From an uncultured Gammaproteobacteria bacterium (lineage in GTDB: Bacteria > Pseudomonadota > Gammaproteobacteria > SZUA-229): a stretch of DNA of 64,000 nucleotides. Location: assembly GCA_942492025.1 (NCBI GenBank), contig CALODJ010000003.1, positions 451,841-515,840 of the forward strand, given 5' to 3'. Below the pieces are notes generated by a model. That model saw only the letters and a list, made by a program, of their open reading frames with translations, ran no database searches and was not told where the DNA came from. The position numbers and the translations under genes were made by a program. This document shows positions 1 through 64,000 of the stretch, piece by piece; within the stretch, counting starts at the first letter, position 1, and each line of letters begins with the position of its first letter.

Positions 1-179
1 CATGAGATCGTAGGGTGCGCCGTGCGCACCGTGAATCTTCAGTGTGCTGGGCTGCTTCGGTGCGCACGGCGCACCCTACGGCCGCTTCGCCCAGGCTATT
101 GCTACGCTTTTCGCTCCAGAGCGGCGCTTACGAATACGAATCCTGCGCCTGCTCCCGTGATCCTGGTGAGAAATGCGGG
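1..179. repeat. MITE copy 1, 5'-truncated by the window edge. It ends in the right TIR CCTGGTGAGAAATGCGGG and contains the REP-like palindrome GTAGGGTGCGCCGTGCGCACC...GGTGCGCACGGCGCACCCTAC.
   Basis: Near-identical to 304-489 and 30593-30899. It ends with the 18-bp sequence that is the reverse complement of the element's left end. Confidence 0.7.
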
Positions 180-183
180 CTAG

Positions 184-489
184 ACCGCATTTCTCACCAG
201 GCGGCTTGGAATACTGGTAAGGCATTGGTTTTCTGGAGTGAAGCTCGGATGATTAAAAATACAGTGTGTTTTCAAGCCTGCCTATCACGGTTCAGGCTGG
301 TCTTGGTTTGCATGAGATCGTAGGGTGCGCTGTGCGCACCGTGAATCTTCAGTGTGCTGGGCTGCTTCGGTGCGCACGGCGCACCCTACGGTCGCTTCGC
401 CCAGGCTATTGCTACGCTTTTCGCTCCAGAGCGGCGCTTACGAATACGAATCCTGCGCCTGCTCCCGTGATCCTGGTGAGAAATGCGGG
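184..489. repeat. MITE copy 2, full length (~306 bp), in tandem with copy 1 and separated from it by C-TA-G. It has TIRs (A/C)CCGCATTTCTCACCAGG / CCTGGTGAGAAATGCGGG and an internal REP palindrome.
   Basis: Direct sequence identity to 30593-30899, with perfect terminal inverted repeats and no credible ORF (the ORFs in the track lying inside it are spurious). Confidence 0.75.
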
Positions 490-813
490 TCTGGCCCGTA
501 TGTTGATCTGCTGTGGATAACTTTGGGGATAAAACCTGTGGGTTGTCCTGGCTCGATTGGCCTGGTCGAAGATCCTGAGTGCGTGCGCAGTTTGCCGAGT
601 CGTAAGAAAAATATTTTAAAACAATGGGTTATGTATAATATTCTTATATTTATTTTAAAATATACTGCGTAAGTCTTTGTTTATGTATTCCGCTGACCGT
701 ATATTGCACTTTGTGAATAACTCCTGCACCAGCCCGGATGTTGCACGGCGGACATGCAATGTTATGGATTAGTCGATATTTCAATCAGCTACGCACGAAT
801 TGACGGATTATGT

Positions 814-1536
814 CTAGCGGCCAATCGATTTCAACGCGTCCAGCTTGTTAATCGCTTCGTACGGGGTGTGCCGAATGCGGTCGTGTATATGCATTCTGTA
901 TTCGATAAAGTCCTCCGCTGCGTCAAAATGCAGAAATGGATTGCCGTCATACTGTGCATCCATCGTTGAAGTTGGGTGAGCGGGTGCGTAATTGTGCCCG
1001 GGATGGAGTATCGTGCGACCCGGCAACTCGGATTTGATGCGTTTTAATGTGTTAAACATGACTTCAGGATCGCCACCTTGCAAGTCACAGCGCCCACAAC
1101 CAAAGACAAACAGGGTGTCACCCGCAATCAGGTCATCACCGAGGTGGTAGCAGGCTGAGCCGGGTGTGTGGCCAGGTGTATGCAATATTTCGATTTCTGT
1201 ATCGCCAATACTGATGCTATCTCCTCCGTGATGCAGTCTGGGTTTAATCAGTGTCTTTCCCCAGAAACGGGCTTCAGATGTCAGTAAATGGATCTGGGCA
1301 TCAGTATGCTCGAGTACGGTTTCGATACCGTTTACATGGTCATGGTGGCTGTGGGTCAATAATATGTCTGTGATGCGAATACCTTTCTCATCGGCCAGTT
1401 TGAGTACGCGTTCAACATTCCAGGCAGGATCAACAATCGCTGCTGTATTGGTTGGGTGATCATGCAGGAGGTAGACAAAATTCTCCATCGGACCGAGTTC
1501 CACCGCATGAATTGTATAGTTGTTGGTTACTGCCAT
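814..1536 (-). CDS. MBL-fold metallo-hydrolase (metallo-beta-lactamase superfamily).
   Basis: THSHHDHVNG (HxHxDH) zinc-binding motif. The start is taken at MAVTNNY, preceded by a GGGGG RBS. Confidence 0.75.
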   Translation of the reverse strand: MAVTNNYTIHAVELGPMENFVYLLHDHPTNTAAIVDPAWNVERVLKLADEKGIRITDILLTHSHHDHVNGIETVLEHTDAQIHLLTSEARFWGKTLIKPRLHHGGDSISIGDTEIEILHTPGHTPGSACYHLGDDLIAGDTLFVFGCGRCDLQGGDPEVMFNTLKRIKSELPGRTILHPGHNYAPAHPTSTMDAQYDGNPFLHFDAAEDFIEYRMHIHDRIRHTPYEAINKLDALKSIGR

Positions 1537-1833
1537 TGCGTGCCCCCACAGCATGTGCCAGATATAAGATCTGAGTCGTAAATATTACACCATGCCAGGG
1601 ATGCATAGGCAGAGTTTACTATCACGGTTATAATCGACATTCGAGTCGAGTAGCACTTACTTAAGCCGAAAATGCAAATTTTTAAAGTAGATTCGTCATT
1701 GCGAGTTACGAAGCAATCTCTGGCTGACAGGCAACAGAGCCTGATAAATTGCCGCGCTCTCGCTCGCAATGACCTGAATAATGGCTTAAGTAAGTGCCAT
1801 TCGCATCCGATGCCTCATTTATTTACGTGACAG

Positions 1834-2280
1834 ATGAGCAAACGGCCTCATATCGGTGTTGGCGTCATGGTATGGCACGGTGACCGGCTTCTGCTGGGTA
1901 AACGGATCAGTAAACACGGTGAGAATGCCTGGCAATTTCCAGGCGGTCATCTGGAATTCGGTGAGACGGTGGAAACCTGTGCGCAGCGTGAAGTTTGTGA
2001 AGAGGCCGGAATATCGATACGTAACATCCTTCATTGTGGCTATACAAACGATGTTTTTATCGATGCGGACAAACACTATGTGACGTTATTTGTCAGCTCG
2101 GACTACGCATCGGGTGATCTCATGGTGATGGAACCGGATAAGTGCGAACAATGGCGCTGGTTCCACTGGAAACACCTGCCAGAACCGCTTTTCTTGCCAA
2201 TCAGAAACTACTTAAAACAGTGCCCTGATTTATATGCATTGCATCACGACCGGGATATTCAAGCAGGCGCGCGTAGATGA
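1834..2280 (+). CDS. Nudix hydrolase.
   Basis: Nudix box GGHLEFGETVETCAQREVCEEAGI (GX5EX7REUXEEXGU). Confidence 0.8.
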   Translation: MSKRPHIGVGVMVWHGDRLLLGKRISKHGENAWQFPGGHLEFGETVETCAQREVCEEAGISIRNILHCGYTNDVFIDADKHYVTLFVSSDYASGDLMVMEPDKCEQWRWFHWKHLPEPLFLPIRNYLKQCPDLYALHHDRDIQAGARR

Positions 2281-2641
2281 AATCCGCTAGCCATGGCGCT
2301 ATATGATCACTGGCACAGAGGAATCGGTGCGCCAGCACTGGTGCCGGGGTATCCTTCTTGTCCTGAGTGAAGAACGGTTCGAGTACCTGCGAGAAGCCCA
2401 ATATCAGCGCCGTTGCCTCGACTTGGGCAAAGCGTCCTTGTTCGAATCCGATCTCGTTGTTCCAGCTCAGTGAACGGCTGCAGCCTTGCTTGTTAAAGGT
2501 CAGGTGAAACCGTTCAGGCGCTCCCTCATTGAACCACACATACAGATCCATGTCTGAATCTGTAAAGAATCTGCGGTTTGCGTGACCAGCGTAATGACGG
2601 AATCCGGAAATTTCTGTAAGCATGGTGAAAACCTGGCGCAA
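2201..2641 (-). CDS. Hypothetical protein, convergent with the Nudix gene and overlapping its 3' end.
   Basis: A 146-aa ORF with no motif recognised. Whether it is coding is uncertain. Confidence 0.3.
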   Translation of the reverse strand: MRQVFTMLTEISGFRHYAGHANRRFFTDSDMDLYVWFNEGAPERFHLTFNKQGCSRSLSWNNEIGFEQGRFAQVEATALILGFSQVLEPFFTQDKKDTPAPVLAHRFLCASDHIAPWLADFIYARLLEYPGRDAMHINQGTVLSSF

Positions 2642-2760
2642 AATAATTAAATACGAGATGTTTTTTTCATTTATATATAATAAATATAACCCAATGAGCG
2701 GGCATGTTCTGTGAAGTAGTTCTACAATTGTGACATAAATATATAGCAGACAATTTCAAC

Positions 2761-5631
2761 ATGACCACCAAGATCAAACCTGGCATGCAGGAATTATGGG
2801 GCAGCTCTCAGCTGAATGGTGCGAGCGCGACCTGGTTAGAGTCACTCTATGAAGCCTATTTACGGAATCCCGCGACCGTCGATCTCGAATGGCGAAGTTT
2901 TTTCGACGATCTACCCACTGTAAAACCGCATGACGGCGGAAATGGTGCTGGCAGGGAGTTGCCGCATGACGAAATCAGAGACTATTTCAAAGCCATAGCC
3001 AATGAGCATCATGCGGTCCCGATAGCCACACCCAGTCATGACCTCGAGCTGGAACGCAAGCAGGTCCATGTGCTTCAATTGATCAATGCCTACCGTTTTC
3101 GTGGCCATCAACACGCGAATACCAATCCGCTCGGCAACGGGCAACAGGTCGATGTGCCCGAACTCGACATCGCATATCACCAGCTCAGCCAGGCCGATTT
3201 GAGTACAGTGTTCGAAACGGGGTCACTGGCCGGGCCGGAGACATTAACCCTCGGTGAGATCTACGGCAAGATCCGGGAAACCTATTGTGGGTCTATCGGT
3301 GCCGAGTACATGCACATCATGGAGACGGCGGAAAAACGCTGGATACAGCAACGACTTGAGCTGACCAGAGGCAGGATCGAATTGTCCTTTGCTGAAAAAA
3401 TAAATATTCTGCAACAACTCACCAATGCGGAAGGTCTGGAGACATACTTGCATACCAAGTATGTTGGCCAGAAACGATTTTCACTGGAAGGTGGAGAGTC
3501 ATTGATCCCTCTGCTGGATGAGCTTGTTATGCATGCCGGTGCTCAAGGTGTCAAGGAAGTTGTGATTGGTATGGCGCACCGTGGTCGCCTGAACGTACTC
3601 ATCAATATACTGGGCAAAACACCGGCCGAACTGTTTGCGGAATTCGAAGGTACCAAGGATATTCAGGAACTGACAGGTGATGTCAAATACCATCTTGGCT
3701 TTGCATCTAACATGCGGTCGCGCGGCGGCCCTGTTCATCTCGCGCTCGCCTTCAATCCTTCCCATCTTGAGATTGTGTCACCCGTAGTGGAAGGTTCGGT
3801 ACGCGCACGTCAGTGGCGTCGTGGTGATGCTGAAGGTGTTGAAGTCATACCCGTACAGATTCATGGTGATGCCGCCTTTTCAGGTCAGGGCGTGGTGATG
3901 GAATCACTGCAGATGTCACAATCCAGAGGATTCTCCACAAAAGGCACAATACACATCATCATCAACAACCAGATTGGCTTCACAACCAGCTATCAGAAAG
4001 ATGCACGCTCAACACACTACTGCACTGATGTTGCAAAAATGGTTGATGCGCCTATCTTTCATGTCAATGGTGATGATCCTGAAGCGATCATAATGATTAC
4101 CCGGCTTGCCATCGATTACCGTATGACCTTCAAGAAAGATGTCGTGATCGATATGGTTTGCTACCGGCGTCATGGTCATAATGAGGCAGACGAACCCAAG
4201 GCTACTCAGCCGATGATGTACAAAAAAATCGCCAGCCTGCCCACGACGCGTGCGATCTATGTGAAACAGCTTGTTGGAGAAGGTTTATTGCGGCAACATC
4301 AGGCTGATGAAGTTCAGATGAATGCGCGCAAGGCACTGGAGTCGGGACGATGTGTATTGCCACACAAGTTACCGAATGGCAGTCCTGATAAGACCATGCA
4401 CATGGACTGGAAACCATACACCAAGGCCTCTGTGCTGGAAGATGTTGAAACCGGTGTGCCAATAGAAACGATTCGTAAGCTGGCTGCGACCTTGCAGCAA
4501 TTGCCCGAGGGCTTTACCTTACAGGGCCGTGTTCAGAAAATCATGGACGATCGACACCGCATGACAGCAGGCGCTCTGCCGCTGGACTGGGGGTATGCAG
4601 AGATCATGGCATATGCGACACTGGTCAATGATGGCTATCCGGTCCGCCTGGCTGGCCAGGACAGCGGCCGTGGCACCTTCTTCCATCGGCATGCGGTACT
4701 GCATAATCAAACAGACGGGGTCGCCTTTGTGCCTTTGCGCAGCATCGGCAAGGGAAAGAACAACTTTCTCGTGATCGATTCGCTGTTGTCTGAGCTGGCC
4801 GTGCTCGCCTTCGAATATGGCTTTGCTACGGCAGATCCGAGTGTGCTGGCAATATGGGAAGCCCAGTTTGGTGATTTTGCCAATGGAGCGCAGGTGGTCG
4901 TTGATCAATTCATTTCGGCAGGTGAGCATAAATGGGGCAAAGCCTGTGGTCTGGTGATGCTGTTGCCGCATGGCTTTGAAGGACAGGGCGCCGAGCATTC
5001 GTCGGCACGCATTGAACGCTACCTGCAGCTCTGTTCAGGGAATAATATGCAGGTATGTGTGCCCAGTGCGCCTGCACAAATGTTTCATTTACTGCGCCGA
5101 CAGATGGTGCGCAATTGCAGAAAACCGCTGATCGTGATGACACCAAAGAGCCTGTTGCGACACAAGGAATGCACCAGCTCACTGGATGATCTCAGCACGG
5201 GTTACTTTCAGCGTGTATTACCCGAAGTGGATGATATTAATCCTGCGGAAGTGAAACATATCGTTCTTTGTAGTGGCAAGATATATTATGAGCTGTTGAG
5301 CAAGCGCAGAAGTGCGAATCATGCGGATTTTGCTATTTTAAGGGTAGAACAGTTGTATCCGTTTCCTGGGCCGGAACTGAATGAATTGCTCAAACCTTAC
5401 ACCCACGCCAAAGATTTACTCTGGGTTCAGGAAGAGCCAAAGAACCAGGGCGCCTGGGATTTTGTAAAACCACGGATACCGGCAATGTTAAATAAAGCGT
5501 GGAATTTGCATTATATTGGCCGCGAATCTTCAGCGGCTCCGGCCGTTGGATCGGCAAAACTGCACGCTGTGCAACAGCGCGAGCTGATTGACAGGGTTAT
5601 GCATTTTAACAACAAGAAGAATGAACAGTAG
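2761..5631 (+). CDS. sucA: 2-oxoglutarate dehydrogenase E1 component.
   Basis: It is 956 aa, with the characteristic N-terminus MQELWGSSQLNGASATWLESLYEAYL and ThDP-enzyme motifs. Confidence 0.95.
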   Translation: MTTKIKPGMQELWGSSQLNGASATWLESLYEAYLRNPATVDLEWRSFFDDLPTVKPHDGGNGAGRELPHDEIRDYFKAIANEHHAVPIATPSHDLELERKQVHVLQLINAYRFRGHQHANTNPLGNGQQVDVPELDIAYHQLSQADLSTVFETGSLAGPETLTLGEIYGKIRETYCGSIGAEYMHIMETAEKRWIQQRLELTRGRIELSFAEKINILQQLTNAEGLETYLHTKYVGQKRFSLEGGESLIPLLDELVMHAGAQGVKEVVIGMAHRGRLNVLINILGKTPAELFAEFEGTKDIQELTGDVKYHLGFASNMRSRGGPVHLALAFNPSHLEIVSPVVEGSVRARQWRRGDAEGVEVIPVQIHGDAAFSGQGVVMESLQMSQSRGFSTKGTIHIIINNQIGFTTSYQKDARSTHYCTDVAKMVDAPIFHVNGDDPEAIIMITRLAIDYRMTFKKDVVIDMVCYRRHGHNEADEPKATQPMMYKKIASLPTTRAIYVKQLVGEGLLRQHQADEVQMNARKALESGRCVLPHKLPNGSPDKTMHMDWKPYTKASVLEDVETGVPIETIRKLAATLQQLPEGFTLQGRVQKIMDDRHRMTAGALPLDWGYAEIMAYATLVNDGYPVRLAGQDSGRGTFFHRHAVLHNQTDGVAFVPLRSIGKGKNNFLVIDSLLSELAVLAFEYGFATADPSVLAIWEAQFGDFANGAQVVVDQFISAGEHKWGKACGLVMLLPHGFEGQGAEHSSARIERYLQLCSGNNMQVCVPSAPAQMFHLLRRQMVRNCRKPLIVMTPKSLLRHKECTSSLDDLSTGYFQRVLPEVDDINPAEVKHIVLCSGKIYYELLSKRRSANHADFAILRVEQLYPFPGPELNELLKPYTHAKDLLWVQEEPKNQGAWDFVKPRIPAMLNKAWNLHYIGRESSAAPAVGSAKLHAVQQRELIDRVMHFNNKKNEQ

Positions 5632-5646
5632 AAGGCAAGCAAAATA

Positions 5647-6927
5647 ATGTCAGTAGAAATCAGAGTCCCGGCCTTACCCGAATCCGTTGCTGATGCCGTT
5701 ATTGCTGGCTGGCATAAACAGGCAGGTGATACGGTAGCTCAGGATGAAACCTTGGTGGATCTTGAAACAGACAAGGTCGTTCTTGAAGTGCCTGCTATCA
5801 GTAATGGGATTATCAAACAAATTTATTTCAACGTCGGCGATACGGTCACGGCCGACCAGGTGCTGGCTGTCATCGATGAAACGGCTTCGGTAGAAACCAC
5901 AACACGAACGGACGTTCTCAGTGAAACCCGTTCGGCTCAAGCGTTAACAACAAAAGACGCCGGAGAGAAAGTGGTGGAGCTAAAAACTGAGTTGTCAGAC
6001 AGGATTCCGATCAGCCCTTCAGCGAGAAAACTGATGGCAGAAAATCATATTGACTCGTCATCCGTCCACGGTAGTGGTAGCGGTGGGCGCGTGCTCAAGG
6101 AAGATGTCGTTGCGTTTCTGCACAACAGGCAACAGCCCGAGGTGGTCGAGAAAACCTCCAGAGCACCTTCAGCTCGCGAGCCGCGTGTACAAGAGGATGC
6201 ACTGGTTGAGATCGGCGGCACAGCAGGGCGCATAGAGAGAAGAGTGCCGATGACACGGTTGCGTGCGCGTATCGCCGAACGCCTGCTGGATGCGCAGCAC
6301 AATGCGGCCATACTGACCACATTCAACGAAGTCAACATGAAGTCGGTGATGGATTTGCGTGCACGTCACAAGGAAGCCTTTGAAAAAGAATACGGGGTAA
6401 AGCTGGGCTTTATGTCTTTCTTTGTCAAAGCCTCAGTAGAGGCGCTGAAAAAGTTTCCTGCAGTCAACGCCTCGATTGACGGTAATGATATCGTTTATCA
6501 TGGATTCTATGATATAGGGATTGCAGTGTCGGGACCGGGTGGCCTGGTCGTACCGATATTGCGCAATGCTGAGGATATGACCCTTGCTCAGATTGAGCAG
6601 ACTATAATCGACTATGCCAACAAGGCTAATGACAATACACTATCAATTGACGATATCACGGGCGGTACCTTTACAATTTCCAATGGTGGTGTATTCGGCT
6701 CGATGCTGTCCACTCCGATTCTGAATCCGCCCCAGAGCGCAATTCTTGGTATGCATACCATCAAGGAAAGGGCTATGGTTGTTGATGGGGAGGTCAAAGC
6801 CTTGCCAGTCATGTATCTTGCACTATCCTATGATCACAGAATCGTCGATGGTCGCGAAGCTGTGCAGTTTCTTGTCACGATCAAGGATATGCTGGAAGAA
6901 CCGTCACGCATGTTGCTCGGCATATAA
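5647..6927 (+). CDS. sucB: Dihydrolipoyllysine-residue succinyltransferase (E2 of 2-oxoglutarate dehydrogenase).
   Basis: Lipoyl domain [11 protein letters not shown] and a catalytic domain ending in [14 protein letters not shown]. Confidence 0.95.
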
Positions 6928-6932
6928 GGAAG

Positions 6933-6960
6933 CCCTGAATAATTCCATCCGGGAATTATC
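6933..6960 (+). terminator. Possible intrinsic terminator after sucB.
   Basis: The inverted repeat GAATAATTCC..GGAATTAT is followed by a T-rich tract. Confidence 0.3.
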
Positions 6961-7119
6961 AGAGCACGAAAAATAAGAATGCGATTTTTATTTTTCTTCG
7001 TTTGAAATCATATATGTGATGGCAAACGGCGGCACATCCATGTGCCGCACGGAAAATCTGAATAAATCAGAGTTTCCATAAATAGATAAACTAAACAAGC
7101 TGTTTTTTGCAGGTGTGAA

Positions 7120-8553
7120 TTGAGTAAAAATACATACGATGTTGTTGTTATCGGGGCCGGGCCGGCTGGCTATGTGACTGCGATCCGATGCGCGCAGTTG
7201 GGTATGAACGTAGCTTGTGTCGATGAATGGCTGAATCGTAAAGGTGAGCCATCCCTGGGTGGCACCTGCCTGAATGTTGGTTGTATACCCTCCAAGGCAT
7301 TGCTCGAATCATCCCATTTGTTTGCGATGGCCACCAATGATTTTTCTCAGCACGGAATCACCGTAAAGAGTCTCAAGGCTGATATTGAAACAATGAATGC
7401 CCGCAAGGACAGGGTCGTCAGTGAATTGACACAGGGTATCGCTACCTTGTTCGAGGCCAACAAGATCACACTGATACACGGTCATGCGCGTCTGGCACCC
7501 GGTAAGATCGTGAATGTGTCAAACCGGGGTGAGAGTAAGACAAGAGAATCGCTTAAAGCGGACAATATAGTCATCGCCGCAGGATCTTCGCCTGTCAGTC
7601 TTGAACGCGCGCCGAGAACCGAGGATTATATTTTTGATTCTGCGGGCGCTCTCGAATTTGATTCTGTGCCCAAATCACTGGGTGTGATCGGTGCCGGTGC
7701 GATCGGACTGGAACTCGGAAGCGTCTGGTCGCGCCTGGGGTCAGACGTGGTGCTGCTGGAAGCTATGGACACTTTTCTGATGGCGGCGGACAAGCAAATA
7801 TCGCGGGCCGCTTTCAGGTCATTTCAACAGCAAGGGCTCGATATCCGACTCAACGCCCGCTTACTGTCCACCTCAGTCAAGCAGAAAAAAGTACATGTTA
7901 CCTATGAAGATACGCGCGGTGCTCAGCAGATAAAGTTTGACAGACTCATCGTCGCGGTTGGCCGAAAACCGAACAGTGATCATTTGTTTGGTGCCGAGAT
8001 GCGAATCGAGATCGATGAGCGTGAGTATATTCATGTCAATGATTACTGCGAAACCAGTGTACCGGGCATCTATGCAATCGGCGACATCGTGCGTGGTCCG
8101 ATGCTGGCCCACAAGGGATCGGAGGAGGGTGTCATGGTCGCTGAACGGATTGCAGGCCAGAAATCAAGCGTGAACTATGATCTGATCCCGGCAGTGATCT
8201 ATACACATCCGGAAGTGGCCTGGGTCGGTAAGACAGAACATGCCTGCAATACTGCCGGCATCCCTGTGAATGTTGGTACGTTTCCGCTGGCAGCCAGCGG
8301 TCGTGCCAAAGCGATGGCCGCTACCGACGGTCTGGTGAAGATTATCGCGCACAAGGAAACAGACCGGATTGTCGGTGTCCACATTTGCGCGTCGCAGGCG
8401 TCTGAACTGATTGCCCAGGCTGTGGTTGCGATGGAAATGGGCGCGAGTTCTGAGGACCTGGCGCTGACCATGTTTGCGCACCCAACGTTGTCTGAGTCGG
8501 TCCATGAGGCAGCGCTGGCGGTGCACAAGCGGGCCATACATATCAAGAATTAA
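7120..8553 (+). CDS. lpdA: Dihydrolipoyl dehydrogenase (E3), with a probable TTG start.
   Basis: FAD-binding motif VVVIGAGPAGY and the redox-active disulfide GGTCLNVGCIPSK. Confidence 0.93.
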   Translation: MSKNTYDVVVIGAGPAGYVTAIRCAQLGMNVACVDEWLNRKGEPSLGGTCLNVGCIPSKALLESSHLFAMATNDFSQHGITVKSLKADIETMNARKDRVVSELTQGIATLFEANKITLIHGHARLAPGKIVNVSNRGESKTRESLKADNIVIAAGSSPVSLERAPRTEDYIFDSAGALEFDSVPKSLGVIGAGAIGLELGSVWSRLGSDVVLLEAMDTFLMAADKQISRAAFRSFQQQGLDIRLNARLLSTSVKQKKVHVTYEDTRGAQQIKFDRLIVAVGRKPNSDHLFGAEMRIEIDEREYIHVNDYCETSVPGIYAIGDIVRGPMLAHKGSEEGVMVAERIAGQKSSVNYDLIPAVIYTHPEVAWVGKTEHACNTAGIPVNVGTFPLAASGRAKAMAATDGLVKIIAHKETDRIVGVHICASQASELIAQAVVAMEMGASSEDLALTMFAHPTLSESVHEAALAVHKRAIHIKN

Positions 8554-8555
8554 AC

Positions 8556-8595
8556 ACGATAGTTCGAACTGTGTGCGCATTATCGTGTTTACCTG
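8556..8595 (+). terminator. Hairpin after lpdA.
   Basis: Inverted repeat AAACACGATA ... TATCGTGTTT. Confidence 0.35.
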
Positions 8596-8697
8596 CGAGT
8601 ATCTGCTATCGTAGGCATTGTGATAACCGGCGGCCTGCTTACTGCTTCGGCTATATCAATATTGACTTATTAGAACATCAGGTAACAGATAACAAAA

Positions 8698-9867
8698 ATG
8701 AACCTGCACGAATTTCAGTCCAAACAAGTTTTCAACCAATATGGCTTACCGGTACCCAATAATCGTGTGGTAACGACGTCTGCAGATGCTGCAGCCGCAG
8801 CCAGCGCACTGGATGGTGACAGCTGGGTGGTCAAGGCGCAGATACACGCCGGTGGTCGGGGCAAGGCCGGTGGTGTCAAACGCGTCGATGATGTCGAGAC
8901 GCTGACACATGCTGTTGGCGCTATGCTTGGATCGCGCCTGGTCACGATCCAAACCGGCGAGCAGGGGCAACCGGTCAACCGTGTATTGATAGAAGAGACC
9001 TGCAATATCGCCCGCGAACTCTATCTGGGTGCCGTAATCGATCGTTCATCGAGGCGCGTGGTGTTGATGGCTTCGACCGAGGGCGGCGTCGAGATTGAAA
9101 AAGTGGCCGCCGAGACACCAGAGAAAATACTTAAAACGAAGATCAATCCGTTGACGGGACTGCAGCCCTATCAGGGCAGGGAGCTTGCCTTTGGTCTGGG
9201 GCTGGAGGGCGCCCAGATCAAACAGTTTGGAAATTTGCTTTCCGGTCTGGCGACCCTGTTCATTGAAAAAGATCTCAGCCTGGTTGAAGTCAACCCGCTG
9301 GTGGTCACCCATGAAGGCGATCTGTTGTGTCTCGATGCCAAAATCAATATTGATGACAACGCGCTGTTCAGACAGTCAGCCTTGCTCGAGATGCGTGACA
9401 CCTCCCAGGAAGATGAACGCGAAAACCGTGCCAAGGAATGGGACCTCAATTATATATCACTGGATGGCGATATCGGCTGTATGGTCAATGGTGCAGGATT
9501 GGCGATGGCGACCATGGACCTGATCAAGCTTTGTGGGGGAGAGCCTGCCAACTTTCTCGATGTTGGTGGGGGTGCGACCAAAGAGCGTGTATCGGAGGCC
9601 TTCAAGATCATACTCTCCGACACCAACGTAAAAGGTATCCTGGTGAATATCTTCGGCGGTATCGTGCGCTGCGATCTGATCGCCGAAGGGATCATTGGCG
9701 CAGTCGAAGAGGTGCATGTCAATGTGCCGGTTGTCGTCCGGCTTGAAGGCAACAACGCGGAACGAGGTAGCCAGCTGCTGGATGACAGCGGTCTTAATCT
9801 GATCGCAGCCAATGATCTGACCGATGCGGCACAAAAAATTGTTGCTGAAACAGGAAAGCTGTCATGA
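8698..9867 (+). CDS. sucC: Succinyl-CoA ligase (ADP-forming) beta subunit.
   Basis: N-terminus [12 protein letters not shown] with an ATP-grasp domain. Its stop overlaps the sucD start (ATGA). Confidence 0.95.
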
Positions 9868-10736
9868 GCGTACTCGTCAACAAGAACACCCGGGTGATAT
9901 GCCAGGGCTTTACCGGCAAGCAGGGCACCTTCCATTCCGAGCAGGCAATCGCCTATGGCACACAGATGGTTGGCGGCGTTACCCCGGGCAAGGGTGGACA
10001 GACACATCTGGATTTGCCGGTATTCAACACGGTGCGTCAGGCGGTCGAGCAAACCGGGGCAACGGCTTCGGTGATTTATGTGCCTGCAGCCTTCTGCAAG
10101 GATTCCATGCTCGAGTCCATCGATGCCGGCATCGAACTGGTGGTGTGTATTACCGAAGGTGTTCCCACACTGGATATGCTGCAGGTAAAGATGGTTGCCG
10201 ACAGCGCTGGCGTGACCATCATCGGGCCCAACTGTCCCGGTATTATTACACCAGGCGAGTGCAAGATAGGCATCATGCCTGGCGCAATTCACAGCAAGGG
10301 CAAAGTCGGTGTGGTTTCGCGTTCGGGTACGCTCACCTATGAAGCGGTTAAGCAAACCAGCGATCCCGGTTATGGTCAGAGCACCTGTATTGGTATCGGT
10401 GGCGACCCGATTCCGGGCACCAGTTTCATCGATTGTCTGAAGCTGTTCGAAGCCGATGAACAAACCGAAGCCATATTGATGGTTGGCGAGATCGGCGGCA
10501 CCGCTGAAGAGGAAGCGGCCGAGTTCATTCAATCTGAAATCAGCAAGCCGGTCGCCGCCTTCATTGCCGGTGGCACGGCACCCAAGGGCAAGCGTATGGG
10601 TCACGCCGGGGCGATTATCGCTGGCGGTAAAGGAACGGCGGCAGATAAATTTGCCGCGCTGGAAAAAGCCGGTGTCACCACCGTGCGTTCACCGGCGGAG
10701 CTGGGTAAGGGTATCGCAGAGGCGGCGGGTTGGTAA
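9864..10736 (+). CDS. sucD: Succinyl-CoA ligase alpha subunit.
   Basis: [22 protein letters not shown] and the active-site region around GHAGAII. Confidence 0.95.
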
Positions 10737-10842
10737 AGAGTTATTCACCACAGAGGCACAGAGGACGCAAAGATCATTCTTGGGTCCGCAAAAGAACGCC
10801 AATCAACGCAAATAATAGTAGTGTTGAATCTGCAGTGACACC

Positions 10843-10918
10843 GTAGGGTGCGCCGTGCGCACCCTGTTGCCAAATTCTCACTCACCGGGCTGATTTCGGT
10901 GCGCACGGCGCACCCTAC
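10843..10918. repeat. REP-like palindromic element (GTAGGGTGCGCCGTGCGCACC ... GGTGCGCACGGCGCACCCTAC).
   Basis: A perfect inverted repeat lying between convergent genes. The same unit occurs at 16101-16176, at 16879-16945 and inside each MITE. Confidence 0.8.
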
Positions 10919-10947
10919 AAAACTTTAGTCCTATGCGTCTTTGCGGT

Positions 10948-11709
10948 TCAAATAATGCCTTCAAACCACGCCACGATTTGATCAGCAACGAACGCAGCGT
11001 CATCCTTGTTCGAGAGCAAGTGGTCTGCCTTGTCCAGCGTAATGATGCGTGATGGGCCTTTGGTCCATGCCTTGATCGCGTCAGCGTTGTCGCCATCAAC
11101 CAGCTCGTCGTGCAACACCTTGATAATCAGCACCGGTTTGTCCAGTAAGGCCAGGCGTTGCTGCATATCATACTGACGCAAGTCCTCGATAAACTGCGGT
11201 TCGATATCATAATGCCGACCTGCAACTTCGATGCTGGCGGCGATACCCTGTTCCAGCAGGGTCAATGCATGGCCAAAGTGATGCAGCACATGGGCGGGCT
11301 GGCTGGGCGAGGCAATGGTGACGATGGCCTTGACACTTTCGATATCGATGGCCGCTTCGAGCATGGCTGTGCCACCGAGACTGTGACCGATCAGTAGTGA
11401 CGGTGCGGCGTAGTGCTCGCGCAGATAGTCGACCGCCGCTTTCACATCGGCAACATCTGCTGTGAAATTGGACTGTGCAAAGTCACCCGCACTGTTACCG
11501 AGTCCGGTGAAATCGAAGCGAAGCACGGCAACCCCCTGCATGGCCAGCAGTCGGCTGATACGAAACACTGTGATGGTATCTTTGCTGCAGGTAAAACAAT
11601 GACTCGCAACGGCATAGGCCAGGGGTGTATCAACAGGGGATTCCAGCCTGGCATCCAGGGCGTGACCAGCACCGCCGATAAATCTTGCTTTCAGGCTTTG
11701 TGTTTTCAA
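10948..11709 (-). CDS. Alpha/beta-fold hydrolase (esterase/lipase family).
   Basis: GHSLGG nucleophile elbow and an HG-type oxyanion region. Confidence 0.75.
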   Translation of the reverse strand: MKTQSLKARFIGGAGHALDARLESPVDTPLAYAVASHCFTCSKDTITVFRISRLLAMQGVAVLRFDFTGLGNSAGDFAQSNFTADVADVKAAVDYLREHYAAPSLLIGHSLGGTAMLEAAIDIESVKAIVTIASPSQPAHVLHHFGHALTLLEQGIAASIEVAGRHYDIEPQFIEDLRQYDMQQRLALLDKPVLIIKVLHDELVDGDNADAIKAWTKGPSRIITLDKADHLLSNKDDAAFVADQIVAWFEGII

Positions 11710-11784
11710 AAAGCGTAGTATCCTGGGGGCATGACTACTTAGTCGTTAAAGCCTATTCTACGTGAGCAAACGCACGATAAGAAA

Positions 11785-12192
11785 GTGGATCGGAGACATC
11801 TAATGAGCCAGACAAGTTTACCCAACGACCGCATGCCCGTGTTGCGTGTGCCAGCCCGACCACGTGATGCCAACATGGGTGGCACGATCTTCGGTGGCTG
11901 GATCATGTCGCATGTCGACATCGCAGGCAGCATTCCTGCACTGGTGCGAGCCCGAGGTGCTGTGGTTACGCGGGCGGTGGATTCGTTTGAATTCAAAAAA
12001 CCGGTATACATCGGTGATCTGGTCAGTTGTTTTGCAGATGTGGTATCGACCGGTAAAACATCGATGAAGGTGAAGGTCGAGGTGTACGCCGAGCGTATGC
12101 ATCAAGGTGTGATGGATTGTGTAAAAGTGACCGAGGCAACACTGGTCTATGTGGCCATTGACGGGGAGGGAAGACCGAGGCCGCTGCCCTGA
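11785..12192 (+). CDS. yciA: Acyl-CoA thioester hydrolase, YciA-like (hotdog fold).
   Basis: RPRDANMGGTIFGGWIMSHVDIAGSIPA matches the YciA N-terminal consensus. Confidence 0.7.
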   Translation: MDRRHLMSQTSLPNDRMPVLRVPARPRDANMGGTIFGGWIMSHVDIAGSIPALVRARGAVVTRAVDSFEFKKPVYIGDLVSCFADVVSTGKTSMKVKVEVYAERMHQGVMDCVKVTEATLVYVAIDGEGRPRPLP

Positions 12193-12277
12193 ATACAGGG
12201 CGCACAGGCACGCTGCATAAGCGTTTTGTAATATATGTCCGTGCGTGTATGATCAAAATAAAACATTAGGAGGATGC

Positions 12278-13636
12278 ATGAGGAAATCTATAATAAATAA
12301 CTCATCCTTGGTGCTTGGCCTGTGTCTGGCAGTTTATTCCACGCAATCACATTCGTCCGGTTTTGCGCTGATCGAAAACAGTGCCAGCGGCCAGGGTAAT
12401 GCTTTCGCCGGTGCTGCTGCCGCTGCCGAAGATGCCTCGACGATCTGGTTCAATCCTGCCGGTATGATGAAGATAAAGGATGACCAGATATTGATCGCGG
12501 GTCATTACATAGCGCCGAAATCATCATTCACCAATGGTAATTCGGTTGATGCTTCCGGCACGCCACTGACGGGACCGGATGATGACGGCGGTATCGATGC
12601 CTTTGTGGCCAACTTCTACTGGATGATGGGCCTGGCTGACAACATGAAAGTCGGCCTCGGTATTACCACGCCGTTTGGTTTGACGACGATCTATGATGAT
12701 ACCTGGAAGGGACGTTATCATGCCGTCGAATCCGATCTCAGAACCATCAATTTCAATCCGAGCATTGCGTATCAGGTCAATGACAAATTGTCGTTAGGTG
12801 GCGGTGTCAATCTGATGCTGGCGGATGTAACCTTGACCAGCGCCGTTGATTTCGGCGCGCTCTGTTATGCGGCGTTGAATCCAGCAACCTGCACGGCGCT
12901 GGGCAACACCCCACAAGGTAGCGATGGCTTCGGTGATCTGACGGCCGATAATTTCAGTGACCTGGGTTGGGGGCTCAATCTGGGATTGATGTACGACTTT
13001 ACGCCATCGACACGGATGGGCGTTGCCTGGCGCTCTGAAACCAAGATCAAGGTCGACGGTGACGCTAAATTCAAGGTGCCAGCCACGGCCTCGTTTGCAC
13101 CGTCCCTTGGCATTTTCATCGATAGCGGTATCAAGGCCGAAGTGACCCTGCCGCAATCGTTTTCGGTCAGTCTTGCCCACGAGCGAGATAAATGGACATG
13201 GCTGGCCGACATCACCTGGACAGGCTGGAGCTCTTTTCAGGAGTTACGCATCAAGTACGATAACCCGAACCAGCCGGATACGGTCACCACAGAAGACTGG
13301 AATGACACCTTCCGTTACTCAGTGGGAGCCGATTACACCCTGAACACGAAATGGACCCTCCGGGGTGGGCTGGCCTATGATGAAACGCCGATACCCAGCG
13401 CCGAACGACGCACTCCACGTATACCCGACAACAGCCGCACCTGGTTGTCACTGGGTGCAGGCTATACCATAAACTCGTCGTTCATCGTCGATGTCGGCTA
13501 CTCCCATTTGTTCATCAGTGATACACCTATCAACAACACACTGGAAAACACGAGCTGTTGCCTGCCAGCAACGCTCAATGGAACCTACACGTCCTCGGTC
13601 GATATTCTCAGCGCCCAGTTACGCTGGAATTACTAG
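12278..13636 (+). CDS. fadL: Long-chain fatty acid outer-membrane transporter, FadL/TodX family.
   Basis: Signal peptide, then SGFALIENSASGQGNAFAGAAA...NPAGM. The beta-barrel ends in an aromatic residue. An AGGAGG RBS lies upstream. Confidence 0.85.
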   Translation: MRKSIINNSSLVLGLCLAVYSTQSHSSGFALIENSASGQGNAFAGAAAAAEDASTIWFNPAGMMKIKDDQILIAGHYIAPKSSFTNGNSVDASGTPLTGPDDDGGIDAFVANFYWMMGLADNMKVGLGITTPFGLTTIYDDTWKGRYHAVESDLRTINFNPSIAYQVNDKLSLGGGVNLMLADVTLTSAVDFGALCYAALNPATCTALGNTPQGSDGFGDLTADNFSDLGWGLNLGLMYDFTPSTRMGVAWRSETKIKVDGDAKFKVPATASFAPSLGIFIDSGIKAEVTLPQSFSVSLAHERDKWTWLADITWTGWSSFQELRIKYDNPNQPDTVTTEDWNDTFRYSVGADYTLNTKWTLRGGLAYDETPIPSAERRTPRIPDNSRTWLSLGAGYTINSSFIVDVGYSHLFISDTPINNTLENTSCCLPATLNGTYTSSVDILSAQLRWNY

Positions 13637-13647
13637 AGGGGGCAGCG

Positions 13648-15951
13648 ATGAAGATAGAAAGCACAGGAGAACAAAACATGGTTTCGCCATACAGAGTCAT
13701 ACAACTGCTGGCCGCTGGGTTGACCGCGGTGCTGCTCTCGGCCTGTGACACCGACAAGCCGACGACGCTGCAGGACTCGATTGTTACCGTTGGACCGGTC
13801 AGCGTCTATGACCTGTCCGCGAGTGTGATACCGTTTCCGAATGATCTACTGTTTCAGGGAACGGCGGACGGTACCATCAATATACCGGTTGCGGATGAAA
13901 GCGATTTATCCGATCCACAGGTGGCGATCAACGGTGTTGATGGCTTTTCGACAGTCGCGCCAATGAGCACAGGCTTTTCCCGAGCACTGGATCCCAACTC
14001 GATCAACGGCACCTCAGTGCGCGTTTATGAAGTCGTCAAGGCCAACGGCGCGGGTAGTCTGGGACCGGACCCGTCAGGGCCTGTTGGTCCGATCGTTGCC
14101 TATGTTCGCAAGTTACAATACGGTACGGAGTATATTGCAACCCTCTCTAGTGTGGACGCTACAAACAGTACGTTGGTGATCGCTCCCCTGGAGCCGCTCA
14201 AACCCAGCACCAGTACGTCGATGTCCAGCTATGCTGTGTTGATAACCGATGATTTGAAAGGTACTGACGGCAAACCGGTCGCGATTTCCACGTCCTATCT
14301 TTTGACCAGGGGTTCAGAACCGATCGCCGATCTTGCGGCAACTGCGCCGTACACTGCCGATGATATTTTTGTCAATGTGCTGAAGCCGGAGGCAGATGCC
14401 ACTCAGGACGAGATCGATCAAGCTTACAGCGATGCGGCTACGCTGGAACTGCTGCGTTCCCGTGTGGTGAATCCATCCGAGGCCATCCTGGTCGCAAACG
14501 ATGCCGACACGATCGTATCGAGCGATGTTATCCTGCACTGGACCTTCACCGTGCAGTCGGTTGACGACGTACTGAACGCCACCCGCACGCAGGTACGTGG
14601 CATCACAGCCGTATCGGGTTTTGCGGATCCACCCACCGGCCCGGTCGATTCACCACTGGGCGCTGCCAGTATCAAGGTGGGCGTTCTGCAAGTGCCCTAC
14701 TACCTGACAGCTTCTGATACATCGGTTAGCCCGAGCAACGATCCGACAGCGTTGACTTCTTTCTGGCAGGGGCCCGGGCCCTCCTATCTGTCCTACCTGG
14801 CGGCCAACCTGACGCCAGTGGAAACATCGACACAAACGCTTCCGGTAGTTGTTTCGATACCCAAAACAGCAGGTGGAGCCTGCGGCGGCACGGTTCCTGT
14901 TGAGGGCTGGCCCGTGGTGATATTTCAGCATGGCATTACCCGTAACCGGGCCGACATGCTCGCAGTCGCTGATTCGCTCGCACTGGCGTGCATGGCTGTT
15001 GTGGCCATCGACATGCCGATGCATGGCATTACCGGTAACGAAACTGGCCTCACTGCAGCCTTCAAGAACCCGGCAGTCAATGGTGGTGAGCGCACCTTTG
15101 ATCTCGATCTTGTTACCCAGGATACTGATGGCAACATTACTGCCCAGTTACCGGACGGTGTCATCGACACCTCGGGTATACATTATATTAACCTGACCAA
15201 CCTGCAAAATACGCGCGATAATGTGCGCCAGGGCGTGTCCGATTTGTTCATGCTGGTTCATGCGATTGAATCGGGGGTCGTTAGCGATGGCATCAACACC
15301 ATGAATGCCTCGAGAATATATTTTCTCGGCCACTCGCTGGGAGCCATCGTAGGCACCACCTTCACCGCAGTTGAGCGCAATGTCAGAGACGCGGCGTTTG
15401 CCTTCGGCGGATCAAGCCTGCCGAAGATTCTCGATGGTTCTGCGACATTTGGCCCCCCCATCACTGCCGGACTCGCCGCTAACGGCATCGACAAGGGTAC
15501 ACCGGACTACGAATCCTTTATTGGTGCAGCGCAGACTGTGGTCGATTCCGGCGATCCGGTGAATCATGCGTTCGATGCTGCCAATGGCAGGGGCATATTG
15601 TTTTTCGAAATCGTCGGTGATGGTACTGCAGACAATCCCTCCGATCTCGTCGTGCCGAATACCGTACCGGACAGTAACGACACCAGCGGAACGGTGGCTG
15701 CTCCGCTGGCAGGGACCGAACCACAACTCAAGCTAATGGGGCTGACCCAGCAAAACAGTTCGACCTCAGGCACCAATCTTAGGGTGGTGACCAAGTACAT
15801 TGCTGGCGCCCATGCTTCATTGCTCGATCCTGGCCCGAACGCAGCGGTTACAACTGAAATACAAACCCAGGCGGCCAACTTCCTGGCCAGCGATGGTGAC
15901 AATCTCGTTGTCACTGACCCGAGCGTGTTACAGGTGCCGCCTGCGCCCTGA
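13648..15951 (+). CDS. Large surface lipoprotein lipase/lysophospholipase, VolA-like.
   Basis: Lipobox LLSAC and the serine hydrolase motif FLGHSLGA. The ~770-aa size and the position immediately downstream of fadL match the Vibrio VolA arrangement. Confidence 0.6.
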   Translation: MKIESTGEQNMVSPYRVIQLLAAGLTAVLLSACDTDKPTTLQDSIVTVGPVSVYDLSASVIPFPNDLLFQGTADGTINIPVADESDLSDPQVAINGVDGFSTVAPMSTGFSRALDPNSINGTSVRVYEVVKANGAGSLGPDPSGPVGPIVAYVRKLQYGTEYIATLSSVDATNSTLVIAPLEPLKPSTSTSMSSYAVLITDDLKGTDGKPVAISTSYLLTRGSEPIADLAATAPYTADDIFVNVLKPEADATQDEIDQAYSDAATLELLRSRVVNPSEAILVANDADTIVSSDVILHWTFTVQSVDDVLNATRTQVRGITAVSGFADPPTGPVDSPLGAASIKVGVLQVPYYLTASDTSVSPSNDPTALTSFWQGPGPSYLSYLAANLTPVETSTQTLPVVVSIPKTAGGACGGTVPVEGWPVVIFQHGITRNRADMLAVADSLALACMAVVAIDMPMHGITGNETGLTAAFKNPAVNGGERTFDLDLVTQDTDGNITAQLPDGVIDTSGIHYINLTNLQNTRDNVRQGVSDLFMLVHAIESGVVSDGINTMNASRIYFLGHSLGAIVGTTFTAVERNVRDAAFAFGGSSLPKILDGSATFGPPITAGLAANGIDKGTPDYESFIGAAQTVVDSGDPVNHAFDAANGRGILFFEIVGDGTADNPSDLVVPNTVPDSNDTSGTVAAPLAGTEPQLKLMGLTQQNSSTSGTNLRVVTKYIAGAHASLLDPGPNAAVTTEIQTQAANFLASDGDNLVVTDPSVLQVPPAP

Positions 15952-15974
15952 GAAGAATCATTCATTGTCTTAGC

Positions 15975-16004
15975 AAAGCCCTCTCCGGAGGGCTTTTTTT
16001 TTTG
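15975..16004 (+). terminator. Rho-independent terminator.
   Basis: AAAGCCCTCTCCGGAGGGCTTTTTTTTTT. Confidence 0.85.
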
Positions 16005-16100
16005 GCAAGTACAAATGCCAAACAACGCAAAGACACAAAGACATCGCTATGCGAAGGAATGCTGGTACAGCTACCTGCGCCTGAGTTGAGTCCCGTGCAG

Positions 16101-16176
16101 CGTAGGGTGCGCCGTGCGCACCATCGAGCTGGATTTTGCTGAACTGCCGGGATCGCGGTGCGCACGGCGCACCCTA
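16101..16176. repeat. REP-like palindromic element.
   Basis: The same GTAGGGTGCGCCGTGCGCACC / reverse-complement pair as at 10843. Confidence 0.8.
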
Positions 16177-16191
16177 CGGGTTGGCTTCGAA

Positions 16192-16680
16192 CTATTGCCG
16201 CAATCGCCACGCAGGTCGGTTATCGTCGTCAATGAGTCTGTATCGGCGCAACCACGCAACCACATCCTCTGCATCCAGTTCAAACCAGGCCTGGCTCGAA
16301 CCCAGTCTGAATGAATAACCCCATTCATCCATATCACGGAACATGCGTTGCCTGCCCATTTCCGGGATATGATCTGACAACAGAATCTGCAAATAACAGA
16401 CACCGTTCTCTTCCTCGTAGTCACCGCCGGCATCGGTATCGAGCTTGTTCCTGCGATGCTGGTCCATGCAGATGTAGTGGCAGGCTTCATGCAGGGCGGA
16501 ATGCACCGGGGTGTCATTACGAACAAAAAGAATATTGCCGGCGAGGCCGGCTTCCGGTGGCCGCCAAAAACTGCCGGGGATGGGATTGTTCGCAGCAACC
16601 CCTTTCACCACCATGCCATAACGCTCGAGCAGGTGTTGAAGGGTGCCAGGATTAATTTGGTTATAAAGCAGAACAGGCAT
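16192..16680 (-). CDS. Hypothetical small protein with an HEXXH motif (putative zinc-dependent peptidase/hydrolase).
   Basis: HEACHYICMD in a 162-aa ORF. No family was assigned. Confidence 0.45.
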   Translation of the reverse strand: MPVLLYNQINPGTLQHLLERYGMVVKGVAANNPIPGSFWRPPEAGLAGNILFVRNDTPVHSALHEACHYICMDQHRRNKLDTDAGGDYEEENGVCYLQILLSDHIPEMGRQRMFRDMDEWGYSFRLGSSQAWFELDAEDVVAWLRRYRLIDDDNRPAWRLRQ

Positions 16681-16878
16681 GGATGTACAGCAACGAAGAA
16701 GCAGGAAAAGAACAATATTATTCTGTCCGCGAAAAACGCAAATGACCCTTATGTAAAAATATTAACTGTAACCGTCTGGATTTGATCTGACAGTACTGTC
16801 AACTGCTCTCGATTAGGCCTGACACTGCCTATGCAGTCAAAAACACTATCACATTGTTGTAATAGTGAAATAATGACT

Positions 16879-16945
16879 GTAGGGTGCGCCGTGCGCACCG
16901 AGACTGGGTAACACACTTGAATTTCGCGGTGCGCACGGTGCACCC
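16879..16945. repeat. REP-like palindromic element (slightly degenerate).
   Basis: GTAGGGTGCGCCGTGCGCACC ... GGTGCGCACGGTGCACCCC. Confidence 0.7.
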
Positions 16946-17097
16946 CGCGATCGGTCCATTCAGCTGTCAGTTAATGTCTGAGTCTTTCTTCTGATCTGTA
17001 AGATCAGATCTGAGTCACTATATTTGTATTTCGCGTCTAAAGTCGCGCCTACAACTAACGAGAATGCTCTGTGCCCTCCGTGCCTCTGTGGTGAATA

Positions 17098-17709
17098 TCA
17101 AATATATTTATGTTTTTTGAACTCTTCCAACATCGCATTCAGTGCGATGGCACGGTGGCTGATCGTGTTCTTGACTTCGAGTGGCAGTTCCCCACCCGAG
17201 CATTCGTGTGTGGGCACATAAAAAATCGGATCATAACCAAAACCGCCGTCACCTCGTGGTGCTTCCAGTATGCGGCCTTCCCAGCTGCCCTGGGTAATGA
17301 TGGGCACCGGGTCGGTGTGATCACGCATGAAAACGAGCAGGCATTGATAGCGTGCGGTGCGCTCTGCTTCGGCCACACCCTCGAGTTCCTTGAGTATTTT
17401 ATCGTTATTGTCCGTATCACTGGCATTCTCTCCGGCATAGCGCGCTGACCACACACCCGGTCGGGCGTGCAAGGCATCCACTTCGATCCCTGAGTCATCC
17501 GCAATCGCCGGTAAACCGGTGCACTCTGCCGCATGTCGCGCCTTGATGATTGCGTTTTCAACAAAGGTGGTTCCGGTCTCTGCTACATCAGGCACATTGA
17601 AATCTGACTGGGGCACGACCTCGATGCCACAATCGGCAAACAGTCTGTTGATTTCTCGAACCTTGCCGGCATTGCCGCTAGCAAGAACGATTTTATTCAA
17701 GGTAGTCAT
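17098..17709 (-). CDS. rdgB: Non-canonical purine NTP pyrophosphatase (dITP/XTPase, Ham1 family).
   Basis: [15 protein letters not shown]-terminus and an FGYDPIF motif. Confidence 0.9.
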
Positions 17710-18422
17710 GATTGAATCGCATCCTGTTGTGCTTGCAGAATTCTACCAATACCCTGCTTTGCCAGCGCCAGCATGGCGTTGAGTTCATCGATAGTAAACG
17801 CGTGGCCTTCTGCAGTACCCTGAATTTCGATAAAGGCGTCATTGCTGTTCATGACGACATTCATGTCTGTTTCTGCATTGGAGTCCTCCGCATAGTCAAG
17901 ATCGAGGATCGGTGTGCCTTCATAGATACCGACCGATACCGATGCGATCCGGTGATGCAAGGGGTCCTTGTCGAGCATCTTCTCCTGTTGCATGAACGTG
18001 ACGGCGTCATGCAGCGCGACCCAGGCACCGGATATGCTGGCCGTACGTGTACCTCCGTCAGCCTGCAGTACATCACAGTCGAGGCTGATGGTGTTTTCGC
18101 CTAGCGCTTCCATGTTGATACCGGCTCTCAACGATCGACCGATCAGGCGCTGGATCTCCATGGTGCGCCCGCCTTGTTTGCCGCGCGCGGCCTCGCGACC
18201 CATACGGCTGCCTGTCGAGCGTGGCAGCATGCCATATTCGGCCGTGACCCAGCCCCGGCCCTGACCACGCAGAAAACCGGGCACGCGGTCTTCGACGGAA
18301 GCGGTGCAAACGACCTTGGTGTCGCCAAATTCAACCAGAACCGAGCCTTCAGCATGTTTGGTGAAATTACGGGTTATCTTGATGTTACGCATTTCATCAG
18401 CGGCGCGCTTGCTCGGTCTCAT
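17706..18422 (-). CDS. rph: Ribonuclease PH.
   Basis: [37 protein letters not shown]. Its stop overlaps the rdgB start. Confidence 0.92.
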
Positions 18423-18526
18423 TCTGTTCTCCGTATCATTCAGTGCGGCGCATTATAACAACACGGCAAGATGAATGTGCGTGTTACAATGGCGCACGAT
18501 AAGGTTCAGTGTCAACGGGGTTGTCG

Positions 18527-19393
18527 ATGATAAAAAGTATGACTGCATTCGCGCGTGTGCAGAAGAGTGAAAAGTTTGGCACGCTGACCTGGGAGCTGAG
18601 ATCGGTCAACAGTCGTTATCTCGATATCAATTGCAGATTGCCGGAAGATTTCCGGGCTCAGGAAGGCCGTGTACGCGAGTGTATCAACACGCGCCTGCAG
18701 CGTGGCAAGATCGAATGTGGACTTCGATTCATGCCCGAGCTGGCCATTGAAACCGGGATCGAAGTCAATGCCGCTTTGGTCAAATCCCTGATCGACGCCT
18801 GCCAGCAAATCAATACCCGTTTACACCAGCCTTCGGAAATCAATCCGGTTGATATACTCAGCTGGCCCGGCGTGGTGGCAGAGCCGGAACAGGATTTCAA
18901 GGTCATATACGCAGTATCCGAGAAGCTGTTGCAACACGCGTTGGATGAGTTGGTCGCCAACAGGTTGCGTGAAGGCGAACGCATGCGTGAACTCATACAG
19001 AAGCGTTGCGCCAGCATGCAGCAAATTGTTGCTGATGTCAGACAGCAACTGCCGCAAATACAGCAACGCTATCGTGAAAAACTGACGGCCAGACTCGAAG
19101 AACTGAATACCGGTGTCGAACAGGATCGCCTGGAGCAGGAACTGGTGTTTCTCGCACAGAAGATGGACGTGGATGAAGAACTGGATCGCCTGGAAGCGCA
19201 CCTTGGGGAGCTTTGTGATGTACTCGATCGCGAAGAGGCGGTGGGAAGGCGGCTGGATTTTCTGATGCAGGAGCTGAACCGTGAAGCCAACACCCTGGGG
19301 TCAAAGTCGGCGGATATCTCCACCACCCAGGCATCGGTGGAACTGAAAGTATTGATCGAACAGATGCGCGAGCAGATTCAGAATATTGAGTGA
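18527..19393 (+). CDS. yicC: YicC-family stress-induced protein.
   Basis: MIKSMTAFAR N-terminus and a C-terminal DUF1732 region. Confidence 0.8.
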   Translation: MIKSMTAFARVQKSEKFGTLTWELRSVNSRYLDINCRLPEDFRAQEGRVRECINTRLQRGKIECGLRFMPELAIETGIEVNAALVKSLIDACQQINTRLHQPSEINPVDILSWPGVVAEPEQDFKVIYAVSEKLLQHALDELVANRLREGERMRELIQKRCASMQQIVADVRQQLPQIQQRYREKLTARLEELNTGVEQDRLEQELVFLAQKMDVDEELDRLEAHLGELCDVLDREEAVGRRLDFLMQELNREANTLGSKSADISTTQASVELKVLIEQMREQIQNIE

Positions 19394-19576
19394 TTGTTGT
19401 TGACGCGAAGGCGCGAAGACATAAATAGTACAGAACTTATGTGATAAGGTTTTGAGTCCGCAAGTGAACGCGAATGTTCGATGCTCTACAGGCGCTATGC
19501 TGGAGATAACGGCCATTGCATTTCCGGTTTTATGCTGCTCGCCTCCAACGTTATAGTTACGAGGTTCAAATACACC

Positions 19577-21469
19577 CTAACTTTTGTTTATAACCAGTCC
19601 GGTTGCCTTTTCCTCCGGAATCATTGTCAGTGCCTCCTCAACCACAGCTTGAGGTGTTTCGCCGGCTTCAACAACCAGGACAACCTGTCCCACCAGGCCT
19701 GCCAGGACAGGCGTCTCAGGTGTGCGCAATACGGGTGGCCCATCGAAAATAATCACGTGATCGGCATAACGCGAGGCCATTTCATCCACAAGGCTGGCCA
19801 TGCGTTGACTTGCTAACAACTCGGTAACATGCTCATGATGCTTCCCCGCTGAGAGCAGGCTCAAGCGTGGAATGTCTGTCCGTCGGATCACATCTGCAAC
19901 AGTAAGATTTTTGTCTTCAAGGACATCGACCAGACCTCTTTCTTCACCCAGATTCAATAGTTCGCTGACACCCTTTCTGGTGACATCACAATCCACCAGC
20001 AGAACGCTGTTGTCGCGCTCCTGTGCGATGGAAAGAGCAAGGTTGATGGAGGTGTGCGTTGTGCCTTCACCAGGCATTGAACTGGTTATAAGAATAAGGT
20101 TACCCCGATCTATCAAGGATGCGTTTTTACCGAATGCATTGGACAACAACGGTCTTTTGATACGGCGATATTCATCCGTGAAACCGGGATCGAGATTGCT
20201 ACCGGGTACCAGCATATTCTGTCTGCGTAACAACTCGAATACGGCGACACTGTCAGGACCTGGCGTGTCAGGACCACTTTTACCTTGCGCAGCATCTGCC
20301 GTTTGAAATAAGTTGGCCACTTGCCTGTTGGCTGCAGTGGGGCGTTTCCTGTTTCGCTCAGGAATCAATGCATCAGCGGGAGCTGCGACCTTTGGTGTTT
20401 TTATTTTCGACACCTTGTTGTCTGCACGCTTCAAAGCAACGCCCGTTGCCGTTGTTGTGGGATCTTCCGCCTGCCGTAAACGGGCATCGCCAGACACGGC
20501 GCCATCATTTTTTTGATCGGTGGCCAGAACGGCCTTATGAATGGTTTTTTTTTCAGCCGCTGGTTTCAAACCCTTTGTGCCGCCGCCAGGATTGATCCAC
20601 GGAAAAGTATCGTCATCCCTGCTGCTTGTGTTCTTTTTCTTGTTGGGTTTGACCAGAGGCAGGATACTGTTCTCCATACGCTCACTGATGACTTGCTCGA
20701 TCAAATTAGCATCGATGGTTTTGCATTGGTCGGCGAAGCCGTAAACCATTGCCGTATCGCAGAGCAGGTTGATCAAACGCGGTACGCCATTGCTGGATTC
20801 AGCGATTAACCTGCAGGCATCAGGAGTGAATATATCTTCTGTTGCACCCGCGGTGACCAAACGATGCTGAATGTAATGACAGGCCTCTGCAGTATTCAAC
20901 GCATCAAGATGAAAATCCACCGAGATACGCTGGGCGAACTGCTTCAGTTCCGGCTTCCTCAGTGTATCTTTCAGATCAGGCTGGCCAGCAAGAATAATCT
21001 GTAAAACCAGGTCCTTTTCTGAGTTGATATTCGAAATCATACGCAACTCTTCCAGAGTTGTCGCTGGCATGTTTTGTGCCTCGTCGACGATCAACAACAC
21101 GGTTTTGTTTTTGGCATACTGCTCAAGCAGGAAATCGACGAAACGCTGGTGCATCTCGACCTTGCTCAGGCCGGGCTCATGAATGCCATAAGCGGAAAGC
21201 ACCCAGTCAAGTAATTCACCGAATGACTGATGGGTATTGGTGATCATGCCAATCGTGATATCGTCTTCGAGGGAGGTTAGCAGCTTGCGTAGCAAGGTTG
21301 TTTTGCCGGCGCCAATCTCGCCGGTGATGACACAAAAACCCACGTTGTTCATCTGAGCGTACTCGAGCATGGTGAGTGCGATTCTGTGCTTCTTGCTCAG
21401 ATACAGAAATTCCGGGTCCGGCAATATCGAAAATGGCTTGGTTGTCAAGCCATAAAATGATTCATACAT
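19577..21469 (-). CDS. Fusion protein. The N-terminal part is an ExeA/GspA-like AAA+ ATPase. A low-complexity linker follows, and the C-terminal part is a BY-kinase/MinD-like P-loop domain with a degenerate Walker A.
   Basis: N-terminal GEIGAGKTTLL (Walker A) and LLIVDEAQNM (Walker B). C-terminal ITSSMPGEGTTHTS (the expected GEGKST lysine is absent), LLVDCDVTRKG and HVIIFDGPPV. Confidence 0.7.
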   Translation of the reverse strand: MYESFYGLTTKPFSILPDPEFLYLSKKHRIALTMLEYAQMNNVGFCVITGEIGAGKTTLLRKLLTSLEDDITIGMITNTHQSFGELLDWVLSAYGIHEPGLSKVEMHQRFVDFLLEQYAKNKTVLLIVDEAQNMPATTLEELRMISNINSEKDLVLQIILAGQPDLKDTLRKPELKQFAQRISVDFHLDALNTAEACHYIQHRLVTAGATEDIFTPDACRLIAESSNGVPRLINLLCDTAMVYGFADQCKTIDANLIEQVISERMENSILPLVKPNKKKNTSSRDDDTFPWINPGGGTKGLKPAAEKKTIHKAVLATDQKNDGAVSGDARLRQAEDPTTTATGVALKRADNKVSKIKTPKVAAPADALIPERNRKRPTAANRQVANLFQTADAAQGKSGPDTPGPDSVAVFELLRRQNMLVPGSNLDPGFTDEYRRIKRPLLSNAFGKNASLIDRGNLILITSSMPGEGTTHTSINLALSIAQERDNSVLLVDCDVTRKGVSELLNLGEERGLVDVLEDKNLTVADVIRRTDIPRLSLLSAGKHHEHVTELLASQRMASLVDEMASRYADHVIIFDGPPVLRTPETPVLAGLVGQVVLVVEAGETPQAVVEEALTMIPEEKATGLVINKS

Positions 21470-21995
21470 AAACTACACTACTCTGAAAATCCATTCGTCA
21501 TGCCATTACTCATGAAACATGCGTAGCTGTCGATCGGTTTTCGTTAATCATCGATCCGGTGCTACGCTTGGACCATTCCCGACCAGTCAGGATGTCATAT
21601 GTCCACTTGATCGGTCAGCCTTATCAGGCCGCTTTGCAGATGGCTTCCTCTTTCGCTCATAGACAACTTTAACCGGAATTCCGGGCCATATATCGGCATT
21701 CGACGAGAAATTCAGGCGTAACTGACCACGCAAACCACCTGACCTTTTGAACCCCGGTCACCGTGACCCGATTCAAAAGCACCGTCTTAGCGGGTACCCC
21801 AGCGTTTGCAACAGCCATTAGCATCGAGGCTCCATACACCGAGTTCATACCCGTCGCTTACGATCAAACATCGTCCACAGAAATGACAACCTATACCGTC
21901 TCTGGCCTTGCCATGGCCATTACCGGATATTGTCTCATCATGAATTTATTATACACCTGCGCTTGTGAAAAGGTGTGTTTCTTCACACTATTTAG

Positions 21996-22086
21996 CCCGC
22001 ATTTCTCACCAGGCGGCGTAGAAAACTGATATGGCATTGGCTATTCGGAGTAAAGCCAGGATGACACAAAATACAGTGTGTATTCC
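21996..22086. repeat. MITE fragment (left ~90 bp only).
   Basis: TA-GCCCGCATTTCTCACCAGGCGGCGT... matches the left end of the 30593 copy. Confidence 0.65.
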
Positions 22087-22128
22087 CGCCTGAGCAAATG
22101 GCATGGCCCGGCCTTACCCTTTTTTTCG

Positions 22129-24075
22129 TCAGTTGCCCGCTTGCAGACGAACGTCCCCTCTGGAACAGGCGATGGGTACTTCGAATATCTGGTCTTCCGG
22201 GAAAGACTGGGTCACGATCCAGATCTGGGTGATATCGTCGCTGAGTTCGGGTAACACCTGGATCGCCTTCCGCGTTCTTTTCTCATCGAAAAAGGCGAAC
22301 GGCTCATCCAGGAATACGAACTGCTGACTCTCCACATTGCGGTTTACCAGTTCTTGCGAGAGCGCCAGACGAACCGCCAGCATGATCTGGCGTTGGGTGC
22401 CGCTGGAGATCTCCTCCAGGTCCATGAAGTCCCTTTTTTCGTTCGAAAACACGCGCACGCTGAGGTCTTCGTCGATCTGCAGATGCTCGTATCGATCTTC
22501 CGTGAACAGCGGCAGGGTGTGGCCGACCAGGTCCCTCAGTTCTTGATTAAACCGTCGGGACAATTGGCGGATAGCCCCATGGAGCAAGTCGTTCGCCAGC
22601 TCGCGCAGCTGAATCCCGCGTTCGTATTCGCGCATGCTCTGCTCGAAACTTTCTTGCGAAAGCGTCAAGTTCTCTGCTGTTTTCAAGCGTTGTCTCTCTT
22701 CCCATATCGGTTGTTCCAATGCATCCATACGCTGTTTGAGATCATCCATCCGGTCCCGCATCCAATTCAGCTCCCTCCCGACGGCATCACGCACCTCGGC
22801 TGGCGCCGCCTCGGAGGATTCGATGCGTCTGCAAAGTGCGGCAATCTGTTGGTCGTCCAGACGTGGAGGCAGATTCGCTTCGGTGTCACCGCTTCCTGAT
22901 TCGCCTGAGTTGTGATGCGGTTCTTCTATCGTCGAATCTTCGCCAGATGTTGCTTCCCTGACGGTCGATTCACCCCCCGTTTGCATCGAATCGATGTCCA
23001 GGACTGGATCAGTCTGGCCGGCATCTGCCCGCAGTCTCATCAGTTTTTCGGCCAAAACGGGGGAGCCTCGTTGAAGCTTCGCAGCGCGGTTGTTCAGGGA
23101 GGATACCCGGGCCCAGAACAGTAGAAAAAGCACCACGAAACCTATACCCCCGTACAACAGCCAGGGAAGCTGGGCTTCACTCCATTGAGGGATCAGCCGA
23201 GAAAGTGTGTTGGTCAATCCCTGGACGTATTCATTCGCCGGCAGGTACGCTATGAGCACCCAGGCGCCCGTCAGAACCACCGCCAGACTCAAACTTAGAA
23301 ATCGCAGAAATCGAGCCCGGGCACGGCGACTTTCGGCTGTGCGAATCGCGGGCAACGCATCCTGATAGGCGATCGAAGCTTGTTCGATTTGGTCGGCCTG
23401 ATCCTTGATCTGCGCCGCGGATTGCCCCAGCTCGGCGTGTTCCTGCTGCATCGAAGGTAGGCGGTCGGGCTGGATGTTTAGATCCGCCAGCTCCTGCTCG
23501 GTTTCCTGGAGCTGAAGCCGGATTTTTTCCCGTTCTTCATGCTGCGCCTCGATCTCATCGTGGTATTCGTCAGACACCATTCGCAACGAGGTCAGACCAG
23601 CCATAGCCTTTACCGCATCGCTGTGTGGGTGGGGTGCAGTAATTTCGCGCTGTGCGAGATAAAAGGATTCGATAAATTCGTCGTACCCGTATCCCAGTAG
23701 ACCCTGGAGCGCTCTGTCTACGAATTCAACTCCGCGAGTAATTGGCAGGTCCTGCTCGCCGACACGGTTCAAGCGGGCTCCCTGGTTGCCATCTCGGTCG
23801 AAAAACCGGGTGATTTCATAGTGTTCACCGTCTCCGATTCGAAAGCGGAGCGTTGCGCTACAACGGGTCTCACCCCACCGAATCAGCTTGTCCAGTTCCT
23901 GACTGGTAAGAGAGAAGGTTCGGCCAAATAACGCAAAGCAGATGGTCTCTCCGATAGTGCTCTTGCCGGATTCGTTCAGGCCGTGGATGGCTATTAGCCC
24001 TTTTTCAGGAAGATTGTTCAGCTCAAGACTGGCATATTTGAGAATGTTTTCCGCTATCAAATCCGTGATAATCAT
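22129..24075 (-). CDS. SMC/SbcC/RecN-like ABC ATPase carrying a central transmembrane hairpin (a membrane-anchored SMC-like protein).
   Basis: Walker A GLNESGKST, Q-loop YLAQRE, signature-like ISSGTQRQ, Walker B FVFLDEPFAFFD, and long coiled-coil-like Q/E-rich arms. Two hydrophobic helices (LSLSLAVVLTGAWVLIAYL and LLYGGIGFVVLFLLFWA) sit where a hinge would be. Confidence 0.65.
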   Translation of the reverse strand: MIITDLIAENILKYASLELNNLPEKGLIAIHGLNESGKSTIGETICFALFGRTFSLTSQELDKLIRWGETRCSATLRFRIGDGEHYEITRFFDRDGNQGARLNRVGEQDLPITRGVEFVDRALQGLLGYGYDEFIESFYLAQREITAPHPHSDAVKAMAGLTSLRMVSDEYHDEIEAQHEEREKIRLQLQETEQELADLNIQPDRLPSMQQEHAELGQSAAQIKDQADQIEQASIAYQDALPAIRTAESRRARARFLRFLSLSLAVVLTGAWVLIAYLPANEYVQGLTNTLSRLIPQWSEAQLPWLLYGGIGFVVLFLLFWARVSSLNNRAAKLQRGSPVLAEKLMRLRADAGQTDPVLDIDSMQTGGESTVREATSGEDSTIEEPHHNSGESGSGDTEANLPPRLDDQQIAALCRRIESSEAAPAEVRDAVGRELNWMRDRMDDLKQRMDALEQPIWEERQRLKTAENLTLSQESFEQSMREYERGIQLRELANDLLHGAIRQLSRRFNQELRDLVGHTLPLFTEDRYEHLQIDEDLSVRVFSNEKRDFMDLEEISSGTQRQIMLAVRLALSQELVNRNVESQQFVFLDEPFAFFDEKRTRKAIQVLPELSDDITQIWIVTQSFPEDQIFEVPIACSRGDVRLQAGN

Positions 24076-24392
24076 GCGACGCCCCCTGTTTCTAACGTCT
24101 GGAGTCTGCGCACGGTCATTTCCACAGCTTGCTCAAACAACGCTTCGTCGAAGGCATCCCCCGAATTTCTGCGGTGATGGATCTCAGACTCGCAGTAGAT
24201 GGCGAATTCCCTGGATGCTTTTTTCAGTATCCCGGGGTCACCGGGGGTGGGTTCCTCTTGTTCGAAGCGCTCGATCACCGCTCCCGCCCGTTCGGTCGAC
24301 TCCGGGGCAGTCGCCTCGGTTTCCGCACTGACCAGGGACGCATCCTCCGGCGCGACACCGTTGGGAGACGTGACTTGTTGATCTTCGTTCAT
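24072..24392 (-). CDS. Small acidic hypothetical protein translationally coupled to the SMC-like ATPase.
   Basis: The ATGA stop/start overlap with the downstream gene, a GGAGAA RBS before MNEDQQ, and ~107 aa rich in E/D/A. Confidence 0.5.
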   Translation of the reverse strand: MNEDQQVTSPNGVAPEDASLVSAETEATAPESTERAGAVIERFEQEEPTPGDPGILKKASREFAIYCESEIHHRRNSGDAFDEALFEQAVEMTVRRLQTLETGGVA

Positions 24393-24866
24393 ATTGAGTT
24401 CTCCACTGTGTTGTTGGTCGCTCCCGGATACCCTGTGCCCGTCGAGCACCGAGCCAAGAGAGTCGTTCTTGATCCGTTACACAGTAGCAAAAAAAAGGAT
24501 GGAAACGAACCGGTGGTAGAACCCATTCGCCTATCCGGATAACCGCGGCCCCGTTCATCTGGTGCGAAATGCGGGCTGATTCGTGGAATCTATTAGAGGA
24601 CTACGCCATTCCCGGCCCAATGACGCTGGCCTGCTGTATGTATCGACTCCTGCGATGCAGAGCCGGCAGTAGCCGTAGAGCATTCCGCCGCGAATTCCTC
24701 ACACTATTGCGCGATATTCGCGGCGGAAACTGTTCTTTTGCCGAGATTTCTGTGTTACGTACGGTGTTCGTGCACCCTGTAGGTCTTCAAATACACGAGC
24801 GTTTGTTTGCGGACTGATGACGCCACCTGTATTAATGCTGCGCTGTTTACGTTTGAGCACCAAACA

Positions 24867-25550
24867 TTACTTGATTTCCAGTAACTCGAGCTCGAACAGC
24901 AGCGTGGAGTTGGGTTCGATCACCTCGCCGCGTTTTTGTGCGCCGTAGGCCAGATCAGCAGGTATGTAGAGCTCCCACTTATCGCCAACCTTCATCAACT
25001 GCAGGGCTTCAGTCCAGCCTTTGATGACACCTTTGACGGGAAAGCTGGCGGGTTGGCCGCGACTGTATGAACTGTCGAATTCGCGGCCATCGATGAGTGT
25101 GCCACGGTAATGGGTCGTGACGGTATCTTCCGGCTTGGGTGTCGGGCCATCGCCACTCTTGATGACCTTGTACTGCAATCCGCTGTCCGTTGTTACCACA
25201 CCTTCTTTTTTAGCGTTGTCGGCAAGAAACTTTTTGCCTGCTTCGAGGTTTTTCGCCGCCATTTCTTGCTGTTTCTGCACCAGCTCGGCGCGCAGTTTTT
25301 CGGTATATTCGGCTTTGAACTGGCCCATTTCACCCGCCTCAAAAGCCAGCTCTTTACCCGAAGCTGCATCCATGATGCCGCGTGTGAGCGCCGAGATATC
25401 CAGGTCAATTCCCTGTTGTTTCAACCGCTTGGCAAAATCCACGCCAAAACTGTAACTGGCTTTCTGTTCCAGCGTTTTTAGTCCTTCAGCAGCGTGGCCT
25501 ATTATCGGTACAAATAAAACAGTGATCAGTGTCAATGAAAATCGATACAT
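24867..25550 (-). CDS. fkpA: FKBP-type peptidyl-prolyl cis-trans isomerase, periplasmic (FkpA-like).
   Basis: Signal peptide plus an FKBP domain GLQYKVIKSGDG...HYRGTLIDGREFDSS...LFELELL. Confidence 0.85.
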   Translation of the reverse strand: MYRFSLTLITVLFVPIIGHAAEGLKTLEQKASYSFGVDFAKRLKQQGIDLDISALTRGIMDAASGKELAFEAGEMGQFKAEYTEKLRAELVQKQQEMAAKNLEAGKKFLADNAKKEGVVTTDSGLQYKVIKSGDGPTPKPEDTVTTHYRGTLIDGREFDSSYSRGQPASFPVKGVIKGWTEALQLMKVGDKWELYIPADLAYGAQKRGEVIEPNSTLLFELELLEIK

Positions 25551-25728
25551 GGTGAATATTTCCTGCTAGTCGCAATCGAGGACGCAACTTATCAGGTCAA
25601 TCGGCCAACTGCAATATCGGAACCCGCTATAATGCTGCGTCAAACGTGTCGAGAACAGACTTGAAAATGTCATGAACTCTGGCCTCTGTGTTTGGTCAGA
25701 CGTAGTCATTGTCACGGTAGGAACAATT

Positions 25729-27090
25729 ATGATTGGTTTTAAAAAATCAGGCGTCGTATTCAGCTTTCTGTTACTGCTCTTGCCGGGGATGGCTGTCTCT
25801 CACACGCCACCCGAAGTACCTGACAATGGCATACCGACGCTCGCTCCAATGGTGGAAAAAGCGAGACCCGCGGTGGTGAATATCGCCACCACCGGTCACG
25901 TTGATATGCAGAACCACCCTTTGCTGAACGATCCCTTCTTCAAGCGTTTCTTCGAAGGCTACAGAGACCTGCCGCAACGCAAGGAAACGAAAAGTCTGGG
26001 CTCGGGTGTCGTCATCGACGCGGAAAACGGCTATATCGTTACCAACCACCATGTGGTCGAGGATGCCCAGGAAATCGCTATCACCATGCACAATGGCAAC
26101 CATTTCGAGGCTAAACTGATCGGATCCGATCCGGAAGTCGATATTGCCATCCTGCAGGCCGATATCAAGGGGCTGCAGGCAATCCCATTCGGCAATTCTG
26201 ATAGGCTGCGTGTCGGTGATTTTGCGGTCGCTATCGGAAATCCCTTTGGACTTGGGCAGACAGTGACGTCCGGTATTGTCAGTGCCCTGGGTCGAACCGG
26301 GCTGGGTATAGAGGGGTACGAGAATTTCATACAGACCGATGCATCGATCAACCCGGGTAACTCGGGCGGTGCGCTGGTCAACCTGAGGGGAGAGCTGATC
26401 GGCATCAATACCGCCATTCTCGCTGCGGGTGGACAAGGCAATGTGGGCATCGGTTTTGCTATTCCAATCAATATGGTGCGACAGATCGCCGATCAGCTGA
26501 TTGAGTATGGCGAAGTTCGCCGGGGTATGCTCGGGGTGATCATGCAGAACCTGACGCCAGAACTGGCAGGGGCATTCGGGCTGGATCTACATCAGGGTGT
26601 CGTGATTTCCCAAGTCATCGAAGACACAGCGGCCGAGCGGGCGGGTCTTGAGGTGGGCGATGTTGTAGTCGCAATCAATGGTACGCCCGTGAAAAGCGCT
26701 TCTGCCATGCGCAATATGGTGGGCTTACTCCGGGTTGGCGATGAAATGAACATCAGCGTGATTCGTGACGGTGAAAAGAAAATGGTACTAGCGGTCGTTG
26801 GTGACGTGAATGACCTGTCCATGGCCGGCACGAAAATCAATCAACGTTTTGCGGGTGCCACCATCGAAGAAAAGGAAAAAGCCGGAAAGACGATGCTCGT
26901 TGTGACTGAAGTACAGGAAGACAGTGCGGCCTGGCACGCGCATCTGCGCGAAGGTGATATCATTCTGTCCGTTAACCGCAAACCCGTACAAACGTTGGCA
27001 GAGTTGCAGAAAATCGTTGGTGACAAGGACGCGCAAATACTGCTGAACATACAACGCGGCCGCACGGCACTGTTTGTGTTGATCGAGTAA
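25729..27090 (+). CDS. degQ: Periplasmic serine endoprotease of the DegP/DegQ (HtrA) family, with two PDZ domains.
   Basis: Catalytic GNSGGAL, an H..D..S triad context and PDZ-like repeats. Confidence 0.88.
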   Translation: MIGFKKSGVVFSFLLLLLPGMAVSHTPPEVPDNGIPTLAPMVEKARPAVVNIATTGHVDMQNHPLLNDPFFKRFFEGYRDLPQRKETKSLGSGVVIDAENGYIVTNHHVVEDAQEIAITMHNGNHFEAKLIGSDPEVDIAILQADIKGLQAIPFGNSDRLRVGDFAVAIGNPFGLGQTVTSGIVSALGRTGLGIEGYENFIQTDASINPGNSGGALVNLRGELIGINTAILAAGGQGNVGIGFAIPINMVRQIADQLIEYGEVRRGMLGVIMQNLTPELAGAFGLDLHQGVVISQVIEDTAAERAGLEVGDVVVAINGTPVKSASAMRNMVGLLRVGDEMNISVIRDGEKKMVLAVVGDVNDLSMAGTKINQRFAGATIEEKEKAGKTMLVVTEVQEDSAAWHAHLREGDIILSVNRKPVQTLAELQKIVGDKDAQILLNIQRGRTALFVLIE

Positions 27091-27094
27091 CGGA

Positions 27095-27532
27095 CTAGCT
27101 GTTGGGTGTGTCATGCACCCAGCGTTCACTTTCATCCGTGGTTTCTTTTTTCCAGAAAGGGGCGCGCGCCTTCAGTTCTTCGATAAGAAAACGACAGGCG
27201 TCAAACGCCTCTGCACGGTGAGCAGACCAGGCAGCGACCAGCACAATCGCATCGCCGGGCAGGATTTTACCATGACGATGGATGATCAGACAGTCGACCA
27301 GGTTCCAGCGGCTGACAGCATCCTCTACTGCGGATTCGAGGAATTGCTGCGTCATTTCAGGATAGTGTTCGAGTGTCATCGAGTGAACACTGTCGCCGAG
27401 ATTGAAGTCACGCATCGTGCCGATAAACGTGGCGCAGGCGCCCTGTTGGCCTCTGGCCAGGCCAGCCTCCCGCTCCGACAGTGACTGCCAGGGATCAAAT
27501 GCCTCGCGAGTCAGCGTGACCGTCATGAGCAA
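27095..27532 (-). CDS. moaE: Molybdopterin synthase catalytic subunit.
   Basis: MoaE consensus ...HRHGKILPGDAIVLVAAWSAHR. Confidence 0.85.
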   Translation of the reverse strand: MLMTVTLTREAFDPWQSLSEREAGLARGQQGACATFIGTMRDFNLGDSVHSMTLEHYPEMTQQFLESAVEDAVSRWNLVDCLIIHRHGKILPGDAIVLVAAWSAHRAEAFDACRFLIEELKARAPFWKKETTDESERWVHDTPNS

Positions 27533-27762
27533 CCCCCGGTCACCGGTGGGAAAAATGCGATTTCATCACCGTCATCGATGTGATCGTCAAAGTGTGCATG
27601 AACCATGTTGATCGCGCACAGGGTGTTGTCCGGCCGGTTTAGATGGTCAGTCACGTGGTCCCAGACATCCGCTACCGTTGTCAGGTTCTGCGCCTCGACC
27701 GTGATATCGCTCAGCCCGGTTTGTTCAGCCAGGCTGGCAAAAAACTTGACATTTAATTGCAT
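27523..27762 (-). CDS. moaD: Molybdopterin synthase sulfur-carrier subunit.
   Basis: It is 79 aa and ends in FPPVTGG(+2). It overlaps the moaE start. Confidence 0.8.
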   Translation of the reverse strand: MQLNVKFFASLAEQTGLSDITVEAQNLTTVADVWDHVTDHLNRPDNTLCAINMVHAHFDDHIDDGDEIAFFPPVTGGCS

Positions 27763-27834
27763 ATTAGAACTATAACGGCTTTATGGTGGCCATGTCACTT
27801 GTTAAGCTTTCAAGGTTGATATTGAAAAAGCGGT

Positions 27835-28350
27835 ATGATGACCCGATTGAATCACTTTAATGATGCCGGCGAGGCGCACATGGTTGATGTCGGCGACAAG
27901 CAGGTCACGGCACGCAAGGCGGTTGCGCAGGGCAGGATACAGATGCAGGCGGAGACGCTGAGGCGCATCATCGATGGCAAACACAACAAGGGTGATGTCC
28001 TGGGTGTGGCACGTATAGCGGGTATCATGGCGGCAAAGAAAACCTCTGATCTTGTCCCGCTTTGCCATCCTCTGACACTGACCCATGTTGAAATAGAGCT
28101 GGTTACGGATACGGTGCTGCAGTCCGTGTTGTGCCAGGCAACCGTTGAAACCCGGGATGTTACCGGCGTTGAGATGGAGGCGCTGAATGCCGTGCAGGTC
28201 AGCTTGCTGACCGTTTATGATATGTGCAAGGCTATTGATCGCGGCATGTTGATTACCGACATTGGCTTGATCAGCAAGTGTGGTGGGCATTCGGGCGACT
28301 GGCACAGTGAAGCGCCACCTTTGATTAAACGTTATACCTCCGCGGAATGA
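27835..28350 (+). CDS. moaC: Cyclic pyranopterin monophosphate synthase accessory protein.
   Basis: [22 protein letters not shown]-terminus, typical of MoaC. Confidence 0.88.
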
Positions 28351-28357
28351 ATACCTT

Positions 28358-30592
28358 ATGAAAAAGCTGAAACTCGTTCTGAAAATTTTTGGCATTGTTG
28401 TCGTGCTTTTGCTGCTTGTTGTGGCAGCATTTGTTTTTACCTTCGACCCGAATAACTATAAAGATACCATCACCGCCCAGGTTGAAAAACAGACCGGGCG
28501 TGATTTTGAAATTGCGGGTGATATCCGCCTGTCAGTCTTTCCCTGGATTGGAATCAAGGTCGAAGATGTAAAACTGGCGAACGCAAAGGGTTTCAGTGAT
28601 GAGCCGTTTGCGCGAATGGCGCAGCTTGACGTCAAGGTCATGCTAATGCCCTTGTTGCGCAAAGAACTGCAAGTTGACAAGGTACGTCTGCATGGCCTGT
28701 TTGCTTCGCTGGAGGTCGATGAACAGGGCAACAACAACTGGTCGGATCTGGCCGGGCAGGAAGATGTCTCGCAACAGCCGCCCACACCAGAGCAGACAGT
28801 CGATGAGGGTGAACAGCCGCCGGCACTGGCAGCACTGGCCATCAATGGTGTTGAGTTGATTGATGCCTCTGTGAAGTGGACGGATCTGCAGAATAATGTG
28901 CACTCGCATTTGTCAGGATTCAGTCTGACCATGGGCGCTATTCGTTTCAATGAAGCGGTGGATATCGAATTAAATACCAGCGTTAAGCACAATGAGCCCG
29001 AACTTGATGCCCAGATCAATCTGACGACCCGGCTTACCTTCAACGAGGCGTTTACCAATGTGTTACTGGATGCATTAAAGCTGAAGGTAACAGCCAATGC
29101 ACCGTCGCTGTTCACCGAACAAGTGGACTTGCTGTTGCTGAGTAATATCAATATTGATGTCGATCAACAGGTTGCGGCATTGAATAACACCAGCGTATCG
29201 GCTATGGGTGTGACTTTATATGTCAACGTGGAAGTGGCCAATCTGGTATCAGAGCCGGTGATCAGTGGAAACGTTTACACGGACGACATCAACGCGCGTA
29301 TTCTGGCGGGCCGCCTGGGCATTGAACTACCGCCCATGGCCAGCGATAGCAGTATGACAAAAATCGCCTATGCGTCCACATTCAAGGCGAGTGCCAATAT
29401 GATAGAGATGAACGCTATCAAGCTGACGCTGGATGACACGGATATCACAGGCTGGTTACATGTGCCCGATGTGGCACAACCGACGGTGCGTTACAAACTG
29501 CACATGAGTTCGATCGATGCTGATGCCTACCTGCCGCCGGTCAGCGATGTCGCAGCAGGGGAGCCAATCCCGGCTGGCCCAGTTGAGGGTACGGCGGCCG
29601 TTGACTCCAGCGCAGATCCGGACGATGCTGAAATCGAGTTACCGGTCGAATTGCTGCGCAAACTCAATATGGAAGGCCAGCTGAACATGGACAGTGTCAC
29701 AGTCAACAAAATACCGCTCACTGCTATACTGGTCGAAACGCAGGCCAAAGCAGGCTTGATACGGATTGATCCACTGCAACTGAAAACACTCGATGGCAAT
29801 GTTAACGGCAGCGTGATGATGAATGTGAAAGGCGAGACGCCCGCTTATTCGGTTGGCCTGAAAGCCTCGAACATACGCCCGGGACCGGTTGTCAACCCGA
29901 TGCTTGTAGGGGTGTTTGGAGAGCAGGAAGTGACCCTGGAGGGTGCGGCCAACATGCTCGCGGACATCAACACCAGCGGTACGCGCGTCTCGCAGTTAAA
30001 GCAGGTGGCCAAAGGCAAGCTGACGTTCGATATGGCCAAGACCGTGCTGCAGGGCGTCGACTTCGAACACTTTGCGCGTAATGTGGTGGCTGATTATCTG
30101 GCCACAAAGAGTCTGCCTGTACCCGCCGACTGGCGTGGCAGCCTTAATCCGGAAACGAAAACCGCGTTTAACCGTGCCCATGCCAGTGCCGTGGTGGCGA
30201 ACGGTGACATCACCAATCCTGACTTGATTCTGGATTCGACCCGACTCAAGGTCACCGGCCAGGGTGTGGTAAATATCATGCGCAACGATATGGATTATCG
30301 CGCACTGGTGGATATCAAACCACCACGCCGGCAAACGACCGCAGATAAGTTACTGGATCAACCGATAGCGGTGCATATTCACGGTCCATTCGAGCTGTTG
30401 GCATACGATGTCGACACCAGCCAGATCGCCAGTTCCTTGTCCAGTCTGCTCGAGGCCGAGGCCAAGGCCAAAATCAACAAAGAGTTAGAGGAAGAAAAAG
30501 CCAAGCTGAAGGAAAAAGCTAAACAGGAAGAGGACGAGATCAAACAAAAACTCGAGGACAAATTAAAGGACAAGTTAAAAGGTCTGTTCTAG
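28358..30592 (+). CDS. asmA: AsmA-family outer-membrane assembly protein with a K/E-rich C-terminal tail.
   Basis: N-terminal TM anchor followed by the AsmA N-domain (ITAQVEKQTGRDFEIAGDIRLSVFPWIGIKVEDVKL), for a total of 744 aa. Confidence 0.8.
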   Translation: MKKLKLVLKIFGIVVVLLLLVVAAFVFTFDPNNYKDTITAQVEKQTGRDFEIAGDIRLSVFPWIGIKVEDVKLANAKGFSDEPFARMAQLDVKVMLMPLLRKELQVDKVRLHGLFASLEVDEQGNNNWSDLAGQEDVSQQPPTPEQTVDEGEQPPALAALAINGVELIDASVKWTDLQNNVHSHLSGFSLTMGAIRFNEAVDIELNTSVKHNEPELDAQINLTTRLTFNEAFTNVLLDALKLKVTANAPSLFTEQVDLLLLSNINIDVDQQVAALNNTSVSAMGVTLYVNVEVANLVSEPVISGNVYTDDINARILAGRLGIELPPMASDSSMTKIAYASTFKASANMIEMNAIKLTLDDTDITGWLHVPDVAQPTVRYKLHMSSIDADAYLPPVSDVAAGEPIPAGPVEGTAAVDSSADPDDAEIELPVELLRKLNMEGQLNMDSVTVNKIPLTAILVETQAKAGLIRIDPLQLKTLDGNVNGSVMMNVKGETPAYSVGLKASNIRPGPVVNPMLVGVFGEQEVTLEGAANMLADINTSGTRVSQLKQVAKGKLTFDMAKTVLQGVDFEHFARNVVADYLATKSLPVPADWRGSLNPETKTAFNRAHASAVVANGDITNPDLILDSTRLKVTGQGVVNIMRNDMDYRALVDIKPPRRQTTADKLLDQPIAVHIHGPFELLAYDVDTSQIASSLSSLLEAEAKAKINKELEEEKAKLKEKAKQEEDEIKQKLEDKLKDKLKGLF

Positions 30593-30899
30593 CCCGCATT
30601 TCTCACCAGGCGGCGTGGAATACTGGTAAGACATTGGTTTTTTGGAGTGAAGCTCGGATGATTAAAAATACAGTGTGTTATTCAAGCCTGCCTATCACGG
30701 TTCAGGCTGGTCTTGGTTTGCATGAGATCGTAGGGTGCGCTGTGCGCACCGTGAATCTTCAGTGTGCTGGGCTGTTTCGGTGCGCACGGCGCACCCTACG
30801 GTCGCTTCGCCCAAGCTGTTGCTACGCTTTTCGCTCCAGAGCGGCGCTTTCGAGCACGAATCCTGCGCCTGCTCCCGTGATCCTGGTGAGAAATGCGGG
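30593..30899. repeat. MITE, full copy (307 bp), flanked by cTA ... TAg. It ends 4 bp upstream of the mutY start codon.
   Basis: Perfect 18-bp TIRs CCCGCATTTCTCACCAGG / CCTGGTGAGAAATGCGGG and an internal REP palindrome. It is near-identical to 184-489. Confidence 0.8.
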
Positions 30900-30903
30900 C
30901 TAG

Positions 30904-31953
30904 GTGACAAACCTGTCTTTCTCGCGTCGAATATTGCGCTGGTACGACCAGTATGGTCGACACGATCTGCCATGGCAGCAGCAACGCTCACCCTATCGTG
31001 TATGGATAGCAGAAGTCATGCTGCAGCAGACGCAGGTTACCACGGTAATTCCGTACTATCTTCGGTTCATGGAGGCCTTTCCTGGTTTGAGCAGCCTCGC
31101 TGCTGCGCCGCTTGAGCGAGTGCTCGAGCAATGGTCTGGACTGGGTTATTACTCGCGCGCTCGCAATCTGCATAAAGCAGCACGCATCATTGTCTCCGAT
31201 CATGACGGTGAATTTCCGGACAACTTTCACCTGGCTGTAGCCTTACCGGGTATTGGTCAATCGACCGCGGGTGCAATACTTGCACAGGCATTGCAGCAGC
31301 GCCACGCGATACTCGATGGCAATGTCAAACGTGTGTTATGCCGTTACCATGCGGTTGACGGCTGGCCCGGTAAAGCAGCGGTGCAAAACCAGTTGTGGCG
31401 CTATGCCGAGCAGCACACGCCGCACCATCGAATCGATGATTATACCCAGGCGATGATGGATCTGGGGGCGACTCTGTGTACACGTGCATCACCGCAGTGC
31501 GTGCAATGTCCGCTGCAGACGGATTGTGCTGCGCACAAGCTGGATCAGGTCAAACGCTACCCGACCCCTGGACCCAAAAAGCGCCTACCGATAAGAACGG
31601 CACGCTTGTTGATCCTGACGGATGCGGCCACCGGCAGGATCATGTTGGAAAAGCGTCCGCCGCACGGTATATGGGGTGGTCTCTGGAGCTTGCCTGAAGC
31701 GCATCTGGAAGAAAGCATCGAACGGCTGTGCCAGCAGCGCTGGGACATGAGGGTGTTGGAAAACCAGGATTGCGGTGTTTTCAGGCATTCTTTCAGCCAC
31801 TATCATCTTGACATCACGCCGTGCCGGGTACAGGTGCAGCCCAATGCCGCGACTGTTAAAGAACAGGGCGAGGTCACCTGGTGTACGTTGCAGGACGCAA
31901 CAAGGCGCGCGCTGGCTGCACCGGTTGCACGCATCATCAAGCAACATGCTTAA
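30904..31953 (+). CDS. mutY: A/G-specific adenine DNA glycosylase.
   Basis: RILRWYDQYGRHDLPWQ...PYRVWIAEVMLQQTQV, [4Fe-4S] cysteines CTRASPQCVQCPLQTDC and a C-terminal NUDIX-like domain. It has a GTG start. Confidence 0.92.
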   Translation: MTNLSFSRRILRWYDQYGRHDLPWQQQRSPYRVWIAEVMLQQTQVTTVIPYYLRFMEAFPGLSSLAAAPLERVLEQWSGLGYYSRARNLHKAARIIVSDHDGEFPDNFHLAVALPGIGQSTAGAILAQALQQRHAILDGNVKRVLCRYHAVDGWPGKAAVQNQLWRYAEQHTPHHRIDDYTQAMMDLGATLCTRASPQCVQCPLQTDCAAHKLDQVKRYPTPGPKKRLPIRTARLLILTDAATGRIMLEKRPPHGIWGGLWSLPEAHLEESIERLCQQRWDMRVLENQDCGVFRHSFSHYHLDITPCRVQVQPNAATVKEQGEVTWCTLQDATRRALAAPVARIIKQHA

Positions 31954-32094
31954 TACTTGACTCCAGGGCAGCGAGCCGATTAAATACGCCTCTTCCGAAC
32001 AGGGCCTTAGGATCAAGTTAGCCTCGAGTCCATTGAGAGTCAGGTGATGTTGAATTGACTTGTTCCTCGCCATTCGAACCTCGTACCTGTTTCT

Positions 32095-32170
<76 letters not shown>

Positions 32171-32623
32171 TCTCTCTTTGTTTTTAAATCGCGTTACCGG
32201 TGAGATAGTCAGACCTGATTCAATTGAACTGCCGTGCAGTTAAATTGCTCGGCTCATCCCTGAGCCTCACCCCTTCGGGGCTGACGCGAAAATCTGTTCC
32301 CGACAGATTTTTCTGTTCCAGGCCTCTAATAAATTCAGTGGCTTACAGTTCCAAATATACTTGTCATAAATTCCTTTGCGTGAATTTTGCGTGATCCTAA
32401 GCGCTGCTGAGGCGACGCAAAACCACCTGTCCCTACCAATAACCTGAACCGATAACAGTGTTGAGAAACTGATCCGCGCGATGTGTAGATTAGGAAAATA
32501 GAAGAGTCAGCGAGTAGGGTATGAGGCTGACCGGAAGTGGCGAAAAAATGGCCTTGAGTGCTGGATGAGAGACCTAGAGAACAGCCGGAGGTACGGCAAA
32601 CCAACAGCTTGGGGTCAAGTGGA

Positions 32624-32675
32624 GAGGGTCAGGCCTTGCATTTGACATGTCAAAAGTAAGGCCTGACACCGAACC
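32624..32675. repeat. 52-bp palindromic hairpin repeat, copy 1 (GAGGGTCAGGCCTTGCATTTGACATGTCAAAAGTAAGGCCTGACACCGAACC).
   Basis: It is identical to 34105-34156. It has a 10-bp stem GTCAGGCCTT/AAGGCCTGAC with the inner palindrome TTGACATGTCAA. Confidence 0.85.
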
Positions 32676-32698
32676 ACTCGACCGACAATAGCAGGGTC

Positions 32699-32881
32699 AT
32701 GGTGAGCGCATGCATCAACGAGGAAAACAGGAGTGAAATCATCCTGTACGCGATAGAAGGTGGCGGACATACTTTTCCCGGCAGCAATGTGCCCGACCGC
32801 CCGCGCCTGGTCGGAAAGAAAAACAATGATATCGATGGTGCGAAAGTTATCTGGAAGTTCTTCAATCGACATACAAAGTAA
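32699..32881 (+). pseudogene. C-terminal remnant of an esterase / PHB-depolymerase-family alpha/beta hydrolase.
   Basis: ...LYAIEGGGHTFPG... is a family C-terminal motif. The ORF has no N-terminal part and starts immediately after the hairpin repeat. Confidence 0.45.
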
Positions 32882-32989
32882 ATCTACAACAAGGCTCTTT
32901 GCATCATCGCTATTCGCGTATCACTGATAGTATCATATGATGCTCCGGCATAATGTTTGCAGAGACACCGGTTATCGTAATATATAAAC

Positions 32990-34054
32990 ATGAAAGTCAT
33001 TGTTATCCTTTTTATTTGCTTGTTCGCAAATGTCAGCCACGGTGAAATATACCAATGGCAGGATGGTAACGGCAGGACTCACTTTTCTGATAATCCCCCT
33101 GCAGAAAAGACGTCTGAAATAATTGAATATGATGATTATTATTCTGCAAAGAGCACTCTCTTTAATCAATTTCTGGATGAAAAGGGTAAAAGAGTATTGA
33201 AGCGTGTTTCTTACGGCGAGTTTTACCAGTACGCACCGCAAAATATTGATGAAGCATTTGCAATCGTTGTCGTGAACCATGGTATGTTCTCCAGTGACAG
33301 GACAGCAAGGGACGCAGCTTACAATACATCCAGAAGATGGCAAAGATTCTCCGAGGAAACCGGGGCAATTATCATTGCACCTGTGTTTGATAACTACCGT
33401 TATGCCGTTACTATCGATGGCCCGCAAAGATGGGGTTATCGGGGCCTCTTCGGCCGGCATCAGGGAGCTGATGTTTTTCTAAATGAAATTATTGCCCACT
33501 ACCAGGGGATAAATCCGTTTTATGACGGAAAAATATTCCTCAGCGGGCATTCTGCCGGCGCACAGTTCGCGAACAGGTACCTGGTTCGCCACCCGGATAA
33601 AGTACATGCTGCCGCATTCAGTGCACCAGCCTGGTTTGCGCTGCCCACTGAACGTTTCGCCTGGCCAAATGGAATGGGAAACAGGTATCGCATTGTGCGC
33701 TGGTCAGGAGAAAGCCAGGATAAGATTATCGACATAAAACCGGAGTGGAAAGGCTGGCTCGAGGCAGCCCAATTAACCGTCACGGTTGTGGTGGGTAAAA
33801 ATGATGTGAAAAAAATCAGGCATGTTGATGGCGTCGGGGGAGACACGCACGTGGACAGGGCGATATTCTGGGTTAATTCAATGAATGAATTCGCACAACA
33901 ACATGGCGCCGAAGGCCGTGTCAAGTTGAATCTTGTGGACAACGTCGGCCATAACTTCGGCAAACTCGCCGCAGTATGCCAGGACACCATGAAAGATCAA
34001 ATAAAAGCACACTTGATTAACGAGAAACAGAGCATCAGCAAACATAAAAACTGA
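32990..34054 (+). CDS. Secreted protein with a DUF4124-like N-terminal domain fused to an alpha/beta hydrolase (esterase) domain.
   Basis: Signal peptide, YQWQDGNGRTHFSD, then GHSAGAQF nucleophile elbow. It has low GC relative to the surroundings. Confidence 0.6.
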   Translation: MKVIVILFICLFANVSHGEIYQWQDGNGRTHFSDNPPAEKTSEIIEYDDYYSAKSTLFNQFLDEKGKRVLKRVSYGEFYQYAPQNIDEAFAIVVVNHGMFSSDRTARDAAYNTSRRWQRFSEETGAIIIAPVFDNYRYAVTIDGPQRWGYRGLFGRHQGADVFLNEIIAHYQGINPFYDGKIFLSGHSAGAQFANRYLVRHPDKVHAAAFSAPAWFALPTERFAWPNGMGNRYRIVRWSGESQDKIIDIKPEWKGWLEAAQLTVTVVVGKNDVKKIRHVDGVGGDTHVDRAIFWVNSMNEFAQQHGAEGRVKLNLVDNVGHNFGKLAAVCQDTMKDQIKAHLINEKQSISKHKN

Positions 34055-34104
34055 ATACAGTCGACCGAGGTAAATACATAGCAAGTCAGGTCAGAATGAA
34101 TGGC

Positions 34105-34156
34105 GAGGGTCAGGCCTTGCATTTGACATGTCAAAAGTAAGGCCTGACACCGAACC
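34105..34156. repeat. 52-bp palindromic hairpin repeat, copy 2.
   Basis: It is identical to 32624-32675 and lies in direct orientation to it. Confidence 0.85.
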
Positions 34157-34164
34157 TCTATAAA

Positions 34165-34330
34165 TCCTGGAATGGCGAGCGCGGTTATTATTGAAATGTG
34201 GGTGGAATTGAGAACGAATTCGTCTTTGGGGTAGGATCAGTGGCTATGACTGGCTGGGTAGAAACGGTTGATTTTCGGATAACAGGGCGTTTATACCTTC
34301 TATACACTCAAGGTATTGGCAGACAAATAT
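34165..34330. mobile_element. Remnant of the IS91-family element's 3' end region (no transposase sequence).
   Basis: GGAATTC...GGCTATGACTGGCTGG...ACGGTTGATTTTCGGATAACAGGGCGTTTAT matches the segments downstream of the IS91-like tnpA 3' ends at 46880-46990 and 54990-55100. Confidence 0.5.
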
Positions 34331-34561
34331 GCAAAATAATTAATCGGCCTGCTCTCTGCAGGCAGAATCCGGGATATCCTTGCAGACACGAGCATCTTCC
34401 TCGCCGTTCACCAGGTCGTACAGCCAGCCCAGACCCTGCTCTATCGAACTGCGTGATGCCATTACGTTTTACCGATCGAACCCGGGTTGAACCACGAGGC
34501 ATTGATCACCCACATTGACCATGCCGGCGTGCACAACACGCGCGGTTATGCCCCCATGACC

Positions 34562-34966
34562 TCACATCGCGTTGTAGCCCCCAAAGCCCAGCGCGGTCTC
34601 CATGCGCGAACACGGATGACAAACACCCGTAAATTCCAAAATCGCTTCGCCCAATTTAAATGACTTATGCTTCAACGCCAACAGATTGAGCCCACGAACA
34701 ACAATATTGCGTCGCACCTGATCAGCGCTAACGCGCTCCATACGCATGATACCGGCAATCGCAGCTACATGTTCTGCCTGTATCAGCGTCACCTGCCGGT
34801 TACCTGAACGGCCAGCATAATGATCACCCTGTACCACCAACAATGGATCCAGCATCACATTTGCCACCGATATCATATCCATTTTTTTAACGGGTCTGAT
34901 ACCAAGCCATTCCACCCTGCCGGCAGCTGTAAAATGGCTCATCAACTCGTCAAGCGATGATTGCAC
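34562..34966 (-). CDS. MOSC-domain protein (YiiM-like).
   Basis: MOSC consensus ...GDHYAGRSGNRQVTLIQAEH...GVCHPCSRME. Confidence 0.7.
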   Translation of the reverse strand: MQSSLDELMSHFTAAGRVEWLGIRPVKKMDMISVANVMLDPLLVVQGDHYAGRSGNRQVTLIQAEHVAAIAGIMRMERVSADQVRRNIVVRGLNLLALKHKSFKLGEAILEFTGVCHPCSRMETALGFGGYNAM

Positions 34967-35183
34967 AAAGGACCTTCTTCAATTGTTACGCACCGAATAT
35001 TTTCTGACATCATGCATTGATGTGAAGCCGCTCCAGGGTTTCGTTCGTTGGTTTGTTTGCAGCCAAAAGCCTGATGATACAGACTTTGCCGCTATCTGTT
35101 GAAAAAAGATCCGGCCTCATGCATTTTGTTCCAGATTATGGATACGCCTAACTGTTTTTCGAAAGAGGCTTAGCCCATCAGGC

Positions 35184-36074
35184 TTAGACGGCACGCCGCA
35201 AGCGTGCTTCTACACGCGCCGCGTTTAGCAGGGGTTTGTCGACAACTACCGGATACAACAGATAAAAGCGATCCACCTCGAAAACGTAGGCACGCGCAGC
35301 CTGTTCCAACCGATGCCTGACTGGAGTCGACAGTCCCTGCGTCATCAGCAGCCGTGGCGCGAGACGCCGAATGTAAAGGTCACAGAGTTGCTGCCCTGCC
35401 TCGTTCTCCCAGTTTTCCTTGATCAGGCAGGGTGGAAAATCCTCAGCCACCGCGACCGGGCGTTCGAACCAGGCAGCACGGGGATTGATGCCGGCGCGCT
35501 TCTGGACGTGCTTCTGCAGCCGATAATTGACGGGCGGCACGTAAGCACCCTGACGCGCTTTCGGTGCCTTTACCTCGAGCTGCGCCGCGGGCATGGCAAT
35601 CCATAACGGACGTGGGGGCGTCAAGGCCATCTCCTCTTCATTGATGCAGGAGTGAAGCAGTGCCAGAGGACGTCTGTGCACCCCGTCCAACAACCAGTAT
35701 TCATACCGATCCGCCGCGGCGTAGGGCAATGAGGCAGAGTTGATCGCTTCGAACAGAAGCCTGGTGGCCGACCGGACATCGTCGCGATCGAGGAACGGGT
35801 GTAGCGCGTGCGTCTTTAACTGGCCGAGTTCGATGGTCGCTACCAGGGAATAGTTCAATGTCAGACCGGTATGGGCCCTGTTGTTCCGAATGCGCCTGTC
35901 CGCGCCCAACGAGTATTGTACCGCCCAGTGATGGCCGTCCAGACTCAAAGCGCGTGCCCTGCCAAATTCGGCGACCTGGACCATGCCGACGAACGGCGAC
36001 AGCAACCGTTTAGAGTACAGTTTGATCATGTCGGACACTACTGCCCTGTCTTCTTTGAAATTATGTCGTGTCAT
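35184..36074 (-). CDS. Hypothetical protein (high GC), co-oriented downstream of the TPR gene and aprMBA.
   Basis: Start at MTRHNFKED. No motif was recognised. Confidence 0.4.
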   Translation of the reverse strand: MTRHNFKEDRAVVSDMIKLYSKRLLSPFVGMVQVAEFGRARALSLDGHHWAVQYSLGADRRIRNNRAHTGLTLNYSLVATIELGQLKTHALHPFLDRDDVRSATRLLFEAINSASLPYAAADRYEYWLLDGVHRRPLALLHSCINEEEMALTPPRPLWIAMPAAQLEVKAPKARQGAYVPPVNYRLQKHVQKRAGINPRAAWFERPVAVAEDFPPCLIKENWENEAGQQLCDLYIRRLAPRLLMTQGLSTPVRHRLEQAARAYVFEVDRFYLLYPVVVDKPLLNAARVEARLRRAV

Positions 36075-36157
36075 GCCCTCAGCCGCGTGCCTTCGTGAAC
36101 ACAATGCCCACTTCAACCGAGCTGAAGCGCCCCACCAGTTGCGTTTATGCTACGCCA

Positions 36158-37747
36158 TCAGCGCGCCACCGAAAGTTCGGCAGCCAGCTCTCGCGCCGCG
36201 GCGAGCTGTTCCTTGGCGAGTTCATAGTAACGAGCATGGCTGGCGTCATGAAAGATCGCTGCGACAAGCTCGAAATCGGCGACCGCTTTTTCGGCCGTCT
36301 CGGAGTTACGCGTTAGTTCCCCAAGGCTCTGGCGCACGTCGCCCAGATTGGCCCGCGTCATGGCCCAGACCAGCGGCTTGTTGTCACGACTCAGTTGCTG
36401 AAGCGCATTTTCGTAGGCAGCCGCCGCCACGCCGAGATAGTCGACGCTGTTCTCGCGTTCGCCGAGCCGCTGCAGCGCCGCGCCGAGGTTGTTCTGAGTC
36501 AAAGCCCATTCCTCCGGCCATTGCTCCTGAGTCCAGATCTTCAATGCACGCTGGTAAGCCTCGACCGCATTGTTCAGGTCCCCCGTCTCACCCTGCTGAT
36601 CCTGTTCTCCACGCACCCGCAAAGCCATTCCAAGGGAATTCTGACATTTGGCCCAGTCCAAAGGCTCACGTTCCCAGGTCAAAACCTGCAGTGCTTGGTG
36701 AAAGGCATCGATTGAACGCGACAGCGCCGAAGCATCACGCGTGACTTGCCCGAGAACCAGCAAGGCTGCTCCGAGATGGTACGCCGACTGCGCCCACTCT
36801 GCGGATGCCGCCTGCCTACCGCGCACTTCCACAGCGGCCTGCAGGCACGAGACCGCACGTTCCATTAAGTCAGAATCACCCTGGCGCTGAGCAAGGATGC
36901 CAAGCGCGTTGCCGAGACCGTGTTGGGACGCGGCCCAATCCAATGGGTGGTGATCACGGTGCCGATCGCTCAGCGCATTCTCGAAAGCAGCGACGGAGCG
37001 CTCCAGGTGGCGAATGCCGCGCCCACGCTGACCGAGTATTCCGAGCGCATTGCCAAGGTAGTGCTGTGTCACGGACCAGTCGTTAGGCCGCTCCGATCGG
37101 GGCGCCAGCGGCAGGACCGCGTCCTGATAGAGCTCGACCGCCTGCTCCAGCGCCCCATCATCTCCGTATTCCCGGCCCAACTCATCGAGTACAGCGGCCC
37201 TCTGAAATTGCAGACGCCACTGCACGGTCTCGGAAAGGCCTGGCTTGGCCGCAGCCCGTGCGAACAGCTCGGCGGCCCAACGGTGATCTTGGCGAAGCGC
37301 GGCCACTTCCGCCTGGACGCCAGCAATCGACGCGTTGATTTCGGCCGATACGCTTTCGACCCGCGAACACAACGCTAGTGCCCCGCCGAAAAAGCGGTCA
37401 GCGGTGTCCGGTGCGAACGCTGGACCTGCTTGCAAGGCCTCCGAAGCTCGGGTGACGAAGTCGGTGAGTTCGCGATCTGGCAATGGCGTGGCCAGAATGT
37501 TTGACGTTTCTTCGCGGATGCGGTCGAGTCGGGTCCTTGCCTGTCGAATGATTCCGGGCAGTTGCTGGCGTGTTGCCCCTTTAGCACAAGCGCAAGATAT
37601 GAGGTATTCGCTCTCCGACACGTCGAGCCTTTCGGCTGCTGCAACAGCAGCGATCGCATCTTGATTCATTGGAAACGGCGCATCGGGCTGTGCGTGGCCG
37701 CACTCGACTGTCTGCAATTTTTGCTTGGATGCTGGACTGATTGTCAT
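36158..37747 (-). CDS. Tetratricopeptide-repeat protein. It lies 120 bp downstream of aprA on the same strand.
   Basis: Many TPR-like repeats (WA.SQHGLGNALGILAQR, WAQSAYHLGAALLVLGQ, WALTQNNLGAALQRLGE). GGAGG RBS before MTISPASK. Confidence 0.65.
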   Translation of the reverse strand: MTISPASKQKLQTVECGHAQPDAPFPMNQDAIAAVAAAERLDVSESEYLISCACAKGATRQQLPGIIRQARTRLDRIREETSNILATPLPDRELTDFVTRASEALQAGPAFAPDTADRFFGGALALCSRVESVSAEINASIAGVQAEVAALRQDHRWAAELFARAAAKPGLSETVQWRLQFQRAAVLDELGREYGDDGALEQAVELYQDAVLPLAPRSERPNDWSVTQHYLGNALGILGQRGRGIRHLERSVAAFENALSDRHRDHHPLDWAASQHGLGNALGILAQRQGDSDLMERAVSCLQAAVEVRGRQAASAEWAQSAYHLGAALLVLGQVTRDASALSRSIDAFHQALQVLTWEREPLDWAKCQNSLGMALRVRGEQDQQGETGDLNNAVEAYQRALKIWTQEQWPEEWALTQNNLGAALQRLGERENSVDYLGVAAAAYENALQQLSRDNKPLVWAMTRANLGDVRQSLGELTRNSETAEKAVADFELVAAIFHDASHARYYELAKEQLAAARELAAELSVAR

Positions 37748-37867
37748 CGTTGACCTCCATTGGTTTAACTCACTTTTGCAACACACCCGGCGGGCATCCA
37801 TAGTGGGATACCACCTGTGGAGAGGAGCCGCACTAGCGTTTCATCTCTTTGCTGCGGCCCCGCCCAA

Positions 37868-39700
37868 TCAGTCCACCAGGTGATATACGGGAGCTTTCTC
37901 CAACGTGTATTCCCCAGACTCCGGATCACGATGCGACACAGTAAGCGCGTGCCAGTTGGTGTCGTCCAGTTTCGGGAAATCCCCACGGTAGTAATAACCG
38001 GGCCAACGCGTCTCCTCGCGGAACAGCGTATGCTGGACCACACACTCTGAAGCAATCACCCGGTGCTTTAGCTCCCAGGCCCGCTGCAGCTGATGCAGAT
38101 CCTCCGCACCGACATGCTCGAGATCTTCCTGCAGCAATCTAAGGTGTTCCAGTCCGCGCGTCAGCAATGGCTCATTGGTCATGTAGTTGACCGTGATACC
38201 ACCCGCGTATTCGTCCATTATCTTTTCGAGTCGCTGCAGACCGTGGATCGGCAGGATGTAGCTGGGCGACACGGTGCCGGCGACGATCTCGTTGCGCCCT
38301 ACGCTGTAGGTCTCGAGCGGCTTGTAAATTACCGCGCGCAGATCTTCGATTTGCTTGTCAGAGACCTTGAGCTTGTCCTTGGCATGATCCCTGACATAGT
38401 TGACAGCCGCTTTGGCCGCGAGTCTGCCCTCGGTGAATGAACCCGAAGAGAACGCGTGCGCGGTACCGCCGAGCGCGTCACCGGCACCAAACAGACCCTC
38501 AACGGTCATCATCCGGTTGTAACCCCAGAAGTATTCAGCAGGCGACACATCCTCAGGCCCGCTGGCCCAGGCGCCGGAGCAGGTTGCGTGAGAACCCATC
38601 ACGTACGGTTCCGACGTGGTCAACTCCGGATTCGTGTATTTCGGATCGATGTCCTGGGACGCCCACACGACCGCCTGACCAACGGTCATACCGAGGAAGT
38701 TTTCCCAGCCCACGGTTTCCTTGTGCGGATCTTGGAACGCTTCTTTGGTGACCATATGAATGGGTCCCCGACCAGCCGCAACCTCGCGCAAGAAGGCATG
38801 GTTGCGCAAGCAGGTGGGCGTCGGGTGATGGTCGACGTAAGGCCCAACCAGTTCTTTCGTATCCTCATACCATTTCGACTCGTACTCTTCACCATAGGCG
38901 TTTTGCGTATACGTTTTCAGATGAAGAAAGTACGCGCCGACCGGCCCGTAGCCATCCTTGAAGCGGCACAGTACGATGCGGTTCTCCATTTGCGTCATCT
39001 TGGCGCCGGCCATGATCGGCAGCGCGTAGGCCGACGCGCTGCTCCAGGGTGCGTACCAGGTGCGTCCCATGCCCTCGCCGACAGCGCGCGGCTTGAAAAT
39101 ATGGGAGGCACCGCCAGCTCCGACAATGACCGCTTTGGCCTTGAACACATGTAGATCACCGGTGCGCACATTGAAGCCGATCGCACCACCAACCCGATTC
39201 GGCTGGTTCTCATCCATCAGTAAATGCGTCACCATGATGCGGTTGTAGATTTTGTCGGCGGATTTGCGCGCGGCCTCGGCGACCAGCGGTTTATAACTTT
39301 CGCCGTGTATCATGATTTGCCATTTCCCCTCCCGTTGATATCGACCTGTGTCCGGATCTCGCATGATGGGAAGGCCCCACTCTTCGAACTGGTGGACGGT
39401 CGAGTCAACGTGCCGGGCCATGTCATAGGCAAGGTCTTCTCGCACCATTCCCATCAGATCATTTCGTGCGTAACGTACATGGTCTTCGGGTTGATTCTCG
39501 TCCCAGCGCATGCCCAGGTAGCAGTTTATCGCGTACAGGCCCTGAGCAACGGCGCCGCTGCGGTCGATGTTGGCCTTTTCAGCTACAACGACTCTAAGAT
39601 CACGACCCCAGTAACGAGCCTCGTAGGCAGCACCGGTACCACCCATGCCACCGCCAACAACCAAAATATCACATTCTTCGTAAACAGTTTTGAAGGCCAT
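37868..39700 (-). CDS. aprA: Adenylylsulfate (APS) reductase alpha subunit.
   Basis: MAFKTVYEECDILVVGGGMGGTGAAYEARYW... FAD-binding N-terminus and a size (610 aa) typical of AprA. Confidence 0.9.
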   Translation of the reverse strand: MAFKTVYEECDILVVGGGMGGTGAAYEARYWGRDLRVVVAEKANIDRSGAVAQGLYAINCYLGMRWDENQPEDHVRYARNDLMGMVREDLAYDMARHVDSTVHQFEEWGLPIMRDPDTGRYQREGKWQIMIHGESYKPLVAEAARKSADKIYNRIMVTHLLMDENQPNRVGGAIGFNVRTGDLHVFKAKAVIVGAGGASHIFKPRAVGEGMGRTWYAPWSSASAYALPIMAGAKMTQMENRIVLCRFKDGYGPVGAYFLHLKTYTQNAYGEEYESKWYEDTKELVGPYVDHHPTPTCLRNHAFLREVAAGRGPIHMVTKEAFQDPHKETVGWENFLGMTVGQAVVWASQDIDPKYTNPELTTSEPYVMGSHATCSGAWASGPEDVSPAEYFWGYNRMMTVEGLFGAGDALGGTAHAFSSGSFTEGRLAAKAAVNYVRDHAKDKLKVSDKQIEDLRAVIYKPLETYSVGRNEIVAGTVSPSYILPIHGLQRLEKIMDEYAGGITVNYMTNEPLLTRGLEHLRLLQEDLEHVGAEDLHQLQRAWELKHRVIASECVVQHTLFREETRWPGYYYRGDFPKLDDTNWHALTVSHRDPESGEYTLEKAPVYHLVD

Positions 39701-40170
39701 TAGTAATACACCCCCTGCTTGAATTTTGACTTATCAACCATTGGCAGCCCGCCATCGATTTTCAGCCCATCGGGCTCGTGGCAGAGCAAAGGAGATCCGA
39801 GCGCTTCGCCGTCGGGGACTTCAAAGTCAGCGAGCTTGGGTATTTTCTCACCCCAAGGCTGCGTGGTGATAGGCGAAACAAAGTCTTTGACACGGCCATC
39901 TCGAAACTTGACGCGCCACGAAATCGTCCCCTTTTCCTCTTCTCGCAACACTCGGACGCTATGTCCCAGCGGCGCGTAGTCGGCGCCTCCCCTGACGTCA
40001 ATTGCATTCTGCGGGCAGGCTTTGACACATGAATAGCATTCCCAACACATATTGGGCTCGATGTTGTAGGCACGCCGGTAGGTCTTGTCGATATGCATGA
40101 TATCTGACGGACAAATATCAACGCAATTTCCACAGCCGTCACAGCGAGTCATATAAACAAAAGTAGGCAT
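39700..40170 (-). CDS. aprB: Adenylylsulfate reductase beta subunit (iron-sulfur).
   Basis: MPTFVYMTRCDGCGNCVDICP ... CWECYSCVKACP ferredoxin-like cysteine clusters. TAATG overlap with aprA. Confidence 0.9.
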   Translation of the reverse strand: MPTFVYMTRCDGCGNCVDICPSDIMHIDKTYRRAYNIEPNMCWECYSCVKACPQNAIDVRGGADYAPLGHSVRVLREEEKGTISWRVKFRDGRVKDFVSPITTQPWGEKIPKLADFEVPDGEALGSPLLCHEPDGLKIDGGLPMVDKSKFKQGVYY

Positions 40171-40220
40171 TACGGTTTCCTCCAGGTTTTCTACTTCACA
40201 TACACTTTTCAATAAATTCT

Positions 40221-41024
40221 TTAGTAGTGACGGGGCGCTTCACGTTTGATCCCGAGCCCGAACCGCTCCGGCTTGTCGGCCGGCGGTGGTAAGTTTTGAC
40301 GCGAACCGTCCGCATCGCTGACACGACGCTGATACGCTGCAGCCGGCTTGAAGAACATGTGAGCGAACTTGGACCAGGGCACACTGCCAAACAACACCGT
40401 GCTGGCCAGTATGAAAAGCGCGAAAAACAGAGTGCCGAGTAACCCTGCGCCTAATGCCTGCAGTAAAGACCACACAAGCGCAAAGGTCGTCGTCGCGAGC
40501 AGTGACAGCACGAATAGATCAGCCCGCATAACGCGGTACCAGGGATTACCTTCCGCCGCCACATCGACACGGATGCGAAACCAAAACCAGTAGCCACCAA
40601 TACAAACCATCAATGCTCCGAGGTGCCAAAGAAGCGGTACTATAGCGGGTGTTGCCGCTTCGGGAGATGGATATGCGAACACCATGACAGCCGTAGTCAC
40701 GATGAACAGTAGAAATCCATACATGGTCAGCAGATGTGCTGCTCTGCGTTTGACGTTGCAGAATTCACCGGAAGCAAGCACATCATGTGCTAACGTTTTT
40801 ACAGCAATGGATGCTTTGTCTCCACCATTTAGTTCTCGTGTTCGGGCTTGCTTAGCCTTTTCGGCAGCGGCAAAAAAATATTTTGCACTTTTCTTGTGGA
40901 TGATGTCGGCAACTGTGCCAGCCGCTACAAGTACAAACATTACGATCACGAATGTCTGCATCGCAACTTCGGGAATGAGTCCAGATAACTCAGCGAAGGG
41001 GTTTGTTGTTAGCATATTTGACAT
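40221..41024 (-). CDS. aprM: APS reductase membrane anchor AprM (multi-TM).
   Basis: About 265 aa with 5-6 TM helices, encoded immediately upstream of aprBA. AAGAGG RBS. Confidence 0.7.
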   Translation of the reverse strand: MSNMLTTNPFAELSGLIPEVAMQTFVIVMFVLVAAGTVADIIHKKSAKYFFAAAEKAKQARTRELNGGDKASIAVKTLAHDVLASGEFCNVKRRAAHLLTMYGFLLFIVTTAVMVFAYPSPEAATPAIVPLLWHLGALMVCIGGYWFWFRIRVDVAAEGNPWYRVMRADLFVLSLLATTTFALVWSLLQALGAGLLGTLFFALFILASTVLFGSVPWSKFAHMFFKPAAAYQRRVSDADGSRQNLPPPADKPERFGLGIKREAPRHY

Positions 41025-41879
41025 TACCTCTTTTTTGCTGTTGTTTATGCCTCGCACATAGCGTTATGGCGTGTCGTCAACTGCCATATAAGACTACAGA
41101 TGTAGAAGAAGGTTCTTAAGTTCCTCGCGTTCATCATTGATGATGTATGTTCAATTACCACTATATATACAGCGTTTTTATAACTTCTGCTGTTTGATAT
41201 CCAAGCCCACGACTGATCGCTTCCTTCGTCTGTAAAAGGAATTGAAGCATCAGTAAAACGTGAACTAGATATGGTAGAGAGGCTTGTGGCCTATTCTCAT
41301 AGCCATCCATTACTGCTAACTGTAAAAGTATTTGGCGTGGTAACGCATCTGTTATCGACGGTAAATGAGTTTTTTCAAGACACGTGAAATAGAAAAAGCA
41401 CGAAAAAGTCCATCAATTAAACTGATGCAATTTTGAGTGGGCAGAGAGATAGACAGAGTTGGATTCACCGTTGATCATCAACTTTACTACTCTGATCGTT
41501 CCGAATGGCCGCCATATGCAGCAATGCTTTCCTCTAGCTGAATGACACTGACTTGAACACACAATGGTTAGAGGAGCGTTATAGTCGTATGCGCCCTTGT
41601 TTTACCGATACAGCTGCAAACTCCCAAAGGCTCTGGCTTCAACTAACATCTTATTGTCATGATGCAAATAGTCTACCAGCCGTATAAACGACTTTTGTCG
41701 CGAATTCTGCCGACGTTTGCGACTAAAGTCGCGACTACAAAAAAACCGAATATCAGTACAACCAAGCGCTTTATTGGACACTTCGAAAACCACACTGCTA
41801 TACGGCCATTTTTTTCAGAAAAAAGCTGTAATCTAGCCTAACTGAAACTAACGCTTTCTTTTGCTTTCGATAAACCCTT

Positions 41880-42800
41880 GTGATGTACCAAAACCCACTA
41901 CAATATTTCAGGTCCTTCTGGCAACAAGACCGCCGCAAGTCAAAAGCGTTACCGTTTATCATCATTCTTACGACTGCAGTGCTGTTGATGATCTTCAAGC
42001 TGCTCCAGCCCGAACCACCAGTGAAGGCAAAGGAAGAAGAATCATGGACGGTACAGACGCTTCGCCTCGTCGATGGCGCCAGATCGCCACAGCTGCAGTT
42101 ATACGGCAGTGTCGAATCACCTTATACCGCTACAATTACCTCTATCATCGATGCCGATGTGAAGGTACTAGAAGTCAAGGAAGGCGAGCATGTAAAGCTA
42201 GGTCAGGTCCTTGTCGTGTTGGATGATACCGATGCCAGGCTGGCGCTGGAAGACAAGCAAGCATCGGTCGCGGAATTAGATGCGTTGATCCTTTAAGCGA
42301 AGAACCGTTACGAAAATGATCTAGCGGCATTAAAGCTGGATAAGGCTCTGGTCGCATTCGCAGAGAAAAAACTGGGACGCGAAGAACAAACCAGCAAGAA
42401 CAATTTGACCAGTCAGGCTAGTCTTGATACGCAGAAAGAGGCCTTGAATAATCAGAAGCTGGCACTGAATAGCAGACAGCTCAGCGTCACTGACCACCTT
42501 GCCCGACTCGCTCAACGGAATTACCGGCTATTGAAGGTTCCTTTAGCGTGCCGGTTTCTTCGATCTATGGCACCGACCGGATCTACCGTGTTGAAAACGA
42601 AAGGCTGGTGGCGATTAAGATCGAATAACTGAGAAACCAGTACCGTTATGACCGCCAGTTCGTTCTTGTGCGCAGTGACCGCCTCAAGCGCGGTGATGAG
42701 ATTATCACAACCCAGTTACCCCTGGCAGTGAACGGTCTCAAGGTTGACGTTCGCAATGAGACGACGTTGAACACCGAGATTACACAGCAGCTACCCGGCG
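41880..42800 (+). pseudogene. RND-efflux membrane fusion protein (HlyD/AcrA family), broken by multiple frameshifts and stops.
   Basis: The MFP N-terminus (TM, then VKVLEVKEGEHVKLGQVLVVLDDTDARLALEDKQASVAELDA) continues in two other frames (LDTQKEALNNQKLALNSRQL...; ...ELRNQYRYDRQFVLVRSDRLKRGDEIITTQLPLAVNGLKV). Confidence 0.7.
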
Positions 42801-42807
42801 AGCGCCC

Positions 42808-44094
42808 ATGAGTTCTGGCATGGTACCGCCGTCACAACCACCGGCTCCCGGGGGTACACCGCCATTGGATTCGATCGGGCGCGCCGGCGGAATCATCCAC
42901 CTGTTCGCACAACACCCCGTAGCGGCCAACCTGCTGATGGCGACAATGATCATCCTCGGCGCCTTCAGTCTGACTCAACTGAACAAACAATTTTTCCCCA
43001 ATTTTGCGCTCGACTATATCACGGTCAACGTCATCTGGCGGGGCGCCAGCGCCGAAGATGTGGAGCGTTCGATTACGGTTCCATTGGAACAGGCATTACG
43101 GACACTCGATGGTAAAAAGGAAATGACATCGACTTCGACGCGCGGCCTTAGCGCTATCGTCATCGAATACGAAGAAAACACTGATATGGGCATCGCGCTG
43201 GACGAGGTCAAGCAGTTCGTTTCCAATATTCGCAACTTGCCCTCCGACGCCGAAGACCCGATCGTCACCCGGATCGCGCGTTATGAAGCGGTCGCAACCA
43301 TCATCTTGGCTGCCGAAGGCGAACTCGATGAGCTACGCCCGCTGGCCCACCAATTTGAACGCGAGCTGCTCGATCGTGGTAGTGCACGAGTGGACTTTGC
43401 CGGCATGCCCGAGCAGGAAATTGCGATCGAGGTCAGTGCAAAACAAATCCAGCAGCTCGGCCTGTCGTTAAACCAAATCGGCGATCGTATTATCAGTCAA
43501 AGTCAGGATATACCGGCGGGTACAGTCGCGAGAGTGAAGCTGCGCGTGAAGTCCGTGGGTTGCAGCGTAAACGTGATGTTCAGGAATTCGCCTCGCTGGA
43601 CCTGCTGACGACCGCAAGTGGTAGCAAACTCACGCTGAATGATATCGCCGAGATAAAACGGCGACCCAAAGAAAACCAGGTGGAAATTTTCTACCAGGGC
43701 AAACCGGCCGTTCTGATGAACCTGCAGCGGACCGATAGCACAGATGCCCTGGTATTGGCCGATATCATGCAACAGTGGCTGACCGAAACTCGCGAGACTC
43801 TAACACCATTTATCGAATTGGTCGTGTTCGACGAGAAGTACGCGTTGATACAGCAGCGCATCGACCTGTTGGTCAAGAACGGTATCTCCGGACTGGTGCT
43901 GGCGATCTTATACATTTTCCTGAATGGACGCGTAGCGTTCTGGGTCGCCATCGGCATACCCGCATCTTTTCCAGGTGCGCTGGCCGTGCTGTATTTCTTC
44001 GGCGGCAGCATTAACATGATCAGCCTGTTCGCGCTGATCATGACGCTAGGCATCATCGTCGATGATGCCATCGTCGTCGGTGGGGATGCACTGA
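42808..44094 (+). pseudogene. RND-family (AcrB/CzcA-like) inner-membrane transporter, N-terminal ~45% only. It has one internal frameshift and is truncated at an IS91-fragment junction.
   Basis: IIHLFAQHPVAANLLMATMIILGAFSL..., a TM1-periplasmic loop pattern and a second ORF piece at 43560-44094. Homology stops at ...VVGGDALTHYQ. Confidence 0.7.
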
Positions 44095-44405
44095 CCCATT
44101 ATCAAATGGAAGTCATCGCGTGCATCGAAGACCCGCTGGTGATCAAGAAGATACTGACGCACCTGCGCGGTAACGGGCTGTATCTAGAGGCCGCCGGTTT
44201 GCCGCAGAGCAGGGCGCCACCACAGGGCGACTTGTTTAGCTGAGAAGCGCAAGCCGGTCATTCAAAGTAATTCAGAACAGATATAGCTGCGACCCTGACA
44301 GAAGCGGCAAGATGCCGTCTGGCCCACGGGTTGGGATTAGCCTGCAAAGAGACACATCAGGGGCCGGCGAGCGCGGGGTTTCCTCAGATTGGGATGGAAT
44401 TCAGA
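44095..44405 (+). mobile_element. IS91-family element 3' fragment, copy A (last ~45 codons of the transposase plus ~170 bp of downstream end region).
   Basis: VIACIEDPLVIKKILTHLRGNGLYLEAAGLPQSRAPPQGDLFS is characteristic of IS91/ISCR transposase C-termini. It is near-identical to 46585-46900. Confidence 0.6.
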
Positions 44406-44825
44406 AAGGGACAAAAACAAGGACAAAAACAAGACACCCACAGAATAAATCGAAACTCACCTGTTACATTCGTAGTGCTTGTAAGCAAATCGTCCCAGAT
44501 TAACGAGGCCGCAGATAAGCCCTCATCCTGACTCCCCATAATCAAAGGCTCGAACCTCATCACAACACAGATCCAGGCCATCGGACGGTGTTTTGGTGTG
44601 CATCTATAAATTCTGAAACCCGATTCGGTCGTATTCTAAGCGTCAGAATCGCATCTGCGCCGAGTTCTGCTCTCCGACGACGCGGGCATAGGCAAGACAA
44701 CGACGTCTGGTTTCGTGACAATATTGCGACAAAATATTGACACCAGGCCTAAAAAAGCCTATCTTAGCCGCAATGTCCAGTTAATGTACTAGACATTTTA
44801 ACCTGATCACCCTGGAGGTGTAATC

Positions 44826-45344
44826 ATGAAAATTCCAAGATCCATTCGTCGCACGTTAATTACCTCGCTTGGCATGGGCCTGTTTATTTACGCCCTTGCA
44901 GGTCCTTCGGCCTTCGCGGGTCAACATGGCATGAAACAGGGCGGTATGGACGTTGTCGATACCGCGGTCGCCGCTGGAAGCTTCTCCACCCTCGTCACCG
45001 CCATCAAGGCTGCGGGATTGGTAGAGACCCTGAAGGGGGACGGTCCGTTCACAGTTTTCGCACCAACGGATGAAGCGTTCAAGAAAATTCCCGAAGCGGA
45101 GTTGGCCGCCCTCCTCAAAGACAAAGCCGCGTTGACGAAGGTTTTGACCTATCACGTTGTTCCCGGCAAGGTCATGGCCGCAGACGTCGTTAAACTGACT
45201 TCAGCCAAGACCGTAGAAGGCCAATCGATAAAAATCAGTGCTAGTGATGGCGTCAAGGTCGATAATGCCAATGTCGTGAAGACTGACATCGCTGCGAGCA
45301 ATGGTGTCATTCACGTAATCGATACCGTCATTATGCCGAACTGA
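44826..45344 (+). CDS. Fasciclin (FAS1) domain protein, secreted.
   Basis: Signal peptide plus FAS1 motifs [10 protein letters not shown]...[10 protein letters not shown]...[14 protein letters not shown]. Confidence 0.8.
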
Positions 45345-45594
45345 TATCGCACGACGGTTCGCTGTAAGGGCTGTACGCGACGCGCGTCAGCCCTTTCTGT
45401 TGAACACAAATAGGACCAAACTCACTGCATTCCTCTTCATCCCGTTTCCTGTATCGACCCGTGGGTTACCCTCAAGAATAGGTATAGCATGAACGGTTTT
45501 TAAGATCCGGACCAAGTGGATTCGGATGTTCGTGCAAACTGTCACAGCTGGTTTTGCTCATCAATCACTGCCGACAACCCAGGAGACTGCGACA

Positions 45595-46275
45595 ATGAAC
45601 TGGAAGACCGCCTACCGTTCTTTCTATTACTATACTGCCCCGGAACCAGATAACCTGACGCTGCTACCGACTGAAACAGCCCTGCTATGCATTGATGTTC
45701 AGAACTACGGTCTCGCGCCCAAACCCAGCGCTGAAGAACAAGTACGCTGGGCGCCCTTCTATGAGCGCATGAACGAAACCGTGATCCCGAATCTTTGTGC
45801 ACTGCAGCAAACGTTCCGTGATCACAACATCGAAGTTGTTCATGCGCGCATCGCCTGTCTGCTCGACGATGGCCGTGACCGCTCGCTGAGTCAGAAAATG
45901 CCGGGATGGAACAATCTATTGATGCCGATAAATAGCGAGGAATCGCAGATCATCTCCGAATTGGCTCCGGTCACTGGTGAGATGGTCGTCACTAAGACCA
46001 CCGACAGCGCGCTGACCGGGACCAATTTGCGCCTGGTACTGAGCAACATGGGTATTCGCAATGTGGTCGTGACCGGCATCTATACCGATCAATGCGTCTC
46101 ATCGACTGTACGCAGTTTGGCTGACGAAAGTTTCAACGTTGTCGTGGTTGAGGGCTGCTGTGCAGCCGGAACCCTCGAACTCCACCAGCGCGAGCTCGAG
46201 ATCATCAACATGATCTATTGTCACGTACTGGGCAGCGCAGAAATTCGAGCGATCATGGGGCTGGACCAACATTGA
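45595..46275 (+). CDS. Isochorismatase-family cysteine hydrolase.
   Basis: TALLCIDVQN fold signature and a conserved Cys in GIYTDQCVSST. Confidence 0.7.
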   Translation: MNWKTAYRSFYYYTAPEPDNLTLLPTETALLCIDVQNYGLAPKPSAEEQVRWAPFYERMNETVIPNLCALQQTFRDHNIEVVHARIACLLDDGRDRSLSQKMPGWNNLLMPINSEESQIISELAPVTGEMVVTKTTDSALTGTNLRLVLSNMGIRNVVVTGIYTDQCVSSTVRSLADESFNVVVVEGCCAAGTLELHQRELEIINMIYCHVLGSAEIRAIMGLDQH

Positions 46276-46489
46276 TTGCTGTGTGCATCTCAATCAAACC
46301 GTCATATTTTTGCGATACAAGCGCTGCGCAAACCGAGGTTTGCCGCCCTCTCTCTCGGGAGTCATATTGCCAGACAACAGCCTGACGATTCGCGCTATCA
46401 CTAGCGGCATAGTACTCGGCGCCCTGCTGTCGCTTTGCAATACTTACACGGGCCTGAAAATAGGCCAGTAGCCGCGCCAGAAGCAACAC

Positions 46490-46990
46490 CGGTTGCAAGC
46501 CATGCAGCGATGAACTGGGCGTAACGCTTGAAGCGGGTGTTCGCTATCGACATCGAAACGTGCCGCGTCTGCGGCGGCAGCATGGAAGTCATCGCGTGCA
46601 TCGAAGACCCGCTGGTGATCAAGAAGATACTGACGCACCTGCGCGGTAACGGGCTGTATCTAGAGGCCGCCTGTTTGCCACAGAGCAGGGCGCCACCACA
46701 GGGCGACTTGTTTAGCTGAGAAGCGCAAGCCGGTCATTCAGAGTAATTCAGAACAGATGTAGCTGCGACCCTGACAGAAGCGGCAAGATGCCGTCTGGCC
46801 CACGGGTTGGGATTAGCCTGCAAAGAGACACATCAGGGGCCGGCGAGCGCGGGGTTTCCTTAGATTGGGATGGAATTCAGAAGGAAGTCGTCATTGGGAT
46901 AGGGTGAGCGGCTATGAGTAGCTGGACAACAACGGTTGATTTTTAGATAACAGGGGGATTATTCTTCCTATACTCGAATCGCGCTAAACT
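46490..46990 (+). mobile_element. IS91-family element 3' fragment, copy B (C-terminal ~63 codons of the transposase plus ~270 bp of end region).
   Basis: ...LKRVFAIDIETCRVCGGSMEVIACIEDPLVIKKILTHLRGNGLYLEAA... (CxxC zinc motif). It shares an extended 3' region with copy A and the 34165 remnant. Confidence 0.6.
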
Positions 46991-47042
46991 TGAAGGCTGC
47001 TGATACTGTCTACCACGTTTCGATGAGCACGCTTACTGTCGC

Positions 47043-47486
47043 ATGGTCCATGTGCGCTGCCGCCTGCCTGATGCTGGCCCTGCTGCACATGCTGCTGTGG
47101 CTGAATACAGTCAGAACACGGTTTATCTGCTGTCATCACTGATGGCCTTCGCCGCCTGCGCCAGTGCGCTGCTTGAGCTCGGATTGCTGACCACGCAGTC
47201 GCTCGAGACCTACCGGCTGTTGATCCGCTGGGAGAACCTGACCATCTTCATGATGGTGCCGATGGTCTGGTTCGTGCAGGGCTATTTCAATACAGCACGG
47301 CGCTGGCTGGCGCTCACGATCACACTGCTGTGGGGCCTGGGTATGCTGATCAATTTCGTCTCACCCTGGAGCCTGACCTTCAGCACGGTAGCGGGCAAGC
47401 CACTTGTACACGATTCGGACACTGACGCCCATGGCTTGAGCGACCTCGGCAACCGGCTGGCCCAACTGCAGGACACGATGTACTAA
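47043..47486 (+). pseudogene. Frameshifted fragment of a multi-TM membrane (sensor-like) protein.
   Basis: The hydrophobic N-terminus MSTLTVAWSMCAAACLMLALLHMLLWL lies in a different frame from the 147-aa ORF, which carries 3-4 TM segments. No cytoplasmic domain follows. Confidence 0.3.
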
Positions 47487-47522
47487 AATTTCTCGACTTC
47501 TTGGTGTTAAACGGGCATTTTT

Positions 47523-48677
47523 ATGGATGTTCATCTGGGGCTCCTTGGAAGCTGTAGGTTTGGCGACTATCAGTTTCATAGATCAGCCTCAGATGAACAA
47601 CCTACTAACATATCACAGCTAGGGCCGCGCGGCGTATTAGATTGCAAGGCTTCTGAAACAGCGGATAAAACCAAAGACCCTCGCTTCGGCGTAGTCGGCA
47701 AGCAGGCATGCAAGGATACCGGGCCGCTGACGAAAAAACGCATGGAAACCGCGGACGAGGAGTTTCTGGACCGCACCATGAAGTTCATCAAAAAGAACAC
47801 GGAAGCAAAGAAACCGTGGTTTGCGTGGCTGGCTACATCACGTATGCATTTCTATACCCATCAGAAACCGGAAAGTGATGGGGTAACGGGCCTGGGTATC
47901 TGCGCCGATGGCATGGTCGAACACGATGGCCATGTCGGTCAAATCCTCGACCTGCTGGAGCAGCTGAAAATTGATGAGAATACGATCGTTATTTACACCG
48001 TGGATAACGGTCCGCACTACAACGAGTGGCCCGACGGCGGCATCTCGCCGTTCCGGGGCGAGAAAAACACCAACTGGGAAGGTGGGTACCGTATTCCGAC
48101 GATGATTCGATGGCCGAACAATATCCCCGCCGGCAAGATTTCGAATGAGATCATTTCCATGCAGGACTGGGTGCCCACGTTGATGGCTGCCGCCGGTGAG
48201 CCGGACATCAAGGATAAACTGAAAAAAGGTCACAAGGCGGATGGTAAGAAGTTCAAGGTTCACCTGGATGGCTTCAACTTGATGCCATATCTTACAGGCA
48301 AGGAAGAAAAGTCACCGCGTGATGAATTTTTCTACTTCAGCGATGACGGATTGCTCGTAGGGGTACGCCACAAGCAGTGGAAGCTGGTGTTCGCTGAACA
48401 GCGCGCCAAAACATTCCGTGTATGGTCAGAACCCTTTGTTCAACTACGTATTCCGAAACTGTTCAATTTACGCAGCGATCCGTTCGAACGCGCCGATACC
48501 GATTCGAATAATTATGACCGCTGGTGGATAGAACGCAGTGCTTTTTCTGTTGTTGCCATACAGGAGATTGTCGGAGATTTCATGAAAACCTTCGAGGATT
48601 TTCCGCCGAGGCAGAAACCGGCGAAGTTCAACGTCGATGATGTCATGAAAGCAATGTATAAAACCGGCGCACACTGA
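47523..48677 (+). pseudogene. Arylsulfatase-family (sulfatase) gene lacking the N-terminal catalytic region.
   Basis: Sulfatase C-terminal half (GGYRIPTMIRWPNNIPAG, DWVPTL) without the CxPxR active-site region. Confidence 0.6.
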
Positions 48678-48691
48678 TCGTTTGAAGGATC

Positions 48692-49292
48692 ATGATTAAT
48701 CACCTGGCTGGCTTATCGCAAATTCATAAAAAAAACTGGCGTTGTGTTTTTGCGCTTGTCATGGTCTTGCACATCAGCATCGGCCCCTCGAATACAAGGG
48801 CCGATGACTTGCGTGCGGCGGTGCAGAACCCGATCAGTTCTCTGGTCAGCCTGCCGTTTAAATTCAACTTTGACTACGGTGCGCAAAATGGTGATGGCAC
48901 GATATTAAACATACAACCGGTTTACCCGATAACCAAAGGTAAGTGGAACTATGTCAGCCGTTTGATACTTCCTGTCGCCAGTGTTGATGGTGCTATTTCG
49001 ACACCTGAAAATCCCAATCCGAGCGTACTGGGTAGTGCTTCAGGACTCGGTGATACCAATTACTCGCTTTACCTGTCACCGGTTGAATATGGTGATGTCA
49101 TCTGGGGTGTGGGTCCGTCACTGATGATGCCGACCGCATCGGACGACCAGCTTGGCAGCGGTAAGTCGTATCTACAAGATCGGCAAGCAGGCGGTTAACA
49201 ACCGCATCGAGTATTACTATAACATCGAGAAACCTGACTCCGCACCTGACTGGTCATGGAGATTTACCTTTCAGTTCCTGTTTCCGAAATAG
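48692..49292 (+). pseudogene. Outer-membrane beta-barrel protein (MetA-pathway/phenol-degradation-like transporter family), frameshifted.
   Basis: Signal peptide, ...LGDTNYSLYLSP...GVGPSLMMPTASDD.LGSGK. The C-terminus (...WSWRFTFQFLFPK) is in another frame. Confidence 0.5.
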
Positions 49293-49554
49293 CAGCGAAA
49301 TGCAAATGCAGTGATACTTGGTACGCCGTTATTAGCCTGCATTACTGGTGAAAACTATATTCCTGAGATAATTGGGGTCAGGGTGAAATTTACCTAATTC
49401 CTGCACAAAACAGTCGGCTAAAATCGAATAAACAGGGTCGAAGAGCAATGTTCTCTAATATAAAAACAATTGCTCTCTGTCCCTTTTTTGCTAGGTTTGA
49501 TTCTGTTTGTGCTTTCCCTGTGTCAGCGTGACTGCGGCCTGTGAATCGGGCTTA

Positions 49555-49668
49555 TCAATCTTTCGATTTTTGTAGTATTTTCTTGAACTCCAACACTGTT
49601 AGGACCAGGCCGATGAATAACAATACGAAAACAATAATTGCAGCATAGAGAATATCCGGTTCGGCCAT
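49555..49668 (-). CDS. Very small single-TM protein (37 aa), MAEPDILYAAIIVFVLLFIGLVLTVLEFKKILQKSKD.
   Basis: An ORF below the track cutoff. Its start overlaps the preceding ORF's stop (TAATCATG). Confidence 0.3.
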   Translation of the reverse strand: MAEPDILYAAIIVFVLLFIGLVLTVLEFKKILQKSKD

Positions 49669-49670
49669 GA

Positions 49671-49850
49671 TTAGTTCCTCATTGCCAGCAGGCTCGAAAG
49701 TTTGAAATAGATACCAAATGCGAGTATTGATGGCACCCAGATTGCAGTAAATATACCGTGTTGCGGAAATCCGTTGAACCAGAGGTATCCGGAGAGACCA
49801 AAGGAAATGGCAACTGCCAGCAGTATGAATAGATCCGATAGCTTGAACAT
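49671..49850 (-). CDS. Small two-TM membrane protein (59 aa).
   Basis: AGAGG RBS plus ATG. Hydrophobic MFKLSDLFILLAVAISFGLSGYLWF...IWVPSILAFGIYF. Confidence 0.3.
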   Translation of the reverse strand: MFKLSDLFILLAVAISFGLSGYLWFNGFPQHGIFTAIWVPSILAFGIYFKLSSLLAMRN

Positions 49851-49899
49851 TATGTATTACCTCTCTGTTTTAGTTTGCATTCTGACATGTGACTGAGCG

Positions 49900-50112
49900 T
49901 CAGGTTTCCCAAAAGGCGATCGCGGCGATCAGTAGTCCGGCAACCGTTATCGATGCGGGTATGCGTAACCCGGTTATGCCAAATACATCAACCATGGACG
50001 GCACGAATTCTAGCATACCAAGTGGTAGCCACACGAAAAACGGCAGTGCTAACAGAATACCTATGCTTCCTATGACTCGTCGTGCTCGAAGGCTATTCTT
50101 GCGGCTCGGCAT
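49900..50112 (-). CDS. Small two-TM membrane protein (70 aa).
   Basis: The third of three tandem small hydrophobic ORFs on the same strand. Confidence 0.3.
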   Translation of the reverse strand: MPSRKNSLRARRVIGSIGILLALPFFVWLPLGMLEFVPSMVDVFGITGLRIPASITVAGLLIAAIAFWET

Positions 50113-50494
50113 TGAGGCTCCGGTGGTGTAAGCATCCTGCTAGAATAAACCCTCCTTAATCTAAAAGCCACCGTTCGTTATTTTCTTCCCGGCCATGTAT
50201 GGCACCTTACGCACCGCTGCCAGAAAAAGCGTTTCTATTGAAGTTTGCCAAAGATCGAAGTGAACTCAAATCGGCGAGATTGGGGCGTGAACCTGTATGG
50301 ACGCAAAGCCTGGCTGTAGGGCCTGAGGACTATGACACTTATTAACGTTAATCATTATGGCTCTGACGCTCCGCGTTGATCCACGTTTTGGACGGAGGCC
50401 GGCTCCAATAGTGGAAAGTCATTATGTCCAGGTTGAATGGAGTACCGGGCTGGTATTCAGATACAATATTAATGTAAGCGCCAAAGAATCGGCC

Positions 50495-51112
50495 TTATAG
50501 ACTAACGTTCCAGGGTAGCAAGGCTTCAATATCCGCAACTGTTTTCGCTGAAGCAATGTGTTCCAGTACGTAGCGGATATACTCATAAGGCTCCAGACCA
50601 TTGGCCTTGGCCGTTTCAATGAGACTGAAGCAGGTGGCGCTGGCTCGAGCGCCGCGCGGGGTGTCGCTGAACAACCAGTTGCGCCTGCCCACCGCAAAGG
50701 GCCGGATGGCATTTTCGGCCAGCGCATTGCTGATCCGTAATTTGCCATCCTCGCAGTAACCGCTCAGGTAGCCCCACTGATTTAAGGTGTAGTAGATGGC
50801 TTTGTGTGTCAAGCTGTCCCTGGGCACGCGGCTGATGTTCTTCTCCAGCCAGGCTTTGAGTTCCGCCAGTAGCGGCTGGCTCAGTTGCTGGCGCTTTTGG
50901 GCTTTCTGTTCATCGTCGAAGTCCTTGATCTTGTCTGCGATGGCATACAGCTTGCGGATCTTGCCGATGGCGACATCCGCCTTGCTGACTTTTCCGCTCT
51001 GGCTCGTTTTCTTCTTTGCCGGAGCTGCTTTGCTCGCTTCGACAAATTTCCTTCTGGCGTGATCCCAACAGCCAATACGGGTGATGTCATCGCTACGGCA
51101 GACCTTGTTGTA
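50495..51112 (-). pseudogene. IS66-family transposase TnpC, 3' exon (C-terminal ~205 aa).
   Basis: YNKVCRSDDITRIGCWDHARRKFVEA ... and the conserved IS66 TnpC C-terminal region. Confidence 0.75.
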
Positions 51113-53552
51113 GTCGAGTAGCCGGGAGCAGTTACCTGCTCCCAGCCCTCTAAGAACCGTGCATGCGAGTTTCCCCGCACACGGCTCAAGCCTCAGTAAG
51201 GCCCTATACGGCATTTAGGACCCGGTGGTCGTGAGAATGAAACCTATCGTGGCAAGAGGGATGGAGCATGACAAGGTTGTTCGCTGCGGTCGCACCGCCC
51301 TGGAGCTTGGCTCGGACGTGATGGGTATTCCAGCCGGACTCCGCAGTAATTTTCTGCTGACAGACTGGACAACACCCGAGCTGTTGCCGCCAGAGGTAGC
51401 GTAGTGTTTTCGTCATGGCGTACGCCATCTTGCGATCGAGCCGCCGCTCGAAGTACACTTCCCATTGTGGATCGTAGGGATGGGCCTCCGATTTCACTTT
51501 TACGTGTCGACGAATCCAGATAGACGACATAAACAGCAACCGTGGTGCTTTCGGTTGAGTAATGTTGCTATCCGACCGCTGTTCCGCCTTGTATGCTTCA
51601 CTTCGTTGATCAACAAAGATCCAGTCCCTTGCCCCTTTCCTGACGAAGTAACGCTGCTTGATCCAGGATTTGGGTTTCTTGGGGTGACGTTTGACCGCCC
51701 ATCTCCAGAGCACGCGCCAAATCCAGGCGTCCATCTTTGAGAACACGACTGAGCTGACCACATGACGGTGGTATTGCGCCCAGCCTCGAATGATCTGGTT
51801 GAGCGTTCTAATCACCTGTTCTTGTGGTGCAGATTTCAGTCTGCGCATTACCGACCGGACCTTCTTCTTGAAGGATTGCTGACTTTTCCTTGACGGTTTA
51901 ATCAGCAATTTACCATCATACTTTCTGATGTTCTGTCCGAGAAAATCAAAGCCCTGGTCGATATGCGTGATCTTTGTTTTCTCTTTTGAGAGTTTCAGAC
52001 CACGTTTTGACAGGCAGGCTTCGATCAGGGGGCGTATCTCTTGTTCCAGTATCTCCTTTGTGCTGCCGGTAATGATAAAATCGTCCGCATAGCGGACGAT
52101 GTGCACCTTCGCACGGCGGTAACGTAGACTCGTCTTTGGCAGATAATCGTTGATTACCTGTTCGAGATCGTCGAGTACCATATTTGAGATGATGGGCGAA
52201 ATGATGCCACCTTGGGGAACACCTTTTTCTGATGGGAAGAGTTGCCCGTTATCGATAAAACCTGACCTTAGCCATTGGCGAAGGACAGGTTTCTCCAGAG
52301 GGATGTGTTTCTCCATCCAGCTTGTATCGATATTATCAAAGCAGCCCTCGATGTCGGCTTCCAGTATCCACTGAGCCGCGGTTTTGCGAGCGAGGTCGCA
52401 AAAGCATTGCTCAATCGCATCCGCGGTCGATCGCTCCGGGCGAAAACCGAAGGAGTTGGGTGCGGCCAGTGTTTCCGCCACAGGCTCGAGCGCAAGTGCG
52501 TAAAGCGCCTGCATCGCTCGGTCCTTCATTGTGGGAATCGACAACGGTCGCTTCTTACCATTAGCCTTCGGTATATATACCCTTCGCAACGGGGATGACC
52601 GGTAACCCTTGGACGATAATGAACACGCGGCATCGAACTTGGCAGCGTTGGTTGACCAAATGACGCCATCGATACCCGGTGTTCGCTTGCCACGATTTTC
52701 GGTGACCTTTTTGACAGCCAATAACTTTGCTGAAAAGGACCGAGTTAGGCAGCGCTGGAGATCTCTGACAGATCGCCAGCGTTGTTCACGAGCGGCCTTG
52801 GCGATACGTAATTGAAGTTTCCGAACCCGATGGTAGGTCGATGGCCAATCGATGTCGGCCCAGCTTCCTATCGTCGGAACGGCGTATGTACCATTATCTA
52901 CCATCGCAGTAACGCTTGATATCACAGTTTACTCCACCACGCCGATTTCATCTTCTGCTTCAACGTTCTCGCCATGAAAGACCCGCTAGACGTCAGCCAC
53001 CCTTTCGGGGTCGGAGGTAATGTTGATTGCTCTCAGCCTCTATTCTCATCATTATAACGAGACATTCGCTTCTTCTAGCATCCTACGCCCAGCCTGCCAT
53101 CACCGCGCCTTACGGCTTGGCTTCCACCTTAGGTGGGACAGTCTGGGGTTATCCAGTTCCACACAAATGCCTTGACTGGGTTAGGTGCGACCTTTACTCC
53201 GGCAGTGTATTGTCTGCGTTACCCCTACCGGTTCGGGGATAATCCACACGTGCAGTACCTTTTGGTTCAAGCTTGACAGCCCATTTAGCTTGTTCGGCTT
53301 AACGAAGCGTCAACGGTCGTTCATATGTATTCACCATACCAATCCGCCTAACTCCCTTACCGCGTTGGGCTCGCAGTCCTATCTGTTGCTTCGCAGCCTC
53401 AGACTTGGCGATACCAGGGGATATTGTCCCAACAGCTCAGTACAAGCCATTGCTGGCCTGCACCTGTTGGTAGGCGCCTGCGGCAGAACACAGGGTTAAA
53501 TCCATCCTCCTTATTTGGTTTAACAAAACATTTGTGCGACTTCTGGTCGCAC
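51113..53552 (-). mobile_element. Group II intron (~2.44 kb) inserted in IS66 tnpC.
   Basis: The 5' end GUGCGAC follows the exon ...GAT GGT TAT GCC GGT. A domain V-like GAGCCGUGUGCGGGGAAACUCGCAUGCACGGUUC is present (reverse complement of 51163-51196). The 3' end is ...CUCGAC. The intron encodes the RT/maturase. Confidence 0.8.
51204..52925 (-). CDS. Group II intron-encoded protein (reverse transcriptase, maturase and HNH endonuclease domains).
   Basis: RT motifs (RVYIPKANGKKRPLSIPTMKDRAMQ, YADDFIITG), the maturase X region and C-terminal CCPVCQ...HHV...H zinc/HNH. Confidence 0.9.
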   Translation of the reverse strand: MISSVTAMVDNGTYAVPTIGSWADIDWPSTYHRVRKLQLRIAKAAREQRWRSVRDLQRCLTRSFSAKLLAVKKVTENRGKRTPGIDGVIWSTNAAKFDAACSLSSKGYRSSPLRRVYIPKANGKKRPLSIPTMKDRAMQALYALALEPVAETLAAPNSFGFRPERSTADAIEQCFCDLARKTAAQWILEADIEGCFDNIDTSWMEKHIPLEKPVLRQWLRSGFIDNGQLFPSEKGVPQGGIISPIISNMVLDDLEQVINDYLPKTSLRYRRAKVHIVRYADDFIITGSTKEILEQEIRPLIEACLSKRGLKLSKEKTKITHIDQGFDFLGQNIRKYDGKLLIKPSRKSQQSFKKKVRSVMRRLKSAPQEQVIRTLNQIIRGWAQYHRHVVSSVVFSKMDAWIWRVLWRWAVKRHPKKPKSWIKQRYFVRKGARDWIFVDQRSEAYKAEQRSDSNITQPKAPRLLFMSSIWIRRHVKVKSEAHPYDPQWEVYFERRLDRKMAYAMTKTLRYLWRQQLGCCPVCQQKITAESGWNTHHVRAKLQGGATAANNLVMLHPSCHDRFHSHDHRVLNAV

Positions 53553-54452
53553 ACCGGCATAACCATCGGTTTGCAGCACACCTTTAAAGCCCTCAAGCAG
53601 GCGCACAGGAACCTCTTCACTGCGTGAAGTATCGTAGTCGAACAGGACAACCGGTTGGCCGGGCGGCCCGCCACGGATTAGCTACATCCGTTTATCGGAT
53701 GTGGCTGCCTTGCCATCTTCCTTGAGCACCTGTACCCGTGTTTCATCCGCCTGTAAATAATCACTTTGTAATTGATGTTCTCGCATCAAATTCATCAGCG
53801 GTTTAAAAACATTATCCAGGCGAATGATCCAGTTCGCCATGGTGGTGCGGGTAATAGCACCACCGTAGCGTTTAAGTATTTTTTCCAAACGATACAAGGG
53901 CAGTGCATCCGCATACTTTGACACCAGGATATAGGCCAGCAAGGAGACACTGGCGATACTTTTACCCAAAGGATGGGCCGGACGCTGTGCCGAGATGATT
54001 GTGTTGTCGCCAATCTCTTCGCCAAAGACGGCTTTTTCCTGCCAGTATTCAAGCACCTGTGCGTGAGCCGGGACAATATCCAGTTCTTCCTTGATCTTGC
54101 TAAAGAAGGTATTAATCGCACCGGCTTTTTCTTCGTCAGTCAAGCTGATCTCAATACGTACCCGTGGCAGATCAGCAGAAAAGCCTTCGCGTTTTTTACG
54201 GGATTTCTTCTTCGGCTGGTATTCCTCTGGAATCTGTTTATCCAGATCGCTTAACGCCTGTTCCAGTTCGGCTTCATCAAATAAATCGATCTGGAATCTG
54301 GATTTTTCACTGCTCGACGCAAAACGCTGCAGTTTGGATAAATGCAGTTGCTCTTCCAGTAGCGTGATCAGTTTTTCATAGTGTTCAAGTTGCCGATCTT
54401 TGTCTTCGATAATGCGGTTTTTATTGTCGATAACATCCAGCAAAGACAGCAC
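53553..54452 (-). pseudogene. IS66-family transposase TnpC, 5' exon, with an in-frame TAG (…SDKRM*LIRGGPPGQPVVLFDY…).
   Basis: The IS66 TnpC N-terminus (leucine-zipper region, RFASSSEK) reads through a TAG where the family has W (MW). It continues to ...LQTDGYAG at the intron boundary. Confidence 0.7.
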
Positions 54453-54491
54453 TTTTGAAGCATCAAAAGCCAGTTCCTGTTAGCGGCGCTG

Positions 54492-55110
54492 GTGCCGAAA
54501 CCGCGGGTGAATCTAACGCGTTACCACGGGGTGTTTGCACCCAACAGTCAACATCGCGCGTTGGTGACGCCGGCGCGACGTGGCCGCGGTCATAAGGCCA
54601 CAGTAGCCGCGCCAGAAGCAGCACCGGTTGCAAGCCATGCAGCGATGAACTGGGCGCAACGCTTGAAGCGGGTGTTCGCTATCGACATCGAAACCTGCAG
54701 CGTCTGCGGCGGCAGCATGAAAGTCATCGCTTGCATTGAAGATCCGCTGGTGATCAAGAAGATACTGACACACTTGCGCGGTAAGGGGTTGTATCTAGAG
54801 GCTGCCGGTTTGCCGCAGAGCAGGGCGCCACCGCAGGGCGACTTGTTCAGCTGACACAGACACATCAATGACTCGGAACTCATATAGCTGCAACCCTGAT
54901 GGATACGGCAGGCTAGCGCTTGGCCAGCTGGTTGGAATTCGGTGGTAACAGCTTAAATTCTCGATTGGTGAGCGCGGTATTTATTGAGAGGCGGGTGAGG
55001 TTGGGAAGGAATTCGTGCTTAGGGGTGGGTTAATTACCATGATTGGCTGGGAAGTACCGGTCACTATTCTGGCAATAGGGCGTTTGTTTTACTTATACAC
55101 ACCACAAGCG
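54492..55110 (+). mobile_element. IS91-family element 3' fragment, copy C (C-terminal ~120 codons of the transposase plus the end region). It abuts the truncated IS66.
   Basis: LTRYHGVFAPNSQHRALVTPA...WAQRLKRVFAIDIETCSVCGGSMKVIACIEDPLVIKKILTHLRGKGLYLEAAGLPQSRAPPQGDLFS. Confidence 0.6.
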
Positions 55111-55339
55111 CGTATAGTCCATGACCTGTATCCTAAACCTCAGTGGATGACTCAAGCTGGGAGCCGGATGGTGTAACGCTCCAAGTCCGGTTCTGCGAGG
55201 AGCCGGGGACGAATCGTTGTATGGCTAGTATTTTGTGGCACCGTCGGGAAACCAGGCGGCTAACAGAGAAGACTAACTTTAGCCTAAGCAGCGGCGAGGA
55301 ACCGGCTTACTCTCCGTATACTTATTTCCTCCATTTTTG

Positions 55340-55650
55340 ATGCCCAAGGGCAGATATATGCTGTTTCTCACTAGCAGAGCTCTTAAGGCGATCAATACAG
55401 GCATCTTTCTGGTTATAGTGTCTTACTCTGCCTTTGGCGATACAGAGGTTTGGCGTCTGGATCTGGCCACTGAATCTCAGAAAGTAGGACCGGAGGCCTT
55501 TGCGGCGTGGATGGCAAAAAAAGGATTTCAGCCTTTCAAGTACCTGTTTTTCAAATGCCGACCCGAACTCTGACGAATCGGATCTTGCGCGGGTGTTCCC
55601 CAGCCGTGCCTGGTAAGGCAAGAGAAGGATTCAAGTTCGCATATCGTCTA
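55340..55650 (+). repeat. Copy 1 of a ~300-bp duplicated segment (the 5' part of a DUF3047-like gene). It carries a TGA where copy 2 has TGG.
   Basis: About 85% nucleotide identity with 60195-60500. The ORF MLFLTSRALKAINTGIFLVIVSY...FKYLFFKCRPEL* is truncated. Confidence 0.6.
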
Positions 55651-55867
55651 ATCCAGCCTTGCTACCGAGCTTTCGCGGGAGCGATACTGGCTGCGAAGAT
55701 CGTCGCATTCTTGCAAGTCTGTTTTCGTGACGCTGCATGATAATGAGTGATGTAATATCCGGGCATATAGGTGTTAAAACACTTTCCGGCCCTCAATCCC
55801 GCCGCAAACAGGATCTGGGTGTTGGGACTGCGCGCACGGCTGGCGCTTTAAATGGCCGGGAGTATCC

Positions 55868-56803
55868 ATGAATTTGGTAATGTGTCTTATGGGTGTCTTG
55901 CTGTTCACCGGCGCCGGCGCCCTGTCGGGGGCGGAGCTGCGTGGGCTTCTGGTGTACGGCCATGAAGTACGCAGTCTGCAGCCTTGCGGTGATACGCGTG
56001 TTTTCTGGGTGCACGCGCCTGGTGCTTTGCACGAGCAGCTGCAAACTGATTACCGCCGCCTCGCCAAGCGACCTTACGAGCCGCTTTACGTCGAGATCGA
56101 GGGGGAGTTCAGCCAACACCAGGTGAGTGGATTTGCCGCGGACTACGACGGGACCATTGTGGTCAGAGAGGTCCGATCGGTCTCAGCTGACGGCATCGAG
56201 GCCTGTCGCGCGGCACAGCCGGCAGCGGCTCCCGAGCCGCCTGCGTCTGACGGTGCCACGACCTACGTTTTTGTGTGTGACGAACAAACCGCCTACACGG
56301 TGCGCGCTACCGGGGCCGAAGCCTGGGTATTCCGCCCGGAAGCCACCCTGATGCTTCCAGCCGTGCCGGTCAGGGTGGGGGCAAAATATTCTGACGGCGC
56401 CTTCGAACTCTGGATAGACGGTCAGCAGGCGCAACTCGGCGAGTCGGGTAACGAACTGCAGCGCTGCCGCAATGACCGGCGACGTGCGGTCTGGGAGAAA
56501 GCGAAGCTCGACGGTGCGGACTTCCGGGCGGTCGGTAACGAGCCGGGGTGGAATCTGCAGATCCTGGAAGGCAGCCGAATCGTGCTGATTGCCGATTATG
56601 GTGCCACGCGGGTCGAACGGCCGCTGCCTCAACCAATAATTGACCAGGAAGCCCGCACCACGCGCTGGAATGCCGGCGAGCTGATTGTCGAGGTCAACGG
56701 CTTTCCCTGCCGTGATTCCATGAGTGGCGAGTCGTTCGAGTCGACTGTGGTAGTGACGTGGGGTGAGCAGACACTCAGGGGGTGTGGGCGTGCCCTGCAT
56801 TGA
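55868..56803 (+). CDS. Periplasmic protein with an MliC-like (C-type lysozyme inhibitor) domain (high GC).
   Basis: Signal peptide. ...VRVGAKYSDGAFELWIDGQQAQL resembles the MliC SGAKY...W.KG.EA.L core. A C-terminal Cys-containing repeat C.D.MSG...GCG is present. Confidence 0.45.
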   Translation: MNLVMCLMGVLLFTGAGALSGAELRGLLVYGHEVRSLQPCGDTRVFWVHAPGALHEQLQTDYRRLAKRPYEPLYVEIEGEFSQHQVSGFAADYDGTIVVREVRSVSADGIEACRAAQPAAAPEPPASDGATTYVFVCDEQTAYTVRATGAEAWVFRPEATLMLPAVPVRVGAKYSDGAFELWIDGQQAQLGESGNELQRCRNDRRRAVWEKAKLDGADFRAVGNEPGWNLQILEGSRIVLIADYGATRVERPLPQPIIDQEARTTRWNAGELIVEVNGFPCRDSMSGESFESTVVVTWGEQTLRGCGRALH

Positions 56804-56829
56804 ATACTGACATAAAGAGGACCGGGTAC

Positions 56830-57300
56830 ATGTACGATTGGAGTTTGGCGGGGCTTTTTCTGATGACTTGCTTTGTCGCGTTTGGTGTAAACGCATCGGT
56901 GACGGGTGGCGGCGGCGCCGATGGCGCGACCCGCGACGCCCTCACCGGCACGAGCTGGAACCTGGTGGCTCTGATGGGCGAGGACATCGACCCTGCGCTG
57001 CCGACGGTGACCCTCCACTTTGATGTCGACGGTACCCTGGGTGGCTTTGACGGCTGCAACCGTTATCGGGGTGCCTTCTCCGTCGCTGGCACGGCAATCC
57101 ATATCCCGAGTGAGATGGCGACAACGCGAGCAGCCTGTCGCGAGCCGCTGGCGAGCTGCTTTGCCTCGGTCACACCCATCAGCCCGGCTATCGCGCGGTG
57201 CTGGAACGGCTCGCAACGCTTCCCTTTGTCGCGGAGATCCACGAGGCTTTCTTCGAATGAGGAGCTTCCTGCCGGCGATTCGACAAAATCCACAAACTAA
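56830..57300 (+). CDS. META/HslJ-domain protein (DUF306). The C-terminal third may be frameshifted.
   Basis: LTGTSWNLVALMGE...TLHFDVDGTLGGFDGCNRYRGAF matches the HslJ GCNR motif. AAGAGG RBS. Confidence 0.5.
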   Translation: MYDWSLAGLFLMTCFVAFGVNASVTGGGGADGATRDALTGTSWNLVALMGEDIDPALPTVTLHFDVDGTLGGFDGCNRYRGAFSVAGTAIHIPSEMATTRAACREPLASCFASVTPISPAIARCWNGSQRFPLSRRSTRLSSNEELPAGDSTKSTN

Positions 57301-57708
57301 GGAGTAGCTAAGGGGACGGTAGCGTCCCCTTTTTATCACGCATATTCGAAGATTCTGAAAAATGCGTTAAAGCACTTCCAAACTGATCGATTGCTTATTT
57401 CTATCGCTAATATAGTAATAAATGAATTTATCTATAGCCACACCGTACCCATAATTACATTCGTAGTCTGTTTTAACTCTGATGGAGTGACAACGATGCT
57501 GACAAAGATAATGCATTGCACTGTTGCGTTAACCGTCAGCTATGTGGTGATACTGCACTATCGCTATCGGCGAGCCCGCAGTCAATAATTCACCTGTAAT
57601 TGATGTCAGAAGTTTTGAAGCCGACTGTCCTCGCATAGGCAAGACAATTCGCCGATGCGGCCGAGAAAATTTTATTCGTAATCGATTTAATAAAATAGGA
57701 GTACAAAC

Positions 57709-58458
57709 ATGCTTAAAAACAGAGAAAACCAGAAAGTACCTAAGATTACTTTCCGCACACGTCGTGACCACGAATGGCTTGACGTCAAAAGTGAGGACAT
57801 ATTCAACAACAGAACGGTCGTCGTGTTCGCGCTACCGGGTGCGTTCACACCGACCTGTTCATCGACCCACGTACCTCGCTACAACCAGCTCGCTCCGACA
57901 TTGAAAAAGCACGGTGTCGACGAGGTTGTATGTGTTTCCGTTAATGATGCTTTCGTAATGAACGAATGGCAGCACGAGCAGAAAGCTTTCAATATCACTT
58001 TTCTGCCCGACGGCAACGGTGACTTCAGTCGCGGCATGGGTATGTTGGTGTCGAAGGATGACCTGGGTTTTGGTGAGCGCTCCTGGCGTTACTCGATGTT
58101 AGTCAAAGATGGCGTGATCGAGAAGATGTTTATCGAACCCGACGTACCGGGCGACCCGTTTGAAGTCTCCGACGCCGACACCATGCTCGATTACGTCGCG
58201 CCAGGCGTCCGTGCGCCAATGGATGTGACCGTGTTCACCCGCGAGGGCTGCCCGTTCTGTGTCCGCGCCAAAGGCTTACTGAACGACGCTGGCATCGATT
58301 TCGAAGAGCTGGTGCTGAATCGCGACTTCAGCGAATCGACCATCCGTGCCGTATCCGGCCGCGCCAAAGTGCCGCAGGTGTTTATCAACGGTGAACATAT
58401 CGGCGGTTCGGACGAGCTGGAAGCCTGGCTCGAAAGTGAGTCCAGAGACGCAGCCTGA
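57709..58458 (+). CDS. Hybrid peroxiredoxin 5 / glutaredoxin (PGdx-type).
   Basis: Prx5 motif [12 protein letters not shown] plus the C-terminal glutaredoxin CPFC active site. Confidence 0.85.
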
Positions 58459-58555
58459 ACAATCAGCACCTACTCGGGCCGTTGCCACACTTCGGTAGCG
58501 GCCCGGCCTGAGTCAACCAATGCAACTGCACTGATAGCATAGATTGAGGAACATC

Positions 58556-59971
58556 ATGAAAAAACACTGCTACGATCTGATCGTAATTGGCGGCGGCAGC
58601 GGCGGTCTCGCCGTTGCGGAAAAAGCTGCTCAGTTCGGCAAAGAGGTCGCCATCATCGAGGCCAACCGTATTGGCGGTACCTGCGTGAACAATGGCTGCG
58701 TACCCAAAAAAGTCATGTGGTACGCCGCCAGTCTGGCGCATGCCGTTGATGATGCCGCCGCGTTCGGCATACCCGCAAGTCGCGGTAAAACCAAATGGCA
58801 AGCGTTGGTGAGGGGCCGTGATGACTACATCCGCAACATCAATGCGTATTGGGATGGTTACGTCGCCGACAGCGGCATCCACCGCATCGATGGTCATGGC
58901 CGGTTCGTTGACCGCAATACGGTCGAAGTCAACGGCCGGAAATTCACCGCGGACCACATCGTGATTGCCACTGGTAGCCGGCCTATCGTGCCGCCGGTGC
59001 CGGGCGCTGATTTCGGCATCACGTCAGACGGTTTTTTTAAACTGGACGGTCTGCCTGAGCGTGTGGCCGTGATTGGTGGCGGTTATATCAGTGTCGAACT
59101 CAGCGGTGTGCTCAATGCCTTGGGTTCCGAGGTTACCGTTATCGCGCTCGAACACCGGATCATGGAGCGGTTTGATCCCATGGTCAGTGATGTACTGCAG
59201 CGCGAGATGCGACGCCAGGGTATCCGCGTCAACACCGGCTTCCAGGCAGCGGCCTTGAGCCGATCCGATTCCAGCATCCGTATTGCTTCGAAAGACGGCG
59301 TTGTTCTCGATGGATTCGATACTGTTATCTGGGCGGTTGGTCGCCGCGCCAATACCGATGATCTCGATCTTGATTCGACCGGAGTGGAGAGGCTAGCGAA
59401 CGGCAACATCCCCGTGGACGCGTACGAAAACACCAATGTCGATGGTGTCTATGCGATAGGCGACGTCACCGGTAAGATGCCGCTGACGCCGGTCGCCATT
59501 GCCGCCGGTCGCCGTCTCGCCGAGCGCTTGTTCAACAACCGTCCCAACAGCAAAGTGGACTACGACAATATACCCAGTGTCGTGTTCTCACATCCGCCCA
59601 TTGCTACGGTCGGGCTCTCGGAAGACAGTGCACGTGCTCGATACGGTGATAACGTCACGACCTACACTAGCGAGTTCACGCCGATGCGGTACGCGCTATC
59701 GACGCGTGCAACAGAGACTGCGATGAAGTTAGTGTGTGCTGGCGATGATGAAAAAATTGTTGGCATTCACATCATTGGCGATAATGGCGACGAAATGCTG
59801 CAGGGCTTCGCGGTCGCCGTCAAGATGGGCGCAACCAAGGCCGATTTCGACAGCACCATCGCAATCCATCCGACGAGCTCGGAAGAGCTGGTCACGATGA
59901 AAACAGCAGACGCATCAGGAAAGATACACCACGATGTCGATGAAGGTATCGAATGGCGCGAGGCATCTTAA
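58556..59971 (+). CDS. gor: Glutathione-disulfide reductase.
   Basis: [12 protein letters not shown], redox-active [13 protein letters not shown] and a dimerisation domain with HPT(S)SEE. Confidence 0.88.
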
Positions 59972-60200
59972 ACGTGCCGGATCAGCGGGCACATGATTTG
60001 AGTATTCTGATTAAACGCTCTCTGATCCGGTTTTCATCGCTTTAGCAGAATTTGGACTCTACCGGCATACCTCTACGAACTACGTGGCTTTTTGACGGCA
60101 CCAGGTGATTCATAACCACGGAGGCGTTAGAATCGAGGTGTTTTGAGAGAGAAGCGGCTTCAGCCGCGCACGGGTCACTACGTTTTTGACGTTAAAGGGC

Positions 60201-60925
60201 AGACATATGCTGTTTCTTAGTCGCAAAGCTCTTCGAGCGATCTATGCAGGCATCTTTCTGGTTATGGTGTCTTACCTGCCGTTGGCGATACAGGGGTTTG
60301 GCGTCTCGATCTGGCCGCTGAATCTCAGAAAATAGAGCCGGAGGACTTTGCGGCGTGGATGGAAAATAATGGATGTCAGCCATTCGAATTCCTGTTTTTC
60401 AAACGGCGACCCGAGCACTGGCGAATCGGACCTTGTGATGGTGCGCCCCAGCCTTGCCTGGTACTGCAAGAGAAAGACTCTAGATCCCATATCGTCTACT
60501 TCTTTGAGCCTGCTCTGGGTGTTGGAGATACGCTGGTGGTTGAGCTAGCCTATCTGGTCAAAGTGCAACCGGCAGGTGCGCGTTTAGACCGGAAAACCAA
60601 AGAGGACGCTCCACTCAGGATTTTTTTGAGTTTCCAGACAAAAGACGATCTGCTTCATCTGGCACTGACCGATAGTGCCGCCCATGTAGCGGGAACAGTG
60701 GTCAAATCCGAACGCGAACCCGATAATATCCGCTATTTCATGCTACCTGACCGGTTAGAGGCCGAAGGTTACCAATCCGGTACATTCCCCGCGAAAACCA
60801 TTTTTCAGAAAGTTTTCGGGTCGAGGGATCCGGGTGAGCTGGTAGCGATCGGTATCAAATCAGACAGTAATAATCTCGGTGGCGAAAGCCTCACCTACCT
60901 GAAAACCCTGCGGTTGATCCGTTAG
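60201..60925 (+). pseudogene. DUF3047-like protein gene, copy 2, with a 1-bp frameshift near the 5' end.
   Basis: MLFLSRKALRAIYAGIFLVMVSY goes out of frame. The remainder (FEFLFFKRRPEHWRIGP...SLTYLKTLRLIR) is intact in the 60359 ORF. Confidence 0.5.
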
Positions 60926-61191
60926 TCGATCAGATTTCAGATTACTACAAGGGTATGGTCGTTTTAACGATGGCTAAAGGCGGCCTGATGTACGAAGCAT
61001 CATTGGGTGGCCAGAAATATAGTTATTTCAGGGTTCGCTGATATCCTGAATGTAATGCCTCATGGTGCATTGGCACTGGTAGCTGCGGATACCGGCATTG
61101 TTACGATTCGCCCTCAAAAAAACAGAAAACCATCTTCTAGAATAAGGTTAATGACAAATAGCTTGAGCACAAGTCAGCACGATCGCGCGCA

Positions 61192-61980
61192 ATGGGTCCT
61201 GCAGTCACAAAAGATGGTGTCACCATCTCCGTACTTGCCAATGTGGGTTGCAGCGCTGATACAGAAAAAGCGATGTTGAACGGTGCAGAGGGCGTTGGTT
61301 TGTTCCGGTTGGAGCAAGCCTACCTGGGCCGTGTGGTACCGCCCGATAGCGATGCGCTCCTTGATGAGATGCGGCAGACACTGGACGCGGCCAAGGGCTG
61401 CACTGTCGATGTGCGGCTGCTGGATATTGGTTCCGATAAACCCTTGCCCTTTATAGCGTTCATGGCGGAAACGAATCCCTCCCTGGGCCGTCGAGGCATC
61501 CGTTTTCTGCGCGAGTACCGCGAGCTTTTAAAGACACAGCTGCGTGCCGTGCTGGAACTTGCCAGCGAATTTGACGTGCGTGTGCTGGTCCCCATGGTGA
61601 CGCTGCCGGATGATGTTTCGGTTGTGAAAGCGTGCCTCGCTCAACTCTGTTTAGAGCTGAAGATCTCTCCTCCACCCAGCTTGGGAGCGATGATTGAGAC
61701 GCCAGCCGCCGCACTTGCAGCGGACCGGGAGAATGCAGCGGTGGAACACTATTACAAGGATGCTTCGGATGTCATATTCAGATTGTTGAGGCTGACGCAC
61801 GATGATGTACCCGATGTTCCCCTTTCCTTGTGCGGCGAGCTTGCAGGTCGGCCGGAGCACATTCCCAGGCTCCTCCAGTGCGGGATAAGAACATTCAGTA
61901 TCGCTGCACCATTGATTCCGATAATCAAAGAGACTATTCGAAATTCCTGGTGCTCAGCACCCTTGAAACGCAACCAATGA
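61192..61980 (+). pseudogene. C-terminal (PEP-utilising TIM-barrel) domain of a PtsI/PtsP-like enzyme I, without the HPr-binding and phosphohistidine domains.
   Basis: DGVTISVLANVGCSADTEKAMLNGAEGVGLFRLEQ and ...LGAMIETPAAALAAD match the EI C-domain. No upstream domains are present in frame. Confidence 0.5.
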
Positions 61981-62356
61981 AGCAAGGGTGGCGATAACGG
62001 GGTTTTCCCAATTCAGCACGCTTTCGACTCCGCTTGTCAGGTTTCAGAAAGGAGGGCTGAAACCATTTTTGCATGACGGGATTTTGCATGTGCTGTCCAA
62101 CATACTTCACCGCTCGGGAAATACTGCCTCAATAGCCTGATTGATTTGCTTTCCAGAGGTAATGAGAGGAGACTGAACCTAGCACCTCGTCTGTCTGTAC
62201 GAAGGTCTCTCTGCCGCACAACATTGACCGAACGGTCATTATTGCTCGTCATACTCCTTTCTCGCTAACTCCGATCTGCCAAACGCTGTTGTGCAATAAC
62301 TTGCCGTTAGCAAGGAAAGGCACCCGGCCCGCATATAATGAACCAGGGACTACACC

Positions 62357-62728
62357 ATGACACAATTTGTAAGCAATGCTCAGGATTCCGAGACATTCAG
62401 TCTATACGCCGGTATTCGCCAGGCAGAACTGAACGCCCAGGACTGGGATCGGGAAAAATCCGCACATCTGGCCCAGAACGAAGGCATCAGCCTGAACGAT
62501 GAACACTGGGCCGTAATTACTTATCTGCGCAATTCCTATATCGAATACGGACTGCCCAGATATGCCAGGACGACGGCCAGGGCGCTCAATCGGCAATTCT
62601 ACTTCGAGGGTGGAAGCAAGTACTTGTATGGCCTTTTTGCCGGCGGCCCGGTTACGCAAGGCAGCCGCCTTGCCAACCTGCGAACACCGGTAAACGCCAC
62701 CGACGTTTCGTTTGGCACCAGCTATTGA
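62357..62728 (+). CDS. DsrC/TusE-family protein lacking both conserved C-terminal cysteines.
   Basis: GISLNDEHWAVITYLRNSY...SKYLYGLFAGGPVTQGSRLANLRTP aligns to DsrC ...[28 protein letters not shown]. Cys(A) is replaced by Ser, and the terminal CV is replaced by a non-Cys tail. Confidence 0.7.
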   Translation: MTQFVSNAQDSETFSLYAGIRQAELNAQDWDREKSAHLAQNEGISLNDEHWAVITYLRNSYIEYGLPRYARTTARALNRQFYFEGGSKYLYGLFAGGPVTQGSRLANLRTPVNATDVSFGTSY

Positions 62729-63028
62729 AAAATACAGATTCTGTTGGCACGAAGAGTTCCTTACCGTCGGACACTAAAGAACAGCCACGATCAACATCGA
62801 TTGTCAGGCATATGCCAAAACAGCCGCTGAGGATATTAAGTCGGCGTTCACGGTCAGTGTTGCTGAGTGACCAGAAAACATAAAAGGTGAGGCTAATGGG
62901 CGTCACCTTTTATTAATCCTTTTTACGAAATGCACTCATTAGTAACCGATCGGGTGTTTTCTGACCATGACCAATACAGCTGTATCTAAACAGGGCAGAA
63001 ACAAAAACATAAATAAGGAGATATACAA

Positions 63029-63352
63029 ATGAACACTCAAGTACACACGAATAATCACCGTTATCCTGTCTCAGTTCCACTAGAAAACTTACTGCTGACA
63101 AGCATGTTGATACTTACACCAACATCAGCTTTCGCTACAGACAGTTATCAAAACAAGGTGTTGTTCACACCCAGTGAAAGCACGCTGAGGGCGGAAGCCA
63201 AGGGCCGCATCATGATTTACGATGGCCTGGAAAGCGAGATCGTAGATAGAGCCATGAATGAACAGTTCGATCGTATTGACAACATGATGTTTATTCGCAT
63301 TCGCCACACACAGGACGATGGTGAGTATTTAGTAGAGGATGATGACTGCTAA
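63029..63352 (+). CDS. Hypothetical secreted/acidic small protein.
   Basis: Signal-like LLLTSMLILTPTSAFA and an acidic C-terminus. No family was recognised. Confidence 0.35.
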   Translation: MNTQVHTNNHRYPVSVPLENLLLTSMLILTPTSAFATDSYQNKVLFTPSESTLRAEAKGRIMIYDGLESEIVDRAMNEQFDRIDNMMFIRIRHTQDDGEYLVEDDDC

Positions 63353-63717
63353 GTACCTCATCTATCTAAGCCGGACGATGAGCTTTACATTGCTTCATAT
63401 GTGCTAGTCGCTACCCTATCTGACAGTTGTTGTCGATTTTCGTATGTGCGGAAAACCAGCCTATGTTGTAAGTGTAACATCCTGTTTTCTTGCAGAGGAA
63501 CAGAGAACGCAGAGGTTACATGTGTTTTTTTGCAGAGAAAGTATCTATTTAATCATCTTACTTTGCGTTCCCTGCGCCTCTGTGAGAGTAAATATCTACA
63601 GACTTTCCTAAAGTGCCTATCTCGGGTGCACTGACAAAAATGCATTGTCGGAATTTGAAATAATATGGCACTGACTGTCAGATTAAATCCTGACTATTAC
63701 AAAAAATGCGTATTTTT

Positions 63718-63765
63718 ACTGCCTGAGCGGGTTTATCTCAAACCCGCTCAGGCAGCTTCAGATGA
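63718..63765. terminator. Bidirectional intrinsic terminator hairpin between convergent genes.
   Basis: CTGCCTGAGCGGGTTT-ATCTCA-AACCCGCTCAGGCAG perfect stem. Confidence 0.7.
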
Positions 63766-63825
63766 CTTCACAGACCACGCGGCCTTTTGTTTCATCAAAT
63801 TAAAAATTGCATATACACCAACATG

Positions 63826-64000
63826 CTAGTTTGGTGACAGATGTTCATCGAGATTCAGACGCTGAAAGATCTCGTCCATATCCAGCTTCTGTATTTGTGC
63901 AGGTGTCTGGCCTTCACACAGACTGATCAGCAGCGCAGGGATGCCCTTGATTACGCTGGTATCGCTGTCGCCGTAAAACCTGACACTGTCATCTTCCAGG
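63826..64000 (-). CDS. sufE: Cysteine desulfuration sulfur acceptor SufE/CsdE family, C-terminal part (the gene continues beyond the window).
   Basis: FYGDSDTSVIKGIPALLISLCEGQTPAQI...HLSP matches the SufE C-terminus. Confidence 0.7.
   Translation of the reverse strand, partial: LEDDSVRFYGDSDTSVIKGIPALLISLCEGQTPAQIQKLDMDEIFQRLNLDEHLSPN

Follow-up and report, generated by a model that had tools for sequence, protein, structure and literature searches.

A minus-strand gene block among housekeeping genes

The window analyzed here, a 64,000-nucleotide stretch of a contig from an uncultured gammaproteobacterium, carries a block of three open reading frames (ORFs) on the minus strand, at positions 24072-24392, 22129-24075, and 19577-21469. 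An ORF check of the window confirmed all three as real, as proposed in an initial annotation made from the sequence alone. The first encodes a small protein of 107 aa, with an ATG start at 24392, a GGAG ribosome-binding site 8 nt upstream of it, and an ATGA overlap with the second gene; a possible alternative GTG start at 24449 would extend the protein to 125 aa. The second encodes a 648-aa Rad50-like ABC ATPase, and the third (hereafter gene 3) a fusion of an AAA+ module and a BY-kinase-like domain. The block had been described as lacking a recognizable context, and the ATPase gene as richer in GC than its surroundings. Neither description held: the flanks consist of ordinary housekeeping genes, rdgB, rph, and yicC on one side and fkpA, degP, moaEDC, asmA, and mutY on the other, and the GC fraction of the ATPase gene (0.553) is ordinary when compared with the 19 other window genes (0.539 ± 0.032).

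The gap between the ATPase gene and gene 3 measures 659 bp, and it does contain a partial copy, about 100 nt long, of a MITE-like repeat (21993-22092, no strand assigned). This fragment is 81-83% identical to positions 181-280 and 30590-30690. A full copy of about 313 nt occupies 30590-30902, and 21-nt inverted matches lie at 162-182 and 30882-30902. The fragment is not part of the ATPase/small-protein module. As the following sections detail, the three-gene block is two independent things, a conserved gene pair and an unrelated gene 3.

The small protein and the ATPase form a conserved pair

We found a homologous small ORF directly upstream of the ATPase gene in 95 of 95 related loci, down to about 31% ATPase identity. 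The ATGA overlap was present in 89 of 89 loci; the six further loci add four 4-nt overlaps and one case each of a 1-nt overlap, an 11-nt overlap, and a 12-nt gap. Across the related loci the pair sits in at least six different neighborhoods. Gene order and overlap mark these two genes as a conserved, previously undescribed, and translationally coupled pair.

The ATPase family comprises 329 clusters at E<1e-30. Identity to the window ATPase declines with taxonomic distance, from 87%, 81%, and 78% in the nearest metagenome-assembled genomes to about 55% (Sedimenticola) and about 46% (Thiodiazotropha). Carriers of the pair are sulfur-oxidizing Gammaproteobacteria, including clam and tubeworm symbionts, and in every lineage examined the pair is chromosomal and lies in a housekeeping context. 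The family was absent from 72,556 plasmids, 50,697 phages, and the IMG/VR viral contigs. When we searched the window and the 95 loci (1.4 Mb) by tblastn with gammaproteobacterial SbcD, no Mre11/SbcD-type gene was detected at E≤0.01. Among the neighbor clusters of the related loci, no nuclease, kleisin, KITE, or DNA-binding partner is conserved near the pair, and neither is any periplasmic or membrane partner gene. Several loci have a genuine smc gene (cluster c23), with a product matching SMC_hinge, two to three genes from the pair.

In the small protein (24072-24392, minus strand), an acidic N-terminal extension precedes a conserved two-helix core of about 50 aa, for which the alignment gives the pattern F..YC..E.ERR.NSG..FDE..F..A.EM.L..L. 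A single-sequence AF2 model (pLDDT 66) places helices at residues 31-45, 53-77, and 83-101. The protein has no match in Pfam, NCBIfam, the PADLOC models, or the PDB.

A Rad50-type head with a predicted transmembrane apex

The ATPase (22129-24075, minus strand) combines a split ABC head with antiparallel helical arms and an apical pair of predicted transmembrane (TM) helices, an architecture assembled from Pfam, PDB profile, AF2, and Foldseek results. Its Pfam matches are AAA_23, SMC_N, and SbcC_Walker_B. In a PDB profile search, the head matched archaeal Rad50 heads best (Methanocaldococcus jannaschii Rad50, E 5e-37), and Foldseek on the AF2 model (pLDDT 82.4) returned Rad50/SbcC structures as best matches (3av0, 5dny, and 7yzp, about 1e-16). 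We found no description of the family in curated families, solved structures, or the literature, and the protein has no fused domain that would be informative on its substrate.

The claim that the protein has every head motif did not hold. Walker A is GLNESGKS (residues 32-39, 23959-23982), with G32, N34, E35, G37, and K38 unchanged in all 52 sequences; the Q-loop residue is Q142. By alignment, the signature is a variant, SSGTQRQ (22387-22407), at the place of LSGGE in Rad50, and Walker B is FVFLDE (22303-22320), followed by the D-loop PFAFFD. Walker A, the Q-loop, the signature serine and glycine, Walker B, and the D-loop are invariant across the 52-sequence family alignment. The exception is the H-loop: alignment to the Pyrococcus furiosus and M. 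jannaschii Rad50 proteins pairs their QVILVSH and QMIIITH with QIWIVTQ of the ATPase, so that Gln623 (22207-22209) stands at the position of the histidine. Q623 is invariant throughout the family. Strong conservation was also found at the base of the C-terminal arm (residues 493-535). The whole ATPase is acidic, heads included (pI 4.5-5.4, head net charge -17).

AF2 places long helices at residues 161-277 and 425-525 and a helical hairpin between the two. Where a hinge or hook would be expected, all 52 aligned members have two hydrophobic helices, called as segments in which the Kyte-Doolittle mean over 19 residues exceeds 1.6. Predicted TM helix 1 (residues 256-278, 23242-23310) is preceded by RRARAR, and in the AF2 model a helix spanning residues 205-277 runs from the arm into it. 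It is followed by a loop that is predicted to be periplasmic (residues 279-301, 23173-23241), net acidic in 52/52 sequences with conserved P279, P296, and W298, and by predicted TM helix 2 (residues 302-325, 23101-23172), which was assigned from hydropathy, AF2, and flank charge. The 15 residues before TM helix 1 are net basic in 52/52 sequences and the other flank in 46/52; together with the acidic loop, these basic flanks give a positive-inside pattern. The TM segments are better conserved than the arms (0.50 vs. 0.42) and contain conserved tryptophan and proline residues. Beyond them, residues 356-402 (22870-23010) form an acidic, disordered linker that varies in length (pLDDT <50, top-residue frequency 0.18, 36% gaps). 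Arm length differs by about 100 residues between subfamilies, with ATPase forms of about 640 aa and about 750 aa. A predicted TM hairpin in place of a hinge or hook, as first suggested, is supported by the hydropathy of all 52 members, the positive-inside pattern, and the AF2 model.

Relationship to known SMC-like systems

Rad50/SbcC provides the closest solved structures in both sequence and fold, and the ATPase shares with it the split ABC head, the antiparallel helical arms that leave the head, and a conserved Walker A, Q-loop, Walker B, and D-loop. It differs in that no CxxC zinc hook occurs anywhere in the protein, the apex being formed by the two hydrophobic helices instead; its arms are short, at about 90-200 residues; Gln623 takes the place of the H-loop histidine; and the signature reads SSGTQ, not SGGE/Q. 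Moreover, the partner is a helical protein of about 65 aa, whereas no Mre11/SbcD gene lies near the pair in the 95 loci, and the ATPase scores far under every NCBIfam Rad50/SbcC equivalog cut-off (68.3 vs. 1087 bits for the best Rad50 equivalog, 31.2 vs. 478.5 bits for sbcc).

For the hydrophobic apex, the only described precedent that we found is SbcE (YhaN), a 963-aa protein of Bacillus subtilis. SbcE is an SMC/SbcC-like ATPase with arms split by a unique, hydrophobic, and insoluble central domain and with no hook or hinge; its foci are polar and lie at the DNA-uptake site, and membrane spanning by the central domain was not demonstrated in that study (PMC2811018). SbcE differs from the ATPase in its arms of about 300 aa, its occurrence in Firmicutes, and its pairing with an Mre11-like nuclease, SbcF (YhaO); no SbcD/SbcF-like neighbor adjoins the pair in the window or the 95 loci. 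The comparison was made through a Pfam model and the published description; the YhaN-type model AAA_27 scores 17.6 bits on the ATPase, against a cut-off of 22, and covers the P-loop only.

SMC-kleisin complexes (Smc-ScpAB and MukBEF) resemble the ATPase in the ABC head, the antiparallel coiled coil, and the principle of dimerizing at the apex. The ATPase has no SMC_hinge Pfam match and far shorter arms, the kleisin and KITE genes of those systems have no conserved counterpart near the pair, and the hosts already possess a canonical SMC. Lamassu systems, LmuB-LmuC(-LmuA), likewise pair a hinge-less SMC-like ATPase with a small accessory protein and give weak HMM and fold matches. The LmuB HMMs match only the head region, and weakly (41.5 bits), with no LmuA or LmuC match; the pair differs from Lamassu in having no effector gene, in not being mobile, in its housekeeping contexts, and in its predicted TM apex.

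Gene 3 is a lineage-specific chimera

Gene 3 (19577-21469, minus strand) was read initially as an ExeA-type AAA+ module fused to a BY-kinase-like domain with a GEGTT P-loop and no C-terminal tyrosines, from families found in PEP-CTERM loci, and our analysis agrees. Residues 1-375 (20345-21469) comprise the ExeA/GspA-type AAA+ module and a low-complexity linker. They are 77% identical to an ExeA-like membrane protein (P0378), and similarity stops after residue 375; the nearest full-length relatives, which are ExeA-like proteins, have a TM segment and a charged coiled-coil tail where gene 3 has its second domain. Against TIGR03015 (XrtA/PEP-CTERM system-associated ATPase), gene 3 scores 282.5 bits, under the cut-off of 324.5. 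Residues 429-630 (19577-20185) form a BY-kinase-type P-loop domain that passes TIGR03018 (XrtA-associated tyrosine autokinase; 242.1 bits, cut-off 230.65, residues 429-628) and aligns to the kinase domains of VpsO, BceF, and Wzc, with VpsO (6u1q) as its best PDB match (1.5e-21).

In the VpsO alignment, PGEGKT is paired with PGEGTT. The Walker A lysine of gene 3 is lost (GEGTT, with the T470 codon at 20060-20062), whereas Walker A' (VDCD) and Walker B (IIFDGPP) are intact. The ortholog in a sister species keeps the lysine, encoded by AAA where the window has ACA (Thr), and from this comparison the replacement is a single A-to-C change private to the window species. The idea that gene 3 is a pseudokinase adaptor is weakened because the sister species keeps the lysine, even though the loss itself is real in the window. 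Unlike VpsO, Wzc, or CapB, gene 3 joins two modules in one protein. It has no tyrosine cluster, with no tyrosine in its last 30 residues and an end directly after the P-loop domain, and it has neither a TM segment nor a Wzz-type activator part.

Both the fusion itself and its position next to the pair were seen only in the window species and one sister species. Gene 3 was absent from the other 90 loci checked, including those of the next relatives, with ATPases 81% and 78% identical. Co-occurrence of all three genes in related genomes, as the initial annotation expected of a single system, was essentially not found as far as gene 3 is concerned. The parents of gene 3 have a different conserved neighborhood, with radical SAM, Memo, AMMECR1, and DsrC genes. 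As judged by sequence comparison, gene 3 is a recent, lineage-specific chimera unrelated to the pair; it would have arisen when an ExeA-like AAA+ protein lost its membrane/coiled-coil tail and gained a BY-kinase domain.

A membrane-tethered clamp as a model for the pair

Our best guess, to which we assign a probability of roughly 0.45, is that the pair forms a Rad50-type clamp that is gated by ATP and tethered to the membrane, with the small protein as its regulatory subunit. The hairpin would be seated in the inner membrane, with both halves of the head in the cytoplasm and the loop of about 22 residues in the periplasm. Two hairpin-anchored protomers would engage their heads around two ATP molecules, in the fashion of Rad50 and SMC proteins, and their hairpins may pack as a four-helix "membrane hinge". 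Head engagement would then close off a space between the membrane, the two arms, and the heads, where a cytoplasmic polymer, most plausibly nucleic acid, could be held or sensed next to the membrane. The small protein would dock on the strongly conserved arm base or the head, like the Rad50-binding helices of Mre11 or those of kleisins, and gate the cycle. Replacement of the H-loop histidine by glutamine suggests slow hydrolysis, which would suit a long-lived tether or switch and not a fast motor. The acidity of the protein, heads included, does not favor nucleic-acid binding, yet many SMC-type proteins are acidic overall.

The uniform acidity and the lack of a conserved DNA-related partner near the pair would also fit mechanotransmission across the envelope, in which ATP-driven head engagement would act through the arms on the TM hairpin and loop, and these would signal to or act on a partner in the envelope without involving nucleic acid, much as in ABC systems of the MacB, FtsEX, or LolCDE type. 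Conservation of W272, P279, P296, W298, and Y308 in the TM helices and loop, which goes beyond the needs of a passive anchor, points the same way. Nevertheless, we consider this reading unlikely: the periplasmic loop is short, the neighborhood lacks a conserved gene for a periplasmic or membrane partner, the head resembles Rad50 specifically and not a transporter, and arms that vary by about 100 residues between subfamilies fit a tether better than a rigid rod.

A clamp that takes part in RNA metabolism close to the membrane (such as degradation, helicase activity, or termination) instead of working with DNA is distinctly improbable, and we know of no Rad50/SMC-type ATPase that acts on RNA. 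RNA-metabolism genes do recur beside the pair in different lineages: 35 loci have an RNB exoribonuclease upstream and 47 an HrpB helicase downstream, its start often 0-200 nt from the ATPase stop, but this recurrence is a post hoc observation in raw counts. Further instances are rho immediately upstream in two loci (L092 and L093), rsmE downstream in another (L096), and yicC and rph two and three genes off in the window; in B. subtilis, yhaN (sbcE) adjoins the exoribonuclease gene yhaM (PMC2811018). Synteny among the Sedimenticolaceae may, however, only reflect shared descent, and no RNA gene accompanies the pair in its lysA-dapF-xerC (L086), DAHP synthase (L088), and SLT-domain gene (L095) contexts.

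Lamassu- or Wadjet-type defence against phages or plasmids, which the initial annotation raised, would make the ATPase an SMC-like sensor of foreign DNA and the TM hairpin a membrane-disrupting effector. The small protein and SMC-like ATPase do recall LmuC and LmuB, PADLOC models match the ATPase weakly (mad3, E 4e-22; LmuB, E 3e-11), and Foldseek reaches LmuB structures at about 4e-12. These matches are limited to the generic ABC head, however, where Rad50 scores higher, and the neighbors include no LmuA-type effector and no defence genes. That the plasmid, phage, and viral collections lack the family speaks against defence, and housekeeping surroundings in every lineage examined, ordinary GC, and an identity that falls with taxonomic distance leave such a role very improbable.

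A single secretion or polysaccharide-export machine of the PEP-CTERM/EPS type built from all three genes, as their shared strand and the TIGR03015 and TIGR03018 matches of gene 3 might suggest, is barely credible and already largely refuted by synteny, given that gene 3 adjoins the pair in two close species only, across a gap with a repeat fragment, that its parents live elsewhere, and that no exosortase, PEP-CTERM, Wza/Wzx, or glycosyltransferase gene occurs among the large ORFs that were scanned across the 64-kb window.

Beyond the tethered clamp itself, we tentatively raise the possibility that the pair represents a new SMC/Rad50-like class, in which a membrane hairpin would replace the dimerizing hinge or hook and the ring would tether DNA of the chromosome, or some other nucleic acid, to the envelope. 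If this is true, the pair would be an ATP-gated ring permanently stitched to the inner membrane, with a housekeeping role in sulfur-oxidizing Gammaproteobacteria, the clam and tubeworm symbionts among them.

A small protein is translationally coupled to the ATPase

The three open reading frames (ORFs) proposed in the initial annotation were located on the minus strand where it had placed them. The ATPase ORF (22129-24075, minus strand) encodes 648 aa and overlaps, through an ATGA, with a small ORF that is open from a GTG (24072-24449, minus strand) and likely begins at the ATG at 24392 (24072-24392), with GGAG 8 nt upstream, to give a protein of 107 aa. The third ORF, hereafter gene 3 (19577-21469, minus strand; 630 aa), is separated from the ATPase by a gap of 659 bp. 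The window comes from an uncultured member of the Gammaproteobacteria, and identical genes are found in three MAGs (GCA_049670005, GCA_049668745 and GCA_049668145).

We compared gene order in 80 loci from GTDB species representatives and in 15 others found by exact protein look-up. In all 95, the small ORF lies immediately upstream of the ATPase. The two genes overlap by 4 nt in every one of the 89 loci scored, and in six further loci they overlap by 4, 1 or 11 nt or are parted by a 12-nt gap. This constant adjacency and translational coupling, kept in very different neighbourhoods, is strong evidence that both proteins cooperate and shows that the small protein is an obligate partner of the ATPase. 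The canonical small protein has 63-65 aa, to which the lineage of the window has added an acidic N-terminal extension. In the alignment its core consists of two helices (F..YC..E.ERR.NSG..FDE..F..A.EM.L..L) and is still recognisable beside ATPases of just 31-33% identity. Searches of Pfam, NCBIfam, PADLOC and PDB returned no match for the small protein; its best match, cullin-3 (E 0.045), was judged to be due to chance. On the side of the ATPase, the base of the C-terminal arm (residues ~493-535) is strongly conserved and is a plausible candidate docking site for the small protein, in analogy to the helices through which Mre11 binds Rad50.

The ATPase combines a Rad50-type head with a predicted membrane hairpin

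Pfam recognised in the ATPase only the generic Rad50/SMC head domains AAA_23, SMC_N and SbcC_Walker_B, and the archaeal Rad50 equivalogs of NCBIfam scored 64-68 bits against cut-offs of about 1000. With a profile of 52 family members, the best solved relatives were the archaeal Rad50 heads 5f3w and 3aux (E about 5e-37). Foldseek likewise ranked Rad50/SbcC heads first (about 1e-16), followed by SMC, MukB and Lamassu LmuB. Walker A (GxNExGK), the Q-loop Gln142, the signature SSGTQRQ, Walker B (LDE) and the D-loop (FAxxD) are invariant in the family. The signature departs from that of Rad50 family-wide, with Thr replacing the second Gly, and in the alignment an invariant Gln623 occupies the position of the H-loop His in Rad50 from P. 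furiosus and M. jannaschii. By sequence and fold, the head is of the Rad50 type, with every residue predicted to be needed for ATP binding and sandwich dimerisation.

An AlphaFold model computed on the 52-member alignment had a mean pLDDT of 82.4, with most of the head above 90. In this model, helices 161-199 and 205-277 are followed by a short helix at 282-294, helices 300-334 and 337-354, a disordered stretch (356-402) and helices 408-419 and 425-525, the last two re-entering the head. The helical arms are antiparallel. No CxxC occurs in the ATPase sequence. Family members come in two sizes, one of about 600-670 aa and the other of about 750 aa. Roughly 100 additional residues are present in the longer proteins immediately ahead of the first hydrophobic helix; in the shorter ones, the corresponding stretch of the returning arm is a disordered, acidic and weakly conserved linker. 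Among long family members, the only domain fusion found was to DUF7662, which is uninformative as to function; it forms the C-terminus of a distant 881-aa member (P0233, at 2533-5178 of locus L096).

By the classical Kyte-Doolittle threshold, two hydrophobic segments (residues 256-278 and 302-325) were called at the same alignment position in 52 of 52 members, and both were also present in nine more distant relatives that we checked. The 15 residues ahead of the first segment are net basic in all 52 and the 15 past the second in 46, and the loop of ~22 residues between them is net acidic throughout (52/52). Basic flanks around an acidic loop follow the positive-inside pattern expected if the termini are cytoplasmic and the loop is periplasmic. 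The hydrophobic helices hold conserved Trp, Pro and Tyr residues and show higher conservation than the arms do, with a top-residue frequency of 0.50 versus 0.42. Together, these sequence features show that the apex of the ATPase is a conserved hydrophobic hairpin with positive-inside flanks, for which insertion into the membrane is predicted.

The pair lies among housekeeping genes

At E<1e-30, the family comprises 329 clusters (50% identity) among 1.84 billion representatives, and 392 GTDB species contain relatives. All named members are Gammaproteobacteria, for instance Sedimenticola, Candidatus Thiodiazotropha, symbionts of tubeworms and clams, Thiolapillus and Chromatiales. Many are chemosynthetic symbionts, but cultured species (Sedimenticola selenatireducens, S. 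thiotaurini and Thiolapillus brandeum) also belong to the family. Identity of the ATPase drops with taxonomic distance, from 87, 81 and 78% in the nearest MAGs to ~55% in Sedimenticola and ~46% in Thiodiazotropha.

In the window, the pair lies in a neighbourhood of fkpA and yicC. The genes are flanked by ordinary housekeeping genes, with sucAB-lpd-sucCD, fadL, a lipase gene, rdgB, rph and yicC on one side and fkpA, degP, moaE/D/C, asmA and mutY on the other. Further along, the window carries aprA, which marks its source as a sulfur-oxidiser. A conserved 162-aa ORF (16192-16680, minus strand) adjoining rdgB has no Pfam match; gene calls for it exist in the source MAGs and in the sister species too. 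The initial annotation had remarked that the GC content of the ATPase gene looked to be above that of the core; at 0.553, it is ordinary when compared with the mean of 19 other window genes (0.539 +/- 0.032). This value, and the finding of no tRNA or Rfam element near the genes, speak against a signal of horizontal transfer. A scan for promoters and terminators gave counts not above those in shuffled sequence.

Neighbours differ among lineages: loci of Sedimenticolaceae have an RNB exoribonuclease upstream of the pair and HrpB downstream of it, and others have trxA-rho upstream, lysA-dapF-xerC downstream, DAHP synthase with dksA, or SOR with rsmE. RNA-metabolism genes (RNB exoribonuclease, HrpB, rho and rsmE) recur beside the pair across lineages, a post hoc observation (neighbour-gene clusters c3 and c1 in loci L007-L085; L092, L093 and L096), and the window has yicC at a distance of two genes and rph at three (region 17706-19393). 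Several loci (L044, L053, L062, L063, L067, L079, L080 and L088) also carry a canonical smc gene (1168 aa, with hinge) that is two to three genes away from the pair, in a single FGGY-kinase...smc arrangement, so those genomes possess a normal SMC too. No nuclease is conserved in the neighbourhoods of the pair, and a search for SbcD-like ORFs over 1.4 Mb of loci found none, which speaks against a nuclease partner encoded nearby. Protein searches of 72,556 plasmids and 50,697 phage genomes and a scan of IMG/VR contigs returned no family member. Housekeeping surroundings, the lack of a conserved nuclease and absence from plasmids, phages and IMG/VR together give the profile of a vertically inherited housekeeping module and not of a defence island.

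Gene 3 is a recent chimera

Gene 3 matches TIGR03015 over residues 1-263 (282.5 bits, below the NCBIfam cut-off) and TIGR03018 over residues 429-628 (242.1 bits, above cut-off). Its nearest relatives are ExeA-like proteins of ~600 aa with 77% identity over residues 1-375, where similarity ends abruptly; beyond that point they have one TM segment and a charged coiled coil, and their genes occupy a different conserved setting, alongside those for radical SAM, Memo, AMMECR1 and DsrC. In its C-terminal domain, gene 3 can be aligned to the BY-kinases VpsO, BceF, Wzc and CapB. This domain preserves Walker A' and Walker B, but GEGTT stands in place of GEGKT, and the protein has no tyrosine tail. The Thr470 codon (ACA, 20060-20062) differs by a single A-to-C change from AAA (Lys) in the orthologue of the sister species (locus L094, 5170-7059). 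The threonine is common to the window and its three conspecific MAGs, whereas the sister species retains lysine.

The sister species keeps the order fkpA-small-ATPase-fusion-yicC, with 87% identity for the ATPase and 89% for the fusion; in relatives with 81% and 78% ATPase identity, the fusion is missing next door. The proposal that the three genes form one conserved system did not hold, since gene 3 adjoins the pair in only two close species among the 80 GTDB loci and 15 others. This limited adjacency and the abrupt break in homology indicate that gene 3 is a recent chimera set beside the pair by rearrangement. A look through the large ORFs of the window revealed no exosortase or EPS gene, and the neighbouring "XrtA-associated tyrosine autokinase" should be read as a chimeric orphan and not as evidence of a PEP-CTERM system. 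The initial observation is partly confirmed and its interpretation partly supported: the object of interest is the two-gene module at 22129-24392, and gene 3 is dropped.

A MITE-like element (30590-30902) is located between asmA and mutY; it measures about 313 nt and has terminal inverted repeats of 21 nt. Partial copies (~100 nt, 81-83% identity) are present upstream of sucA (162-280) and in the gap that separates the ATPase from gene 3 (21993-22092). In the related locus L091, the ExeA-like parent of gene 3 (10001-11803) is about 6 kb upstream of sucA (18114-20981). In the window, sucA (2761-5631) has a MITE fragment (181-280) upstream, and gene 3 is now 17 kb off, beside another fragment, which hints at repeat-mediated relocation. 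Two overlapping plus-strand ORFs (42808-43608 and 43560-44243) match successive stretches of an RND efflux permease profile (positions 3-219 and 234-404 of ~1009) and look like a frameshifted, truncated pseudogene. An IS66-family transposase fragment (50495-51214, minus strand) directly abuts a group II intron reverse transcriptase/maturase (51204-52925, minus strand). These MITEs, pseudogene and IS66/group II intron pieces suggest that mobile elements are active in this genome and that it has undergone some decay.

Possible mechanism and significance

Rad50- and SMC-type ATPases are regarded as soluble machines whose arms are joined at a zinc hook or hinge. By analogy, the module may work like a clamp of this type. 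Protomers would pair through ATP-engaged heads and possibly also through their hairpins, so that the dimer would enclose a compartment sealed by the membrane. The small protein may gate the ATPase cycle, and the Gln at the H-loop position could slow hydrolysis, favouring a tether or switch. The most plausible cargo would be nucleic acid, since to our knowledge every characterised relative of this Rad50-type head acts on DNA. Against such a cargo, the ATPase is acidic throughout and no DNA-related partner is linked to the pair in the loci examined. An envelope-directed role in mechanotransmission is an alternative that we consider unlikely. We are more doubtful still of an RNA-related role, which draws on the recurring RNB, HrpB, rho, rsmE and yicC neighbours, a pattern recognised post hoc. 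Much less likely are a three-gene export machine and the Lamassu- or Wadjet-type defence role first suggested, for which PADLOC gave only matches generic to the head and no plasmid, phage or IMG/VR member was found.

The architecture of the module is unusual. It differs from Rad50/SbcC in having no hook, no Mre11/SbcD in its loci and scores far under cut-offs; from SMC in having no hinge or kleisin; and from Lamassu in having no effector and not being mobile. The only described precedent that we found for a hydrophobic apex is B. subtilis SbcE/YhaN, which has a hydrophobic, insoluble central domain and is paired with the nuclease SbcF (PMC2811018). Similarity of the ATPase to SbcE/YhaN is weak, with AAA_27 below cut-off, and the comparison is one of descriptions. 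Full-text literature searches found no transmembrane Rad50/SMC-like family, the central domain of SbcE being closest, and no curated family or paper for this gammaproteobacterial family was found in the libraries searched. Database labels for its members are only "AAA family ATPase", "SMC family ATPase" or "exonuclease SbcC", the last of which is probably misleading.

If the apex is indeed a membrane hairpin, it would represent a new architecture, in which the ring is closed by the membrane itself. With only two proteins, the pair would also be a simple model in which to ask how engagement of the heads is linked to events at the far ends of the arms, and the cultured species in the family make it open to experiment.

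Follow-up and report, generated by a model that had tools for sequence, protein, structure and literature searches.

Kinase-dead BY 'pseudokinases' are an already described class (PMC12004946). In Myxococcus xanthus EcpK acts together with EpsV, and in Caulobacter crescentus HfsB with HfsA; both partners are PCP-2 proteins that lack a kinase (PMC12004946). Only recently have BY pseudokinases been seen as functional partners of co-polymerases, and those known so far are of old origin, with all Walker motifs gone. BY-kinase domains also occur as part of larger proteins, namely in Wzc and Etk (PCP-2a) and in the co-polymerase-pseudokinase SMc01795 (cited in PMC12004946). The stand-alone XrtA-associated tyrosine autokinases (TIGR03018; for example P0121 and P0122) are encoded directly after the XrtA chain-length determinant. 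TIGR03015-type ATPases belong to the same loci: members of both families occur together in the loci of L013, L017 and L040, and are encoded by adjacent genes in L015 and L016. The Haft 2006 PEP-CTERM paper mentions neither family.

Here we describe a gene of an uncultured sulfur-oxidising bacterium in which an AAA+ ATPase and a BY-kinase-derived domain are encoded in one frame. Because kinase-dead BY proteins have been described before, only the fusion partner and the recency of the event are unusual. The gene is located in a 64-kb window (the whole stretch of DNA that was analysed), and its features are listed in Table 1. A first-pass annotation had remarked that the two activities are normally separate proteins in PEP-CTERM/exopolysaccharide loci, and separate genes were indeed present in L013, L017, L031, L015 and L016.

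The chimeric gene and its two halves

The ORF was confirmed at the stated position, on the minus strand, which the first-pass annotation had not given. It starts with the ATG at position 21469 and encodes a product of 630 aa, with profile matches (E-values of 3e-84 and 3.5e-72) that are beyond chance. An identical protein was encoded on 13 contigs (six MAGs at NCBI, four Logan runs), and the flanking genes were unchanged on all of these contigs that reached far enough. Variants in JGI and ENA metagenomes differed at only 3 residues and had kept both T470 and the stop. In total, independent assemblies (NCBI MAGs, Logan, JGI and ENA) yielded the gene on no fewer than 15 contigs, and the allele was fixed in every sample seen, from at least 4 studies. 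The ORF is a genuine chimeric gene that is specific to the host lineage.

Searches for orthologous fusions and their neighbours, proposed in the first-pass annotation, led to one species-level clade only (~99.5% identity). The impression that this fusion is an unfamiliar one was correct, since a gene restricted to such a clade does not constitute a common family. Neither the best 150 of 1.84 billion cluster representatives nor two word-index searches yielded a second ATPase-kinase fusion. The word-index search with the full-length fusion returned the query's own cluster only, and all 120 matches listed for the C-terminal half were stand-alone proteins of 273-314 aa. Two candidates were rejected: the full-length-like matches in L015 and L016 from the genome scan were separate adjacent genes (kinase, then ATPase), and P0288, the only substantial two-stretch match in the exhaustive search of representatives, was a tandem ATPase.

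The neighbours of the fusion gene are yicC, rph, rdgB and a gene for an SMC-like ATPase. Within the 64-kb window no XrtA-locus genes were present; the fusion gene lies outside the EPS locus, at a large distance from the XrtA locus. As partners, the SMC-like neighbour and orf125 were considered and discarded, as they form an independent two-gene module that elsewhere occurs without ATPase or kinase genes; their PADLOC matches were weak. A metagenome scan for relatives in which the SMC-like gene and yicC enclose an 'empty site' gave distant, non-syntenic loci only. No promoter or terminator signal for the fusion exceeded the shuffled controls, and Rfam gave nothing above background.

Table 1. 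Positions in the window of the chimeric gene, its parts and the adjacent remnants
Feature	Position	Strand	Basis or remark
Chimeric gene: AAA+ ATPase, linker, BY-pseudokinase	19577..21469	minus	ORF, 630 codons plus TAG
AAA+ ATPase domain, ExeA/TIGR03015-like, initiator-clade fold, residues 1-263	20681..21469	minus	TIGR03015, AAA_22, AF2, Foldseek
Walker A GEIGAGKT, intact, residues 50-57	21299..21322	minus	sequence
Walker B LLIVDEAQ, intact, residues 125-132	21074..21097	minus	sequence
ATPase-parent linker, residues 264-385, with conserved FPWINPxGGTKGLKP	20315..20680	minus	homology to P0002 up to residue 375 (BLASTP)
Fusion junction, residues 374-395	20284..20350	minus	sequence comparison
Kinase-derived part, residues 386-630 (kinase codons ~26 to ~270)	19580..20314	minus	blastn to L017/L013 from window position 20313; TIGR03018
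EX2RX2R oligomerisation motif E433/R436/R439 (E433-Y-R-R436-I-K-R439), kept	20153..20173	minus	sequence
Degenerate Walker A SSMPGEGTTHT	20051..20083	minus	PGEGK(T/S) in 120/120 closest relatives
Walker A' LLVDCDVTR, kept	19976..20002	minus	as in relatives
Walker B IIFDGPP, kept	19733..19762	minus	as in relatives
TAG stop	19577..19579	minus	replaces the Glu codon of SEG ahead of the Tyr cluster; GAG in the three closest relatives, GAA in L031
Decayed, untranslated Tyr-tail remnant	19529..19576	minus	GVFEPRNYNVGGEQHK versus GVFERSGYYYGYYGAGSEK in relatives
amrS pseudogene fragment, last 70 codons of the radical-SAM gene	21718..21927	minus	identity to L018 amrS 70% (nt) and 53% (aa); one in-frame stop
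Truncated REP/MITE-like dispersed repeat	21993..22095	minus	outer edge of the duplicated segment

The two families named in the first-pass annotation for profile searches, TIGR03015 and TIGR03018, were both matched, only TIGR03018 above its cutoff. The TIGR03015 match covered residues 1-263 with 282.5 bits; the curated cutoff of 324.5 is higher, and the ATPases of the XrtA loci L013 and L017 scored 267-272 bits. AAA_22 was matched by residues 44-170 (E=3.9e-26). Together with the Walker A and B motifs this bears out the earlier description of an ExeA-like AAA+ half with both motifs intact. The half differs at 3 of 127 family-conserved columns. Because MAFFT placed kinases onto the AAA+ half in a mixed alignment, the two halves were modelled separately by AF2; the model of the AAA+ half had a pLDDT of 87, and Foldseek retrieved ORC/Cdc6/TnsC with it (TMq 0.59-0.64).

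The linker proposed earlier to be disordered (residues ~268-404) is rich in A, K and P and was modelled without secondary structure, at a pLDDT of mostly 36-67. Its parent-derived portion stops at the position of the TM helix of the parent. A TM-like segment after residue 300 was present in all 107 relatives of at least 550 aa and absent from the fusion, in which the highest 19-residue hydropathy was 1.38 (threshold 1.6). Among the Pfam matches listed for the fusion there was no peptidoglycan-binding domain.

Residues 429-628 matched positions 10-207 of the 207 positions of TIGR03018 with 242.1 bits, above the cutoff of 230.65, and the kinase half is 79% identical at the aa level to the stand-alone kinase P0121. 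The AF2 model of residues 405-630 had a pLDDT of 79-96. All top 50 PDB fold matches were BY-kinase domains (of Wzc, CapAB, BceF, VpsO and Etk), with a TMt of 0.62-0.78 against isolated kinase-domain chains, and phmmer aligned the half to VpsO with E=1.6e-21. A BY-kinase fold with Walker A' and Walker B, as read by the first-pass annotation, was thereby recovered. The oligomerisation motif EX2RX2R, as defined in PMC9800525, was kept as well.

Two features stated earlier, the replaced P-loop Lys and the missing C-terminal Tyr cluster, held on alignment. T470 (codon ACA at 20060-20062; Lys AAA in relatives) takes the place of the Walker A Lys in the alignment to VpsO; in the Wzc 3la6 chain its counterpart is a Met at the Lys540 position, which is the engineered K540M (PMC12004946). 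The Walker A Lys was present in 120 of 120 relatives, and the P-loop of the fusion contained no shifted or other Lys. The final 40 residues of the fusion are devoid of Tyr, and the protein ends at NKS, where 12 of 12 aligned relatives run on to EG...GYYYGY. Judged from these relatives, it was a nonsense mutation that removed the Tyr cluster. The comparison showed two single-base lesions (AAA to ACA and GAG to TAG) that should remove kinase function. H571, which precedes Walker B, stands for an Arg that is invariant in the subfamily, and L529R is a further change at a conserved position; overall, 4 of 88 conserved columns differ in the kinase half and 84 are kept. Following the definition in PMC12004946, the kinase half would belong to the BY pseudokinases. 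The fusion protein carries the name 'XrtA-associated tyrosine autokinase' at NCBI; this name appears misleading, because the domain is predicted to be unable to act as an autokinase.

Origin of the chimera and the host XrtA locus

The ATPase half was 83% identical to P0010/P0245, which is present in the same MAGs (GCA_049667685.1, GCA_049668745.1 and GCA_049668065.1). The end of contig L036 overlaps positions 1-360 of the window at 99.7%, and puts the canonical ATPase gene, which is oppositely oriented, ~6.2 kb ahead of the start of the window. The first ~375 codons of the fusion were shown by this comparison to be an inverted segmental duplicate of the host ExeA/TIGR03015-like AAA+ gene, located ~26 kb away. 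This parent gene encodes a membrane-anchored protein (AAA+, linker, TM helix and coiled coil). The fusion gene is outside an XrtA/PEP-CTERM locus, and the parental copy, which sits after amrS, is likewise not part of an EPS locus. The amrS fragment in front of the fusion has lost its codon-position signature; it was co-duplicated with the 5' part of the ATPase gene and is now decaying. The copy of the REP/MITE-like repeat may mark the breakpoint of the duplication.

The breakpoint within the gene lies just ahead of the TM helix of the parent, where the copy is joined in frame to kinase codons ~26 to the end. Nucleotide homology to L017/L013 extends from codon 386 to beyond the stop. The donor was traced through the XrtA locus of the host (L040-L045), which stems from the MAGs and samples that also contain the fusion. 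This locus contained no kinase gene. The slot between the chain-length determinant and the Poly_export gene held only a stub (MSTTR*...ATFLQTANAAQ) of 36 codons, interrupted by a stop at codon 6; the 727 nt behind it are unrelated DNA and had no match in any fetched sequence. Positions 20284-20307 of the window (24 nt) were identical to the end of the stub at 23 of 24 positions, and the stub end and the fusion segment each differ from L017 at 6-7 positions. These matches showed that the kinase half was once the body of the BY-kinase gene in the host's own XrtA locus and has been relocated. The reciprocal product, with the TM helix and coiled coil displaced from the ATPase, was not found in that locus.

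The co-polymerase of the locus (P0400) is of the TIGR03007 type, intact and full-length (525 aa); its C-terminal tail is conserved, and 10 contigs encode the identical protein. It was through this co-polymerase that the host kinase was traced, and the absence of a kinase refers to the XrtA locus. The best kinase matches from NCBI and Logan (P0122, P0194 and P0124) were rejected as the host's own kinase, as they come from other organisms.

Constraint and possible roles of the fusion

Omega was 0.08 for the N-terminal half and 0.05-0.11 for the C-terminal half, resembling functional pairs; these values mix the history before and after the fusion. The co-duplicated amrS fragment had 0.22-0.28 differences at codon positions 1 and 2, versus 0.06-0.15 in functional comparisons. 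In simulations of neutral drift (d=0.15-0.20) the frame stayed intact in 3-6% of cases for the kinase half and in 0.2-0.5% for the ATPase part. The excess dN on the fusion branch (outgroup L031) was only ~0.03-0.05, versus ~0.15-0.2 expected from the amrS clock. This clock presumes that the joining of the kinase half coincided with the inactivation of the amrS fragment; the stub identity of 23/24 also fits a later join. Population variants (~6 synonymous and 3 nonsynonymous; 0 and 1, L536M, in the kinase half) were too few to test. The terminal branches of both halves were in the top decile (0.11-0.12). On these values both halves look constrained; the loss of the subfamily-invariant K470 and R571 and the top-decile branches would also fit an early relaxation of constraint.

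We give about an even chance to the interpretation that the fusion is a soluble ATPase-pseudokinase which serves the orphaned co-polymerase as a phosphorylation-independent scaffold, by analogy to EcpK and HfsB. The protein would be produced and functional: a soluble AAA+ ATPase in which a BY pseudokinase domain has taken the place of the membrane anchor. This domain may still dock on the XrtA co-polymerase (PCP-2b, TIGR03007) from the cytoplasmic side; the co-polymerase is intact in the host and appears to be without a kinase of its own. Docked there, the fusion would act as proposed for EcpK/EpsV and HfsB/HfsA, and would in addition bring a TIGR03015-type ATPase to the polymerisation and export complex. 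This interpretation is favoured by the constraint on both halves, the intact co-polymerase, the precedent of EcpK and HfsB and the linkage of the two families in XrtA loci; the restriction to one clade and the distance of the gene from the XrtA locus speak against it.

The main rival, which we hold to be doubtful but which deserves serious weight, is that the gene is a tolerated by-product: the rearrangement destroyed the XrtA-locus kinase and happened to open a chimeric frame that has no function. The ATPase half might then keep some activity, the kinase half would be a relic that drifts to a pseudogene and plays no part at the co-polymerase, and the XrtA system of the host would simply be losing phosphoregulation. 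Such an origin is suggested by the occurrence in a single narrow clade, by the surrounding debris (amrS fragment, truncated repeat, kinase stub and unrelated filler DNA) and by two disabling lesions that are accompanied by R571H and L529R at conserved positions. The top-decile branches of both halves and the nonsynonymous nature of the sole kinase-half polymorphism point the same way. The stub identity permits a recent join, in which case the low omega and the intact frame would mirror pre-fusion history. However, all 630 codons are open, although, with a useless C-terminal half, a stop past residue ~300 would do no harm, and the one stop that did arise falls exactly at the end of the folded domain. 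[quoted passage not shown]

It is improbable, in our estimate, that the kinase-like half was taken over purely for self-association, as a module that would hold the AAA+ domains in an oligomer with no link to the XrtA co-polymerase or EPS. The swap did occur exactly where the TM helix and coiled coil of the parent start, BY-kinase domains self-assemble into rings via EX2RX2R (PMC9800525), a motif kept here, and the gene is outside the EPS locus; yet the rings in solved structures also use the Tyr tail docked in the active site of the neighbour, and this tail is missing. The choice of donor (the host's only XrtA-locus kinase) and the intact PCP would also be left unexplained.

Residual catalysis, with non-canonical nucleotide binding and phosphorylation of other proteins or of the internal Y434 and Y568, is very improbable. 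The fold is modelled at high confidence, but the Walker A Lys is invariant in the 120 relatives, its counterpart K540M is the substitution in the non-phosphorylated Wzc octamer structures, the loop offers no other Lys, and the acceptor tail is gone. Finally, mis-joining of two unrelated genes during assembly or binning, conceivable for a window taken from a metagenome-assembled genome with repeats nearby, has a negligible probability and was rejected because the same junction with identical flanks is present on at least 15 independent contigs from different assemblers and projects, with the complementary kinase stub in the XrtA locus of the same samples.

Returning to the ATPase-pseudokinase as a scaffold for the co-polymerase, the fusion ties a BY-kinase domain to an ExeA/TIGR03015-type ATPase; the two families share XrtA/PEP-CTERM loci, and the hypothesis follows that they work in one complex. 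The locus offers a rare view of a bacterial pseudokinase as it arises, with one missense and one nonsense change and with the debris of the rearrangement still readable. These observations concern one uncultured species, for which an evolutionary accident is a credible possibility. We consider it possible, though rather unlikely, that a canonical BY-kinase has just been converted to a pseudokinase by two point lesions and recruited to target an AAA+ ATPase to the membrane, and that the XrtA co-polymerase now has no cytoplasmic partner other than the chimera. If so, the chimera would be a natural Rosetta-stone fusion that places TIGR03015-type ATPases at the co-polymerase/BY-kinase complex, and chain-length control could shift from phosphorylation to ATPase-driven cycles within a single species.

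Comparison with known systems

The N-terminal part is closest to the canonical paralogue family of the host (P0010/P0245, P0002 and others), whose members consist of AAA+, linker, TM helix and a long coiled coil and are encoded after amrA-amrB/amrS. The first 300 residues are 80-84% identical (omega ~0.08) and the FPWINPxGGTKGLKP motif is shared, whereas in the fusion the TM helix and coiled coil have been replaced and the gene is at a different location, inverted. ExeA/GspA of type II secretion and the TIGR03015 ATPase have the same AAA_22-type domain, N-terminal signature and intact Walker A and B motifs. Unlike ExeA/GspA, the fusion has no TM segment, and no PG-binding family is among the Pfam matches listed for it. 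Its identity to the XrtA-locus ATPase of L013 is only 32%.

To the stand-alone TIGR03018 autokinases, residues 386-630 are 77-79% identical and share the fold, Walker A', Walker B and EX2RX2R. The fusion differs from them in lacking the first ~25 codons, in the change of Lys to Thr and in the stop that cuts off the Tyr cluster. Its domain sits behind an AAA+ ATPase, and its gene is outside the EPS locus.

Wzc/Etk and SMc01795 likewise contain a BY-kinase-type module at the C-terminus of a larger protein of the polysaccharide machinery. Their N-terminal partner is a transmembrane/periplasmic co-polymerase, in contrast to the soluble AAA+ ATPase of the fusion.

With EcpK and HfsB, to which it is likened by features and not by sequence, the fusion shares a BY-kinase fold without catalytic competence or Tyr tail, a host PCP-2 without a kinase gene at the XrtA locus, and the proposed mode of action. 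Interaction with the PCP was shown for EcpK (PMC12004946) and would be expected for the fusion. EcpK and HfsB are stand-alone proteins, whereas the domain described here is attached to an AAA+ ATPase. EcpK, a protein conserved across the myxobacteria, has none of the three Walker motifs left, while the fusion, confined to one species-level clade, has lost only the Lys and the tail, by two single-base changes.

A 630-codon ATPase–kinase fusion confined to one uncultured species

Both Walker motifs of the N-terminal half of the 630-aa fusion are intact (A, GEIGAGKT; B, LLIVDEAQ), as the first-pass annotation had stated. Residues 1–303 were modelled by AF2 with a pLDDT of 87, and the modelled fold resembled initiator-clade AAA+ proteins (ORC2, Cdc6, TnsC; TMq 0.59–0.64); no sequence-level match of this half to solved structures was found. 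The half appears to be TIGR03015-like, though it scores under the curated cutoff; the ATPases within the XrtA loci of two relatives (L013 and L017) score lower still. Its closest relatives (77–84% identity) end in a TM helix and a long coiled coil, and a TM-like segment beyond residue 300 was present in all 107 long ATPase relatives and absent from the fusion. Since ExeA/GspA have a TM segment and a PG-binding domain, and this half has no TM segment and no PG-binding domain among the Pfam matches listed, it is not an ExeA/GspA orthologue. The annotated disordered linker was recovered at residues ~268–404; it is A/K/P-rich, without secondary structure in the models (pLDDT mostly 36–67).

Six NCBI MAGs and four Logan run assemblies together supplied 13 contigs that encode a protein identical to the fusion (P0001), with the same flanking genes on all contigs long enough to show them. 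JGI and ENA metagenomes yielded four variants that differed only by D322N, A391E and L536M, and all four shared T470 and the stop codon. All 120 matches listed for the C-terminal half were stand-alone proteins of 273–314 aa; this word-index search, run with the last 231 residues, missed P0001 even though its sequence includes the query exactly, so absence from its list is not proof. In an exhaustive HMMER search, no ATPase–kinase protein was present in the best 150 of 1.84 billion cluster representatives. The fusion is real and rare, and confined to one uncultured species; apart from the protein itself and its near-identical variants, the searches run gave no fusion of this kind, and the earlier overall description of it was correct.

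Three candidates were rejected as further ATPase–kinase fusions. The apparent end-to-end matches in L015 and L016 are separate adjacent genes, kinase then ATPase. P0288 (679 aa, from the representative library) is a tandem ATPase: it carries a TIGR03015-type domain twice, with 25% identity between the two across ~250 residues, and the family therefore makes other kinds of fusion. A weak PEP-CTERM sorting-domain match in a 191-aa protein (L011 12183–12758, minus strand), ~2.4 kb downstream of a relative's canonical ATPase gene, is a hint of a possible link between exosortase substrates and the long TM/coiled-coil ATPase family as well.

Coordinates of the fusion, its domains and associated elements
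Feature	Position	Strand	Details
Fusion ORF	ATG at 21469, TAG at 19577–19579	-	630 codons
AAA_22	residues 44–170		Pfam, E=3.9e-26
AAA_31	residues 459–583		Pfam match
TIGR03015 (XrtA/PEP-CTERM system-associated ATPase)	residues 1–263		NCBIfam, 282.5 bits vs cutoff 324.5
TIGR03018 (XrtA-associated tyrosine autokinase)	residues 429–628		NCBIfam, 242.1 bits vs cutoff 230.65
amrS fragment (last 70 codons of radical-SAM gene), 5' of the fusion	21718–21927		70% nt / 53% protein identity, one in-frame stop
REP/MITE-like intergenic repeat, in the window	~100–215, ~21993–22095, ~30592–30700	-	~110 nt
REP/MITE-like repeat, outside the window	L011 3245–3331; L013 532–555; L017 3443–3489 and 11141–11163; L018 4210–4277; L036 13762/17950/18260		
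Filler replacing the lost kinase gene body	L040 11678–12404, same in L041–L045		727 nt, GC 0.50, non-coding-looking

A kinase fold without the catalytic lysine and tyrosine cluster

By profile and fold the C-terminal half is a member of the XrtA-type BY-kinase family, in line with the first reading: residues 405–630 were modelled with pLDDT 79–96 (AF2), and all 50 best PDB fold matches were BY-kinase catalytic domains (Wzc, CapAB, BceF, VpsO, Etk). The Walker A lysine, present in 120 of the 120 closest stand-alone kinases, is a threonine in the fusion (PGEGTTHT; codon ACA vs AAA in relatives). T470 aligns with the P-loop lysine of VpsO, and with a methionine at the Lys540 position of the Wzc 3la6 chain, which is the substitution (K540M) present in the structure of the non-phosphorylated octamer (PMC12004946). 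After '...NKS', all 12 aligned relatives run into 'EG...R.GYYYGY', the autophosphorylated Tyr cluster. There the fusion has a TAG where relatives have a Glu codon (GAG in the three closest), followed by GVFEPRNYNVGGEQHK vs GVFERSGYYYGYYGAGSEK in relatives. Past the TAG more than 60 further codons are open in the same frame (window 19380–19576, minus strand), which runs antisense into yicC at its 3' end; a read-through product would gain a long tail without regaining the cluster.

The remaining features by which the domain is defined are all kept: Walker A' (LLVDCDVTR), Walker B (IIFDGPP) and EX2RX2R (E433/R436/R439), the ring-contact motif of BY-kinases (PMC9800525). At 88 columns conserved to at least 95%, the fusion departs four times (K470T, T488S, L529R, R571H) vs a mean of 1.15 among relatives. 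The half is predicted to be catalytically disabled in two ways, by loss of the Walker A lysine and of the Tyr cluster, and both losses had been noted in the first-pass annotation. These two and the position beside the co-polymerase are the three tested defining features that it lacks, and it should not be called an autokinase. NCBI labels P0001 'XrtA-associated tyrosine autokinase' and JGI labels the variants 'exopolysaccharide/PEP-CTERM locus tyrosine autokinase'; both names disregard the ATPase half and the two losses.

Origin of the two halves

In relatives and in the host, amrS precedes the canonical ATPase gene (L011, L012, L018, L036–L039), and an amrS fragment lies 5' of the fusion. The MAGs with the fusion also carry the host's canonical ATPase gene (P0010/P0245). 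Because the end of L036 overlaps window 1–360 at 99.7%, this gene can be placed outside the window, ~6.2 kb upstream of its start; it is inverted relative to the fusion, with ~26 kb between the two. The segment duplicated from this ATPase parent stops just short of the parent's TM helix, and a truncated copy of a dispersed repeat lies at its outer edge. Several related organisms have MAGs that share the 23-nt core of the repeat (GCCGCCTGGTGAGAAATGCGGGC). The copy at 183 has a perfect hairpin at its end, and the copy beside the duplicated segment is broken off inside this hairpin. A scan whose range took in that copy, of the three in the window, gave no Rfam family for it.

Nucleotide homology to stand-alone kinase genes starts at fusion codon 386 (kinase codon ~26) and extends past the stop. 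In relatives the kinase gene overlaps the 3' end of the XrtA chain-length determinant, or co-polymerase (TIGR03007, 479 bits); Poly_export comes next in L013, and the L017 contig stops shortly beyond the kinase gene. The host XrtA locus, syntenic with L017, was found in sources that carry the fusion too (GCA_049668745.1, GCA_049670005.1, SRR28061043, ERZ27251032, JGI 3300032136). Its co-polymerase–Poly_export interval holds a kinase stub ('MSTTR*INGQQ...ATFLQTANAAQ'), homologous to kinase codons 1–36, and no kinase gene; the filler that follows matched none of the other sequences compared here. Over its final 24 nt the stub matches the fusion junction (window 20284–20307) at 23 positions, and both 24-mers differ from L017 at 6–7 positions. 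The kinase half is therefore native to the host: it is the body of its XrtA kinase gene and was not acquired from outside, and the original copy is destroyed. The host co-polymerase (P0400), full-length with its usual C-terminal tail and identical on 10 contigs, has lost its own kinase.

Elsewhere in the window (22129–24449, minus strand), a 125-aa ORF that matches no family overlaps the 5' end of the gene for a 648-aa SMC/Rad50-like ATPase (AAA_23, SbcC Walker B). The pair recurs as a two-gene module on distant metagenome contigs (L023, L024, L026), gave weak PADLOC matches only (mad3, LmuB, PbeC), and could be a defence-type module. Overlapping ORFs at 42808–43608 and 43560–44243 (plus strand) cover consecutive AcrB/AcrD/AcrF profile positions (1–224 and 236–405) and probably represent one RND pump gene, frameshifted or in fragments. 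APS reductase genes (AprA-like flavoprotein and AprB; 37868–40212, minus strand), together with dsrC adjoining the canonical ATPase locus (L011, L012, L018), suggest a sulfur-oxidising gammaproteobacterium as host.

Constraint on the chimera and a possible role

The dN/dS was 0.08 for codons 1–300 against canonical genes and 0.05–0.11 for the kinase half against stand-alone kinases; these values include pre-fusion history, and both are in line with comparisons among functional genes. The ATPase half departs at 3 of 127 conserved columns. Terminal branches of the fusion are somewhat long (0.113 and 0.124 vs family medians of 0.030 and 0.057). The co-duplicated amrS fragment serves as an internal neutral clock: it shows 0.22–0.28 differences at codon positions 1+2 vs 0.06–0.15 between functional orthologues, and therefore ~0.15–0.2 substitutions per site without constraint. 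Under simulated drift at this level, indels ignored, only 3–6% of trials left the 245-codon kinase part stop-free; for the 375-codon ATPase part the figure was 0.2–0.5%. In the kinase half of the fusion, dN exceeds that of the sister kinases by ~0.03–0.05 (vs outgroup), far under the neutral expectation, and the sole stop that arose coincides precisely with the folded domain's end. The clock holds for the kinase half only if joining and duplication are of the same age, and a later join is possible because stub and fusion are near-identical. Polymorphism is sparse (~6 synonymous and 3 nonsynonymous variants), too few for a test.

The ORF thus encodes an intact AAA+ module, without membrane anchor, and a BY-kinase-fold module that has neither a canonical lysine to use nor an acceptor tail. 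BY-kinase domains bind their co-polymerase at its cytoplasmic end and make rings through EX2RX2R (PMC9800525). We put about even confidence in a reading in which the chimera is expressed and its pseudokinase half would still dock on the orphaned XrtA co-polymerase; the polymerisation and export complex would thereby have a TIGR03015-type ATPase tethered to it. Such ATPases are encoded alongside the kinase, within one locus (L013, L017, L040) or as the adjoining gene (L015, L016), an arrangement consistent with a shared complex.

The fusion may well be an accident. A tolerated by-product of the rearrangement that broke the kinase gene is a possible if doubtful account, with the long branches on one side and the low frequency of stop-free simulations on the other. 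It is unlikely that the domain was co-opted purely as an oligomerisation module in place of the coiled coil. Residual non-canonical kinase activity is very improbable, with both the Walker A lysine and the Tyr cluster gone. An assembly artefact, which would have to recur with the same flanks in independent sources, can practically be dismissed.

Docking of the pseudokinase half on the co-polymerase would have precedent in the kinase-dead BY 'pseudokinases' EcpK and HfsB, phosphorylation-independent scaffolds for kinase-less PCP-2 proteins (PMC12004946). The evolutionary course of the fusion can be clearly reconstructed, and the fusion links two XrtA-locus families in a way that can be tested. 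By sequence and modelled fold it fits the published description of a BY pseudokinase, and differs from EcpK and HfsB in being young, in keeping Walker A' and Walker B and in being fused to an ATPase. The pseudokinase kind itself is already known; new here are its fusion partner and its unusually legible origin.
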